Source: an uncultured Bacilli bacterium | Lineage (GTDB): Bacteria > Bacillota_I > Bacilli_A > RF39 > UBA660 | Assembly (NCBI GenBank): GCA_947627835.1 | Contig: CANQXM010000002.1 | Span: forward strand, 1-38,123 | Direction: 5' to 3' | DNA: 38,123 bases | In this document: positions 1 through 38,123 of the stretch, piece by piece | How positions within the stretch are numbered: position 1 is the first letter of the stretch | How the letters are laid out: every line of letters starts with the position of its first letter | The notes under the pieces: generated by a model | The model's database searches: none | What the model was told of the DNA's origin: nothing | Seen by the model: the letters and a program-made list of their open reading frames with translations, nothing else | Position numbers and translations under genes: made by a program

Positions 1-260
1 AGATCAACTTATTTTAATGTCTTCATTGACAAGACACTTTTTTGCGTGTCAAAATTTAATTATTTTTTTTCAACCTTTTCTTCCTTTCTTTATTTAATAG
101 TTTAAGTATGAAATACGAAGATTAAAGAAATATTAAAAAGATATATAATATCCATCAAACTATAGCAGTGATTCGAAAAATTTGAATAACTGAATTTTCA
201 TTTCATTCATTATATAACAGAATCTTCGTTTGATAATACTTTTTTATACTATTTTATTAC

Positions 261-298
261 ATGAAAAAAGCAAACTTTCTATTCTCCCGTTTGCTTTT
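261..298 (-). terminator. Rho-independent terminator downstream of the 315..1235 gene
   Basis: Inverted repeat AAAAGCAAAC (266-275) / GTTTGCTTTT (289-298) with a 13-nt loop. On the minus strand the hairpin is followed by a T-run (complement of the A-run at 264-269). Confidence 0.6.
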
Positions 299-314
299 AT
301 TCATTTAAAATTTT

Positions 315-1235
315 TTAGTCATTACTCTCTCCATACATTTTTCCTTTTGTTTCAAGTCCTAGTAATCTTCCGTATTCAAAGATGTAGGATAAACTAAATA
401 AGAATAATATTTCTACTAAATCATATGTTTCAAATTCGATATTTAGATCTGTGCTCAATAATAGTTCAAATACACCTCCACCAATATTAGTCATGATGAT
501 GATGATAATCATTTTCCAAGCAATCTTTTTGATTAAACTTACATTTTCTAAAGTAAAGGGAGTTTCTCCTTGATTGATATTATCAAATAAATTTTCTAAA
601 TGCTTCAATATGATTGATGTCAAAATCATTGTTACTAAGAGAACAGCAAAACCGGTTTCTACATAACCAATTACTTTGGCTTTGCTATTCTTTTCAAATA
701 TTGATACTACTTTGGTATTTAAAAATTCTTTATCCGCATCTGCTAAAACTAATGCTCCCGCTTTTAAAACAACTTTGTCATTTTCTTCTAAAAGATGGAT
801 ATTGTGATCTTTTAAATTTAAAGTTAAATGATTGTCTTTAATTTCAACTTTATTAATCAAATAAGGTGTAGCAATTAAAATTAATGAAAGAAAAGGAATC
901 GCAATATAACAGAAAATTCTTCCTATTTTAGAGATTACGGAAATGATTTTACTTAACGCTTTCATTTTCTTTTGTTCTTCTTTTTTTAAACTTACTACTT
1001 TGGTTTTTACTTCAACTCCAAGTGAATCAATATCCATCATGCTATCATTTACTAAATCATTAATTTTACAATGAAAGATTTTACATAGTTCTAATAAATT
1101 ATTCATGGTTGGATAAGCATCTCCGGTTTCCCATTTACTTATGGATTGCCTAGAAACATTTATTTTTTCCGCTAAGTCTTCTTGTGATAGTTTTTTTAAA
1201 ATTCTAATTTTCTTTAGATTATCTCCAAATTTCAT
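315..1235 (-). CDS. XRE-family HTH transcriptional regulator fused to a multi-pass membrane domain
   Basis: The N-terminus LKKIRILKKLSQEDLAEKINVSRQSISKWETGDAYPTMNNLLELCKIF is a classic Cro/C1-type HTH. The C-terminal two thirds contain several hydrophobic segments (IFCYIAIPFLSLILIATPYL, FAVLLVTMILTSIIL, MIIIIIMTNIGGGVF). GGGAGG RBS lies upstream of the ATG at 1235. Confidence 0.85.
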   Translation of the reverse strand: MKFGDNLKKIRILKKLSQEDLAEKINVSRQSISKWETGDAYPTMNNLLELCKIFHCKINDLVNDSMMDIDSLGVEVKTKVVSLKKEEQKKMKALSKIISVISKIGRIFCYIAIPFLSLILIATPYLINKVEIKDNHLTLNLKDHNIHLLEENDKVVLKAGALVLADADKEFLNTKVVSIFEKNSKAKVIGYVETGFAVLLVTMILTSIILKHLENLFDNINQGETPFTLENVSLIKKIAWKMIIIIIMTNIGGGVFELLLSTDLNIEFETYDLVEILFLFSLSYIFEYGRLLGLETKGKMYGESND

Positions 1236-1265
1236 TTAGAGTACCTCCCTTTTCATCATTCATTA

Positions 1266-1294
1266 TATATATGAAAGTCATTTGAAACTATCAA
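1266..1294 (-). promoter_or_regulatory. Sigma-A-type promoter candidate for the 315..1235 gene
   Basis: On the minus strand, TTGATA (1294-1289), a 17-nt spacer, then TATATA (1271-1266), about 30 nt upstream of the RBS. AT-rich context lowers specificity. Confidence 0.4.
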
Positions 1295-1320
1295 CTTTTA
1301 GTTGCACTTGCTTTTTATAT

Positions 1321-2487
1321 TCATTTTGCTTGTAAGTTATTTATGAATATTTTTTGAAATGTATCTTCTACAAAATTATTATCATTCATTTTATTTTCTA
1401 AGTATTTATTGAAATTATTTTGATTGATACCATGATCTACGATGTCTATAAAATGAGGATACGCTTCTTTTATTTGGTTTCTACTTACTTGATAGGTATT
1501 GCCACTAAAATGAAATGTAATTTGTTCTACATTATCGATTAAAGCGAATATTGCTATTGCATTGTATAGTAATGATTTTTCTAAGTAATGGCTCTCATTC
1601 ACATACCAATCGGTAATATGGTAGTTGATTGTTAATCCAAGATTCTCTGAGTCAATTTCAAAAACATAACCATATTCTGCTAGTGGTAAATTATCAATCA
1701 AATGACTATCATTGCTATTGTTTCCAACATATTCATTTTGATATCGGATGATGTTCTTGATTCCTGATTTATCTCGGTTAAAAGGGGTTATTGGAATTGT
1801 ATCTTCAGTGTACTCTTTTTTGGTATCGATGATGTAGTATTCATTTTTGGTATTTTGATTTATTCGATACACGTTATAAAATGGTGCTTTATAAACAATC
1901 ATATCTTCCCCAGTTTTAATCAGATATGAAAATCTTGGGGCAACTTTATTTAATACTACATTTGAATAATCTAGCAAAAGTAGTACTAAGAACCCTACCA
2001 TAAAATAACCTATTCCTAAAAAGATTTTTTTGAAAATGTTTTTGCCTCTTTTTATATTCACAAATCCAAAAGTAGATATGAGTAAGCCCATGATGGAATG
2101 AATGGATCCCCAACTACTATCCGGCGGATAAATAGTAAAGGCGATGAAAATAAAACCTAAACCAAAGAACATAATCATTTCATAAATTAATTTGTTTTTT
2201 TCCGATACTTTTTTATTTGAATAATTGATGGTATCAATAATATTTTTTTCTAACCTTTTTTGATAATGTTCTTTATCGACTTTTTCTCCACTTAATAAAT
2301 CATTTACCGTTATTTTTAAAATTGTGCATAACTCTACCATAATGGAAGCATCTGGCAATCCTTTGCCACACTCCCATTTCGATACTGCTTTAGAAGTGAT
2401 TCCTAACTTTACTGCAAGTTGTTCTTGTGTTAATTTCTGTTCTTTTCTACAAGATGCAATGAATTTTCCTATTTTTTCTTGATTCAT
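1321..2487 (-). CDS. XRE-family HTH regulator with TM segments and a DUF4825-like extracytoplasmic C-terminal domain
   Basis: HTH: IASCRKEQKLTQEQLAVKLGITSKAVSKWECGKGLPDASIMVELCTIL. TM segments: MIMFFGLGFIFIAFTIY, LISTFGFV, FLGIGYFMVGFLVLLLL. The C-terminal YQNEYVGNNSNDSHLIDNLPLAEYGYVFEIDSENLGLTINY resembles the DUF4825 pattern as I remember it. I moved the start to the ATG at 2487 (MNQEK), which has an AAAGGAG RBS; the track start at 2547 has none. Confidence 0.8.
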   Translation of the reverse strand: MNQEKIGKFIASCRKEQKLTQEQLAVKLGITSKAVSKWECGKGLPDASIMVELCTILKITVNDLLSGEKVDKEHYQKRLEKNIIDTINYSNKKVSEKNKLIYEMIMFFGLGFIFIAFTIYPPDSSWGSIHSIMGLLISTFGFVNIKRGKNIFKKIFLGIGYFMVGFLVLLLLDYSNVVLNKVAPRFSYLIKTGEDMIVYKAPFYNVYRINQNTKNEYYIIDTKKEYTEDTIPITPFNRDKSGIKNIIRYQNEYVGNNSNDSHLIDNLPLAEYGYVFEIDSENLGLTINYHITDWYVNESHYLEKSLLYNAIAIFALIDNVEQITFHFSGNTYQVSRNQIKEAYPHFIDIVDHGINQNNFNKYLENKMNDNNFVEDTFQKIFINNLQAK

Positions 2488-2564
2488 ATTTCTTGCTCCT
2501 TTCGAAAACAACCATATCATCTTAACACAAGTTTTAACACCTACCATTCGTAGAGTTTGGATAT

Positions 2565-2837
2565 TTATTTATGCAAATAGTATTTCCCTTTTTGAAAAAT
2601 TAATGTTTTATCTTGTACCATCATTAGTAAATATGGATTTTTAATTATTTCTTTTGGTAAATCTTTTGCTTTTATTCCTTTTTCGAAACTTGTAATATGG
2701 TTATCTTGAAAGTATTTAATTATATTTTCTTTTGATAAAGATGCTTTATCATTTTGATATTTGCTTTTCATTATCATTATATAGATAATCCCCATTACAC
2801 AGATTATAGGTATAAGAAATTTTAGAATTTCAAGCAT
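2565..2837 (-). CDS. Hypothetical small membrane-anchored protein (90 aa)
   Basis: N-terminal hydrophobic helix LKFLIPIICVMGIIYIMIM. AGGAGTG RBS upstream of the ATG at 2837. Tightly packed between flanking same-strand genes. No recognisable family motif. Confidence 0.55.
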   Translation of the reverse strand: MLEILKFLIPIICVMGIIYIMIMKSKYQNDKASLSKENIIKYFQDNHITSFEKGIKAKDLPKEIIKNPYLLMMVQDKTLIFQKGKYYLHK

Positions 2838-2879
2838 TTCGTTTCACACTCCTGCAAATTACTTTACCTTTTTCTTTTA

Positions 2880-4082
2880 TTATTTATTTAATAACCAATC
2901 AACTATATTCATTTTTGTTATTCCATCGTAATCAGTTTCCATATCCATATCATAAGTTATTAAATATTTTGGATAATGGTCTCCTGTTTTTTGCAATGAT
3001 TTTAGTTCTCTTTCTAATACTTTTTCATCTCTAACCGTTAATGCAACTTGAAAATATTTAAGTCCATCTCTATTTTCAGCAACAAAGTCTATCTCTAAAT
3101 CATCTAATTTTCCTACATATACTTTATATCCTCTTCTTAACAATTCGAGATAAACTATATTTTCTAGTATATGTCCCATATCACTATCAGCTTTTTTACC
3201 CAATAAGTAACTTCTTAATCCTTGATCTACAACATAATATTTGTAATCCCTAGCAAGTAAATTTTTACCTTTAACATCAAATCTTTCGGCTTTATATATC
3301 AAAAAACTTTCGACAAATGCAGATATATAATTTTCAACTGTATGATTGCTTGTAGACATTCCCTTACTTGTTAATGTATCACTTATCTTTTTTGTTGATA
3401 TTGGACTACCTATGCTATCAAATATAAATTTTAATACACTTTCTAAACGCATTTTATCTGTTATATTATTTTTTGTTATTATGTCTTTGTAAACTATTGT
3501 AGTAAATATCCCTTCTAAATATGTATCTAAATCATTTGGGTTATCTTGAAGTATTGGTATATTACCAGGCATACCACCATACTTCATATAATCTAAGAAA
3601 TACTCATAATGACTTTTACCAGAGTCATTAAAAGCACTTAAATACTCTTTAAATGATAATGGTAATAATTTTATTTCTACATATCTTCCTGATAATAATG
3701 TTGCAAGTTCACCAGATAATAAATAAGCATTTGACCCTGTTATATAAACATCAACATTTTTCTTTATATATAAACTATCAACTGCTTTTTGGAACATGGG
3801 AACATTTTGAACTTCATCTAAAAATACATAGAATTGTTTTTTAGAATCTAATTGCTTATTTACATAATCGTATAATTCCTTGTAATTTTCAAATTGATAT
3901 TCAGCATCTTCAAGATTTATCTTTATGATTTGATCATCTTTTATTCCTATCTCTTTTAAGTAATTTATAAATATTTCAAATAATGTAGATTTTCCACATC
4001 TTCTTATTCCTGTAATAACTTTAATTAAATCCTTATCTTTAAACCTTTTTAATAATTCAAGATATTCTGTCCTTTCTATCAT
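2880..4082 (-). CDS. AAA-type ATPase of the AAA_14 + DUF4143 architecture
   Basis: Walker A GIRRCGKST and Walker B VFLDEVQ. The overall ~400-aa layout, with C-terminal EIDFV...YFQV motifs, is typical of DUF4143 ATPases. Start moved to the ATG at 4082 (MIERTEY) behind an AGAGGTGA RBS; the upstream extension to 4160 lacks an RBS. Confidence 0.8.
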   Translation of the reverse strand: MIERTEYLELLKRFKDKDLIKVITGIRRCGKSTLFEIFINYLKEIGIKDDQIIKINLEDAEYQFENYKELYDYVNKQLDSKKQFYVFLDEVQNVPMFQKAVDSLYIKKNVDVYITGSNAYLLSGELATLLSGRYVEIKLLPLSFKEYLSAFNDSGKSHYEYFLDYMKYGGMPGNIPILQDNPNDLDTYLEGIFTTIVYKDIITKNNITDKMRLESVLKFIFDSIGSPISTKKISDTLTSKGMSTSNHTVENYISAFVESFLIYKAERFDVKGKNLLARDYKYYVVDQGLRSYLLGKKADSDMGHILENIVYLELLRRGYKVYVGKLDDLEIDFVAENRDGLKYFQVALTVRDEKVLERELKSLQKTGDHYPKYLITYDMDMETDYDGITKMNIVDWLLNK

Positions 4083-4127
4083 AGTTTCACCTCTGTTTCC
4101 AGTATATATTAAATTTGATGTTAAGTC

Positions 4128-4187
4128 AAGTTTTGGAAATATTTTTCCAAAACTTATCAAAATTTAGTAGTTTTGGAAAAATATTTC
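4128..4187. repeat. Three copies of the half-site AGTTTTGGAAA: a perfect 12-bp inverted repeat plus a third copy; candidate operator cluster
   Basis: AAGTTTTGGAAA (4128-4139) / TTTCCAAAACTT (4144-4155) form a perfect inverted repeat with a 4-nt spacer. 4169-4187 (AGTTTTGGAAAAATATTTC) is the exact reverse complement of 4136-4154. The cluster sits 45-105 nt upstream of the ATPase start at 4082. Confidence 0.6.
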
Positions 4188-4292
4188 AAATAAAAAATAT
4201 TTGGTTTTCATCTATGTATAAAGTTCTCATAAATAAAAGAACTAACAAAAATGGCACCCAAATAAAGTTGTCTTATTACTTATCCAAATTTA

Positions 4293-4943
4293 TTAACTGA
4301 TTCGATAATGTCCTACTATGTCGTTTCTTAATTCTAATATATCTTCTTCATAGTTTTTTTGATAAGGATTTGCATGATGAATCACAAATGGCACTCCGTT
4401 TTTATTTCTTTTATCAGAAATTATTCCAATATGTTTTGTAAATATCACTATATCTCCACCTTGCCATTCTTTTATTTTGGAGATGTCCGTTGTTAATGTT
4501 ATGGCATTATTCTCAAAATAAACTTTTAAATTATTGACTCTTCTAAAATCAATATTCTTATCTACTACTTCAATATTATAGCTATCACGATTATTTTTTA
4601 CATCTTCATTAACTAAGTTCATTAAATCATACCCTGCATCTTTTAAACCAAATGCTACAACATCTGCACAAACACCAAATTCGTCATTTGGATAGCCAGT
4701 TGCATAATATTTACTTTTATATTTTGGCTTTGTTTTTATATAATTTCTGACATTATTTAAAATATCTGTTTGATCGTCAATCCCATCTTCATCTTGATCT
4801 ACTAAACTCACATAGGGTTCAATCCCAAAATCCGCATTACTATATTTCTTATGAGGAATATAATTAAATATATATAAAATATAAATCGTTAATAAAACTG
4901 CTATTAATACAATAGATAAAATGATTAAAATTTTCTTTTTCAT
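4293..4943 (-). CDS. DUF1287-like membrane-anchored protein
   Basis: N-terminal signal/anchor KKKILIILSIVLIAVLLTIYILYIF. The body motifs YYATGYPNDEFGVCADVVAFGLKDAGYDL and GGDIVIF...HIGIISD match what I recall of DUF1287. Start set to the ATG at 4943 behind a GGGAGAA RBS. Confidence 0.7.
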   Translation of the reverse strand: MKKKILIILSIVLIAVLLTIYILYIFNYIPHKKYSNADFGIEPYVSLVDQDEDGIDDQTDILNNVRNYIKTKPKYKSKYYATGYPNDEFGVCADVVAFGLKDAGYDLMNLVNEDVKNNRDSYNIEVVDKNIDFRRVNNLKVYFENNAITLTTDISKIKEWQGGDIVIFTKHIGIISDKRNKNGVPFVIHHANPYQKNYEEDILELRNDIVGHYRIS

Positions 4944-5007
4944 CGCTAGTTCTCCCATAACTTATCATTCGTGTTATGATGCAAATTCCATTTTCTTTCA
5001 CTTATTT

Positions 5008-5457
5008 TTAATAAAGTTCACGATTATAGCTTTCGAGTAGTTCTTGACATTTTTTATTTTCAATCTGATGAATTTTTAAAATTTCTTTTTCTTTATTTTC
5101 CAAATAATTATAGATTATATCATCTCGAAAGCCAATTCCTGCAACTTCTTTTCGATTACTTACAAAATAAATTTCTTTTATATTCGACCAAATAATTGCT
5201 GATAAGCACATTGGACAAGGTTCACTCGTAGAATAAATAACACAATCTTTTAAATCATGTGTATTTAATTTTTTACATGCATCTCGAATCGCCATTATTT
5301 CGGCATGAGCGGTGGGATCTTTTTCTTTTAAAACTTTATTATTTCCATAACCAGTTATTTTATTGTCTTTCACAACTACAGCTCCAAATGGGCCACCTTC
5401 TAAATTTTTAACTCCGAATTTTGCAAGTTCTATGGCTTTATCCAAATAATTCTCCAT
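5008..5457 (-). CDS. CMP/dCMP-type zinc deaminase (guanine or nucleoside deaminase-like)
   Basis: Zinc-binding motifs HAEIMAIRDA and PCPMCLSAI. The ~150-aa size is typical of the CDA fold. Confidence 0.85.
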   Translation of the reverse strand: MENYLDKAIELAKFGVKNLEGGPFGAVVVKDNKITGYGNNKVLKEKDPTAHAEIMAIRDACKKLNTHDLKDCVIYSTSEPCPMCLSAIIWSNIKEIYFVSNRKEVAGIGFRDDIIYNYLENKEKEILKIHQIENKKCQELLESYNRELY

Positions 5458-5511
5458 ATATAATCCTTTCTTTTATTCATATCAAATAAAATTGTATTCC
5501 ATCCTTAAATA

Positions 5512-6147
5512 TCATTCTCTAATAAAATTGGTAAATGTTATTTTTTCTAATTCGGGAGGATTAATACCTTTTTCTTTTCCTGCCTCCACGCATTTTAAAT
5601 AATAAGCCATATTTTTACCAAGGATTCTCATGATTTGCATGCCTTCTTCATCTTTTCTTACCTCTTCTTTGGTAGATCCATGAACCATATTCCAATATCT
5701 AGATGAAATTACGGGCATTTGATTCATGGTATAGTATTTATTTAGTTGGTCAAATGTGGCAGTTGTTCCTGCTCTTCTAGCTGAAACTACGGTTGCTGCA
5801 GGCTTTAAGCGAAAGATATCTGGGTTTGCAAAATTTGAATAAAACAATCTATCCATAAAAGATGTTATTGCACCTGTTGCTGATGCATAATGAACTGGTG
5901 TTCCAAATACAAATCCATCTGCACTTTTTGCTTTTTCTGCAAATTCATTTACAACATCATTAAATACGCATTTTCCAATTTTTGAACATTTGTGACATGC
6001 AATACATCCTGATATTGGTTTTACACCGATCCAAAATATTTCCGTTTCTATTCCTTCCTTATTTAATTCTTTGGCAACTTCGCTAAGAGCTGTGTAAACG
6101 CATCCTTCTTGATGTGGTCCTCCGTTTACTAATAATACTTTCATCAT
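5512..6147 (-). CDS. Flavodoxin-like fold FMN reductase / iron-sulfur flavoprotein (Isf-like)
   Basis: MKVLLVNGGPH N-terminus. Compact Cys cluster CIACHKCSKIGKC (C-x2-C-x2-C-x5-C). GTPVHYASATG flavin-binding-type loop. The second ATG (6144) is better spaced from the GAGGAA RBS. Confidence 0.8.
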   Translation of the reverse strand: MMKVLLVNGGPHQEGCVYTALSEVAKELNKEGIETEIFWIGVKPISGCIACHKCSKIGKCVFNDVVNEFAEKAKSADGFVFGTPVHYASATGAITSFMDRLFYSNFANPDIFRLKPAATVVSARRAGTTATFDQLNKYYTMNQMPVISSRYWNMVHGSTKEEVRKDEEGMQIMRILGKNMAYYLKCVEAGKEKGINPPELEKITFTNFIRE

Positions 6148-6180
6148 TTTTCCTCATTTCTCTTACTATCTATTATACCA

Positions 6181-6211
6181 AAGAAAAAGCAAATCTCGTG
6201 TAGAGTTTGCT
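6181..6211 (-). terminator. Rho-independent terminator after the 6225..6851 gene
   Basis: AGCAAA-T-CTC (6188-6197) pairs with GAG-TTTGCT (6203-6211) with one bulge. On the minus strand a T-run follows (complement of the A-run at 6184-6188). Confidence 0.55.
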
Positions 6212-6224
6212 CATAAAAAAATGG

Positions 6225-6851
6225 TTATGGTACGTTTTTTATATTTAATGTTTTTACGATCTCTAAAAATTCTTTGGTATCATTTTCTTCAAGACCATTA
6301 TTCATAAAGGCAATGTTTGGATTTAATTCATAGAATGATATATCCGTCCATATTGGTTCTCCGTAATAACCGATTGTTGCTATCACGCCATTATTTAACG
6401 TGAGTTCTTCGGTCGTTCTTCCTGTACCGCACACTCCAAATGGATTATTATAAAAAATTAAGCTTGCATATTGATCTTTTGAATCTTTATATAATTTTAA
6501 AGCAAATTGATAATCTTCTTCTTTGATTTCTTCATAATGCCAATCTTTTAAAATATTTAATTCAATGTTTGTATTTTCTACTGTTTTTACATATTTTTCT
6601 TCACTTGCTTCTTCTTTCATCGAACAAGCAAATTTTGTTTTTTTCCAAGTCGTTACTTGCTCATTATTACTGCAATGGTAATAATTTACAAATAGTCCTT
6701 TATCAATATAATTCACGCTTTCTTCGTTTAAATGATCTCTGATTTTTAATAGTGGACTATGATTAAAAATTTTGGCTTGTAAAGTATCAAGAGCAACTAC
6801 ACTTGCTAAAATGCCTAGAGCAATGAAAGTAATTTTTAGACCTTTTTTCAT
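6225..6851 (-). CDS. Hypothetical secreted or membrane-anchored protein
   Basis: N-terminal signal-like KKGLKITFIALGILASVVAL, GGAGA RBS, own terminator. No family motif recognised. Confidence 0.6.
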   Translation of the reverse strand: MKKGLKITFIALGILASVVALDTLQAKIFNHSPLLKIRDHLNEESVNYIDKGLFVNYYHCSNNEQVTTWKKTKFACSMKEEASEEKYVKTVENTNIELNILKDWHYEEIKEEDYQFALKLYKDSKDQYASLIFYNNPFGVCGTGRTTEELTLNNGVIATIGYYGEPIWTDISFYELNPNIAFMNNGLEENDTKEFLEIVKTLNIKNVP

Positions 6852-6896
6852 ATTTTCTCCATTTCTACAAATTTTATTTGTTTCAATAACATTATA

Positions 6897-6928
6897 TCAA
6901 AAGAAGCAAACATTCGATAGTGTTTGCT
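6897..6928 (-). terminator. Rho-independent terminator after the Fic gene
   Basis: AGCAAACA (6905-6912) / TGTTTGCT (6921-6928) with an 8-nt loop. On the minus strand it is followed by TTCTTTTG. Confidence 0.6.
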
Positions 6929-6946
6929 CGTTAAACTTTCTTTATT

Positions 6947-8026
6947 TTATAATTGTTCTACAAAAGTATCATATATTCTTCTATATCGATAAGTTATTCG
7001 ATTCGTACCTTCTTTTTTCTCTTTAACAATTATGTTTAGTTCAACCATTTTATTTAGTATATGATGAATTGAGTTTTTATGAACATTCAGCTCTTCCGCC
7101 ATTTCTCCAGCGGTAAATACGATTTTTTTCATCATTAAGGGATGCATTTTCAAAACGGTACTACCTTTTATATTTTGTTTGATTGTTTCTTCATCTTCAT
7201 CATAAACCCGATTAATTTTTTCGATTCTGCCAATATTTCTTGTACATTGATCAACTACGCATTGCAAGAAAAATCTAATAAACCCGGTGATATTTCCGTT
7301 TCGGCATTCATTAAGTGCATTATAGTAATTTGCTTTAAATAATTCTATAATTTCAGATAAAAATAATATTGGCTCATCCTCCTTTAGTTTAGCAAGTTGT
7401 AAAGTCATTAGTGCTCTTCCCATTCTTCCGTTTCCATCTTTATATGGGTGAATTGACTCAAATTGAACATGTGAGATAGCAACTTTAATAAAGGCTTCGT
7501 CATCATACGTATCATTCATGTATTCCATTAAATTATCCAAAAGTTCAGGAACTTCTTCTGGAATCGGTGGAACAAATGTGGCACCATCTTTTCCAAGGCC
7601 AATCGGTCCAATATAATTTTGTATGGATCTAATTTCTCCTGGAGATTTATCTTCTCCTCTAACTCCGGAGAGTAATATTTTGTGCATGGAGTTAATCATA
7701 CTAATGCTAAATTTTTTATCTTTTAATTTATCATTTGCATACTCTAGCATTTTCTTTAAGTTTTTAACTTCTTTAATACTATCATTTGTTTCTTTATAAT
7801 CCATATAATACATATCATCTTGAGATATTTGCGTTCCTTCAATTCGTGAAGATCGAATACTTTCTCCTAATACTAAAGAATCAAGGAAATATTTTTGATC
7901 GAATTTAAATACTTTTAATAACGATTTATATTGTCCATATTTATCGTTTGCTTGACCTAGAAGTTTTATAGTTTCTTTATCCAATTTATAAGAAAATGGT
8001 AGCATTTTCGCTTTATATGGTTCCAT
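6947..8026 (-). CDS. Fic family protein (AMPylase-type) with C-terminal winged-helix domain
   Basis: Fic active-site motif HPYKDGNGRMGRAL matches HxFx(D/E)GNGRxxR. The C-terminal AEELNVHKNSIHHILNKMVELNIIVKE looks like a wHTH. AAAGGAG RBS. Confidence 0.9.
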   Translation of the reverse strand: MEPYKAKMLPFSYKLDKETIKLLGQANDKYGQYKSLLKVFKFDQKYFLDSLVLGESIRSSRIEGTQISQDDMYYMDYKETNDSIKEVKNLKKMLEYANDKLKDKKFSISMINSMHKILLSGVRGEDKSPGEIRSIQNYIGPIGLGKDGATFVPPIPEEVPELLDNLMEYMNDTYDDEAFIKVAISHVQFESIHPYKDGNGRMGRALMTLQLAKLKEDEPILFLSEIIELFKANYYNALNECRNGNITGFIRFFLQCVVDQCTRNIGRIEKINRVYDEDEETIKQNIKGSTVLKMHPLMMKKIVFTAGEMAEELNVHKNSIHHILNKMVELNIIVKEKKEGTNRITYRYRRIYDTFVEQL

Positions 8027-8070
8027 CTTATCACACTCCTTTCGTATAATATACCATATTTTATTAAAAA

Positions 8071-8184
8071 ATGCACAGTATTTTGCGTTTTATTGTGTGT
8101 TTTATGGTAGATATGCACAGTATTTTGCAAAAAACTGTGCGTTTTTATGTATTTTGACACAGTTTTTTCATAATTATTGTGCAT
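8071..8184. repeat. Repeated ATGCACAGT-type motif cluster in the Fic / GT2 divergent intergenic region
   Basis: An identical 16-mer ATGCACAGTATTTTGC occurs at 8071-8086 and 8113-8128 (42-nt period). Inverted cores occur at ACTGTGC 8134-8140 and TGTGCAT 8178-8184, with a partial CACAGT at 8158-8163. Confidence 0.6.
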
Positions 8185-8266
8185 TATTGGTTTCTTTGAC
8201 TATCTTTTTTGACATATTCTAAATTCTATGATAGTGTAATAACTATTTAAAAAAGGGAAAAAGATT

Positions 8267-9331
8267 ATGGAAAAAATTTTAACGATTATTATTCCTGCAT
8301 ATAATACGGAAAAGTATATTCTTCGATGTTTAGAAAGTGTTAAACATCCTTTATTTCATGTTGTCATTATCGATGATGGTTCTACTGATAAAACCCCTTT
8401 TATTTTAGATGAATATTGTAAAACGCATCCAGATTTTCAAGTTCTTCATACTCCAAATAAGGGAGCTGCTGCTGCAAGAGTTCTTGGATTATCGTATGTA
8501 GATACCACTTATTTTAGTTTTGTGGATAGTGATGATGTTGTTAACACCAATAGTTATCTTCTCGCTTGCTTACAACTTATGGATTCCAATTACAAAGTAT
8601 TAAATGGGCGAATGTCTGTGTATTTACCTGGATGCCCCATTCGTTTTGATAGTCGAGTATGGGAGAAAGATGACATCAATTTTCAACAAGATAAGCTAGA
8701 GTTTAGTAATACAACTTGTTCTTTGCTAGATAAAATCTGGCACCGAGATTGTCTAAGATTATTTCGTGAGAAGAGCACACAAGTTGTTTATGAAGATATG
8801 GAATTTGTTTATTATGTATTAGCAAAAAAAGGAAAGATGATGCATACCAATTCACTCATTTATAATTATTGTATGAGAGGAATTGATAATCAAAGTACTT
8901 CAGCAATTCAGCTTGATATGCGCTTTGGTAATGGAATTCATGGTTTGTTTCAGGCTTATGAATCCATGAAAAAGAAATTTGTTCATGACCAGTTATTTTC
9001 TTCCTACCAAGCAGAGTTAGAAGCCATTTTAATTAAATTGGTTTACCAACGGATTTATAACATCTTTGTAAATAAAAGTATTGTTAATAAAAAAGAAATG
9101 ATAAAACTTGTTTTAGAAGAATTAACGCGCATTGCTCCAGAATGGACTTCGAATCTGTATCTTTCCGATCATTTTAAAAATAGTGAATATAACGATTATT
9201 TGTTTTATTTAGGTACACAAATTGCTTTCTTCTTCTATCACTTGGATATTCAAAAGATTATGCCAAATCAAGAAGATTTCTTAGAAAGTTATACTCAAAA
9301 AATTATTTTAAAACCTAATTCATTTTTGTAA
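8267..9331 (+). CDS. Family 2 glycosyltransferase
   Basis: N-terminal IIIPAYNTEKYILRCLESV...VIIDDGSTDKT and DSDD motif (FVDSDDVV). Followed by a terminator hairpin. Confidence 0.85.
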   Translation: MEKILTIIIPAYNTEKYILRCLESVKHPLFHVVIIDDGSTDKTPFILDEYCKTHPDFQVLHTPNKGAAAARVLGLSYVDTTYFSFVDSDDVVNTNSYLLACLQLMDSNYKVLNGRMSVYLPGCPIRFDSRVWEKDDINFQQDKLEFSNTTCSLLDKIWHRDCLRLFREKSTQVVYEDMEFVYYVLAKKGKMMHTNSLIYNYCMRGIDNQSTSAIQLDMRFGNGIHGLFQAYESMKKKFVHDQLFSSYQAELEAILIKLVYQRIYNIFVNKSIVNKKEMIKLVLEELTRIAPEWTSNLYLSDHFKNSEYNDYLFYLGTQIAFFFYHLDIQKIMPNQEDFLESYTQKIILKPNSFL

Positions 9332-9354
9332 AATGATTTTATTCTAATCAATGG

Positions 9355-9385
9355 AAAAGCATCCAACATTGACGGATGCTTTTTC
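9355..9385 (+). terminator. Rho-independent terminator between convergent GT2 and MMPL genes
   Basis: AAAAGCATCC (9355-9364) / GGATGCTTTT (9374-9383), a 10-bp stem with a 9-nt loop, followed by T-rich sequence on the plus strand. It probably also serves the minus-strand gene. Confidence 0.7.
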
Positions 9386-12300
9386 TCATTTTGAAAGTTT
9401 TATCTTTTTAGGACGCGTAATGAAGCGATCTAATAAAGCTAAGATAGCGGGTAAGAAAACTAAAATTAGAATGGTAGAATAAATGGTTCCTTCAGAGATT
9501 GTTTTACATATTTTTGCAGCAATTGCCGATGCAAATATGGCAATGATTAATGTTACTAAGATTAAAATTAAGCTCGAAGTTAAAATGGTATGAATGGATT
9601 TATTATAGGAGTTAATGATTGCTTCTTTTATTTCCATAGTTTTTCTATGTTCTAGATAATAGGAAGTATACAAAATGGCATAGTCGATGGTTGCTCCCAT
9701 TAAGATACTTTGAACAATTAAAATGGAAATAAAGTAAACACTTTCTCCGGTTACAGATAAGATTCCCATTGTCAGATAAACGGCACATTGAATAATTAGA
9801 ACCAATATGGTTGGAAGAATGATGGATTTAAATGTGAATGCTACAACAAGGAAGATAGCAATCATCGTGATGATAGTCATTTCATTTAATTCTTTATCAA
9901 ATGTTTGACTGATTTCATAAGCCATTGGAGAATCACCGATTATATAGATCTCCTTATTTTCTTGACGCAATAAGTCTTTCATGTTTTGAATTGCTTGAAA
10001 GGTTTCTTCTCCTTCTTTTGGGAATTCGGTATTTAAAATAATTCTGGAATATTCTTTTCCTATCAGTAAGTTTTTAGCATCCCTAATTTGCGCTTTGGCA
10101 TCTATGATATCCGTTTTTAACTCGTCTTCTAGAAAATCATGGTACTTGGGACTTTCTAAAATTACATCGTGAACGTAGTTTATAAATTCTTCCAGTGTCA
10201 TTTGCCAAGTTTGATTATAGGTTTTATCACTTCCATAGTAAGTATAGAGAACATCGATTGTATTTTTTTCTACTTCATTACTTAGTTTACTTAAGATGGC
10301 AAAGATTTCATCGGCGTTATATTGGGTGTTTTGCATACAATTTTCCATAATTTGATGGATGGTATTTAACTTGGTTATTTTTTGATTATCAAAGTTTTTA
10401 CTATATGTTTCATTGGTAACCACGTCTTTTAAAATGAAGTTAATAAATTCTTTGAATGAAATTTGCATGTTTTTTCCGTTCTGGTTCCATGTGTATAACC
10501 CAAGTAATAAACGTAAGTCATTTGGATTTATGTCTAATAAGTTTGCAAGTTCTTCTGCATTCCATTTTTTATTCTTCTTTGTAAAGTCCATGACCTGATT
10601 TACAATCTTTAATTCCTTTAAGGTATTCTCTTGCATATTTGTTTTTATCACTGGATCGTTCATGTTATTTAGTAGAAACTCCGTAAATTCTACTGGTGTT
10701 AATGCGGTTTGATTTTGGTTGCTTACATAAAGTGCATAAATACTTTTGACTTTGGTTTCATCCATTTCCAGTTGTGTCGATAACTCTTTATAGGAATACT
10801 TGGTTTTTGATATACTTAAGTTTATGATTTTGGCAGCAAGTGTAATTTGCTGTTGTTCTTCAGCAGTCATGTTTTTCTTGATGTCTTCGTTTGTTAAAGC
10901 AAACTGAATCCATTCTTTTACAGACATATTCCAGTCTTCTGTATTTCCACTCAACCATTTACTTAAATTATAAATTTGATTTAGAAGGGTACTATCTATG
11001 TTTAGAATTTTTGCCATTTCTTCTTTTGAATACTTCGTTGGATCTTGTAACATTTCTTTTGGTAAAGCATTTAGTTTACTACTATCTAACTCTTTTAAGT
11101 ATGGTGTTTTTTCTTTGATAAGTTTGATATTTATTGAAAGTTCTGCAAGAGAATAGGTGTCTTTGTTTTCTTCATCAATATACTTTCCTAGGAAAACTTG
11201 ATTTACTTGTTGTTCTTCTATGTTTAATAAACTTGCTAATTCTTTGGCATTTCTTGCTTTATTTATTTGTGTTTCGTCACTAAAAGTGGATAAGTATTGG
11301 ATGGATTCTTTGGTTTTATCATCCAAAAGACTTGCGTACTCTTCTTTTGGTAAGATATTTTTGATGACGAAGTTTGCAAACTCATTTAACGTCATGGTTT
11401 CTTTGATGTCCCCTTTTAATAAATAATACTCATAAATTTCTTCGACTAGGGATTCATCCAGTGAAAATGTTTTTGCCATTTCGGTTCTTAGCATTTTCTT
11501 TTCAATGATTTCTTTGTTTGTAAAAATGCTTAACTTATTTAAATTTTCTTTAGCTCCCGTAGAGATTTTCGATGCATATTCTTTATTTGGAATGACTTCT
11601 TGATTTATAAACGTCAGAAATTCATTTAAGGATACTTCTTGATTTTTTTGGGTAGATAAGTAATAAATTAGTAGATTATCGATTTGATTTTGATCAATTT
11701 GTAAGATTTCTGCTAATTCTTCTTTTGTTCTTTTTTGATTCATTGCAGTCGGTGTGATAAAGTTTTTTAAACGGGTGATATCTTTTTTGGTGGTTTCATC
11801 AATTTTTTTATTTATTTCTGGATTTTGATACGCTTCTTGTTCAATAAAATCAACAAATTCAGCAAAAGTAAGGGCATTTTTATCTTGATCATTAAAGTAA
11901 TCATAATAGATAATTTTTAAAAGGTAGTCTTCGATTTGGCTGTTGCTATTATATTCTTTTAAACGTTCTTTTAATTTGTCATAGGTCAGTTTTTGATTGA
12001 TGGTATTGCTGTAACCTAGCACTTCTTTTACTTTTGGAATATTTTCTAAGTCATTTAATTTGGTAGCAACTTGCTCTTCTTCGTTATTTTTGTAAATTAT
12101 AGCAATTTGATTATTTTCTGTAAATACTTTTGATATTTCATCGCTTTCATTTTCTGTATAAAGAATTCCTAAATCTCCTTTTAATAAAAAGCTACCTAGA
12201 AAAATGATTATGAGTAAAGGAAGGGCTATCCATCGGAAATGATAACTGATTTTTCCTATTTTTTCTAAATGGAAATGAGGTGTTTTTTTCTTAGTTTTTT

Positions 12301-13231
12301 CAATCCATTTATCGAATATTAAGATTAAAGCAGGAAGAACAAAGAAGATGCAAAGTAAACTAAATAAAACCCCTTTGGCTAGAATAAATCCTAAGTCTTT
12401 GCCAATTTTAAAACTCATAAATACTAAGGAAAGAAGTCCAACGATTGTCGTAACGGAACTACTTGAAATGGACTGAAAAGAGGTTGCTAGCGCATTTTTC
12501 ATAGCTTTTTTCTGATCTTTTTCTTTTTGTTTTTCTTGGTCGTATCGATTCATTAACATAATGGAATAATCCATAGATAAGGCCATTTGCAAAATAGCAG
12601 AAATGGAATCGGTAATATGAGAGACATTTGGAAAAAGAATATTGGTTCCTTTATTTAATACTACAGCCATTAAAATAGTAGTTAAAAAAAGGAATGGTTC
12701 TGTATAGGATTCACACATTACTAATAAAATTATTAAAGCACAAATTACTGCTAATGCTACAATCCAAATTGGTAAGACATTTTTATTGGCATCAGAAATA
12801 TCTCCACTTGTAGCTAAGGTATATTCTTGATATTTTTCAGTAATTTCTTCTAGAATGTCTTTGGCAAGTTGGGAATCTGCTTTTTCTTCAATTGAAATGA
12901 CATATAGCGTAGCATTTTCTTTATTGTATGTACTTGATGAGTCGTATTGTACTTCTTTTACTCCAGCGATGTTTTCAAGTTCCTGAGAAATTTTACTTTT
13001 TTCTTCTTCTTGTAAGTTTGTAAACATAATGTTTAAGGTACTATTTTCTGGAAATTCACTTTCCATGATATCCATTCCAACTCTCGTTTCTGAAGTAGTT
13101 GGTAAGTATTTTGAGATATCATGATTAATTTTGACATGACTGGATAATCCGGCGGAAATTATGGTAAGTATTAGGAATACTGCCAAAATAAAATATCTTT
13201 GATCTACAATAAAGTTTGTTAATTTTTTCAT
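9386..13231 (-). CDS. MMPL/RND-superfamily membrane transporter with a giant repeat-containing extracytoplasmic loop
   Basis: Two blocks of about 5-6 TM helices (aa ~155-350 and ~1120-1265), each preceded by a soluble domain as in MMPL/YdfJ-type proteins. AAGGAG RBS. A divergent TetR regulator lies next door. Confidence 0.8.
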   Translation of the reverse strand: MKKLTNFIVDQRYFILAVFLILTIISAGLSSHVKINHDISKYLPTTSETRVGMDIMESEFPENSTLNIMFTNLQEEEKSKISQELENIAGVKEVQYDSSSTYNKENATLYVISIEEKADSQLAKDILEEITEKYQEYTLATSGDISDANKNVLPIWIVALAVICALIILLVMCESYTEPFLFLTTILMAVVLNKGTNILFPNVSHITDSISAILQMALSMDYSIMLMNRYDQEKQKEKDQKKAMKNALATSFQSISSSSVTTIVGLLSLVFMSFKIGKDLGFILAKGVLFSLLCIFFVLPALILIFDKWIEKTKKKTPHFHLEKIGKISYHFRWIALPLLIIIFLGSFLLKGDLGILYTENESDEISKVFTENNQIAIIYKNNEEEQVATKLNDLENIPKVKEVLGYSNTINQKLTYDKLKERLKEYNSNSQIEDYLLKIIYYDYFNDQDKNALTFAEFVDFIEQEAYQNPEINKKIDETTKKDITRLKNFITPTAMNQKRTKEELAEILQIDQNQIDNLLIYYLSTQKNQEVSLNEFLTFINQEVIPNKEYASKISTGAKENLNKLSIFTNKEIIEKKMLRTEMAKTFSLDESLVEEIYEYYLLKGDIKETMTLNEFANFVIKNILPKEEYASLLDDKTKESIQYLSTFSDETQINKARNAKELASLLNIEEQQVNQVFLGKYIDEENKDTYSLAELSINIKLIKEKTPYLKELDSSKLNALPKEMLQDPTKYSKEEMAKILNIDSTLLNQIYNLSKWLSGNTEDWNMSVKEWIQFALTNEDIKKNMTAEEQQQITLAAKIINLSISKTKYSYKELSTQLEMDETKVKSIYALYVSNQNQTALTPVEFTEFLLNNMNDPVIKTNMQENTLKELKIVNQVMDFTKKNKKWNAEELANLLDINPNDLRLLLGLYTWNQNGKNMQISFKEFINFILKDVVTNETYSKNFDNQKITKLNTIHQIMENCMQNTQYNADEIFAILSKLSNEVEKNTIDVLYTYYGSDKTYNQTWQMTLEEFINYVHDVILESPKYHDFLEDELKTDIIDAKAQIRDAKNLLIGKEYSRIILNTEFPKEGEETFQAIQNMKDLLRQENKEIYIIGDSPMAYEISQTFDKELNEMTIITMIAIFLVVAFTFKSIILPTILVLIIQCAVYLTMGILSVTGESVYFISILIVQSILMGATIDYAILYTSYYLEHRKTMEIKEAIINSYNKSIHTILTSSLILILVTLIIAIFASAIAAKICKTISEGTIYSTILILVFLPAILALLDRFITRPKKIKLSK
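10067..11944 (-). repeat. About 8 degenerate tandem ~80-aa protein repeats inside the MMPL transporter (aa ~430-1055)
   Basis: Recurrent pattern [ST]xxE[LM]AxxLxI[DE]xxx[VL]xxxY....(M)[ST][LF]xEFxxF[IVL]xxx[IV]...xxY. Examples are TKEELAEILQIDQNQIDNLLIYY..SLNEFLTFINQEV, LRTEMAKTFSLDESLVEEIYEYY..TLNEFANFVIKNI and NAEELANLLDINPNDLRLLLGLY..SFKEFINFILKDV. The EF anchors fall at aa ~458, 537, 617, 697, 773, 848, 928 and 1015. Confidence 0.7.
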
Positions 13232-13309
13232 GAGAAACTCCTTCTTTCTTCAAAGGCACTAGTATAGTATATTCTGGTTCTTTTGATTTAGAAAGGATAA
13301 ATTTTGGTT

Positions 13310-13331
13310 ATGTGTCTAAATTTAGACACAT
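13310..13331. promoter_or_regulatory. Perfect 22-bp palindrome, candidate TetR operator
   Basis: ATGTGTCTAAA|TTTAGACACAT is its own reverse complement. It lies 79 nt from the MMPL start and 72 nt from the TetR start in the divergent promoter region. Confidence 0.65.
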
Positions 13332-13402
13332 TCTTAAAATATGTATATATTATTTTAAAATTTTATGATATAACTGAGATATCTCTGTGAAAGGAATCGA
13401 TT

Positions 13403-13954
13403 ATGAAAGTACAATGTCTAAATTCTTCTTCTATGAAAACACGCAACTTAATTAAAAAGGTGTTTGCTCAATTAATTCATGAAAAAAAGGAATTAAATCG
13501 CATTACTGTTACTGAACTTGTCAAAAGAGCTGATATTACACGCAGTACGTTTTATACTCATTATGATAATATTTATCAAGTAGCTTCTGAGTATCAAATG
13601 CAAACGATTGACCTGTTATGTAATCCCGATTTAAAACTTCATTCTAAGCAAGATATTCTTTCTTATTTTCATAATATTTATACTTGTTTAAAAGAAAATG
13701 AAGAAACTTATAAACTCCTTTTAACTGCAGATGATTCCTTATTATTTTTAGATAAACTTAAAAATATTGCTTCTGATAAAATTTATGATGCCTTAAAAAA
13801 TATTTGTGGAGATCCTTACTTAGATTTAACCATTTCTTTTTTGATGAATGGAATTACAGTGGAAATGATCCGCTATTTTCGAAATGAAAGTTCTTATTCT
13901 TTAGAAGACTTATTTGCAAATATTCAAAGTTGGTTTCAAAAATTGTTTTCTTAA
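13403..13954 (+). CDS. TetR/AcrR-family transcriptional regulator
   Basis: N-terminal HTH ITVTELVKRADITRSTFYTHYDNIYQV (TetR signature T.FY.H), ~180 aa, divergent from a transporter gene. Confidence 0.85.
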   Translation: MKVQCLNSSSMKTRNLIKKVFAQLIHEKKELNRITVTELVKRADITRSTFYTHYDNIYQVASEYQMQTIDLLCNPDLKLHSKQDILSYFHNIYTCLKENEETYKLLLTADDSLLFLDKLKNIASDKIYDALKNICGDPYLDLTISFLMNGITVEMIRYFRNESSYSLEDLFANIQSWFQKLFS

Positions 13955-14029
13955 TTTAAGCAAGTTTTGAGCAAGTCTTTTTGATTATGATTGTGAATTA
14001 TCGTATTTCTATATCGATATTGTATCATA

Positions 14030-14091
14030 AAAAAACAAGTTTATTTTGAAGTCACTATAAAATTATTTACTTCATTTTAAACTTGTTTTTT
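14030..14091. terminator. Long imperfect hairpin, likely bidirectional terminator between TetR and copA
   Basis: AAAAAACAAGTTTA (14030-14043) pairs with TAAACTTGTTTTTT (14078-14091), with inner pairing TGAAGT/ACTTCA. T-runs follow on both strands. Confidence 0.5.
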
Positions 14092-14092
14092 C

Positions 14093-16273
14093 TTATTTAA
14101 TTTTTCTTAATCGTAGGGCATTCCCAACAACACAGAGGCTTGATAACATCATAGCAGCACTGGCAATCATGGGACTAATTTCAATTCCAAATTTTTTCAA
14201 AAGACCCATAGCAACGGGAATCATGAGTGCATTATAGAAAAAAGCCCAGAATAAATTTTCTTTAATGTTTGTAAGTGTTCTTTTACCAATTTGTAAAAAG
14301 ATAGGAATTTTACCTAGATCATCATTGGTAATGATGACACTTGCTGAGTTACTTGCGATATCCGTACTACTTTTGAGACTTATGCCAATATCTGCAGTTA
14401 CTAAAGATGGCGCGTCATTAATTCCATCTCCTACCATCATGACTTTTTTTCCTTGTTTTTGTAATTCTTTTATATATGCCGTTTTATCACTTGGCAAGAC
14501 ATCGGACACTACTTTATCAATCTGTAGTTCTTTGGCAATTTGTTTAGCAGTCGTTTCATTATCTCCGGTAAGCATGATGACATCGTAGTTTGCTTTTTTT
14601 AAGGTTTCAATCGTTTGGATAGTTTCTTTTCTTACAATGTCTTTTACACCGATAAGGGCGATGATCTCATTTTCTTCCATTACATAAATGATGCTATTTT
14701 TTTCTTTGGTTAATTTTTCTTCTTCTTTTTGATAAGGATTCTTCTGATCTTTTAAAATACTTCGATTTCCTAATACGTATTTTTTATTATTTACTTTGGC
14801 TTTGATTCCTCTTCCTGGTAATTCTTTAAAATCTTCTACTTTGAGGTTTTCTCGTTTTTCATTTTGGAAGGCTTTTGCTAAGGGATGAGAAGTCTTTGAT
14901 TCGATATTACTAATGATGTTTAAAAGGGTCTCTTTGTCATAATTGGAATGGTTATAAAATGCAGCGATTTGGGGCGTTCCATATGTTAATGTTCCGGTTT
15001 TATCAAAGATGATGGTATCAATATGAGAAGCCATTTCCAACGTTTCACTGGATTTAATTAACAAATTACTTTTTGCAGATGCACCAATGGATGTTACAAC
15101 TGCAAGTGGCGTGGCAAGTCCAAGGGCACAAGGACAAGCTACTACGAGTACGGTAACCATAGTAATTAATGCTTCATTTAAACTCGCATTGAAAATGAGA
15201 TTCCCAATTAGTGTTAAAACCGCTAGAATGATGATAGAGGGAACAAAGTAAGCACTGATTTTATCAGCAATTCGTGAAATAGGCATTTTGGAATTACTTG
15301 CTTCTAATACGAGATGAACCATTTCAGAAATAGTCGATTTCGGTCCAATTTTTTCTGCTTTGTATTCAACAACGCCATCATAGTTCATACTTCCTGCAAC
15401 AATTTTATTCCCTACTTGCTTTTTAATGGGCGTAGATTCTCCGGTAATGAAGGATTCATCAAAATGAGCCGTTCCATCTGTGATGATTCCATCCACTGCG
15501 ACTTTCATTCCAGGTTTCACTATTAACAAATCCCCTATTTTGACTTCGTCGATGGTTGTTTCTTGTTCTTTTCCATTCTTTTTTAAAAGAGCACTTTCCG
15601 GTGTTACTTTTACTAATTCTTTGATGGCTTCTTTTGTTTTTTCTTTGCTATGTTGATCAATGGTTCTTCCTAATTTAACAAATAGAATCATCATACATAC
15701 AGATTCAAAATATAGATGCATTCCGGCGTCCATGCGTCCAAAGAATAGAAGAATTACATTTACAAAGCTATATAGGAAACTGGTTAGAACTCCTAAAGAA
15801 ACTAAAGTATCCATATTGGGAGATTTTAAAAATAAGTTTTTGATTCCCTTTATGAAAATATCTTTTCCATAAATAAAATAAGGAATCGTACATATTAATA
15901 AAGCAAGGGCATGATTTTTGGGATTTTCTTTCATACTCAAAGCAGGAATTTCTGGAAAATGAAACATATGAGCCATAGATAGATACATGATTAATATCAT
16001 GAAAAGGCCAAGTGCAATTAAAATCAAAATACTTCGATCTTTTTTATTTTTTTCCTCTTCTTTATAAATTCCTTTGTAAGTGTATCCAGAGTTTTTAATA
16101 TAACTTGCTAAGGTATCAATACTGATATCATCTTCATAGTGAATAAGTGCTGTTCCCATGACTAAATTTACAGAAACATCAATGATTCCTTTTTGTTTGC
16201 TTACGTATTTTTCAATGTGGTTGGAGCAAGCAGAACACGTCATTCCTTCAATTTTTAAGATAATCTTTTTCAT
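14093..16273 (-). CDS. copA: Copper-translocating P1B-type ATPase
   Basis: N-terminal HMA domain GMTCSACSNHIEKY. Also TGES (ITGESTPI), CPC (VVACPCALGLATP), DKTGTLT, and the GDGINDAP hinge. Confidence 0.95.
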   Translation of the reverse strand: MKKIILKIEGMTCSACSNHIEKYVSKQKGIIDVSVNLVMGTALIHYEDDISIDTLASYIKNSGYTYKGIYKEEEKNKKDRSILILIALGLFMILIMYLSMAHMFHFPEIPALSMKENPKNHALALLICTIPYFIYGKDIFIKGIKNLFLKSPNMDTLVSLGVLTSFLYSFVNVILLFFGRMDAGMHLYFESVCMMILFVKLGRTIDQHSKEKTKEAIKELVKVTPESALLKKNGKEQETTIDEVKIGDLLIVKPGMKVAVDGIITDGTAHFDESFITGESTPIKKQVGNKIVAGSMNYDGVVEYKAEKIGPKSTISEMVHLVLEASNSKMPISRIADKISAYFVPSIIILAVLTLIGNLIFNASLNEALITMVTVLVVACPCALGLATPLAVVTSIGASAKSNLLIKSSETLEMASHIDTIIFDKTGTLTYGTPQIAAFYNHSNYDKETLLNIISNIESKTSHPLAKAFQNEKRENLKVEDFKELPGRGIKAKVNNKKYVLGNRSILKDQKNPYQKEEEKLTKEKNSIIYVMEENEIIALIGVKDIVRKETIQTIETLKKANYDVIMLTGDNETTAKQIAKELQIDKVVSDVLPSDKTAYIKELQKQGKKVMMVGDGINDAPSLVTADIGISLKSSTDIASNSASVIITNDDLGKIPIFLQIGKRTLTNIKENLFWAFFYNALMIPVAMGLLKKFGIEISPMIASAAMMLSSLCVVGNALRLRKIK

Positions 16274-16277
16274 GAAA

Positions 16278-16487
16278 TTATCCTTCTATAACTTCAAAGC
16301 CAAGTTCATTTATTTTGTCTTTCATGATACGCATTGGCACTTCTTTGGTAAGAGTACACTTTACTTCTCCCGTTTTGTGATTGGCATCTACTTTTTTGAT
16401 ACCTTCTATATCACTTAAAGCATTTTTAATGCGATTTTCACATCCAGTACAAGACATTCCTTTTACTTTTACAATTACTTTTTCCAT
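16278..16487 (-). CDS. copZ: Copper chaperone, HMA domain
   Basis: 69 aa with GMSCTGCENRIKNAL (MxCxxC). AGGAGG RBS. Its stop codon (16278-16280) lies 4 nt upstream of the copA start codon at 16273. Confidence 0.9.
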   Translation of the reverse strand: MEKVIVKVKGMSCTGCENRIKNALSDIEGIKKVDANHKTGEVKCTLTKEVPMRIMKDKINELGFEVIEG

Positions 16488-16499
16488 CTATTTTTCCTC

Positions 16500-16808
16500 C
16501 TATTTATGAAATCTTTTAAATAAACTGATGATTTCATCGAGTGATTCTAATTTGCCATTTTCTAAATCATCGGTAATACAACTATATAAATGTTCTTCTA
16601 AAATCATGTTGGATAAATTTTGAATGGCTTTTTCCACTGCAGCTAGTTCGATTAGTACATCGTTGCAATAAACATTTTCATTAATCATTTTTTGAATGCC
16701 ATGAATTTGACCTTCAATTCGATTTAGACGATGATTTAATAATTCTAGGTCTTTGGTTCCACGTTTATTTTTTCGATAATGACAACATTTCTCACTCATT
16801 TTTTTCAC
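16500..16808 (-). CDS. csoR: CsoR-family copper-sensing transcriptional repressor
   Basis: RLNRIEGQIHGIQKMI core of the CsoR/DUF156 family, with C-H-C ligand positions (VYCNDV ... EEHLYSC). First gene of the cop operon. Confidence 0.9.
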   Translation of the reverse strand: MKKMSEKCCHYRKNKRGTKDLELLNHRLNRIEGQIHGIQKMINENVYCNDVLIELAAVEKAIQNLSNMILEEHLYSCITDDLENGKLESLDEIISLFKRFHK

Positions 16809-16847
16809 CAGTCTTATTATAATATAATTCTTAAAAATATAAAATAA

Positions 16848-16862
16848 GGGGGTATATGGTGG
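16848..16862. promoter_or_regulatory. G5-containing box GGGGGTATATGGTGG, candidate CsoR operator half-site
   Basis: This is the only G/C-rich element in the otherwise AT-only csoR upstream region, 40-55 nt upstream of the start. Described CsoR operators carry a GGGGGTA-type arm as I remember it, but I cannot see the matching TACCC arm. Confidence 0.3.
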
Positions 16863-16883
16863 ATTTCCTTTTAAAACAAATAT

Positions 16884-18077
16884 TTACTCGTTTTTTAAAA
16901 TGAATTCTTTTAATTTATTTATTTGGCGATTTAGTAAAACACATAGCCGATAGATTCGTTTATCAGAATATCCAGTTAAATGTTGGTATTGATGTAATAG
17001 ATCATCAAACCATTCAACAATTCCATCTAATTTGCTTATTTCAATTCTTTTTGGGTTTTTAACTACTTTTATGATTTCATCAAATGGTTTTACTTCATAA
17101 AATAATCTTCCACTTCCAGAAATGTGTACTTCATCTTCATCATAATATTCGATATTTAAACTTTGACCGTTATCAAATATTGGTGCTACATCTAGCCATT
17201 TTAAGGTATTCACATCTCTTATAATTCCAAAGTTATTTAAATGGCGATCTTCATTCATAATCAGAAAATCTAGAATATACATATTCTCCATTTTTTCTCT
17301 TGCATTTTCTATTCCATTATCTTCTAATTTTTTAATATATTCTTCATAATCTTCTAAACTATCATGTTTTTTCATATCATTTTTAATTTGATAGCAAGTA
17401 ATTAGTTCTGTATCTTTCGTTATAAAGCAGGGGCATTTTGATACTACGATATCTTTATAGGTATCAATGGTATATTCTACATGATTAAATCCGAGTCTTT
17501 TACAAATTTCACTTGCTAATGCTTCATTAAATGGTTGCAGCGTCTCATTTTTATAACCACCTTTTAATAGATATCTTATTCCGTTTTCTATTATCCAAGC
17601 TTTTTTAAGCATTCCATCGGTAGTATTATTTGGAGTTTTTAATGAAGTTTCTCTCGTAATTGTTTTACTATTTACTGATAAAGATGCTTCCATAAACTCT
17701 GCATAATCAAAATCATTGTCAAAGAAATTAATATCATCATAGGAAACGTCACTATCATAAGGTTTTAACCAATATTGATCGGATAAGGATAGTCCAAAAG
17801 CTTTATCTAAAAGTTCATAGGGTGCTATTATATTTAAACGATGTAATAATAAATCTAATTTATCACGCCATGAAGGAATTCCTCTTCCTTTAAACCAATC
17901 ACTTAAATTTTTTCGAAAGGGAGTGTCATTGATATCATCTTCCATATAAAAACTTTTTAAAATATAAGGTGCATAATTGATGTCTGTTACTTCGTAGATT
18001 CTATCGAAAAATTTTGATGTTTCATTATATTCAGCAGTCAATACTTCTTTATTTTTATTCATTAGTATACATTTCAT
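16884..18077 (-). CDS. HipA-like Ser/Thr kinase domain protein (solo, no HipB-like neighbour)
   Basis: The catalytic-loop-like motif LIMNEDRHLNNFGIIRD resembles the HipA_C (D/N)xDxHxxN pattern. AAGGAAG RBS. An extended -10 TGGTATAAT lies at 18115-18107. Confidence 0.65.
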   Translation of the reverse strand: MKCILMNKNKEVLTAEYNETSKFFDRIYEVTDINYAPYILKSFYMEDDINDTPFRKNLSDWFKGRGIPSWRDKLDLLLHRLNIIAPYELLDKAFGLSLSDQYWLKPYDSDVSYDDINFFDNDFDYAEFMEASLSVNSKTITRETSLKTPNNTTDGMLKKAWIIENGIRYLLKGGYKNETLQPFNEALASEICKRLGFNHVEYTIDTYKDIVVSKCPCFITKDTELITCYQIKNDMKKHDSLEDYEEYIKKLEDNGIENAREKMENMYILDFLIMNEDRHLNNFGIIRDVNTLKWLDVAPIFDNGQSLNIEYYDEDEVHISGSGRLFYEVKPFDEIIKVVKNPKRIEISKLDGIVEWFDDLLHQYQHLTGYSDKRIYRLCVLLNRQINKLKEFILKNE

Positions 18078-18316
18078 GAGTTAGTCACTTCCTTTTTAAT
18101 GCTATTATTATACCATACTAAACTAGATAAAAACACTTTCTCTGATGCAATTTTATCCATTTTCATTCATGGTTTTTCCTCTTTAAAATTTACTTTTTAA
18201 TCCTAATCGTTAAATGGTAATAATTTCATTAAAAATCTTCTTTACTTATATGATATTCCACCATTTTTTTAACATATTTTAAAAATAGGTTAAATTTTTA
18301 TTTCTATTTTCACCAA

Positions 18317-18346
18317 TTTACGAATTTGTCTTATCCGTGATACAAT
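18317..18346 (+). promoter_or_regulatory. Promoter of the 314-aa orphan gene
   Basis: TTTACG (18317-18322), an 18-nt spacer, then TG-A-TACAAT (extended -10; hexamer at 18341-18346). GAGGTGA RBS at 18353-18359 and ATG at 18364. Confidence 0.55.
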
Positions 18347-18363
18347 GAAATTGAGGTGATATT

Positions 18364-19308
18364 ATGGCTATTCAGGATCCAAAACCGGATGAAATTGTTC
18401 CTTCAAAAACTCAGAAAGGAAAGCAAGAAGGATTTACTATTCTTTTTACTGAGGCATATGCTATGCCAAGTAATACTTATGTGGAAGATGATTCTCATAC
18501 GTTTACGGTTTCTCTCGATCGAAGTCTTTGTTGGAAGAATTTTGGACGATGTTGGTTTGATGAAGGAGAGCGGGAGTTGATTGCCAAACAAACTGCTTAT
18601 AAGGAGTGGTTACTGGAGTTTTGTCCGCCGAAAGACTATGCTAAGTGTGGAATTATGTTTGGAATAAATGGAGTTTGCCATACAACTTCTAACCGAGAAT
18701 TATTGATTGGAGAAGATAACGTAGATGTTCGTCTTGCGCCGAAAAATTTTGTGACGGTTTCTATTTTTGGTAAATATGGGTTTGGTTTAGATATTTTAAA
18801 ACAACTCATTACAGATTCTTATCATCGGGCAAGTTTACAAGTACCGATGGCAGAAGATGTTTTACAAATGGTACTGGATCGTATTGATCAAACTTTAGAT
18901 GATGAAGTTTTGGCTTGGAGACAACTGATGAGTGAATATTTCATGTTACCAATTGAAACCATCTTACAAAAGCATCCGGATGCCGTGGCAAATTTACGGA
19001 TGATGATTACTCATCTTTTACAAAACCGTGAACTCATTTATGAAGAATTTCGCAAACGACAAGTTGTTCAACCGACCTATGAAAAAAATATTTATATGTT
19101 ACTCAGTCAAAGCGTTTCTAATTATTTGGACTTTTTGGTTCAAGCAGGCTATATTGATAATACGATGCGTACCAATGCCTTACAAGCAATGATCCTATTT
19201 TTTAATCGTTTGTTTCGCGTCGTTGATGGACAAGTACAAGCCGTTACCCAAATGGGAGGACTTGATCAAAATCTTGTTAAAAAATTACAACGAACGGGTA
19301 AAATTTAA
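18364..19308 (+). CDS. Hypothetical protein, no recognisable family; compositionally atypical
   Basis: A 314-aa ORF with a good RBS, its own promoter and a strong terminator. My hand count gives about 38-42% G+C in sampled lines (18601-18660, 19021-19080), against about 23-32% in neighbouring genes. It uses CCG/CGA/GCC codons that look uncommon in the neighbouring genes I read (not counted). Confidence 0.75.
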   Translation: MAIQDPKPDEIVPSKTQKGKQEGFTILFTEAYAMPSNTYVEDDSHTFTVSLDRSLCWKNFGRCWFDEGERELIAKQTAYKEWLLEFCPPKDYAKCGIMFGINGVCHTTSNRELLIGEDNVDVRLAPKNFVTVSIFGKYGFGLDILKQLITDSYHRASLQVPMAEDVLQMVLDRIDQTLDDEVLAWRQLMSEYFMLPIETILQKHPDAVANLRMMITHLLQNRELIYEEFRKRQVVQPTYEKNIYMLLSQSVSNYLDFLVQAGYIDNTMRTNALQAMILFFNRLFRVVDGQVQAVTQMGGLDQNLVKKLQRTGKI

Positions 19309-19335
19309 CTCTAAGTTTTCTTAGAGTTTTTTAAT
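19307..19335 (+). terminator. Strong rho-independent terminator after the orphan gene
   Basis: AACTCTAAG (19307-19315) / CTTAGAGTT (19320-19328), a 9-bp stem with a TTTT loop, followed by a T-run. Confidence 0.8.
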
Positions 19336-19374
19336 TTATTTGATTAAAAGTGCTACAAAATGTATCAAAAATAG

Positions 19375-19403
19375 TTGACTTTTTATTAAAATGGGTTCAA
19401 AAT
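19375..19403 (+). promoter_or_regulatory. Promoter candidate for ATPase A
   Basis: TTGACT (19375-19380), a 17-nt spacer, then CAAAAT (19398-19403), 50 nt upstream of the ATG at 19453. The -10 is weak. Confidence 0.35.
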
Positions 19404-19452
19404 GGAATAAATGAAAGCTTATTTTCCATATTATTAGTAGGAGGTTTTTTAT

Positions 19453-20808
19453 ATGTTTACTTATGTAAAAGCCAAAAACTTTAAATCTTTAAAAGATGTC
19501 TTTTTTCAATTTAATAAAAATAAAACTACGACAAATCACCTCATTGCATTATACGGAGAAAATGGCAGTGGGAAAACACATGTAGTTGAACTTTTTAAAT
19601 TTTTGCAATTTGTTACGATGTCTCGTTTACTGGATACTTCTGTTCAGAAATTACCCAAAGAATTTTTTGAAATGCGCTATCAAGTGGAAGAAAATTTTTC
19701 TCATGAACTTAGTTCTTTGTTATCTACTAACTTTCATCTTGTTGACTATCGAATGATTGATGAAACGGATCCTACTGAAATTGAATTTGGATTTAAAATT
19801 CAACAAAAAGAAGGATTTTACTTCATTCGTTTTAATCATGAAATCCTAGAAGAAAAACTATATTATGTTGCTGAAAAACAAAAGACCTATTTGTTTGATA
19901 TTCATAGGGAAAATGGAAAAATTGTTAAAAATTTCAGTAAACAGGTATTTAAAAATGAAAAATATAATAAAGAGTTGAAAGAAACGATTGATCAGTTATG
20001 GGGCAAGTATTCTTTTTTATCATTACTAACTTTTGAAATTCACGAAAAGAATCCTGATTATATTAAAGAGAGTCTTTCTATTTCTTTATGTGAAGTTCTT
20101 ACTTTGATTAGCCAGTTAACGGTTTTTGTCGATCGAAAATCTATGCCAAATTTACTAGATTCTCTTTTTGCACCGAAGGCAGATTTTCGTATTCAATCTG
20201 GAACGATCATGAAAGAAAATCTTATGGAACTACAAAAATATGAAACTGTTTTAAATATTTTCTTTACTCAAGCTTATGCAGATATTAAAGAAGTAAAATA
20301 TCAAACTATTGAAAAAGAGGATCAAATTCAGTATGAACTATATTTTTATAAAGTAATTGGAGGAACTTTAAAAGCAATTCCTTACCGCTTAGAATCTGCT
20401 GGAACAAAACGAATTTTAGATCATTTTGATGTCATAACTGGTGCACTTCTTGGAGAAGTTGTTGTGATGGATGAAATTGATAATGGAATTCATGATTTAC
20501 TTATGAAGAATATCATTTTATCTATTCAAGATGAAATTACTGGTCAGTTAATTTTTACAACTCATAATACGCTTTTATTAGAGGTTTTACCAAAAGAAAA
20601 TATCTATATTATATTTACGAATCCTACTGGAGATAAAATGATTCATTGTATACGTGATTACTCTATTCGTATTCAAAAGAATCATAATGCTAGAGATTTA
20701 TATTTAAAGGGAATCTTTGGAGGAATTCCAAATACGGATTATATTGATTTTGAAGAAATCAAATACAACTTAGAAAAGAGCGATCAACATGATGAAGAAA
20801 CGTCCTAA
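19453..20808 (+). CDS. ABC/OLD-type (AAA_21-like) ATPase, module A
   Basis: Walker A GENGSGKT (K41 = nt 19573-19575). Signature-like LESAGTKR. Walker B VVVMDEID. H-loop FTTHN. C-terminal YLKGIFGGIP tail shared with ATPase B (YLNGVFNGMP). AGGAGG RBS. Confidence 0.85.
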   Translation: MFTYVKAKNFKSLKDVFFQFNKNKTTTNHLIALYGENGSGKTHVVELFKFLQFVTMSRLLDTSVQKLPKEFFEMRYQVEENFSHELSSLLSTNFHLVDYRMIDETDPTEIEFGFKIQQKEGFYFIRFNHEILEEKLYYVAEKQKTYLFDIHRENGKIVKNFSKQVFKNEKYNKELKETIDQLWGKYSFLSLLTFEIHEKNPDYIKESLSISLCEVLTLISQLTVFVDRKSMPNLLDSLFAPKADFRIQSGTIMKENLMELQKYETVLNIFFTQAYADIKEVKYQTIEKEDQIQYELYFYKVIGGTLKAIPYRLESAGTKRILDHFDVITGALLGEVVVMDEIDNGIHDLLMKNIILSIQDEITGQLIFTTHNTLLLEVLPKENIYIIFTNPTGDKMIHCIRDYSIRIQKNHNARDLYLKGIFGGIPNTDYIDFEEIKYNLEKSDQHDEETS

Positions 20809-21388
20809 TTATATACGTATTATTGTGATTGCTCATGGAAAAAGTGAACTTTTACTTGCAGAACATATCAAAAGTAATCTTCATCTTCCGATTCAAATCT
20901 ATGCTGAAAATCATGGAAAAACCAGTATTATGATTGATGGACTTCCCAATGTTCTTGGCAATAATATTTTTAAAAATAAAACTTCTTTGTTACGTCATTA
21001 TGCAATTGAAACTAGTGGAAAGCAACTTAAAAATTTGGTTATCATGCCTATTATGGATTTAGATGAAACGAGTGTAGAAGCTTATAAATCGAAAGAGATT
21101 TTTGCTAGTCATTGGCTTTCTCCTTATATTGTTCCAATTTGGAATAATGAAAATTTGGATGCCGTTTTATTTCATCTTGGACTTATTGATCATATTCCGA
21201 ATGATAAAGAAAAAGGAAAAATGTATCGTCAGCTTTTTCCTACTAATCATGAAGGTCCTGATTTTGAACAAGTAAAAATGTTAAGGGACGCATTTAGAAA
21301 TTCGAAAAACACAAATATGGAAATTTTTTTGGATGCCTGTCTCCAGTGTTTTGAAGAGTTCTATTCGGATGATACCAAAAGTTCATAA
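20789..21388 (+). CDS. Small RloB/Toprim-like partner protein, module A (degenerate first acidic motif)
   Basis: The start overlaps the ATPase A stop by 20 nt. Three blocks, IIVIAHGKSE, IMPIMDLDE and VPIWNNENLDAVLFHL, align by eye with FVEGENDE, FLWDRD and SYPCIQSYILENF of the module B partner. They also align with the EGxxTE / vFDrD / SNPcFElWlLlH blocks I recall for RloB-like proteins. Confidence 0.55.
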   Translation: MMKKRPNYIRIIVIAHGKSELLLAEHIKSNLHLPIQIYAENHGKTSIMIDGLPNVLGNNIFKNKTSLLRHYAIETSGKQLKNLVIMPIMDLDETSVEAYKSKEIFASHWLSPYIVPIWNNENLDAVLFHLGLIDHIPNDKEKGKMYRQLFPTNHEGPDFEQVKMLRDAFRNSKNTNMEIFLDACLQCFEEFYSDDTKSS

Positions 21389-23109
21389 GGACTAGCTAGA
21401 GTTCCATTGCCACTTGTCATTTTCACTCCGGCTTTTAGATTGATGACTGGTCGTACTCCATTTGGAAAATTCACACTGTTTCCCATCAGTGTCCCATCAT
21501 AATACATGGCTCTTACGTAGGCAAAGTCACCAAAAAAGGCTCCAGATGACATCGTCCAGTAATTACTTCCGTTATATAAATAAAAATGGGTGTTAGCTGC
21601 AATGTAAATGCCACCGGCATAGGTAATTTCATCTTGGGTAATTAAACCAATGGGATAGGTTAAGGCGCCATTCCCTATCGTTTTATCTGTTACTGTGAAA
21701 CGGTCACTTGGATTTTCACAGCGGTATGTGACATCCTTCCCTGCTATGTCATAACCGCGATAATAGGTTTCTTTTTCACCGAAGCCCATTTCATTTTGAT
21801 GATACCAATTTCCAAAAGGGGAAAACTGGTTTTCAATTCCAAGTTTCGTTGCAAACTCATAAAAATTTTGATAAACCTCTTCTTTCATAATGCTTCGGTC
21901 ATTACAAAAAAGAGTATCTGATATCATCTTTTCATAGATTGTATTTTGAAGATTTGTTTCATACCAAGCATCTAGCGCTTTTTTAATTGTGCTATCCACT
22001 TTATTTGTTTGGGCATTTTTTTCACTGGTACTTGGAACATCTCCGTACATATAACCTACATATGCATTATCACTGGCATTGGTATTAAAACTTACAGCAG
22101 TGGTAATTTGAGAATCTGAGCCTTGATAATCTTCTTTCTTGGTTTTATTTGGATCATATTCTCCAGTATAGATTAACCGAATGGAATCATCGCCGTTTAC
22201 TCTTATAATTCGCCACATTTTATTTGCAAAGACCACATAATTATTTTCTACTTCTCCACGAAAGTAATAACTGACTCCATAGTCATCAAATGTTTTATAA
22301 AGGCCATTTGTTGTATCATAATGATTGATATCATACGTAAAAGCAAATTGATCATAATAGGGACTATCTTTATATTGTGCTAAAATGCTTGCAAATTGTT
22401 CTTCGATTTCTTCTTTGGACTTCACGCTTACAGCAGCTTTTCCAATTTGAGGAACATTTTTGGTATCTACCTCTGCAATTATTTTACACATCAAGGCATT
22501 TTCTCCATATTTTTTTATGCACTTTTCTTCTTCGGTCGGAACGGATGATGTATAAAACGCTTTTACGGTTATTTTCCCTTGATAGGTTTTTGAATTTGTT
22601 TTTGAGCTGGCTTTGGTATTTTCATCTAACCATAGACGTAAATTATATTGAACGCTACCTTCTTTTGAGAAATATTCTGTATAAAGTTTTCTTGAATTTT
22701 GAGCGTTTTTAATAGTTGGAGTAGCCTTTTCATAACCGTTTAGTATTCCTAAGGTGTGTTCTTCCTTGTTTTCTGTATTTAACTCTACTTTTAGGTATTC
22801 ATCTGATAAGTCACTACCCTTTAATTCCTCTAAGTATATTTCATACATAACATTCGATGAGCAGGTATTTTGAATGGTAAATTGATAAGGCTCTGTACTC
22901 ATTCCTTCTTGATCGGTCATTGGCAAAACATTGGGTAAGTAAATTCCACTATTATCTTCTGTAAAATCCACTTTTAAACAATCTGTTGCTACGACATTTG
23001 CCATGTTTTCTTCACTTGCAAACAACCAATGCGCGTAGGAAGTTCCACTTACTACCAATATAATTAAAAGAAACGTTACTGCTAAGAAAAGAAGTATTTG
23101 CTTTTTCAT
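21361..23109 (-). CDS. Secreted or cell-surface protein with a TasA-like signal region and a DUF6273-like C-terminus
   Basis: The N-terminal KKQILLFLAVTFLLIILVVSGTSYAHWLFASEE resembles SipW/TasA-type leaders (GGTFAYFSD-like). The C-terminal YWTMSS...GVRPVINLKAGVKMTSGNGTLASPYEL is of the W..S../RPvI.L/GdGT..nPY type common in Firmicutes surface proteins. Confidence 0.7.
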   Translation of the reverse strand: MKKQILLFLAVTFLLIILVVSGTSYAHWLFASEENMANVVATDCLKVDFTEDNSGIYLPNVLPMTDQEGMSTEPYQFTIQNTCSSNVMYEIYLEELKGSDLSDEYLKVELNTENKEEHTLGILNGYEKATPTIKNAQNSRKLYTEYFSKEGSVQYNLRLWLDENTKASSKTNSKTYQGKITVKAFYTSSVPTEEEKCIKKYGENALMCKIIAEVDTKNVPQIGKAAVSVKSKEEIEEQFASILAQYKDSPYYDQFAFTYDINHYDTTNGLYKTFDDYGVSYYFRGEVENNYVVFANKMWRIIRVNGDDSIRLIYTGEYDPNKTKKEDYQGSDSQITTAVSFNTNASDNAYVGYMYGDVPSTSEKNAQTNKVDSTIKKALDAWYETNLQNTIYEKMISDTLFCNDRSIMKEEVYQNFYEFATKLGIENQFSPFGNWYHQNEMGFGEKETYYRGYDIAGKDVTYRCENPSDRFTVTDKTIGNGALTYPIGLITQDEITYAGGIYIAANTHFYLYNGSNYWTMSSGAFFGDFAYVRAMYYDGTLMGNSVNFPNGVRPVINLKAGVKMTSGNGTLASPYELLVSSE

Positions 23110-23150
23110 AAGGCTGTCCTTTCATTTTTACTACTCTCTTATTTGCAGTT

Positions 23151-23180
23151 AGTATACAACATGATGACAAAAATCGACAA
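23151..23180 (-). promoter_or_regulatory. Promoter candidate for the secreted-protein gene
   Basis: On the minus strand, TTGTCG (23180-23175), an 18-nt spacer, then TATACT (23156-23151), about 40 nt upstream of the ATG at 23109. Confidence 0.35.
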
Positions 23181-23224
23181 TCTTTTATTTCTATTATTTA
23201 CATATTATTCCTAATATTTTTTAT

Positions 23225-24010
23225 TTATGGTCTTTCAGTTATGATATTTAAATCAATTAAAATGATGGAAACCAGTGATAACATTTTATAGTATTGATGA
23301 TTTGAAAAGAAGTTTTCTTCATATTCAAATATTTTCATATTGGTTTTCGAAAAGTTGGATGGATCATAATCTTTGATTCCTATTTTCATCAATTTATTAT
23401 GAAGCATATTAACGCTTTTTAATAAAGTATGTGTATTTATTTCACTAATTCTATATCCGTTTTTCGAAAGGTATTTTTTTAAATCTTTGATTTGTAAATT
23501 TTCTGTATTTTCTTTAAAATTTTCTAAAATATAACTTTGAATACATGGGTAACTTAGCAATAATAAGCCATTGATACCATCATTATTTTCATAAGCATTT
23601 CCTAATGATTTTAATAATTTCTTTGTAATATCGGCACGATTAGATATATAATCTCGGTCCCATAAAAAATATATTGGTACATTTTTTATATCTATATGAT
23701 ATTTTTCATACATCATTTTAAATATCTGATTTTGGTAATCCACATCTTTCACAATATTCTGAATATTAGAATTCCTTAAATTGATTACCAATATTTGTGA
23801 GTTTTCATTTCCTCTCATTACATATTGATCATAGTCATTTATTTTTACTCTATTTCTCTTTTTTTCAATGTATCGATAGTGAAGTACATTTCGAAAAATT
23901 TGTTTTAATATTTCACATTCATCATTTTCGCCTTCAACAAATATTACTACTGTTCCAATGTTTCTGCGCAGATTAATCTTTAAAGTGCTTGTTGTATTTT
24001 GGCATTCCAT
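23225..24010 (-). CDS. RloB/Toprim-like partner protein, module B
   Basis: VVIFVEGENDECEILKQIF (Toprim Glu block), PIYFLWDRDYIS (DxD block) and LLLSYPCIQSYILENF (the SNPCFELW-like block of RloB-like proteins). I prefer the ATG at 24010 (GGAG 6 nt upstream) over the one at 24022. It overlaps ATPase B by 38 nt. Confidence 0.65.
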   Translation of the reverse strand: MECQNTTSTLKINLRRNIGTVVIFVEGENDECEILKQIFRNVLHYRYIEKKRNRVKINDYDQYVMRGNENSQILVINLRNSNIQNIVKDVDYQNQIFKMMYEKYHIDIKNVPIYFLWDRDYISNRADITKKLLKSLGNAYENNDGINGLLLLSYPCIQSYILENFKENTENLQIKDLKKYLSKNGYRISEINTHTLLKSVNMLHNKLMKIGIKDYDPSNFSKTNMKIFEYEENFFSNHQYYKMLSLVSIILIDLNIITERP

Positions 24011-25127
24011 TGAAAACTCCATTTAAATACATTTTTTCTGTATTTTGAGATTCTCTTGGCATTTCTTCCGAGAATCTTTTGAGTACGCTTCCCTTTTTTG
24101 GGTTAAAAGTAACAGAATAAATTTGGTCTGGACGAAGGATGGTGTTATTTAATAAATTGGTTGAATGGGAAGCTAAGAAAATTTGTGAGTTTTTCGCATA
24201 GTGAAAAAAGAATTTCAAAAAGCTTTCTTCTAGTTCATTATGAAACCCACTACTAAATTCATCAACGACGATGATACAATCATTTTTGATAGCATGTAAG
24301 AAAGAAGGAATTAATTGCATTAATGTAACATTTCCAGTAGATTCAAATATTTCAGGAATATAAATATTTGTTCCATTTTTATTAAAAGAAACATATTTTT
24401 TGTTATTATCTATTACTACTTGAATTTTTCCTTTTAAATCTATCTTCTCTTTTCCATAAGAAATGGTTTGTGGGTAATTAATTTGTTCTAGGAATTTATT
24501 TATCATGCTTACATCATGTTCATTTAAATAATCATGAATTAACAATGATTCGTCTGTATAGCAATGGGCTTTACGTGTATAACAATTAATATAGACTGAG
24601 TTTTTCATATAATCAAACCACTTATTTAGTAACTTATCATCATAGAAATGAGTATCAAAATAAATTCTTCTTAAAAAGGGTAGTTTTTCAGAAACATTAT
24701 CAAAATTTTTTTCTTTCTCAAAAGTAAATTGGGCATTTTTTCCAAGTCTCTTTAAAATATTTTGATCATTGATATAGAGTTCTTCTGCAACAATTTTTGT
24801 TAAATCGAGCTCAATATAATAGCGAATAGTTTGATTATCTATTAAAAAAGTATACTCAAATTCATAAGTTTCTTTTTCACTATAAAAACTTTTTTTAAAT
24901 AAAAAATCGTTTTCCTTATTATCAAAGAGAATATCTAATAGAAAACGAATGGCTTCCAGTATTTTGGTTTTTCCTGAGGCGTTTTCTCCGACGAAAAGAC
25001 ATCCTTTTAAGATTCGATTGGCTCCAACATTTTCACTTTCTAAAAATTTATAGTTTGTAGCTGAAAAATCAATTTCAGTCTTATTTAAAAATGTTGTATA
25101 ATTGTTGATCATAATTTTTTTTAGCAT
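23973..25127 (-). CDS. ABC/OLD-type (AAA_21-like) ATPase, module B
   Basis: Walker A GENASGKT. Signature-like FESTGNVT. Walker B CIIVVDEFSSG. H-loop LASHSTNLL. C-terminal YLNGVFNGMP. Confidence 0.85.
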   Translation of the reverse strand: MLKKIMINNYTTFLNKTEIDFSATNYKFLESENVGANRILKGCLFVGENASGKTKILEAIRFLLDILFDNKENDFLFKKSFYSEKETYEFEYTFLIDNQTIRYYIELDLTKIVAEELYINDQNILKRLGKNAQFTFEKEKNFDNVSEKLPFLRRIYFDTHFYDDKLLNKWFDYMKNSVYINCYTRKAHCYTDESLLIHDYLNEHDVSMINKFLEQINYPQTISYGKEKIDLKGKIQVVIDNNKKYVSFNKNGTNIYIPEIFESTGNVTLMQLIPSFLHAIKNDCIIVVDEFSSGFHNELEESFLKFFFHYAKNSQIFLASHSTNLLNNTILRPDQIYSVTFNPKKGSVLKRFSEEMPRESQNTEKMYLNGVFNGMPKYNKHFKD

Positions 25128-25150
25128 AAAACATTTCCCCTTTTGATACT

Positions 25151-25179
25151 ATTATGCATCAAATGTAAAAAAATTACAA
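25151..25179 (-). promoter_or_regulatory. Promoter candidate for ATPase B
   Basis: On the minus strand, TTGTAA (25179-25174), a 17-nt spacer, then CATAAT (25156-25151), about 25 nt upstream of the ATG at 25127. A second, near-consensus TTGACT-16-TATAAT lies at 25239-25212, upstream of the hairpin. Confidence 0.35.
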
Positions 25180-25208
25180 TCAATTTTATTTAATTGTAAT
25201 TTTTTTAC
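25165..25208. terminator. 16-bp AT-rich perfect hairpin at the end of the polysaccharide operon
   Basis: GTAAAAAAATTACAAT (25165-25180) / ATTGTAATTTTTTTAC (25193-25208) with a 12-nt loop. It lies 34 nt downstream of the FrhB-like stop codon, and the T7 run lies inside the 3' arm on either strand. Confidence 0.45.
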
Positions 25209-25241
25209 ACTATTATAATATTTCTTTAGTAAAAGTCAACT

Positions 25242-26366
25242 TTATTTGAATAATCTTTTGATTCTTGCTTTCCAATTCCTTTTCTTTTTGCTATATTTTT
25301 TAGACAACTTTGTTATATCCAATTTGGAAAAATCTTGAAAAAATTTTTCTCTTTTTTTGGTAAATTCTGCTGATTTTATTAAAGAGCTATTCCCTTTTGT
25401 TATTTCCTCTAACTGACATTCATAAGAAATAATTTGCTCTTTGATTTCATGAAATAATTCTTCCCCTTTTTTGGTATTGATAATGACTGCAGAAGATCCG
25501 TTATCATTATATAATTTTTCATAATGTTCTTTTACTCCCCAGAAATCTCCCAGTGTAATATCAGAATATTTATTTCCTAATTTAAAATGACATTGATAAC
25601 AACTTTCTCTTAAAGCTACATCGGATAAAAATAATTTCATATAATCGTTATCTTTTGCTAGTTGTGTGAAGCGTTTCTTATTTTCAAAGGTCGCTTCATT
25701 TGAGTAAGTTATCCACCCCGTAGACTTATCTCGAAAATTATAAGTTTTTAACTTGGCATTTTCTCTTATTTCTAATTCTTTTATATATTCTTCAAATAAC
25801 TTAGAACTTGGTACACCATGACAAATCAAATCCACACAAATTAAATTTTCATCTTCCTTTTTTAAAAAGGATTTTAAGCCAGCTACTTGGCAAGGGGTTC
25901 CAACAAAGAGAATCTTTTTATTTTTTAGATTTTCTTTTATATAACGAAAGCTATTTCCTAAATCACTTTGCAGATATTTGCTTCCTTTTAACTTCGTCAA
26001 ATCTTCTTTTTTCGTTATAGCGATATGTTTTAATTTTTGATCTAGCAACGCGGCACCAATCACAATTCCTTCGTGATTTAAAATATAGTTTGCAATGGCC
26101 GAAAAGATTCCGCCGGAAGAAGAAGTTAAAATTTCTTGTTCCTTTTTATTATAAGCAAGATAGCATTGGTTTCTGGCTTTATTTTCTTTTGTATTTAATA
26201 CCGGGCATGTCTTTTGACATAAACCACAATTGATGCATTTTTCTTGATCAATTTCTGGATGAAGAAATCCTTCTTTATCTTTTTTCATTTGAATGGCATT
26301 TTTCGGACAAATGCTATAGCACGCAGTACACCCAGTACAATTTTCTTTTTCAATCACTTTTTCCAT
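25242..26366 (-). CDS. FrhB-like (coenzyme F420 hydrogenase/dehydrogenase beta subunit family) protein with an N-terminal 2x[4Fe-4S] ferredoxin domain
   Basis: CTGCTACYSICP and CINCGLCQKTCP ferredoxin motifs. The remainder (GTPCQVAGLK, LICHGVPS) matches the FrhB-type domain that commonly accompanies polysaccharide pyruvyl transferases. Confidence 0.75.
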   Translation of the reverse strand: MEKVIEKENCTGCTACYSICPKNAIQMKKDKEGFLHPEIDQEKCINCGLCQKTCPVLNTKENKARNQCYLAYNKKEQEILTSSSGGIFSAIANYILNHEGIVIGAALLDQKLKHIAITKKEDLTKLKGSKYLQSDLGNSFRYIKENLKNKKILFVGTPCQVAGLKSFLKKEDENLICVDLICHGVPSSKLFEEYIKELEIRENAKLKTYNFRDKSTGWITYSNEATFENKKRFTQLAKDNDYMKLFLSDVALRESCYQCHFKLGNKYSDITLGDFWGVKEHYEKLYNDNGSSAVIINTKKGEELFHEIKEQIISYECQLEEITKGNSSLIKSAEFTKKREKFFQDFSKLDITKLSKKYSKKKRNWKARIKRLFK

Positions 26367-26367
26367 A

Positions 26368-27615
26368 TTAATCTAGCCATCCATTATTTTTATAAGTTCC
26401 TTTATTTATCTGATATTGCTTTAACCATGATTTTGGCACTATTTTTTTTATCAAGTTTTTAAAACTTTGTTTCGTTGGAATAAATGAAAGAATATAAGCC
26501 ATCGCTGGAACTGTTTTTCCGTCCTTTTTGTAATAAGATAATATTTCGCCATACTCTTCTTTTTTTTCAAAGTTTTTCTTATCATGATCTCTAGCCCATT
26601 TTAATGCTCCAGCAAGGAATTTTACTTTATTTTTTTGATAATGTTTCAAATCAAATACATTGGCGTAGTGATCTAACTCATTAATTGCATCTAATGCTAA
26701 CATCGTTCGAATACACTTTTCGCAATTACTGCAATTGGTTGCTTTCTCATGTCTTACACATACATTTAACCAATTATATGTTTCATTATGATGAGCGATA
26801 AACTCTACTTTTTCCATTCTGGTTGCTTCAATACCGCTACTATAAACCGTTGTATTTTGATTACTCAAACATTGAACATTTAAAATGTCATAATCAGCTG
26901 TAGATTCAGCAGTAATCGCGGTATCATTAAAGTTTGCTCCACTAGAAAAATAATATATTTTAAATAGTTTTTGTAATGCTAAAACACAACCCAGTGTTCG
27001 AAAACTATGAGTAGCAAAGTGACTCATTTTAATAAACTCATTCATATTTGAATCAACAGTTACTAATTTTAAATTCTGTTCTTTGCAAAATCCAGAGACA
27101 TATTCTAATCTTTTATGAAAAAGTTCTCTTGCTTCTTTTCCTCCATTATCTCCATGTGAACCGGCATTGAAAAAGGTTAAATGTGTGATATTGTACTGAT
27201 TATCTAATTGATTTCGATGTTTTAAAAATGTATAAAAAGAATCTACTCCACATGATATACCGGTTCCAACTGCTTTGGGATGAAACTCTACATTATTTAC
27301 TTCTGTTTTGATTTGAATATTTCTTTTATGTAAATTATTACTCAATAATGGAATTAAATAAGTTGTTAATTGATAATATAATTGTGAACTAATAGCACCT
27401 TTTACTTCAACATCAAGCTCATGTTTTATTAAATAAGAAAGGATTGCTACTAAGAATGCGTCTGAATTTTCGGCACATAAGTAATCTTTGTACTCTTTTT
27501 CAACTTCAAACCATAAGTCATAAGTTTTCTTTTCTTCATAAATTAACGTTGCTATTAATCGATATTTTCCTTCTACTTGTTCGATTCTTGGTTTTTCTAT
27601 TATTACTTTATTCAT
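26368..27615 (-). CDS. Hypothetical protein with a PP-loop-like motif and a QueC-like Cys cluster
   Basis: AVGTGISCGVDSFYTF resembles the SGGxDS PP-loop of adenine-nucleotide alpha-hydrolases. NCSNCEKCIRT resembles the C-terminal CxxCxxCxxR zinc motif of QueC-type enzymes. AGAGGTG RBS. The functional call is speculative. Confidence 0.55.
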   Translation of the reverse strand: MNKVIIEKPRIEQVEGKYRLIATLIYEEKKTYDLWFEVEKEYKDYLCAENSDAFLVAILSYLIKHELDVEVKGAISSQLYYQLTTYLIPLLSNNLHKRNIQIKTEVNNVEFHPKAVGTGISCGVDSFYTFLKHRNQLDNQYNITHLTFFNAGSHGDNGGKEARELFHKRLEYVSGFCKEQNLKLVTVDSNMNEFIKMSHFATHSFRTLGCVLALQKLFKIYYFSSGANFNDTAITAESTADYDILNVQCLSNQNTTVYSSGIEATRMEKVEFIAHHNETYNWLNVCVRHEKATNCSNCEKCIRTMLALDAINELDHYANVFDLKHYQKNKVKFLAGALKWARDHDKKNFEKKEEYGEILSYYKKDGKTVPAMAYILSFIPTKQSFKNLIKKIVPKSWLKQYQINKGTYKNNGWLD

Positions 27616-27627
27616 TTTACACCTCTA

Positions 27628-28848
27628 TTATATTTCATATTCTAATTGATTATTGATTTCTTTCTTGTTTTGATTCAAAAAACGATTATATATTTTCAAG
27701 TTATCTTTTATTAATTTTTCTTTTTCTTCTTTATCTGTTTCATTTTGAATCAAATCATATAAAGAATAGACTTTTACATATCCGTCTTTTTCTTCTTTAC
27801 TTTTTAAAATTGTGAATGAATATTTATCAATCTTTTTTTCTTCCTTATCAATATAGGCATGTAGTAATATTGAATACTCACTCATGTATTCCTTTTTATA
27901 ATATTTGGTCCGGTATGAAGTAATCATATTTCCTAAAGAATAGGATATCAATTGATTTTCTTTATGAACTAACTTTTGAACTACATGAGGATGCGTTCCT
28001 ACAATTAATGGGACATTTGTAGCGCTAATTTGCTTTAGAATGGTCTCTGTAAAAGATCCAGGATTTTCGTTAAACTGACCTCCAGAATGAAGCATGAAAA
28101 TGGTTATATCACTTTTCTTTTGGGCTTCTTTGATTTCTTCTTCACATTTTCTTACTATATCCGAATTTATTATCCATTCTCCTGTATGTAATTCATCTAC
28201 AACAATTGAATTTTCTATAGGTACAAAATGGATTGGGTAATTGATTAATTCTTTCACTATATTTTTTATATATTTCTTATAAAGATTTTTGTAAAAAAAA
28301 CTTTGATTATAGCATTGCCATTCCTTATTTGAATTTTGTTCTTTTATTAAATTGATTTGCTCCCGATTTTTTTCATTTATTTTATAGTGATTATATCCAT
28401 AATTTGTACCATATGTATATCCTAAAAAAGCAATCTTGATACCATTCAGTTCTACTATTTTATATTTCTTTTTTTCATTTTTTAGAGTAGTTCCTACGTA
28501 TTCCATATTCCACTTTTTGATGTTTTTCATCGTTTGATTTAAGCCATTGATTCCTCGATCTAAGCAATGATTGTTTGATGTCATTAGCATTTTAAAATTA
28601 GCTTTGTTTAGTGCTTTTAAAAAATTTTCAGGCGTATTAAAAGAATACCATTCGTTTGTGTAACCTCCCTTTTTACAAACGGGAGTTTCTAGATTCCCTA
28701 CCACATAATCAGAATTTTGTAAATATTTTAAAATGGGTGTGAAAATTTCTTCAAAATTGTATGAGTGTTTTTTTAACGTTTTTATTAATGGCCATTCACA
28801 GATTAAATCACCAGTGAAACTAATTTTTATTCTGTTTTCGTCTTTCAT
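27628..28848 (-). CDS. CapA/PGA_cap-family metallophosphatase-like protein
   Basis: ISFTGDL..., GNLETPV, NNHCLDRG and GTHPHVVQ are the characteristic CapA-family blocks. Confidence 0.75.
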   Translation of the reverse strand: MKDENRIKISFTGDLICEWPLIKTLKKHSYNFEEIFTPILKYLQNSDYVVGNLETPVCKKGGYTNEWYSFNTPENFLKALNKANFKMLMTSNNHCLDRGINGLNQTMKNIKKWNMEYVGTTLKNEKKKYKIVELNGIKIAFLGYTYGTNYGYNHYKINEKNREQINLIKEQNSNKEWQCYNQSFFYKNLYKKYIKNIVKELINYPIHFVPIENSIVVDELHTGEWIINSDIVRKCEEEIKEAQKKSDITIFMLHSGGQFNENPGSFTETILKQISATNVPLIVGTHPHVVQKLVHKENQLISYSLGNMITSYRTKYYKKEYMSEYSILLHAYIDKEEKKIDKYSFTILKSKEEKDGYVKVYSLYDLIQNETDKEEKEKLIKDNLKIYNRFLNQNKKEINNQLEYEI

Positions 28849-30371
28849 ATTTTTCTTCCTATCAATTTATTTTTAAATTCTCTAATCATTTCTTTTTCAT
28901 AATCTGTTAAGTAGAAACGGGAAATGCTTAAATAAGTTATCGTGTAAATGAGTAACCAGATGAATAAAATGAACCATGAAGTGATTTGAATGTGAAAGAG
29001 ATTTATCACGCCGAAAAATAATAATGTTTCGGTAATTAAAGCTATAAAGATATTTAAAGTTTCTTTGGTAAATCTTATCATATCTAAATGTAAGGATTTA
29101 TGATAATAAATGTTTTTAATTACTATATTTCCTATGAATAAAGAAATTGCTGTACCAATAGCTGCACCAAGACCTCCATACATTTTAATTAAGGGAATAC
29201 TTACGATAATATTTAAAATAGAGGTAATGATTAGTACTTTTGGTAAGAATTGATGTTTATTTTTAGCTTGGGTAATGCTAATGACTGAATTTTTGATTAA
29301 AGAATCTATCATTGGAATCATTAATGCTAATCCAATATAATAGGCATCTTGATATTCTTGACCAACCCACAGAATAATAAAGTTTTTACCAAAAACAATA
29401 AAGCCAGTTAAGATTAGTCCAACGACCATTAATTGAATTCTTCCCGTACGAATCAGTACATCTGTAAATTCTTGATCCGTTGCTTTGTTTTCAACCATCT
29501 TAGTCATTTTTGGAAGCAAGACTCCACTGATTGCTGTTGAAAAAGAAATATATACTTGATTGATATGAGATGCGATGGCATATATGGATACTGCTGCTGC
29601 TCCACTAAGACTGCCAATCAAGAAATTATCAATGCTCCAATTTACTTTGTCAACAACCGTATTTATAAATATCCAAAAGGAAAAAGAAAAGATTGCGAAT
29701 AGTAGTTTAAAATCTATTTTTCCAAATTTAATTTTCGTTTTAATTTTATATTTACAATATAGGGCACTAAATAATAAACTTAAAATATTTAAAACGGTAA
29801 TCACAATTGCCAAAGCAACCGACTTAAATCCAAAAGAAAGTAAAATAAGCATCGTTACTGGTTGTAAGATGATGGTTACAATATTCACCAATTTGGCAAA
29901 GATAAACTTTTCGTATGCCGTTACAATGGATGAAAATACACTTAATGGAAAAGTCACTGCTAAATTAAAAGTTAAAATTAACATTAGTTTTTTAGCTGTA
30001 ACTAATTCATAAGCATTCATTGTGGCACCAAATAAATTTTCGACATTTAGATATATTGTAAATCCAAATAAAGCTACTAGTAATCCTATGATGGTGTATA
30101 CAATGATAAACATTCCATACAAGTTATGCTCTTTTTCAAATTCTTTTTTAACTCGATATCGATTTGAATAAACTACTAAAGCACTTGCAAATCCAAAATC
30201 TAAAATGGTTAATGTAGATATAATAGAAGATACCATCGAATATAGTCCATACTCACTTTGTCCTAGACTTCTTGTTAAAATCGGTGTGTAAAATAAAGTG
30301 ATTACTAAGTTTAACATGATTACTACATAAGATAGTAAGGCGCCTATTTTTCTTTGGTTTTCATCATTCAT
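28845..30371 (-). CDS. Oligosaccharide flippase (Wzx-type, MOP superfamily)
   Basis: 508 aa, hydrophobic throughout with roughly 12-14 predicted TM segments. The N-terminal ...LTRSLGQSEYGLYSMV is typical of the polysaccharide biosynthesis protein family. 4-nt overlap with the next gene. Confidence 0.8.
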   Translation of the reverse strand: MNDENQRKIGALLSYVVIMLNLVITLFYTPILTRSLGQSEYGLYSMVSSIISTLTILDFGFASALVVYSNRYRVKKEFEKEHNLYGMFIIVYTIIGLLVALFGFTIYLNVENLFGATMNAYELVTAKKLMLILTFNLAVTFPLSVFSSIVTAYEKFIFAKLVNIVTIILQPVTMLILLSFGFKSVALAIVITVLNILSLLFSALYCKYKIKTKIKFGKIDFKLLFAIFSFSFWIFINTVVDKVNWSIDNFLIGSLSGAAAVSIYAIASHINQVYISFSTAISGVLLPKMTKMVENKATDQEFTDVLIRTGRIQLMVVGLILTGFIVFGKNFIILWVGQEYQDAYYIGLALMIPMIDSLIKNSVISITQAKNKHQFLPKVLIITSILNIIVSIPLIKMYGGLGAAIGTAISLFIGNIVIKNIYYHKSLHLDMIRFTKETLNIFIALITETLLFFGVINLFHIQITSWFILFIWLLIYTITYLSISRFYLTDYEKEMIREFKNKLIGRKI

Positions 30372-30386
30372 TCAAAGTCATCCTTT

Positions 30387-31673
30387 CTATTGATTTTTCT
30401 TCTTTCTTGTAAATGCATAGGTGTAAAAAATAAATAAAAGTGAAATTAAAAATGTTTCATCATACATGGTAAAGATTCGAGCATAGATGCTAAATATCAA
30501 AAGACATATTGCTATAAAAAAGACATGAAATTTACTTAAATTTTTAAAGTAATAACGATAAAAAGTTGTATACAAATAAATTAGTATGAAAACGTATATT
30601 AGTCCTCCATTATATACCCTTGAAGTCATTTCATTTAATCCGAAGTGTTTAGGAGCACTGGGTTCATCAAATAAACGGATAGATCCGATTCCTTTTCCTA
30701 TATATAACCCATTGCCATATTCTAAAGCATATTTTAAAAGTTCAATTCTTTCTTCTGTAACTTTTCCAGTATCTGTAATACTACCGGTAATGTTTTCTTT
30801 AGTTCTTAAAATATGTTCTTCAATAATTTTTTCATTGACAAAAGTATGTACTTTTTCGTTTCCTACATAAAGAGCAATTCCTGCAGTTAACATGATACAT
30901 GCTCCTAATAAAAGCATTTTCATTTTCTTCTTATTAATTTTTATTTTTTTGTCTTCTTTTTTCCATAAATCATTTAATATCATTGGAATTAAAAAGAAAA
31001 CTAATAGAAAATAATACATTCGATTATCATTGAATGCTGATACATATATTGAAGAAATAATAATAAATACCATCATAACTCGTGCAGTCATTCTAGTCTT
31101 TTTATTTTGATGATAAAAATAGCAATAATTTAAAAGTAAACATGCTAAAGTGAGAAAACTTAAACGATGCGTTCCATTGGTTCCTAGTAATCCGCAAATT
31201 TGATCTGTGTAAAAATTATTGTTTGAAAAATTACGAATTAAAAAGCCAGGTTGATAAAATTGGATAATGGTGACAATCGAATTAATAATGTAATATGCAT
31301 TTAAAATAATAAATGATGGTTTTAAAATAATTTTTTCAAAGCGTTTTTGATCTCTTGCAAAAAAGCGAAAGCAAAGAACAATGGTTAATGGTAAAAAGCC
31401 ATATGAGATTACTTCTGTAATCCAGTAGGGATGATTTTTGGTGAGTAGCATGTTGATGGCAATATATCCCAAATATAATAAGACTGCTCCCAGTTCTTTT
31501 TTATTAAAAGTTAGATTACGAAGATTTAAAAGAGCAAGAAGAATACAAAATGCAAAACTAATATATCGAAGCATATTGGTATTATTGTACCATCTTAAGA
31601 ATAAAACACAGAAAGCCATTAGATAGAAAGCCACAAAATATACTAAACTCATTATGTTTATTTTTTTGTTCAT
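30387..31673 (-). CDS. Polytopic membrane protein, probable O-antigen/EPS polymerase (Wzy-like)
   Basis: 428 aa with about 10 or more TM segments and one larger hydrophilic loop (aa ~270-330), positioned between the pyruvyl transferase and Wzx genes. No strict motif; the call rests on context. Confidence 0.55.
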   Translation of the reverse strand: MNKKINIMSLVYFVAFYLMAFCVLFLRWYNNTNMLRYISFAFCILLALLNLRNLTFNKKELGAVLLYLGYIAINMLLTKNHPYWITEVISYGFLPLTIVLCFRFFARDQKRFEKIILKPSFIILNAYYIINSIVTIIQFYQPGFLIRNFSNNNFYTDQICGLLGTNGTHRLSFLTLACLLLNYCYFYHQNKKTRMTARVMMVFIIISSIYVSAFNDNRMYYFLLVFFLIPMILNDLWKKEDKKIKINKKKMKMLLLGACIMLTAGIALYVGNEKVHTFVNEKIIEEHILRTKENITGSITDTGKVTEERIELLKYALEYGNGLYIGKGIGSIRLFDEPSAPKHFGLNEMTSRVYNGGLIYVFILIYLYTTFYRYYFKNLSKFHVFFIAICLLIFSIYARIFTMYDETFLISLLFIFYTYAFTRKKKNQ

Positions 31674-32722
31674 AGTATCTTCTCCATTAATGCATTCATC
31701 AGATATTTTTGAGATTTTTTTTGCTCTTTTTGGATAATCTTATTGCTATTTGTAAAATCACAAGTTAATGATTTTTCGGATAATTTTCTTTTAAATTCTC
31801 TATCTTCTAACTTTAATAATTTTAATAGTTGTTCTATTCTTGAATACATGTTTTTATTTTGATCATTTCTTTTATAAACGATAAATGGCACGTTAAATAT
31901 CGTAGCAAAGACAGCCGAATGAAAAGAATCCGTACAAATTAACATAGCATTTTTTTCTAAGTATAAAAACTCTTCTGGACTGCTTTGATAATATTTGCTT
32001 TTCTTATCTAATAAATTAATAATGGTTGCATTTTGCTTTTTAGCAAATTCTTTTAATTCTACTGTTTTTTGTTCATCTAAATTCCCTAGAAAATAAGTTA
32101 AAATATATTTGGAAGGTACTTGAGATGGTTTTTTCATTACTTTTAACCATTCTTCTTTTGTTAATAATAAAGTTGGATCTACTAATACTTCTACTTTCTT
32201 TATACCAAGATTTTTTATTAGATTGGCTCCTGCTTCTTCTCTTACAGATAAGTCTTTAAAGCGATTTAAGTATTTTTTATATTCTTCTTTTTTATTATTT
32301 TCTAACTTGCTAATTCCAAAACTAGCTGCATAAGAAATATTTTTTTCGCGAGGCGAGAATTTCAATAGTGTTAACTCTCTATTGACACTTGGAAAATTAT
32401 AATTCCAAACTTGATCGCTACCCACAATAAAGTAATCATAATCTTTTTCTAATTGTTTTAAATTATGATATTTTTTTGTGGTAATGTTTTTTTGTGAGAA
32501 ATCTTTGATTCGGTTATATCTTTTTCGTTCAGCTGCTGGTGCAAGCATTCTTTTTAGCCATTTTTTTATATTTGTTTTTTTGTTTTCTTGGTTGGTAAAT
32601 TCAATCGTTTCTGCAATGTAGTATTCATTCATCTTGGTTATGAATGTTTGCAATGCATAGTTTTGAAGTCGATTTCCATAATTGACATAACCATTTAAAG
32701 TAATAATTCCTACTTTTTTCAT
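31670..32722 (-). CDS. Polysaccharide pyruvyl transferase family protein
   Basis: N-terminal KKVGIITLNGYVNYGNRLQNYALQ and C-terminal ICTDSFHSAVFATIFNVPFIV are typical of PS_pyruv_trans proteins. Confidence 0.8.
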   Translation of the reverse strand: MKKVGIITLNGYVNYGNRLQNYALQTFITKMNEYYIAETIEFTNQENKKTNIKKWLKRMLAPAAERKRYNRIKDFSQKNITTKKYHNLKQLEKDYDYFIVGSDQVWNYNFPSVNRELTLLKFSPREKNISYAASFGISKLENNKKEEYKKYLNRFKDLSVREEAGANLIKNLGIKKVEVLVDPTLLLTKEEWLKVMKKPSQVPSKYILTYFLGNLDEQKTVELKEFAKKQNATIINLLDKKSKYYQSSPEEFLYLEKNAMLICTDSFHSAVFATIFNVPFIVYKRNDQNKNMYSRIEQLLKLLKLEDREFKRKLSEKSLTCDFTNSNKIIQKEQKKSQKYLMNALMEKIL

Positions 32723-32731
32723 AAAGTGCCT

Positions 32732-33673
32732 CTACTTTCTTAGATAACTATATAAATTTGGACTTAATGTAAAAATCATATGTTTTATTTTGACTTTTAA
32801 AGGTAATTTGATGGTTATCTTTCTTTGATAATTTTTAAATTTATTGATTAACTCCTGTTTTTGATTTTCATCTAAAATTTTTTTTAATATTTTATAGCAG
32901 TGAGTAATGGAATCCATCGTTTTTACCATAGCTTGTTGATAATGGGTTTCATCCTTTTTCTTATGAAACTCTTCTACCCAATGTTCAAAAGCGGTAATCT
33001 CATCTAATCTATTGATATTGATTGTAGACATAATACTATTTTCATGAATCATGCGATTATATAAAGGCAGATTTAGATATGAAAATTTTTGACATTTTGA
33101 TAGCAGGTCATAAATTATATAAGTATCTTCATTGATGGTATTGACTGGATAGTGGCAGGTTTTTATTATTTCTGATTTATATAATTTGTTAATTGGATTT
33201 CCTAGTCTTCTTTCACTAAATAGATAATCAAACATTTCATTTCCAGATGCAACAAATGATTTTCTTTCTTTCGCAATTAAATGTTTCTCTCCGGTTTTTG
33301 TGTTGTGCTCCATAATGTCACACATTGAAAAATCCGCATTATTTTCAATTAAATTTTGGTAAAGATATTGGCAATAATTTTTATCGTAAAAATCATCACT
33401 ATCACAAAAACACAAATACTTTCCAGTTGCTAAAGATAAGCCAACATTTCTGGTGTATGCAATTCCTTTATTTGTTTGATGATGAATTTTGATTCTTTTA
33501 TCTTTCTTTTGATATTTTTGACATATCTTTAAGGAATCATCTGATGATCCATCATCAATTAATAAGATTTCTAAATTTTGATATGTTTGGTTTAAAATGC
33601 TTGTAATACATTTATCTAAATATTTTTCACGATTATATATTGTAACAATTACACTAATTAAATCTTGTTCCAT
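32732..33673 (-). CDS. Family 2 glycosyltransferase
   Basis: ISVIVTIYNREKYLDKCITSILNQTYQNLEILLIDDGSSDDS and CDSDD. Confidence 0.9.
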   Translation of the reverse strand: MEQDLISVIVTIYNREKYLDKCITSILNQTYQNLEILLIDDGSSDDSLKICQKYQKKDKRIKIHHQTNKGIAYTRNVGLSLATGKYLCFCDSDDFYDKNYCQYLYQNLIENNADFSMCDIMEHNTKTGEKHLIAKERKSFVASGNEMFDYLFSERRLGNPINKLYKSEIIKTCHYPVNTINEDTYIIYDLLSKCQKFSYLNLPLYNRMIHENSIMSTININRLDEITAFEHWVEEFHKKKDETHYQQAMVKTMDSITHCYKILKKILDENQKQELINKFKNYQRKITIKLPLKVKIKHMIFTLSPNLYSYLRK

Positions 33674-33679
33674 TTATGC

Positions 33680-34852
33680 TCACTCCTGTAATACTTCTTC
33701 GTATAATTTCATGATGTTTTTTGCATTATTCTCATCTGAGAAATCCTTCGCACGTTCATGAGCATTATTTTCCATTTGATTTTTTTCTTCTATTGACATA
33801 TTGTATATTTTAATCAGAATATCTGCTAAACTTTGATAGTTTCCATATTCATATATAAAGCCCGAATTGTCTGTTACAATTTCTTTACATGCTCCTTGGT
33901 TTGGAACAATCGTAATTAATTTATTTGTCATGTATTCTACGATAACTCTACCAAAAGCTTCAGATTTTGAGCACATAATTCCTACGTTATATTTATCCAT
34001 AATTTGTTCTACGTCGTTTAAGTAATCATTTAGTCGAACATTTTGAAGATTGTATTTTCTTATTTTTTCTAAAAGTAATGCTTTATAACTAGCGTCTGAT
34101 CCACCATAGAAGTCTAAAGTTATTTTTTCTCTTATATTTTGTGGTACTAAATTTAATGCTTCGATAATTTCTAATTGTCCTTTATTTTTTCTAATTGCTC
34201 CTAAAAACAAAATATTTAGTTTATCTGTATTTTTTAATTTTGCCTTTGGATTTTGTTTTACTCCGTTATAAATCATTTTCATTTTACTTTCATCAAGTCC
34301 TCGATTTATGAAATGCGATTTTATAACATTTGAAATTGCAATAAAATAATTGGTATGTTGATTCAAATATTCAATATAATTCTTTTTAAAATAAAAACAA
34401 TTGAAATCAATATCTCCAAACTCTCGCAAATGCATAATGTGGGGAATATGATATTTTTGGCTTAACATAGCACCAAAGTCGTCTCTATTTATATTTGTAT
34501 GAATTAATGCAATTTCTTTCATATTTATTTTTTTGTCTATTTTATATAAGGCTATTTTATTACATAAAATGTAACGAATTTTTAAAGCAGGAAATAATAC
34601 TTTTTTCATAATTTTTTTTAATTTGGTTGATCCTCGTCCGGTTGCAAAGGGCTTATAGTTTACCTTTAGATATTTTATATTATTTTTATCACACATTTGT
34701 GTTAAATATCCTTCTTTATTTACTAAGATAATTGGATCATATTGGTTTTTTATATTGCTAACTAAATAAAAAAGAGACTTCGTTGCTCCACCGCTTTGGA
34801 TTTCATTTGCAATAAACAAAATTTTTGCTTTTTTCATCTTATTCACCTTCAT
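33680..34852 (-). CDS. Family 4 (GT-B, Glycos_transf_1) glycosyltransferase
   Basis: EX7E motif SEAFGRVIVEYM and N-terminal IQSGGATKS. The ATG at 34837 (MKKAKILFIAN) has the better RBS (AAGGTGA) and may be the true start. Confidence 0.85.
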   Translation of the reverse strand: MKVNKMKKAKILFIANEIQSGGATKSLFYLVSNIKNQYDPIILVNKEGYLTQMCDKNNIKYLKVNYKPFATGRGSTKLKKIMKKVLFPALKIRYILCNKIALYKIDKKINMKEIALIHTNINRDDFGAMLSQKYHIPHIMHLREFGDIDFNCFYFKKNYIEYLNQHTNYFIAISNVIKSHFINRGLDESKMKMIYNGVKQNPKAKLKNTDKLNILFLGAIRKNKGQLEIIEALNLVPQNIREKITLDFYGGSDASYKALLLEKIRKYNLQNVRLNDYLNDVEQIMDKYNVGIMCSKSEAFGRVIVEYMTNKLITIVPNQGACKEIVTDNSGFIYEYGNYQSLADILIKIYNMSIEEKNQMENNAHERAKDFSDENNAKNIMKLYEEVLQE

Positions 34853-36705
34853 TGTTTTACATTAAATTTTGATTTAATATATATTTTTTTTAAAAGTTTG
34901 TAATAGGGAAATTTTATTTTAAATAATCTTTTTATGAATCCAGCTTTCCAACCACATATTCCAAAATCATGATATAATTTTTTAGGATGAAAAACATATT
35001 TGTATAAAGGATCTGGCTTAGCAAAATATTGCTCTTTACCATCCAAAAAATGAATATTTCCAAATAGTTTTATATCCGTTAAATTGGGCATAATTCCTAA
35101 TTTTTTAATGCCATAAAATGCAGTATCAGCATTAATGGAAAGATTTATATGAAAATTTTTAATAAAATCGAGAGCACCTTGTTGCATACTTAAAAACTTT
35201 TGAGAAACATCACTAGAATATTCATAAGTAGCTAAAATGGGAGTATTATCTTTGTATTTTATCGTAGTTCCATGATTTGCTAAGAAGAAACTTTCAAATA
35301 AATTGATAAACATTTGAACATTTATAAAATTTTGATTTTGATAATCAAATAAATATGCTTTTTGCTTTTGGCCTCTGTCTACATATTTTTTTGCTTCTGG
35401 GCTTTGGCATATATAATAGCCGATTATATTTGTTTTTTTCATAAGTGTTTGCAAAGCATTTTGCATTGTTCCGGCCCATCCAATATCAGAAATTGCCAAT
35501 TTCCCATGAAAATCTTGACTCTCTAAATAAGATATTAAGTTTTTTTCCTCTTTTTTTGCATTATCAATAATATCCATTTTGATTTCATCAAACAAATTTT
35601 GGAGGTTATTCGCTTCTTTTATATTTGTATCTTTTTGTACATTATATTTTTTTAAAAGTTTTATATAATCATTCACATCTAAACCAACGTTCATAAAGAA
35701 ACTATCTAAATCAACAATTTTCCGCATTTTACAAACATCAAAAACATCGGATATGGTCTGGATATTTTTAAGTAGACTAACTCTTGTACTTCTCCTTGAT
35801 ACATATAAATATTTTGATTCAATATCTGTATCATTAATTAAATCAAATGCTTTTTTTAACAAAGCACCTTCTCGAGATAAAAAATACACTTTTTTGATGT
35901 TTTCTTTTTTTAGTTCCGTCTTTAGCCATTTTGAATACCCAAGCAATAAAATGCCTAATATTTCATATCCAATTTGGTAGTATATGTCTCTAGATGGTAA
36001 ATTATTATTCATAAAATTTTTAATAATATTGTCTTCTAAACATTCATATTTAAAGTCATTATAATATCTTAATCGATTAATCTTTTTGGGAATAAGAATT
36101 GATTGAATACCATATCTTTTGGGATTGATATAATCAGCTCTTTTAGAATCACCAATATGAAGTAAATTACTCGGTTTTATTTTTAATTGTTCTAATATAT
36201 ATGGATAGATTTTTCCATGATGTTTATTTAACTTTAGGTCATTTGAAAGAAATAAATAATCATAGTCAATTTTTGCATTTTTTAATATTTTTTTAATGGT
36301 TTCTTTTTCAAGGTACATATCCGAAGTAATAATTATTTTTTTATTTTTTTCTTTGGCATATTGGTAAATTGAATAAAAATTAATATTTTGCTGGCATAAT
36401 TCAAGTTCACTATGAATTTCCAATTTTTTTAACTCTTCTTTATTAGATAAATTTAAAAAACTATAAATATCATTTATATCTGGTTCTCTGTGAATAGATG
36501 CATCTCTTGCTTGTTGTTCTGCTTTTATTCTAAGCTCTTTAAAACTTTTTAATTGAACGTGATTTTTATGATTATATTTCTGCTCTACAAAATCAAACAA
36601 ATCAGTAGGCTTTTCAAGATTCCTTTTTACAAGCGTGTCAAAAATATCAAAAGAAATATATTCACAATGATCTATTTTCTTTTTTATTTTCTTTTCATTA
36701 TACAT
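34849..36705 (-). CDS. Large HAD-superfamily domain protein of unknown role in polysaccharide synthesis
   Basis: HAD motif I ISFDIFDTLVKRN and motif IV-like HIGDSKRADY, followed by about 400 aa with no recognised domain. Start set to the ATG at 36705 behind a GGTAGGTGAA RBS. Confidence 0.7.
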   Translation of the reverse strand: MYNEKKIKKKIDHCEYISFDIFDTLVKRNLEKPTDLFDFVEQKYNHKNHVQLKSFKELRIKAEQQARDASIHREPDINDIYSFLNLSNKEELKKLEIHSELELCQQNINFYSIYQYAKEKNKKIIITSDMYLEKETIKKILKNAKIDYDYLFLSNDLKLNKHHGKIYPYILEQLKIKPSNLLHIGDSKRADYINPKRYGIQSILIPKKINRLRYYNDFKYECLEDNIIKNFMNNNLPSRDIYYQIGYEILGILLLGYSKWLKTELKKENIKKVYFLSREGALLKKAFDLINDTDIESKYLYVSRRSTRVSLLKNIQTISDVFDVCKMRKIVDLDSFFMNVGLDVNDYIKLLKKYNVQKDTNIKEANNLQNLFDEIKMDIIDNAKKEEKNLISYLESQDFHGKLAISDIGWAGTMQNALQTLMKKTNIIGYYICQSPEAKKYVDRGQKQKAYLFDYQNQNFINVQMFINLFESFFLANHGTTIKYKDNTPILATYEYSSDVSQKFLSMQQGALDFIKNFHINLSINADTAFYGIKKLGIMPNLTDIKLFGNIHFLDGKEQYFAKPDPLYKYVFHPKKLYHDFGICGWKAGFIKRLFKIKFPYYKLLKKIYIKSKFNVKQ

Positions 36706-36722
36706 ACATTCACCTACCAATC

Positions 36723-36941
36723 TTACCAAAAAAGTTTTTCTAATATTTCGTCATCAAACAAGTTATATCCTCCATATTTTTCACTATAATCTTCCAGTTT
36801 TTTGAGCGTATTATCAAAAGTTCCAATGACCTTTGCTGGAACTCCAACAGCCACTGAATTATCTGGAATATCTTTGGTCGCAATACTTCCTGCTCCAATA
36901 ATGCAATTGTTTTCGAAAATTTTTTTTATAATATACTTTTC
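36723..36941 (-). pseudogene. 5'-truncated remnant of a hexapeptide-repeat (LbH) O-acetyltransferase
   Basis: A 72-codon open frame with no usable start translates to EKYIIKKIFENNCIIGAGSIATKDIPDNSVAVGVPAKVIGTFDNTLKKLEDYSEKYGGYNLFDDEILEKLFW. GAGS..TKDIPDNSVAVGVPAKVI is the canonical C-terminal end of LbH acetyltransferases. The remnant starts two codons after the GT2 stop, in the same frame. Confidence 0.6.
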
Positions 36942-36947
36942 CTATAT

Positions 36948-38021
36948 CTAACTACCATGTACTTCTTTTTCTTTTAATTTAATAAATACTTTTTGAAAAT
37001 GTTTTCTGACAAAATTAATAATTTTGCCAAACCATAAGCTAAGTGTTACGTTATGCATTCTCATTGGGATTACAAGTATTTTAAATTTGGCAGATAAAGA
37101 CTTAGCCTTTACTAAGGCTTCATTCGTATATTTGTGATTTAAAATATATTTTACTTTTTCTTTTTTTTCTTTTCTCGTTAAATTTTTATTGTCTGCTAGT
37201 TCTTGGATACATTGAAATACTCTGCCAACAAAATATGTATCAATGGCATCTCGGCTTTTTTCATCATCAAGTAAATTCCAATGTTCATATAATTTTAAAA
37301 CATGTTCATAATGCTCAATTCTTTTTTCAAACATTTTAGGATCACTATAGTTAATCATTGTTTCTGCACCTTTTCTAGAGCGATACCAATGATATTTTGT
37401 TATAGAGGAGATAACAACTTTTTTAATATTCATTAAATAATCCATATTAAAATGGTGATCATCCCATTTTGTTTTTGGAAATCTTATATTTTCTTCCATG
37501 ATAATTTTTTTAGTATATAGTTTATTCCAAGGTAAGCTTAATAAACTATTGTTTAGATACTTATAAGCATTTTTTCTAAAATCATTTTGATTATGATAAA
37601 TCATATCCTCACATTTGGTGCTATAAGTTACCATTTTTCCATTTTGATAGTATTCCATTAAAAAGCCAGTTACAACTAAATCAGCATCATTATCCTTTGC
37701 CATGTTATACATACTTTCTAAGTAATCATTTTCTATCCAATCATCTGAATCAATAAAATATAAATATTCTCCTTTTGCTTTTTCAATGGCAACATTTCTT
37801 GCTTCAGGTGCTCCGCCATTTTCTTTATGAATTACTTTAACTCTTTTATCCTTTTTGGCATATTCATCACAGATTCTTCCACAATTATCTGGAGAGCCAT
37901 CATCTACAACATACAGTTCTAATTCTTTCAATGTTTGATTTAAAACACTTTCTATGGCCTTTCCTAAAAATTCTTCCACGTTATATACCGGCATTATTAC
38001 CGATACTTTGACATTTTTCAC
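36948..38021 (-). CDS. Family 2 glycosyltransferase (GTG start)
   Basis: VSVIMPVYNVEEFLGKAIESVLNQTLKELELYVVDDGSPDN and IDSDD. GTG start at 38021, 8 nt after a GAGGAG RBS. Confidence 0.9.
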   Translation of the reverse strand: MKNVKVSVIMPVYNVEEFLGKAIESVLNQTLKELELYVVDDGSPDNCGRICDEYAKKDKRVKVIHKENGGAPEARNVAIEKAKGEYLYFIDSDDWIENDYLESMYNMAKDNDADLVVTGFLMEYYQNGKMVTYSTKCEDMIYHNQNDFRKNAYKYLNNSLLSLPWNKLYTKKIIMEENIRFPKTKWDDHHFNMDYLMNIKKVVISSITKYHWYRSRKGAETMINYSDPKMFEKRIEHYEHVLKLYEHWNLLDDEKSRDAIDTYFVGRVFQCIQELADNKNLTRKEKKEKVKYILNHKYTNEALVKAKSLSAKFKILVIPMRMHNVTLSLWFGKIINFVRKHFQKVFIKLKEKEVHGS

Positions 38022-38123
38022 ATTATTTACTCCTCACGTTTTTTGCTAAAAATTAACGTAGAACTTCCAATTTCACGAACAAAATGATTTTTCTAAATTG
38101 CAGTGTATTTTCCAATAGTAAAC

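Follow-up and report, generated by a model that had tools for sequence, protein, structure and literature searches.

An ~11-kb mosaic accessory block that joins a copper-resistance operon to several phage-defence-type modules and was probably exchanged recently in one piece

Examination of the open reading frames in the window, as we call the whole 38,123-nt stretch of DNA that was analysed (genome G000, a small MAG of an uncultured gut member of the Bacilli), confirmed the genes, their order and their strands as an earlier sequence-only reading had given them for positions 16884-25241, i.e. a HipA-like kinase gene, an orphan gene, an ATPase gene followed by a small partner gene (module A), a gene for a secreted protein, and a second partner gene with its ATPase gene (module B). 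These genes, the adjoining copper-resistance genes and the associated control elements are listed in Table 1.

Table 1. Genes and other features of the block, in window coordinates
Feature	Position	Strand	Basis or remarks
Exchanged block	14086..25223	.	common to congener G006, 97-98% nucleotide identity
copA	14093-16273	-	Pfam E1-E2_ATPase, Hydrolase, HMA
copZ	16278-16487	-	MxCxxC motif present
csoR	16500-16808	-	Trns_repr_metal 1.5e-25
Solo CtkA/HipA_C-family Ser/Thr kinase, 397 aa	16884..18077	-	HipA_C, PDC-M03A
Extended -10 element of kinase promoter, TGGTATAAT	18107..18115	-	read from alignment
Remnant of deleted SoFic gene	18183..18229	-	~13 nt of 3' end and ~36 nt of 5' end; coordinates inferred, BLAST offsets
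Orphan cassette, monocistronic	18317..19328	+	promoter-like site, ORF and terminator-like hairpin
Extended -10 promoter-like site of orphan	18317-18346	+	sequence
314-aa orphan ORF	18364-19308	+	ORF call
Terminator-like hairpin of orphan	19307-19328	+	sequence
ATPase A, 451 aa, ABC/AAA_21, AbiLi type	19453..20808	+	Pfam AAA_21 1.5e-20; PADLOC AbiLi 8.9e-43
Partner A, 199 aa, Toprim-like	20789..21388	+	gene overlaps ATPase A by 20 nt
582-aa predicted secreted/surface protein	21361..23109	-	N-terminal hydrophobic signal-like segment; DUF6273-related
Partner B, 265 aa, divergent RloB/Toprim	23225..24022	-	start probably M5 at 24010
ATPase B, 384 aa, ABC/AAA_21, AbiLi type	23973..25127	-	PADLOC AbiLi 3.1e-48, PDC-M12A 4.4e-32; Pfam AAA_21 1.3e-17
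Module B control region	25164..25239	-	near-consensus promoter, then AT-rich palindrome

The kinase scores 32.9 bits against Pfam HipA_C (cut-off 30.5) and 9e-21 against PADLOC PDC-M03A, PADLOC's PDC families being candidate families only. Its nearest solved relative is CtkA (3akj, 1e-8), whose NFDRHNGNWG and APIFDCG align with the catalytic-loop motifs NEDRHLNNFG and APIFDNG of the window protein; the catalytic loop also aligns with that of HipT. The kinase thus shares with HipA, HipT and Helicobacter pylori CtkA a HipA_C core with conserved catalytic-loop and Mg-binding motifs and, like CtkA, it stands alone, whereas it differs from HipA and HipT in lacking a HipB or HipS partner as well as the HipA_N and Couple_hipA domains. 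Unlike HipA and CtkA, it carries a 150-aa N-terminal region that matches nothing, and in many genomes its gene has defence-type surroundings, the neighbours at 80 other loci including large serine recombinases, Fic (PDC-S72), JetA, HsdR, Old and AbiLi. No HipB (HTH) or HipS antitoxin gene was found beside it, the 287-bp upstream region containing a promoter, the SoFic remnant and nothing else; across 80 related loci any one gene family occurs at most 8 times in the upstream position, and nucleotide conservation upstream of the ATG ends about 40-60 bp out. The locus has the kinase domain of the HipBA and HipBST toxin-antitoxin systems and lacks their adjacent antitoxin gene, and was not assigned to either. 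The most likely role of the protein is that of a toxin-type or abortive-infection kinase; by analogy with HipA and HipT, it may shut down a component of translation.

At the position of the SoFic remnant, congener G006 has an intact gene of 351 aa (L011:9692-10747) with the Pfam domains Fic_N, Fic and SoFic-like_C and a PADLOC SoFic match of 5.8e-115. Compared with G006, ~1,007 bp of this region is missing from the window, so that the sister copy of the block has a full-length gene of this single-gene Fic-domain defence system whereas the window copy retains only ~50 nt of remnants. A second SoFic paralogue, 30% identical (PADLOC 2.6e-93), lies at 6947-8026 of the window.

Homologues of the orphan protein form only 16 clusters in 5.8 billion proteins, none of them with a Pfam domain. 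Its invariant residues include C56, C63, C87, C105, H45 and H106, and its AlphaFold2 model (pLDDT 76) resembles no fold found by searching PDB and BFVD. Mobility or defence genes adjoin the orphan in 6 of its 7 known contexts, the neighbours being IS200, an integrase, a T4SS coupling protein with a serine recombinase, AbiE, PDC-S01-like genes and, here, an AbiL module.

Modules A and B are both two-gene operons in which an ABC (AAA_21) ATPase gene overlaps a small gene that follows it on the same strand and is of Toprim type in module B and tentatively so in module A, as in AbiL (AbiLi/AbiLii) and RloA/RloB. AbiLi is the best-scoring model for both ATPases, and both have intact Walker A and Walker B motifs (GENGSGKT and VVVMDEID in ATPase A); the two modules resemble each other in part of the ATPase only, with 25% identity over 128 aa. 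[quoted passage not shown] The window modules share the combination of ABC ATPase and putative Toprim nuclease with PARIS (AriA/AriB) and the OLD nucleases (P2 Old, Gabija GajA), and probably also the logic of an ATPase sensor and a nuclease effector (PMC11464382). Unlike Class 1 and Class 2 OLD proteins, they have the ATPase and the putative nuclease as separate proteins, and their AriA matches are weaker than those to AbiLi and come largely from a model equivalent to generic AAA_21. PARIS was rejected, there being no PF14491 (DUF4435) or AriB match in either partner or in any member of the partner B family.

The partners differ in how closely they follow the known systems. The RloB/Toprim gene expected next to an AbiL ATPase was found in module B: the partner B family (291 clusters at 50% identity) matches Pfam RloB (PF13707) in 11 of 31 members with a best value of 6.7e-8, and E30, G31, E35, D122 and D124 (E...DxD) are invariant. 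The window protein itself falls below the Pfam cut-off, so that it is linked to RloB only via its relatives, and it reaches PADLOC AbiLii at 7.8e-4 only. Partner A, in contrast to AbiL and Rlo proteins, matches neither RloB, AbiLii, DUF4435 nor DUF4276, is shorter, and has a His in place of a Toprim Glu. Searches of Pfam, PADLOC, NCBIfam and PHROGs gave no HMM match, and none of its 408 homologous clusters has a Pfam domain. The four top Foldseek matches of its AlphaFold2 model (pLDDT 84) were all C-terminal Toprim regions of OLD proteins, the best structural matches being of Class 2, although the similarity is weak (6njw, E 6.5e-3, prob 0.90, TM ~0.36). HGKSE and MDLDD are invariant in the family, and in the alignment His16 stands opposite Glu30, an invariant residue of partner B; an invariant His thus takes the place of the first catalytic Glu. 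Elsewhere, a homologous module A pair directly follows the type I restriction-modification genes hsdS and hsdR, the position that Rlo genes also occupy.

Module B is preceded by a promoter (TTGACT-16-TATAAT, 25239 to 25212; 11 of 12 consensus positions) that reads into ATPase B, followed by a palindrome from 25209 to 25164. The 16-bp perfect hairpin described before is real and is the core of a longer structure, with arms of 20 nt (25164-25183 and 25190-25209) of 95% complementarity, a fold energy of -21.2 kcal/mol and z = -6.65; none of 200 shuffled sequences folded equally well. Its proposed role as the right border was not borne out, as it sits directly downstream of the ATPase B promoter and is kept in G006 and in G014 (78%), both times beside remnants of module B.

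The 582-aa protein had been put forward, together with the orphan, as a candidate for a new immunity function. Its homologues number more than 4,328, PF19789 being matched by some of them, and it has domain paralogues on four other contigs of the window genome; the conserved core of its gene (22186-22287) recurs in many related genomes, and homologues adjoin ftsW, relA, aspS and mutS. Because the family is a huge paralogous one of secreted proteins in housekeeping contexts, the protein is a poor immunity candidate, guilt by association being weak here, and the gene is probably a passenger and not a defence gene.

Comparison with G006 revealed that 16884-25241 are not the limits of a natural unit, because the segment shared with this congener spans 14086 to 25223 and includes the copper-resistance operon. 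Window positions 14086-18195 correspond to G006:C10 5596-9704 with 97.7% identity and positions 18194-23247 to 10712-15804 of the same contig with 96.6% identity, and remnant matches run on to 25223. The segment ends at the copA stop codon on one side and just beyond the palindrome on the other. Copies of copA, copZ and csoR (14093..16808, minus strand) are 98-100% identical in the two genomes, and the operon copA-copZ-csoR belongs to the same exchanged segment as the defence-type genes. By comparison, the syntenic core of G000 and G006 is 78-79% identical, a baseline taken from a single 15-kb region. The window flanks of 14 kb and 13 kb match nothing anywhere in G006, and the flanks of the G006 contig (5.6 kb on the left, ~3.8 kb examined on the right) match nothing in G000 except for one 66% stretch. 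Given that the block is far more alike than the core and that its flanks have no homologue, the data argue for a recent exchange.

Both genomes are MAGs, 87-89% complete and in 70-118 contigs, and G006 was obtained from rabbit-gut data (isolate Lapin-003-2__bin54). Their fragmentary state and the origin of G006 would allow the exchange to be an artefact of binning or assembly, with the G006 contig really belonging to a strain of the species that the window represents. We consider this very improbable: the flanks of a contig from the same species should match G000 at high identity, which they do not beyond the one stretch, the window flanks have no counterpart in G006 and, either way, the block is present in two different genomic backgrounds.

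The block is accessory, as had been supposed. Its DNA is missing from 8 of 10 congeners, and a further one, G004, keeps fragments of the kinase gene only; across 151 genera of the family the orphan occurs in 2, partner A in 3, partner B in 5 and the kinase in 26. Even the two copies that are 97-98% identical differ by indels, the window having lost SoFic and G006 having lost module B, and next to a module B remnant with the palindrome G014 has both an OLD-type gene and its own kinase gene copy; the locus is therefore not syntenic and invariant across the genus. The gene-by-gene change in composition also proved true, G+C ranging from 24.6% in partner B to 36.4% in the orphan (genome 31.5%), though the swings are modest. 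Annotation with PADLOC gave clear matches for 4 of the 7 genes and a weak one for partner B; defence models and homology thus do not assign all genes to other functions. The defence content comprises two AbiL-type pairs, PDC-M03A and the SoFic remnant, and a PDC-S01 match lies elsewhere in the 38-kb window, outside the block. Several defence genes are thus clustered and vary among relatives, which is the operational definition of a defence island; the label suits the block in part only, since neither the cop operon nor the 582-aa protein has a role in defence.

An alternative reading of this content, which we regard as unlikely, is that the block is ordinary strain-variable DNA in which the pairs and the kinase are selfish addiction modules kept by post-segregational killing, their link to defence being incidental. 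In Pfam, AAA_21 bears the name 'putative AbiEii toxin, Type IV TA system', the kinase is a member of the HipA toxin superfamily, the 1.13-Mb genome holds four such ATPase-partner pairs, and deletion is removing modules. AbiL, however, is defined as an abortive-infection system, the ABC-ATPase and Toprim combination has been tied to defence by experiment (PMC11464382), and elsewhere the modules adjoin restriction-modification, SoFic, Wadjet and Old genes. The addiction and defence readings are not exclusive and can both hold.

As to how the block moved, the reported absence of mobility genes, tRNA genes and obvious flanking repeats was confirmed within the window: it contains no tRNA gene, no ORF of at least 100 aa with an integrase or transposase domain, and no convincing flanking direct repeat. 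In the G006 contig, the examined parts of the initial 20 kb contained no recombinase, transposase, tRNA gene or repeat either, and no att-like sequences were found at the homology boundaries, which fall exactly at the stop codon and just past the promoter-leader palindrome. With neither a recombinase or transposase nor att sites or inverted repeats, the block was not classed as a mobile element (ICE, prophage or transposon). It is possible, though doubtful, that it is what decay has left of a larger integrative element (ICE, prophage or serine-recombinase island) which carried the defence and copper genes as cargo and whose mobility genes were lost or lie outside the segment. At 8-12 of 80 other loci a large serine recombinase gene ends 55 bp before the kinase gene, homologues of the orphan have as neighbours an integrase, an IS200 transposase, or a serine recombinase together with a T4SS coupling protein, and human-faecal phage contigs encode kinase relatives of 35% identity; the lack of any such gene or repeat here and the form of the boundaries speak against it. 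Nor does the block qualify as an integration hotspot in the sense of variable cargo between conserved flanks; a variable hotspot bordered by the cop operon and the polysaccharide locus had been proposed. The cop operon was itself exchanged and the flanks are common to no relative: they are not shared with G006, and beside csoR lie tRNA synthetase genes in congener G010 and secretion genes in G012, a member of another genus.

Together, the data make it likely that 14086-25223 is a mosaic accessory block of ~11 kb that was exchanged horizontally, recently and in one piece, that is decaying by deletions, and that carries a copper operon and several independent phage-defence-type modules. The genes and their domains, the patchy occurrence, the identity contrast with the core, the dissimilar flanks and the indels were observed directly; from these we infer the anti-phage function, the mechanisms of the modules and the block's way of moving. 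In the two unrelated AbiL/Rlo-type pairs the ATPase would, by analogy with PARIS, OLD and Gabija, sense infection and hold or license the Toprim nuclease, which would then cut nucleic acid and abort the infection. The solo kinase, with its own promoter and no separate antitoxin, would be a further module, and so would SoFic, intact in the G006 copy and deleted in the window; the 582-aa protein is probably a passenger from the lineage's large paralogous family of secreted proteins, and the orphan, a seldom-encountered cassette that brings a promoter and a terminator of its own, may likewise be a passenger of the block. The block is of a kind already well known, and this copy is a fresh example. 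Judged from its sequence, the orphan remains a rare mobile-element gene and a legitimate immunity candidate, with a small chance that this Cys/His-rich protein is a new single-gene immunity or exclusion factor. Ranked second after it is module A, which could represent a new branch within the OLD/AbiL class, marked by a His-for-Glu Toprim.

The host genome is a 1.13-Mb MAG in 118 contigs, and most of its close relatives, recorded as 'uncultured Bacilli bacterium', come from rabbit and human gut. Within the window, a sequence-only reading had placed a defence-island-like block at 16884-25241, between the cop operon and a polysaccharide locus. Its layout of seven ORFs (a kinase, a 314-aa orphan, ATPase A, partner A, a 582-aa protein, partner B and ATPase B) matched exactly in position. 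As had been described, the window holds no tRNA, integrase and transposase domains are absent from all ORFs of at least 100 aa, and flanking direct repeats are short only and at chance level; comparison of the boundary sequences for att sites revealed nothing in common. G+C of the single genes spans 24.6-36.4%, the genome averaging 31.5%, in line with the reported change of composition from gene to gene. The block is a genuine defence-island-like accessory block, and to that extent only the earlier interpretation stood alongside the observations themselves.

A DNA search of 40 relatives detected the block in one congener only, G006, at 97-98% identity. Eight of the other nine congeners have none of it by DNA search and the ninth (G004) has fragments of the kinase gene only, while protein and profile searches of 151 genera in the family recovered the orphan from 2 of them, partner A from 3, partner B from 5 (including one remnant) and the kinase from 26. 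This patchy distribution of the block and its genes clearly shows that it is not a syntenic, invariant core block, as the proposed variability required. A hotspot between conserved flanks was not borne out, the cop-polysaccharide interval not being assessable as such across the genus; in G009 and G002 the copA orthologues show only 49% identity and have no csoR with them, and the neighbours of the cop operon differ in a congener (G010) and in a genome of another genus (G012).

The segment common to the window and G006 starts 7 nt below the stop codon of copA, contains copA-copZ-csoR and ends just past the palindrome beside ATPase B; the natural unit is larger than the interval originally delimited and takes in the cop operon. 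In a syntenic 15-kb core region the two genomes are only 78-79% identical, a level like that to other congeners (76-77%). Neither the 14-kb left nor the 13-kb right flank of the window has a homologue in G006, and the flanks on the G006 contig have none in the window's genome. The simplest reading is that the whole ~11-kb block was recently exchanged horizontally into different backgrounds and that copper resistance travelled with the defence genes. No recombinase or repeat was found in the block. Both genomes are MAGs, which is a caveat, and mis-binning would not explain the two sets of unrelated flanks. Immediately beyond the left limit of the exchanged block, between copA and the TetR gene convergent with it, the window has another AT-rich palindrome (AAAAAACAAGTTTA...TAAACTTGTTTTTT) that G006 lacks.

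Comparison with G006 also revealed turnover inside the block. Between kinase and orphan, G006 carries an intact 351-aa gene matching Fic_N, Fic and SoFic-like_C as well as the PADLOC model SoFic (5.8e-115); in the window ~50 nt are left from the two ends of this gene, ~1,007 bp having been deleted. Conversely, module B (ATPase B and partner B) has been lost in G006, which keeps its promoter, the palindrome, a ~40-codon stretch of ATPase B and a junction piece of 90 bp. G014, of another genus, still has the palindrome, at 78% identity, as well as the final 37 codons of partner B, and this remnant adjoins an OLD-type gene and a kinase copy.

ATPase B is an AAA_21 ABC-type ATPase with AbiLi as its best defence model (3.1e-48), and the 265-aa partner B matches AbiLii weakly (7.8e-4). 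An exhaustive HMMER search yielded 291 clusters related to partner B; 11 of the 31 relatives that we aligned match Pfam RloB (best 6.7e-8), and the residues E30, G31, E35, D122 and D124, all of Toprim type, are invariant in the alignment. Given the RloB matches and the invariant residues of this family, module B is an AbiL/RloAB-type pair. The hairpin reported beside it is real, with 20-22 paired positions, -21.2 kcal/mol and z = -6.65. It had been taken for the right border of the island; a consensus scan placed an 11/12 consensus promoter directly upstream of it, reading into ATPase B. Because the palindrome sits just downstream of this promoter, it is no island border and belongs to the module B control region, probably as an operator or 5' leader.

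In module A (ATPase A and partner A), the ATPase is also an AAA_21 ABC-type ATPase and best matches AbiLi (8.9e-43). A homologous ATPase-partner pair directly follows hsdS-hsdR in other gut contigs, which is the classical 'restriction-linked' position. Pfam domains are absent from all 408 clusters homologous to the 199-aa partner A, and its motifs HGKSE and MDLDD are invariant. [quoted passage not shown] Searching PDB sequences with the profiles of both partners gave no match, and profile-profile comparison of partner A with partner B was not significant, its single short aligned stretch pairing partner A His16 with Glu30, which is invariant in partner B. At residues 16-20 of partner A an invariant His occupies the first Toprim Glu position, and the DxD (MDLDD) is kept. 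The His of HGKSE could mean that the active site is altered or that the variant is non-catalytic. A recent duplication as the origin of the two modules was rejected, as the ATPases share 25% identity over 128 aa and their partners cannot be aligned. Partner A and the 582-aa gene converge and share 28 nt at their 3' ends, and no terminator separates them.

The kinase scores above the Pfam HipA_C threshold and matches the PADLOC candidate defence family PDC-M03A (9e-21). Its nearest solved relative is CtkA, with which the catalytic-loop motifs (NEDRHLNNFG in the kinase, NFDRHNGNWG in CtkA) and likewise the APIFDxG motifs align. The gene has its own predicted extended -10 promoter, and no HTH gene adjoins it in the window. 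At least 179 species genomes encode the kinase, some with two copies, and the best 80 loci (L031-L110) share 80-98% protein identity, compared with 50-66% for CopA between genera. Across these loci the neighbours differ almost everywhere, and nucleotide similarity covers the ORF and 40-60 bp of promoter only, with sharp ends. In the window, promoter and ORF together make ~1.25 kb. A large serine recombinase lies 55 bp upstream in 8-12 of the 80 loci, four have the kinase between recA and rny, and its neighbours elsewhere include Fic genes of two kinds (SoFic and PDC-S72), JetA, HsdR, Old and AbiLi. These varied surroundings support a mobile, defence-associated single-gene cassette. A conserved partner gene was ruled out across the 80 loci, and no PADLOC model matched the families most often found downstream of it (463 aa and 527 aa).

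Both proteins without assigned function had been put forward as candidates for a new function. For the orphan this is reasonable. It has only 16 clusters in 5.8 billion proteins, none with a Pfam domain, and six invariant Cys and His residues; consensus scans gave the gene its own extended -10 promoter-like site and a terminator-like hairpin. The orphan had no match in Pfam, NCBIfam, PHROGs, PDB sequences or, by tblastn, phages, PADLOC returned only PDC-S19 at 0.005, and Foldseek matched its model (pLDDT 76) to nothing in PDB or BFVD. A core gene was rejected on its presence in 2 of 151 genera, as was a tie to the ATPase: in G021 a homologue stands without ATPase between the rpsL and rplL gene clusters, adjoining an IS200-type Y1 transposase. 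Other homologues lie next to an integrase followed by a polysaccharide locus, at a second polysaccharide locus, by a large helicase, beside a T4SS coupling protein and a serine recombinase, and beside AbiE and a PDC-S01-like ATPase. The orphan is clearly accessory cargo. The candidacy of the 582-aa protein did not hold, as it seems to belong to a general repertoire of secreted or surface proteins in the lineage: its homologues number more than 4,328, of which some match DUF6273, with domain paralogues on four other contigs of the window's genome and homologues beside ftsW, relA, aspS and mutS. A stretch of ~100 nt inside its gene, encoding DDYGVSYYFRGEVENNYVVFANKMWRIIRVNGDD, is the conserved core of the paralogous secreted-protein family. 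At least eight related genomes contain it, often in several copies each, with nucleotide identities of 71-79%.

Further defence-type genes lie elsewhere in the window, and contigs C6 and C21 of the same genome carry two more pairs of an AbiLi-like ATPase and a small partner, giving four ATPase-partner pairs in 1.13 Mb, all of different subtypes.

Positions of features in the window and, where a contig is named, in the window's own genome (G000) or the relative G021
Feature	Position	Strand	Remark
Two HTH/XRE proteins	315-2547		
AAA_14/DUF4143 ATPase, PDC-S01	2880-4160	-	3.6e-154; outside the interval first delimited
Full-length SoFic paralogue	6947-8026	-	PADLOC 2.6e-93; 30% identical to G006 SoFic; outside the interval first delimited
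Second palindrome	14030-14091		
Segment common to window and G006	14086-25223		
Kinase cassette	16884-18140		
Partner A residues 16-20	20834-20851		
Overlap of partner A and 582-aa gene	21361-21388	+/-	
Conserved core in 582-aa gene	22186-22287		
Palindrome of module B	25164-25209		
ATPase-partner pair	G000:C6:22211-24413		partner with classical RloB motif (ASEGQTTEPRYF)
ATPase-partner pair	G000:C21:9422-11139		partner begins ILLLCEGLNEE, like the 179-aa partner beside the kinase in G019
Orphan homologue L015	G021:C3 6922-8441		58% identity

Transcription units in the window were placed by consensus scans only. The best-supported model, drawn from homology, is that the block would comprise independent modules, in which the ABC ATPases may act as sensors coupled to Toprim nucleases and the kinase as a toxin-type effector. 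The block leaves current concepts unchanged. It offers as candidates for testing the Pfam-less 408-cluster partner family with its unusual Toprim-motif His, the highly conserved solo kinase cassette and the rare orphan without a recognisable fold. To our knowledge, very little is known of phage defence and gene flow in uncultured reduced-genome gut Bacilli (~1.1 Mb). This genome invests heavily in defence, with four ABC-ATPase/Toprim pairs, two SoFic-type genes (including the deleted one), PDC-S01 and a HipA-like kinase, and gene flow has been recent: multi-gene blocks, here with copper resistance, cross between species only ~79% identical with no visible mobility gene and are later eroded by deletion.

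Follow-up and report, generated by a model that had tools for sequence, protein, structure and literature searches.

The gene orf314 lies in a 38,123-nucleotide stretch of contig CANQXM010000002.1 from an uncultured Bacilli bacterium, which was analysed as a whole (hereafter, the window). It belongs to an undescribed, unannotated protein family that is physically coupled to lipase-type alpha/beta-hydrolases elsewhere, the hydrolase being either fused to the family protein or encoded by an adjacent gene on the same strand. In this genome, orf314 is a solo copy.

The elements of the cassette that had been claimed for this locus, namely an extended -10 promoter, a GAGGTGA ribosome-binding site, a 314-aa open reading frame, and a terminator with a 9-bp stem, were all found at the sequence level (Table 1), and both of the quoted motifs, CWKNFGRCWFDEGE and GINGVCHTTSN, are present in the translation. 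The protein has no signal peptide and no transmembrane segment, and the claimed lack of the latter agreed with a maximum Kyte-Doolittle value of 0.93 over 19 residues; likewise, the C-terminal half that had been thought helical is helical in the AlphaFold model. As read from the sequence, orf314 is a separately transcribed gene predicted to encode a soluble cytoplasmic protein. It occurs as a single copy in the genome, and the dN/dS of 0.107 obtained against the copy of a sister strain indicated that the gene is under purifying selection.

Table 1. Features of orf314 and its control elements, in window coordinates.
Feature	Position	Strand	Basis or remark
orf314 CDS, 314 aa	18364..19308	+	ORF list; solo member of undescribed family
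Predicted sigma-70-type promoter: -35 TTTACG at 18317-18322, 18-nt spacer, extended -10 TGaTACAAT ending at 18346	18317..18346	+	Consensus scan, sequence reading
RBS GAGGTGA, 4 nt before ATG	18353..18359	+	Sequence
Predicted intrinsic terminator: 9-bp stem, 3 G-C pairs, 4-nt loop, T-run	19307..19335 (stem-loop 19307-19328)	+	Separates orf314 from module A
Conserved N-terminal alpha/beta half, aa 25-140: strands 26-36, 43-50, 71-79, helix 105-114	18436..18783	+	Alignments A1 and A2; AlphaFold model, pLDDT 95
His45 codon, strand beta-2	18496..18498	+	Invariant in solo (16/16) and paired (18/18) members
Family signature G-V-C105-H-T-T-S-N110-R111-E-L	18670..18702	+	Cys105 caps N-terminus of helix 105-114 (model)
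G136-K-Y-G139 glycine-rich loop joining two helices	18769..18780	+	G136 invariant across 74 sequences
C-terminal helical half, aa 142-311, with conserved E181, W185, R222	18787..19296	+	Alignment, AlphaFold model

The gene had been regarded as an orphan, but 16 close homologues were found, an exhaustive profile search gave 114 representative clusters, and about 180 family sequences were recovered in all. A look-up of the clusters yielded neither names nor accessions, and orf314 itself matched nothing in Pfam, NCBIfam, or PHROG. With PADLOC v2, orf314 matched only PDC-S19 (E = 0.005 over 65 residues), which is not meaningful, and neither four distant family members nor three partner hydrolases gave a meaningful match. 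A Pfam search of 74 aligned members at E <= 10 revealed no recurrent weak family, the best PDB match of orf314 by sequence or by profile had an E-value of 0.11, and a region-restricted homologue search with the fusion protein P0038 returned P0038 alone. No description of the family was turned up by our literature searches. Three diverged copies occur in one MAG, a tandem duplicate with one broken copy was seen, and a fusion of the family domain to a jacalin lectin also exists.

In the long relatives, the hydrolase is N-terminal and the orf314-family domain C-terminal. The lipase nucleophile motif GHSxGG is retained at the N-terminus of 16 of 17 long relatives, and all ten that were scanned matched Lipase_3 at E <= 0.01, six of them above the Pfam cut-off and some also matching Mbeg1-like. 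The lipase fusion arose at least three times on the tree. Of the distant-clade loci, 13 have flanks of 900 bp or more on each side; in ten of these, a same-strand hydrolase gene lies next door, and the partners, which are small proteins, come from at least five alpha/beta-hydrolase families; the gaps range from -28 to +254 nt, and the strand is always the same. Lipase_3 neighbours were assigned in L065, L072, and L083 by Pfam (E 2e-26 to 3e-28), in L058 by annotation, and in L070, L073, and L099 by an in-house lipase HMM. Neighbours of the DUF676/PGAP1/LCAT-like group (GHSLGS) were found by neighbour clustering in eight loci (L071, L076-L078, L081, L082, L084, and L092), to which L094 and L096 were joined by motif only and L103 by a weak LCAT match. 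Further, Tle1-like phospholipases are encoded one gene away in L080 and L085 (E ~1e-45), and a DUF900 and an Abhydrolase_6 protein adjoin the family member in L093 and L075, respectively. By eye, no signal peptide or trafficking domain was seen in the N-termini of the partner hydrolases, nor were secretion genes seen near the hydrolase-paired loci. The paired or fused loci are usually on mobile elements or among defence genes. Solo copies of the family are also common, and the hydrolase is absent throughout the rabbit-gut clade that includes this genome; in this genome, which is 89% complete, no Lipase_3 gene exceeded the Pfam cut-off. A reading in terms of a type VII "reverse" lipase system was rejected, as the genome has neither a WXG100 nor a Lipase_3 gene above cut-off.

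The AlphaFold model of orf314 built on the 74-sequence alignment reached a pLDDT of 95 and a pTM of 0.89; it superseded an earlier model from 16 sequences, which had a pLDDT of 76 and no fold matches. Foldseek searches of PDB and BFVD gave nothing with E < 0.001, and the TM-score normalised to query length was at most 0.24 among the 50 matches listed. The predicted fold is thus confident, and as modelled it matches no solved or viral-predicted structure among those searched. The non-helical half is the most conserved part and holds the catalytic-looking residues. The conserved core comprises a strand-borne His45, a Cys105 that caps the N-terminus of a helix, Asn110-Arg111, the Gly-Lys-Tyr-Gly loop, Glu181, and Arg222, and the family follows the pattern G-[VTI]-C-[HQ]-x-x-A-N-R-[IL]-L, in which C105, N110, and R111 show at least 86-99% conservation over 98 sequences. 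Every solo and paired form examined has both His45 and Cys105; 12 fusions of one fused clade and P0084 have lost the two jointly, a co-loss that rests on about two evolutionary events on the tree; the fused clade retains the Asn-Arg, GKYG, and Arg222 residues of the predicted pocket without the His and Cys.

At the level of sequence and secondary structure, with a His45 that precedes Cys105 and lies on a strand, a Cys105 that caps a helix, strict conservation of both, and their joint loss, the putative pair would fit the pattern of papain-like and NlpC/P60-LRAT thiol enzymes. The family differs from these in having no fold match in PDB and no Pfam match in 74 members. The NlpC/P60 fold itself was rejected, with an hhalign probability of 0.2% for alignment A2 against a thin, three-sequence NlpC/P60 profile. 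The C-x5-R signature of Cys-dependent phosphatases (PTP, DSP, LMW-PTP) is present as C105-HTTSN-R111; a PTP-like reading was rejected, as the entire motif lies inside helix 105-114 of the model and not in a strand-P-loop-helix arrangement. No Pfam phosphatase match was found in the 74 members, and the 50 Foldseek matches listed, all with E >= 0.8, included no PTP-like or rhodanese-like structure.

The original prediction had described orf314 as compositionally foreign and horizontally acquired. Its G+C content measured 36.4%, not 38-42%, and that of the neighbouring genes 24.6-34.7%, not about 23-32%. Foreignness held locally, as orf314 exceeds the window (28.4%) and a windowed calculation placed it in the top 0.65% of 945-bp windows therein, but it did not hold genome-wide. 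The window itself is AT-rich relative to the genome (31.5%), and in a set of 637 genome ORFs, each 200 aa or longer, orf314 stands at the 94th percentile of GC (z = 1.55) but no higher than the 78th of GC3 (z = 0.81). The excess resides mainly in GC1 because of the amino-acid composition. Homologues elsewhere follow the GC of their hosts, with a mean of +3 points over their own flanks. A description of orf314 as compositionally foreign should be avoided in its annotation. As for horizontal acquisition, the distribution spoke for it, the family gene being present in 2 of 11 genomes of the genus and in none of 398 other sampled genomes of the phylum, whereas the composition lent it no support, as orf314 looks host-adapted. 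The family occurs in rabbit-gut MAGs of both Bacilli and Clostridia, often beside IS elements, integrases, and ICE genes. No syntenic empty site for orf314 was found in relatives; a HipA-like gene stands alone in other genomes, and each island gene around orf314 has its own distribution among relatives.

Downstream of orf314 lies module A, whose ATPase A matched PADLOC AbiLi at 8.9e-43, and orf314 had been suggested to be a third, separately transcribed component of this AbiL-like module, such as a sensor, trigger mimic, or immunity factor. We consider this very improbable. The gene is 145 nt upstream of ATPase A, an arrangement kept in the sister strain (L019/G006), and AAA_15/21 ATPase pairs also stand near a family member in two distant loci, L078 and L085; in those, however, the family member has its own hydrolase partner, and a BLASTP comparison of the ATPase pairs with module A gave nothing significant (best E 0.007 over 45 residues). 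Moreover, the predicted terminator and a separate promoter-like site at 19375-19403, found at the consensus level, lie between orf314 and module A. A neighbourhood survey, which took in over 15 distinct contexts around close homologues and over 40 around distant ones, did not show such a pair to be a recurrent neighbour. The third-component idea fails because only the window and the 98%-identical sister strain have the AbiL-like ATPase/RloB pair beside the gene; it adjoins no other homologue examined. The likeness to AbiL systems (AbiLi/AbiLii) is thus one of physical proximity only; orf314 differs in having its own predicted promoter and terminator and in not recurring beside AbiL-like pairs. 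The alternative offered at the outset, an independent single-gene unit or unrelated passenger, was supported in that orf314 has its own predicted promoter and terminator, is monocistronic throughout the clade, and has varying neighbours. An annotation that counts orf314 among the genes of the AbiL-like module would be wrong on this evidence.

As the best explanation, we tentatively propose that orf314 is the solo, possibly protective, copy of a thiol-dependent protein that partners lipases in conflict modules. The His/Cys pair would make the family protein a thiol-dependent enzyme, which may neutralise or keep in check a membrane-attacking lipase that could poison its own cell, acting like an antitoxin or immunity protein and possibly by enzymatic means. 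In that case, the solo orf314 would be an orphan gene with a protective role, retained within a variable island. Traits of this kind in the family are the many solo copies, the diverged copies in one MAG, the broken tandem duplicate, and the integrase, IS, ICE, and defence neighbours. The protective reading needs an enzymatic mechanism, itself speculative, because a single family is unlikely to neutralise five hydrolase families by binding. Such a neutraliser class for lipase toxins, a cytoplasmic Cys-His enzyme with a new fold, is by itself unlikely; lipase damage might be repaired or pre-empted, for example by thioester acyl transfer, or the lipase might be covalently modified. Since no lipase gene exceeded the Pfam cut-off in this genome, a solo regulator would lack an obvious target. 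Also counter to the protective proposal, a solo immunity gene presupposes attackers, and none was identified.

The family pairs resemble type II and type VII toxin-antitoxin systems and fused toxin-antitoxins such as CapRel in being two-gene, same-strand, and tightly spaced, in that one partner is a potentially self-toxic enzyme (the lipase), in the existence of single-chain fusions, in the frequent solo copies of the presumed non-toxic partner, and in their location on mobile elements and in defence islands. A layout of the toxin-antitoxin kind, that is, a tight same-strand pair with a putatively toxic hydrolase together with common solo copies, was thus found. Unlike typical antitoxins, the family partner has no DNA-binding domain and is much larger (260-320 aa), with an invariant His/Cys pair; an invariant Cys/His/Arg/Glu set is rare in antitoxins and immunity proteins that act by binding, which also counts against the protective proposal. 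An alpha/beta-hydrolase lipase as the toxin of a toxin-antitoxin system was not found described in the literature searched. With lipase effector-immunity pairs (T6SS Tle/Tli, T7SS TslA/TilA and TslM/TilM, Tox-ABhydrolase with Imm66/Imm69, and orphan-immunity islands), the family shares the same hydrolase families (Lipase_3/Mbeg1-like and Tle1-like) and the paralogous or orphan copies in gut bacteria, sometimes beside tyrosine recombinases. The known lipase immunities are extracytoplasmic (PMC13560087), whereas the orf314 protein, lacking a signal peptide and a transmembrane segment, is predicted to be cytoplasmic, a further point against the protective proposal, and the partner hydrolases have neither recognisable trafficking domains nor secretion genes seen nearby. 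Of the known lipase immunity or adaptor families Imm66, Imm69, SUKH, Tli, and DUF4123, with the immunity list drawn from PMC3482391, none had a Pfam match in the 74 members even at E <= 10.

The paired and fused layouts, with an N-terminal effector and a C-terminal family domain, mirror many defence proteins, and the family protein might therefore serve a lipase-driven form of abortive infection as its sensor or regulatory subunit: with a trigger or ligand bound in its pocket, it would activate a membrane-destroying hydrolase. The solo copies would then be remnants, decoys, or workers with an unlinked hydrolase. Neighbours of the family include AAA_15/21 ATPase pairs and an HD/dGTPase-like protein (PADLOC, Pfam) and, on a by-eye reading, OLD-like, AbiEii-like, E1-like, and Mrr_N proteins, and the retention of Asn-Arg, GKYG, and Arg222 by the fused clade that drops His and Cys is what would be expected if binding, not catalysis, matters there. 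We nevertheless consider a sensor unlikely: the partner effector is always a lipase-type hydrolase and never a nuclease, TIR, or transmembrane effector; the entire rabbit-gut clade is solo yet under purifying selection; and neither the family nor its partner hydrolases are in PADLOC. It is rather unlikely that the family protein is the effector enzyme itself, a Cys-His acyltransferase, thioesterase, amidase, or peptidase acting alone in the solo clade and with a lipase elsewhere, which would make orf314 a single-gene conflict or defence system. Its polar constellation is catalytic-looking, with the Cys at a helix N-cap and the His on a strand, a jacalin-lectin fusion exists, and the domain sits at the extreme C-terminus of the fusions, the usual site of toxin domains in polymorphic toxins (PMC3482391). 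However, a cytoplasmic toxin expressed from a constitutive promoter would harm its host when no antidote gene is in sight, the solo copies are not accompanied by a conserved small partner ORF, and there is no similarity to known thiol-enzyme folds.

The family gene is repeatedly found at the 5' edge of polysaccharide-synthesis loci: homologues adjoin or lie near Bac_transf, Wzy, MBOAT, or ALGX loci in L008/9, L010-13, L029, L032, and L103, a CapD-like neighbour was read by eye in L023, and the polysaccharide locus of the window begins about 6 kb from orf314. Since lipases and basic Arg/Lys pockets both suit lipid or phosphate substrates, the protein could be an accessory enzyme of envelope lipid or polysaccharide metabolism that may act on lipid-linked or acylated intermediates. 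This appears improbable, as polysaccharide loci are missing from many other contexts (among them ribosomal operons, a BceRS system, an ICE, and a transposon), as capsule loci, like defence islands, are hot spots of recombination, so that the co-location may be incidental, and as the family, with 0 of 398 sampled phylum genomes, is far too rare for a pathway step. Finally, it is extremely improbable that the family serves secretion, whether as the LXG-like targeting part of "reverse" type VII lipase toxins such as TslA and Tsl2 or by assisting lipase effectors as an adaptor or chaperone in the style of a T6SS. Adaptor genes typically lie just upstream of effector genes, which was counted in its favour. 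The order of an N-terminal lipase and a partly helical C-terminal domain also resembles that of S. aureus TslA and TslM (PMC13560087, PMC10730906). Against it, the best WXG100 match in the genome scored 17 bits versus a Pfam cut-off of 27.3; neither LXG nor DUF4123 matched any of the 74 members, even at a threshold of E <= 10; conservation is strongest in the non-helical half, where the catalytic-looking residues lie; and the hydrolases are small and, by eye, show no signal peptide or trafficking domain, with no secretion genes seen nearby.

Lipase effectors are central to bacterial antagonism and abortive infection, and no cytoplasmic partner common to several lipase families was found described in the literature searched. 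If the link to lipases is functional, the family would define an uncatalogued two-gene or fused conflict module made up of a lipase-type hydrolase and a new-fold thiol protein and distributed over Gram-positive gut bacteria as well as metagenome contigs of 43-63% GC, and it offers a confidently predicted fold with a candidate catalytic pair, His45/Cys105. Should the family indeed be an enzymatic neutraliser of lipase toxins, this would explain both its partnering with at least five hydrolase families and the persistence of solo, broad-spectrum protective copies in gut bacteria.

The original prediction had described orf314, the 314-aa gene under study, as an orphan, and no meaningful match to it was found in Pfam, NCBIfam, PHROGs or PADLOC, or in the PDB by sequence. 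The orphan status was nevertheless overturned by wider searches. A word-indexed search returned 16 proteins (one 98% identical, the others 43–59%), none of which carried a Pfam domain or a name, and an exhaustive profile search returned 114 representative clusters at E ≤ 1e-3, including 34 at E ≤ 1e-30. A profile of distant members added 45 proteins, every named one of which was labelled "hypothetical". The close clade came nearly entirely from rabbit-gut ("Lapin") MAGs, labelled Bacilli as well as Clostridia, and two of the 11 genomes of its own genus carried the gene, as did none of the 398 others sampled from the phylum. Comparison with the copy in the sister strain (locus L019, genome G006) gave 17.5 synonymous and 7.5 non-synonymous changes, and the resulting dN/dS of 0.107 therefore indicated purifying selection. 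No description of the family was found in the full-text literature on TslA-type toxins, Mbeg1/DUF2974, lipase defence effectors or orphan immunity genes, or in that on DUF2235/DUF676/DUF900 toxin–antitoxin links. Imm66, Imm69 and SUKH are listed as immunity families for alpha/beta-hydrolase toxins (PMC3482391), and none of them matched when 74 family members were compared with Pfam. In one MAG (Lapin-007__bin29), three diverged family copies (L030, L031 and L036) were each cut by a contig end, which suggests repeated or strain-variable regions. Tandem homologues were also observed at L032, where an intact 318-aa copy lies downstream of one broken into fragments of 102 aa and 168 aa.

At the genomic level, the family is tied to lipase-type hydrolases by both fusion and adjacency. 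Seventeen representative clusters consisted of 545–777-aa proteins with the family domain at the C-terminus. Lipase_3 lay N-terminal to this domain in all 10 fusions scanned (E ≤ 0.01; six above the Pfam cut-off), some of them also Mbeg1-like, and the GHS[LK]GG nucleophile motif was kept in 16 of the 17. Fusions arise in at least three separate places on the family tree (P0019, P0038 and one larger clade), and one member is joined to a jacalin lectin instead. P0038 is carried by an integrative mobile element with a relaxase, MobC, ArdC-N, YodL and several recombinases; on the same element (L048), it overlaps a 1010-aa Flg_new-repeat surface-protein gene by 14 nt.

Adjacency was surveyed in the distant clade at 43 metagenome loci, with four additional look-ups. 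Lipase_3 neighbours were found at L065, L072 and L083 (scanned; Pfam E 2e-26 to 3e-28), at L058 (by annotation), and at L070, L073 and L099 (by a lipase HMM built in this analysis). Neighbour clustering defined a GHSLGS group with weak DUF676/PGAP1/LCAT/Lipase_3 matches at eight loci (L071, L076–L078, L081, L082, L084 and L092), to which L094 and L096 were added by motif only and L103 by a weak LCAT match. Other neighbours were DUF900 (L093; weak match in L067/68), Abhydrolase_6 (L075), an AHSFG hydrolase recognised by eye alone (L063) and, one small gene away, Tle1-like phospholipases (L080 and L085; E about 1e-45). Thirteen loci had 900 bp or more on either side, and 10 of these showed a hydrolase neighbour of this kind; the family member was mostly upstream, with gaps of −28 to +254 nt. 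No hydrolase was observed within 3 kb in the solo clade, and no Lipase_3 gene above the Pfam cut-off was present in the genome of the window, which carries a solo copy.

His45 and Cys105 (orf314 numbering) were kept in 16/16 solo members and 18/18 members paired with a hydrolase gene, but in only 5/17 fused members, although the fusions retain N110, R111, G136, G139, W185 and R222. Across 181 sequences, 164 had both residues, 14 neither and one the His only, and two were N-terminally truncated. The 12 losses among the fusions cluster together in the tree, and P0084 is a second, independent case; the co-variation is real, but roughly two events lie behind it. We read the two residues as a functional, probably catalytic, dyad that became dispensable once the domain was covalently tied to the lipase.

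AlphaFold modelling of orf314 gave a pLDDT of 76 with 16 sequences, and a pLDDT of 95.0 and a pTM of 0.89 with 74 sequences, all five models reaching at least 94. The predicted structure comprises a disordered tail (residues 1–22), long strands (26–36, 43–50 and 71–79), short helices, a helix (105–114) starting exactly at Cys105, a further helix, a G136-K-Y-G139 loop, another helix and a long-helix bundle extending to residue 311. In an alignment of 74 stand-alone sequences with a mean column identity of 22%, G136 was invariant, and H45, W57, G61, W82, G96, G103, C105, N110, R111, L113, G139, E181 and R222 were at least 90% conserved; the members share the signature G-[VTI]-C-[HQ]-x-x-A-N-R-[IL]-L. 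Foldseek against the PDB and against BFVD returned nothing at E < 0.001, and the TM-score on query length was at most 0.24 for all 50 matches listed per library, and the best E value in a PDB-sequence profile search was 0.11. The protein belongs to a new, unannotated family without a matching solved fold. The His on a strand and the Cys at a helix N-cap resemble thiol hydrolases and acyltransferases, but homology to these was not supported by Foldseek, and hhalign against a thin three-sequence NlpC/P60 profile gave a probability of 0.2%. Membership of the Cys-phosphatases was rejected, as the C-x5-R pattern is present but lies inside a helix, and the phosphatase fold was not detected. The predicted absence of a membrane segment was borne out (highest 19-residue hydropathy, 0.93), and both protein motifs quoted in the original prediction were found in the orf314 translation.

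At the level of sequence consensus, the self-contained nature of the cassette was confirmed, with a promoter, ribosome-binding site, ORF and terminator all located.

Coordinates of features in the window and at loci carrying family members
Feature	Sequence	Position	Strand	Details
HipA-like gene	window	16884-18077	-	PADLOC PDC-M03A, 9e-21
Fic insertion junction of L019, mapped	window	~18195
Sigma-70-like promoter	window	18317-18346	+	TTTACG / 18-nt spacer / TGaTACAAT; consensus scan
Ribosome-binding site	window	18353-18359	+	GAGGTGA; sequence
orf314 ORF	window	18364-19308	+	945 nt, 314 aa
Terminator hairpin	window	19307-19328		9-bp stem (3 G-C pairs), 4-nt loop, T-run; directly after orf314 stop codon
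Distinct promoter-like site ahead of ATPase A	window	19375-19403		TTGACT / 17 nt / CAAAAT; consensus scan
Module B region mostly absent from L019	window	23248-25005
Matches to module B fragments left in L019	window	23971-24060; 25005-25223
Polysaccharide-synthesis locus	window	25242-38021
Fic gene	L019	5771-6826	-	351 aa, HPFYDGNGRTGR motif
Tyrosine recombinase	L010	9168-10085	-	305 aa
Tyrosine recombinase	L032	8203-9120	+	305 aa
Tandem homologues	L032	5948-7918
P0038 and surface-protein gene	L048	9001-13873
Compact island	L078	1659-6091
Compact island	L085	485-7142

The original prediction had raised the possibility that orf314 is a third component of module A, the AbiL-like ATPase/RloB pair downstream. 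The tabulated contexts of close homologues contained no such pair: L001 is flanked by ribosomal-protein operons with an IS200-type Y1 transposase alongside, L005 lies between a BceRS/ABC system and a helicase, L008 adjoins DUF433 and a polysaccharide locus, L010 follows cotJABC and precedes a tyrosine recombinase and a polysaccharide locus, L014 is within an ICE-like region (coupling protein, resolvase, sortase), and L015 adjoins an AAA_14 ATPase, a sigma/anti-sigma pair and AbiE. Additional loci showed other, differing contexts. The arrangement of the window is shared only with L019, the 98%-identical sister strain. Even so, L019 lacks most of module B (the second AbiL-like pair), and a Fic gene that the window does not have separates its HipA-like gene from its orf314 copy. 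Elsewhere among the relatives, the HipA-like gene and the orf314 homologue are each found apart from the remaining island. The former is present at 77–84% nucleotide identity, without any other island gene, in G014, G019 and G021, three further genomes of the family, and appears to move independently. These variable neighbours do not support a third component and fit the alternative of a stand-alone unit in a variable island, and orf314 is independent of module A.

Conflict genes recur around the family. In the window these are the HipA-like/PDC-M03A protein and the two AbiL-like pairs; elsewhere, AAA_15/21 ATPase pairs and an HD/dGTPase-like protein were detected by PADLOC and Pfam, and OLD-like, AbiEii-like, E1-like and Mrr_N neighbours were read by eye. 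The weakest member (Xanthomonas) has Dnd, SNase/Imm11 and an X-Tfe effector nearby, and a Mu/TniB-type transposon adjoins another. L078 and L085 are compact islands in which an AAA_15/21 ATPase with a small partner is followed by a family member and then by a lipase-type hydrolase, which is DUF676-like and directly downstream in L078, and Tle1-like in L085, where it follows one small ORF and precedes the HD/dGTPase-like protein. No significant BLASTP similarity was observed between their ATPase pairs and module A. Family members also repeatedly border polysaccharide-synthesis loci on the 5' side (L008/9, L010–13, L023, L029, L032, L103 and the window) with Bac_transf, Wzy, MBOAT/ALGX and, by eye, CapD-like genes; this position may reflect function or merely shared recombination hot spots. 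The same tyrosine recombinase was found in opposite orientations between the homologue and Bac_transf in related MAGs (L010 and L032), and may belong to an invertible element that controls the capsule locus.

The original prediction had also regarded orf314 as compositionally foreign. Its G+C content is indeed higher than that of its surroundings (36.4% versus 28.4% for the window; top 0.65% of 945-bp windows), although below the 38–42% claimed, and the window is itself AT-rich relative to its genome (28.4% versus 31.5%). When ranked against the 637 ORFs of 200 aa or more in its genome (1.13 Mb, 118 contigs, 89% complete), orf314 lay at the 94th percentile for GC (z = 1.55), with GC1 at the 96th, GC2 at the 72nd and GC3 only at the 78th (z = 0.81). 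Homologues in other hosts have 25–40% GC and follow their flanks, with a mean of +3 points. On these figures, orf314 looks host-adapted, and the contrast noticed earlier is due mostly to AT-rich neighbours and amino-acid composition. It is the island and polysaccharide genes that are atypical, given their low GC3 (17–21%; genome mean, 23.3%).

We tentatively favor, as a tenable reading, that the orf314 protein would be a thiol-dependent enzyme and would neutralise or control a lipase partner, the solo copy serving as an orphan protective gene. The toxin–antitoxin-like operon geometry, the numerous orphans and paralogues, the association with mobile elements and defence islands, and the fused single-chain versions argue for a neutralising partner. 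Against it stand the invariant catalytic-looking set, which is unusual in binding-type antitoxins, the pairing of a single family with at least five hydrolase families, and the cytoplasmic location of orf314, unlike known immunities to secreted lipases, which are not cytoplasmic (PMC13560087). An enzymatic neutraliser would, speculatively, reconcile these points, and we regard the family as a putative conflict-type lipase partner whose fold is unrecognised.

The lipase coupling and conflict-gene setting can also be read as those of a lipase-based abortive-infection system with the family as its sensor subunit, a role that we consider doubtful for a family with a hydrolase-free solo clade. An effector enzyme acting alone has the catalytic-looking residues on its side, and seems unlikely. 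The recurrence beside polysaccharide loci brings in an enzyme related to the envelope or polysaccharide; with shared hot spots as another explanation for that position, we regard this as improbable. A component of module A is very improbable, since the pair is missing from the other contexts tabulated. A secretion adaptor or targeting domain is scarcely credible.

Follow-up and report, generated by a model that had tools for sequence, protein, structure and literature searches.

An overlapping gene pair for an AbiLi-like ABC ATPase and a remote RloB/AbiLii-like partner with histidine in place of the first catalytic glutamate

Layout of module A and its ATPase

The gene pair studied here, module A, lies in the window, a 38,123-nucleotide stretch of contig CANQXM010000002.1 from an uncultured Bacilli bacterium, and consists of two ORFs on the plus strand, namely 19453..20808 (451 aa) followed by 20789..21388 (199 aa), which overlap by 20 nt. 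Both ORFs, their overlap, and all of the motifs quoted in an earlier note on this DNA were found by script at the positions claimed there. The features of the locus are as follows:

19307..19328, plus strand: terminator-like hairpin, which ends the upstream 314-aa gene and forms the 5' boundary of module A
19375..19403, plus strand: promoter-like site ahead of the ATPase gene, TTGACT-17 nt-CAAAAT (consensus scan, 9/12 matches)
19439..19444, plus strand: strong Shine-Dalgarno sequence AGGAGG, 8 nt ahead of the ATPase ATG (read from the sequence)
19453..20808, plus strand: gene for the 451-aa AbiLi-like ABC (AAA_21) ATPase, the predicted sensor and sequestering subunit
20773..20780, plus strand: purine-rich, Shine-Dalgarno-like GAAAAGAG, within the ATPase 3' end and 8 nt ahead of the partner ATG
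20789..20808, plus strand: 20-nt overlap, shared by the 3' end of the ATPase gene and the 5' end of the partner gene
20789..21388, plus strand: gene for the 199-aa partner, the predicted effector, which is remotely RloB/AbiLii-like (Toprim-like)

The hairpin at 19307..19328 is the sole terminator-like site in 18000-23300. The upstream 314-aa ORF was rejected as a third gene of the system, because this terminator intervenes and because that ORF is not a conserved neighbour of the pair at other loci. The promoter-like site is weak evidence, since such sites are abundant in the AT-rich DNA here. We infer from the sequence that GAAAAGAG may act as the Shine-Dalgarno element of the partner gene, and the overlap is likely the site of translational coupling.

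The ATPase carries GENGSGKT at residues 35-42, LESAGTKR at 313-320, VVVMDEID at 336-343, TTHN at 369-372, and YLKGIFGGIP at 417-426; its catalytic residues comprise K41 of Walker A, the signature at 313-320, D340-E341 of Walker B, and H371 of the H-loop. Its earlier classification as an AAA_21/AbiLi-type protein was confirmed by matches to Pfam AAA_21 (1.5e-20, 74.9 bits, with a cutoff of 27) and to PADLOC AbiLi (8.9e-43, 144.6 bits), alongside PADLOC AriA (1e-21) and PDC-M07A (7e-17) and PHROGs phrog_5836 (2.5e-45). Intact Walker A, Walker B DE, and H-loop motifs are retained by 40/40 ATPase homologues. A Pfam scan placed no further effector domain on the protein, and a sequence search of the PDB returned no match for it. 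Judged by its sequence, this AbiLi-like ABC ATPase is catalytically competent.

The partner family and its relation to RloB and AbiLii

In the 199-aa partner, IIVIAHGKSE occupies residues 11-20 (H16), IMPIMDLDE residues 85-93 (D90 and D92), and VPIWNNENLDAVLFHL residues 115-130, and the signature of the protein reads H16-G-K-S-E20, D90-x-D92-(D/E), N119...D124, K142, Y146, and T175-N176. At 90% identity, its family falls into 408 clusters, and at 50% into 369, nearly all of them of 185-210 aa. The family is found in Bacillota of the gut, on a conjugative plasmid of Enterococcus, and in a prophage of Oenococcus. Among 74 members, reaching down to ~27% identity, conservation is 93-100% for H16, G17, E20, D90, D92, and N176 and for an acidic residue at position 124, with His at position 16 in 71 of the 74.

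The window partner has no match in Pfam, NCBIfam, PHROGs, or PADLOC, and none of the 74 members matches Pfam RloB (PF13707), for which the window protein gave nothing at E≤1; the earlier expectation that the partner falls below existing models was therefore borne out. The family consensus sequence found nothing in PADLOC, including no AbiLii match at E≤1, and PDB sequence searches with the family profiles A1 and A3 gave no match at E≤10. On these comparisons, the partner family is distinct, widespread, and previously uncatalogued. Because Pfam, NCBIfam, PHROGs, and PADLOC are blind to the partner, current annotation would miss the pair or call an orphan ATPase. The description of the partner as unusually small did not hold, as authentic RloB proteins (PF13707) beside related ATPases measure 195-224 aa; the partner is small only relative to AriB or to its counterpart in module B, the second AbiL-like module of the window.

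The partner directly follows its cognate ATPase in all 35 informative reference-genome loci (intact copies with enough flank), where an intact partner was never seen without the ATPase and only degraded partner fragments lacked it; across reference-genome loci, the identities of the two proteins co-vary from 60%/60% down to 36%/35% (ATPase/partner). The same order and overlap recur in four metagenomic contexts, on an E. faecalis conjugative plasmid, and in an Oenococcus temperate phage, and, at every paired homologous locus, the ATPase stop and the start region of the partner share at least 4 nt. Co-conservation of the pair, as had been proposed, is thus found throughout, and no third gene is conserved in the neighbourhoods of the homologous loci. 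Since the key residues are near-invariant in 74 members and the gene pair recurs in 35/35 loci, the partner motifs are not due to chance.

Profile comparison pointed to RloB as a remote relative. In hhalign, the family profile scored 32.0 locally against RloB (P 3e-4; global P 5e-5), at a probability of only 40%, while the reversed control scored 12.7 and 120 shuffles reached at most 20.8. Single RloB sequences scored weakly against the family profile (20.6 and 13.5), and a locally built RloB HMM gave at best 13.4 bits with the partner family, which is decoy level (decoy maximum 11.1). A MAFFT merge placed partner H16/G17/E20, D90/D92, Y146, and T175-N176 on RloB E19/G20/E23, D79/D81, Y143, and T185-N186, and hhalign agreed with it on the collinear positions E20/E23, D90-D92/D79-D81, and T175-N176/T185-N186 (partner/RloB). 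RloB E19, which belongs to the N-terminal CEGxxTE and is Glu in 19/19 RloB proteins, coincides by two alignment methods with H16, that is, with the family column that is His in 71/74 members; the reading of a His at the first catalytic Glu position with the DxD kept is consequently upheld beyond the window. The β4 acidic motif of the family was not co-aligned with RloB in the automatic MAFFT merge. Bridging members of the family include P0303, with 'VHGETEY', and P0300, with 'LDKD' and 'YNDECLE'. The PADLOC AbiLii model gave weak matches in 13/74 members (best 5.8e-5) and none in the window protein at E≤1. AbiLii and mad4 (3/74), the two Toprim partners of ABC ATPases, were the only PADLOC models matched by at least three members, and these matches span the β1-β4 core.

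The AF2 model of the partner reached a pLDDT of 95.5 with a deeper alignment, up from 88, and its fold-search significance was no better. It comprises an α/β core spanning residues 11-130 and, at residues 139-197, a helical C-terminal domain, with the order β1-α-β2-α-β3-α-β4-α, which fits a Toprim fold. PDB fold searches with the partner models found nothing at E≤1e-3, and neither AriB nor GajA was among the matches. The best match of both models was the OLD Toprim structure 6NJV (OLD C-terminal region), at a nonsignificant E of 0.014-0.016 and a TM of 0.31-0.34, and several topoisomerase II Toprim domains were among the weaker ones. 6NJV is also the entry reported to superpose on AbiLii (PMC13064643). 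The earlier assignment of the partner as RloB/Toprim-like therefore stands in part: its relation to the RloB/AbiLii Toprim proteins, seen by profile-profile comparison and the MAFFT merge, appears remote, and the Toprim fold is only suggested by the model.

Proposed function and alternative readings

We propose, with a probability of roughly 55%, that module A is a self-contained bicistronic ATPase and nuclease module of the AbiL/RloAB/PARIS type, acting most likely in phage defence (abortive infection). By analogy with AriA, the ATPase would keep the partner in an inactive state and detect a cue of infection. The partner, translated by coupling from within the ATPase 3' end, would be the catalytic effector, a metal-dependent nuclease acting on RNA or DNA that is released or activated on infection; H16 might serve as a metal ligand, perhaps moving the preference to Mn/Co/Zn/Fe, or as a general base. 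F. nucleatum AbiLii, which is toxic in E. coli, is a precedent for such an effector (PMC3985639).

The metal-binding pentad of AriB consists of E26, D30, D88, E90, and E122, and an E26A mutation abolishes defence (PMC11464382). Four of these five acidic positions are kept in the partner, in which E20, D90, D92, and D/E124 correspond to D30, D88, E90, and E122, with a 34-residue gap between the DxD and the last acidic residue in both the partner family and AriB; the fifth, the E26 equivalent, is H16. From the secondary-structure topology, the predicted active site would cluster at the C-terminal ends of strands β1, β3, and β4. Because AriB E26A is dead, canonical activity could be lost with a His at this position, and the partner could be a catalytically dead Toprim-like regulator or adaptor of the ATPase, with any effector activity lying elsewhere, a view that the absence of a significant structural match to active Toprim nucleases would also fit. 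We regard this view, and with it the earlier suggestion of a regulatory rather than nucleolytic partner, as unlikely. The near-invariance of H16 and of the four acidic positions down to ~27% identity, which is unusual for a dead site, argues for catalysis and against a purely regulatory role; moreover, there is neither another effector domain on the ATPase nor a conserved third gene nearby, and a His is able to bind metal and to act as an acid or base.

Within the preferred reading of a catalytic partner, we tentatively raise the possibility that the HGxSE...DxDD...E/D...TN proteins are mechanistically distinct 'His-Toprim' nucleases that form, with the AbiLi-like ATPase, an uncatalogued anti-phage system. 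If so, the His would alter the chemistry through (i) another metal requirement, (ii) a His general base, or (iii) a new substrate, and the system would be widespread in gut Bacillota and borne by plasmids and prophages.

A general association of the pair with Type I R-M was rejected, as it was seen in two metagenomic contexts only and in 0/40 reference loci within 3 kb. Housekeeping neighbours (for example, YebC and Ogt) occur at some loci. The pair lies immediately upstream of a type II CBASS in 7/39 loci, its other neighbours include R-M, MADS, Schlafen-helicase, and further AbiLi genes, and in the window it adjoins module B and a HipA-like PDC-M03A gene. Such a defence-island-like context with CBASS, R-M, and MADS genes, in which most copies are found and are chromosomal, speaks against a role mainly as a toxin-antitoxin-like addiction module that stabilizes mobile elements rather than as a phage sensor, as does the finding that F. 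nucleatum AbiLi did not neutralise AbiLii toxicity (PMC3985639). That role, the mechanism of which overlaps with our main reading, has a precedent in NetFlax, where pairs of an AAA ATPase and Toprim_OLD act as TA pairs (PMC10440598). It would also be in line with the presence of the pair on a conjugative plasmid and a prophage and with the restriction of ATPase-less partners to degraded fragments; on balance, we consider it improbable.

It is very improbable that the partner is no Toprim relative but a flavodoxin-like His enzyme (for example, a PTS EIIA-Man-like phosphohistidine carrier or a phosphatase) with a convergent likeness to the RloB motifs: the weak fold matches to EIIA-Man (1pdo, 3lfh, 3mtq, and 3ipr), LarB, receiver domains, and Ssu72 have E-values like the Toprim ones, and the active His of EIIA-Man lies at the end of β1 in a 'THG' motif, but hhalign scored the family against validated E. 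coli EIIA-Man at the null level (12.2, E 0.27; RloB, 32), the 74 members gave no recurrent match to EIIA-man or a phosphatase family in Pfam, the conserved E20, DxD(D), E/D124, and TN correspond to residues of RloB and AriB and to none of EIIA-Man, and an AbiLi-type ATPase is the obligate companion of the partner. An EIIA-Man identity was rejected at the sequence level on this hhalign score and the lack of a Pfam EIIA-man match.

As a putative defence module, the pair extends the ABC-ATPase-plus-Toprim class with a partner family that escapes detection by Pfam, NCBIfam, PHROGs, and PADLOC. Members of this family are frequent in Bacillota of animal and human guts and are carried on mobile elements. 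The Glu-to-His change at the AriB E26 position constitutes a natural experiment on Toprim catalysis; should the partner prove to be a nuclease effector of the usual kind, defence-system catalogues would in practice gain one new HMM.

Comparison with known systems

ABC-ATPase-plus-Toprim systems (OLD, Gabija, PARIS, AbiL, RloAB, and MADS3-4) are a major, partly understood class of bacterial immunity. Module B of the window (23225..25127, minus strand) likewise encodes an AbiLi-like ATPase and a Toprim-like partner in overlapping genes, whereas its partner, of 265 aa, has retained the canonical Glu (E29), and its ATPase is only 25% identical to that of module A over 128 aa. The correspondence of three sequence blocks claimed between the two partners held for the first two, in that the MAFFT merge places H16/G17/E20 on E29/G30/E34 and D90/D92 on D121/D123; the third block was not co-aligned automatically. 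As hhalign between the two partner families was not significant (E 0.11 and 0.17), their similarity is motif-level only, and each family links to RloB separately in hhalign.

In PARIS (AriA/AriB; class 4 OLD-like), an ABC ATPase sensor is also split from a Toprim effector, and the active-site spacing of the partner matches that of AriB, namely E26-x3-D30 ... D88-x-E90 ... 34 residues ... E122. However, AriB is a DUF4435 protein of ~300 aa, the E26 equivalent is His in module A, and the partner has no match to DUF4435/AriB in Pfam, PADLOC, PDB sequence (E≤10), or fold searches.

The RloA/RloB pairs (for example, E. faecium WP_086316100 and Enterobacter WP_058685403) have a partner of equal size (~200 aa), likewise downstream of an AAA_21 ATPase, with some loci adjoining Type I R-M genes, and its motifs, [E/H]GxxE, DxD, Y, and TN, are collinear with those of the module A partner. 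They differ in that their ATPases are only ~24% identical to that of module A, and in that RloB has an invariant S105, E110, and H116 block without an automatically aligned counterpart in the module A partner.

AbiL of L. lactis (PADLOC) differs from module A in that the window partner gives no AbiLii match and has His for the catalytic Glu, and in that its family forms its own cluster of ~190-aa proteins. AbiL is likewise bicistronic, however, with the ATPase first and the smaller partner second; the AbiLi model strongly matches the module A ATPase, weak matches to AbiLii recur within the partner family, and the best structural match of the partner, OLD 6NJV, is the same as that reported for AbiLii.

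The gene pair and its surroundings

Module A is an AbiL/RloAB-like ATPase-plus-Toprim-like module, the partner of which comes from a widespread, uncatalogued His-variant family. The gene layout described in the earlier note, in which the two ORFs share 20 nt, is correct, and all of the motifs quoted there were found in place, namely GENGSGKT (residues 35-42, including K41), LESAGTKR (313-320), VVVMDEID (336-343), TTHN (369-372), and YLKGIFGGIP (417-426) in the ATPase, and IIVIAHGKSE (11-20, including H16), IMPIMDLDE (85-93, including D90 and D92), and VPIWNNENLDAVLFHL (115-130) in the partner. The ATPase ATG is preceded at 8 nt by a strong AGGAGG, and the partner ATG, at the same distance, by the purine-rich GAAAAGAG, which lies within the ATPase coding sequence.

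Features of the window around module A
6947-8026, minus: Fic/DOC protein, on one flank of the island
14093-16808, minus: CsoR-like repressor and copper P-type ATPase, on the same flank
16884-18077, minus: HipA-like kinase (Pfam HipA_C, 6.6e-8; PADLOC candidate PDC-M03A, 9e-21)
18364-19308, plus: 314-aa ORF upstream of module A; no Pfam, NCBIfam, PHROGs, or PADLOC match
19307-19328: terminator-like hairpin between the 314-aa gene and module A
19375-19403: promoter-like TTGACT-17-CAAAAT, in the same interval
19453-20808, plus: module A ATPase, 451 aa
20789-21388, plus: module A partner, 199 aa
21361-23109, minus: 582-aa ORF between modules A and B; no Pfam, NCBIfam, PHROGs, or PADLOC match
23225-25127, minus: module B, a second ATPase and partner with overlapping genes

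Module A lies between the HipA-like PDC-M03A gene, with no obvious HipB-like partner adjoining it, and the AbiL-like module B, and the interval from 16.9 to 25.1 kb resembles an inserted defence islet. Capsule/polysaccharide genes (PGA_cap, Polysacc_synt) lie on the other flank. The 582-aa protein has a signal-like segment at its N-terminus, and the 3' end of its gene forms a 28-nt convergent overlap with the non-conserved 3' tail of the partner gene.

The module A ATPase matches Pfam AAA_21 (1.5e-20), phrog_5836 of PHROGs (2.5e-45), and the PADLOC models AbiLi (8.9e-43), AriA (the PARIS ATPase; 1e-21), and candidate PDC-M07A (7e-17), while an NCBIfam scan returned only subthreshold MAD3 and PtuA matches. 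The AbiL/PARIS-class architecture proposed earlier is upheld. All 40 homologues examined retain an intact Walker A, H-loop, and DE of Walker B, so the protein should, judging by its sequence, be an active ABC ATPase; a Pfam scan found no further effector domain in it.

In module B, the 384-aa ATPase matches AbiLi (3e-48) and PDC-M12A (4e-32) of PADLOC, and the 265-aa partner, from a family of 54 clusters, carries the canonical Glu (E29). This partner contains no Pfam domain, matches PADLOC AbiLii weakly (7.8e-4), and aligns to RloB in hhalign with a probability of 38% (E 3.4e-4); current models would probably miss or under-call module B as well. A MAFFT merge placed H16/G17/E20 of the module A partner on E29/G30/E34 of its module B counterpart, and D90/D92 on D121/D123. 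The likeness claimed for the two partners accordingly holds for the first two motif blocks, but their direct similarity is only motif-level.

The partner family and its linkage to the ATPase

The 199-aa partner has no match in Pfam, PADLOC, NCBIfam, or PHROGs, as the earlier note had predicted of current models, nor among PDB sequences. Its relatives number 408 at 90% clustering (188-199 aa throughout, without Pfam domains) and fall into 369 clusters at 50% identity, of which almost all measure 185-210 aa. Since the relatives are nearly all of similar length, the small size characterises the family and does not reflect truncation; nor is it unusual, authentic RloB proteins being ∼200 aa long. 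Across a diverse set of 74 members, whose identity to the window protein is 27-53%, the conserved positions are H16 (71/74), G17 (73/74), E20 (72/74), D90 (72/74), D92 (69/74, plus three Glu), position 93 (57 Asp and seven Glu), an acidic residue at 124 (73/74), Y146 (69/74), T/S175 (72/74), and N176 (74/74). The family is distinct, large, and uncatalogued.

Overlapping genes in the order ATPase, then partner, occur in four different metagenomic contexts, and an Enterococcus faecalis conjugative plasmid carries an AAA ATPase and a 195-aa hypothetical protein in the same arrangement. One-genome-per-species contigs yielded 40 reference loci, every one in a MAG of uncultured gut Bacillota; the nearest (97% identity) belongs to a rabbit-gut MAG of an uncultured Bacilli bacterium. 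The ATPase lies directly upstream of the partner in 35 of these; of the five exceptions, two are truncated at the edge of their contig and the other three consist of an incomplete partner remnant with no ATPase, so that all 35 intact, informative loci show the pair. No intact partner without its ATPase was found among the loci examined. Moreover, the two proteins diverge in step from their window counterparts, from ∼60%/60% identity (ATPase/partner) down to 36%/35%.

Several copies are irregular. The three remnants (L047, L052, and L056; ∼residues 43-185, upstream ATPase absent) look like decayed fragments. At L044 (2989-4041), the partner ORF extends to 351 aa in a MAG contig, with the tblastn match confined to query residues 1-160, which could be a fusion or a stop-codon loss. 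In the temperate Oenococcus phage phi9805 (NC_023559; L012, 4992-5566), a frameshift lies in the C-terminal helical domain of the partner copy, which may be explained by a pseudogene or by a sequencing error. The copy retains VHGKSE, MDLDD, and NLED, and its annotation is that of a hypothetical protein of 149 aa following an "ATP-binding protein".

Among 116 flanking ORFs from 39 of the reference loci, a complete type II CBASS (DncV-like cyclase, E1-E2/ThiF, JAB) lies directly downstream on the same strand in seven, starting ∼70 nt 3' of the partner (L021, L038, L039, L040, and L050 included). As the pair is found elsewhere without CBASS, the two are probably separate modules in a common hotspot. 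Other loci have R-M subunits, MADS components, Schlafen-type helicases, or additional AbiLi ATPases as neighbours, and housekeeping genes, YebC and Ogt among them, also occur. Type I R-M genes adjoin the pair in two metagenomic contexts, but the association is not general. At L007-L008 (1843-4313), a Type I R-M locus next to the pair has several hsdS fragments in both orientations around a tyrosine recombinase, an arrangement typical of phase-variable specificity shufflons.

A probable remote relationship to RloB/AbiLii

PADLOC AbiLii weakly matches 13 of the 74 members (best 5.8e-5) and mad4 matches three, with no other PADLOC model recurring in at least three; in the member P0300, these matches cover residues 6-129, the motif-bearing core. 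Compared with aligned authentic RloB (PF13707) proteins, 195-224 aa long and encoded next to related ATPases on plasmids, the family scored 32.0 in local hhalign (P 3e-4, probability 40%) and was collinear end to end in global mode (P 5e-5), versus 12.7 for the reversed RloB alignment and maxima of 20.8 (local) and 11.5 (global) for 120 column- or block-shuffled versions. An independent MAFFT merge placed H16/G17/S19/E20 on RloB E19/G20/T22/E23, D90/D92 on D79/D81, Y146 on Y143, and T175-N176 on T185-N186; the β4 motif did not co-align automatically. Bridging members have VHGETEY (P0303; CEGETEKY in RloB) and LDKD and YNDECLE (P0300; YDKD and SNECFE in RloB). HMM-versus-sequence comparison of RloB with the family scored no better than decoys, and single RloB sequences scored weakly against the family profile. 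The relationship to RloB/AbiLii is probably real but remote, and the family lies outside Pfam RloB.

Two AlphaFold models of the partner (pLDDT 88.2 and 95.5) have a β1-α-β2-α-β3-α-β4-α core and a C-terminal helical domain, with H16/E20, D90/D92, and N119/D124 at the C-terminal ends of β1, β3, and β4. The top PDB match of both, 6NJV (the Toprim region of an OLD nuclease), is not significant (E 0.014-0.016, TM 0.31-0.34), and neither are the next matches, several topoisomerase II Toprim domains; AbiLii is reported to superpose on 6NJV (PMC13064643). That the partner is instead a flavodoxin-like His enzyme unrelated to Toprim, EIIA-Man for instance, is very improbable, as the family profile gave a validated EIIA-Man sequence a null-level score, none of the corresponding Pfam families recurs among the members, and the pairing with an ATPase points elsewhere.

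The histidine at the predicted active site and the proposed mechanism

The H16 column holds Glu in 19/19 RloB and 19/19 module B partner sequences, and the His-for-Glu substitution, with DxD kept, that was read from the window protein is borne out. Histidine can ligate Mn, Co, Zn, and Fe and can serve as a general base, which makes altered metal use or chemistry plausible. Module A would gain significance if the His proves to give distinct chemistry or targeting.

We propose, as the most probable reading, that the ATPase would be produced in excess, from its strong SD, and the partner by coupled translation, and that the ATPase may restrain the partner, a putative effector nuclease, and sense an infection cue, by analogy with the action of AriA on the PARIS Toprim effector AriB (PMC11464382). 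Toxicity in E. coli has been reported for an F. nucleatum homologue of AbiLii (PMC3985639). A toxin-antitoxin-like addiction role would fit this mechanism, but it suits the chromosomal defence-island contexts less well, and we consider it unlikely. Equally doubtful is a dead, regulatory partner: the His and four acidic positions are near-invariant, and there is neither another effector domain nor a conserved third gene, which leaves the regulatory, non-nucleolytic role raised in the earlier note unsupported.

In AriB, the Toprim site comprises E26, D30, D88, E90, and E122, and both PARIS defence and tRNA cleavage are lost in the E26A mutant (PMC11464382; bioRxiv 10.1101/2025.02.04.636281); Mg, Mn, or Co all work as its metal (bioRxiv 10.1101/2025.02.04.636281). 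Where AriB has E26-x3-D30, the family has H16-x3-E20, followed by D90-x-D92, and the 34 positions from D88 to E122 in AriB equal those from D90 to the acidic residue in the family. Four of the five ligands are kept (E20, D90, D92, and acidic 124), with an invariant His in place of the fifth.
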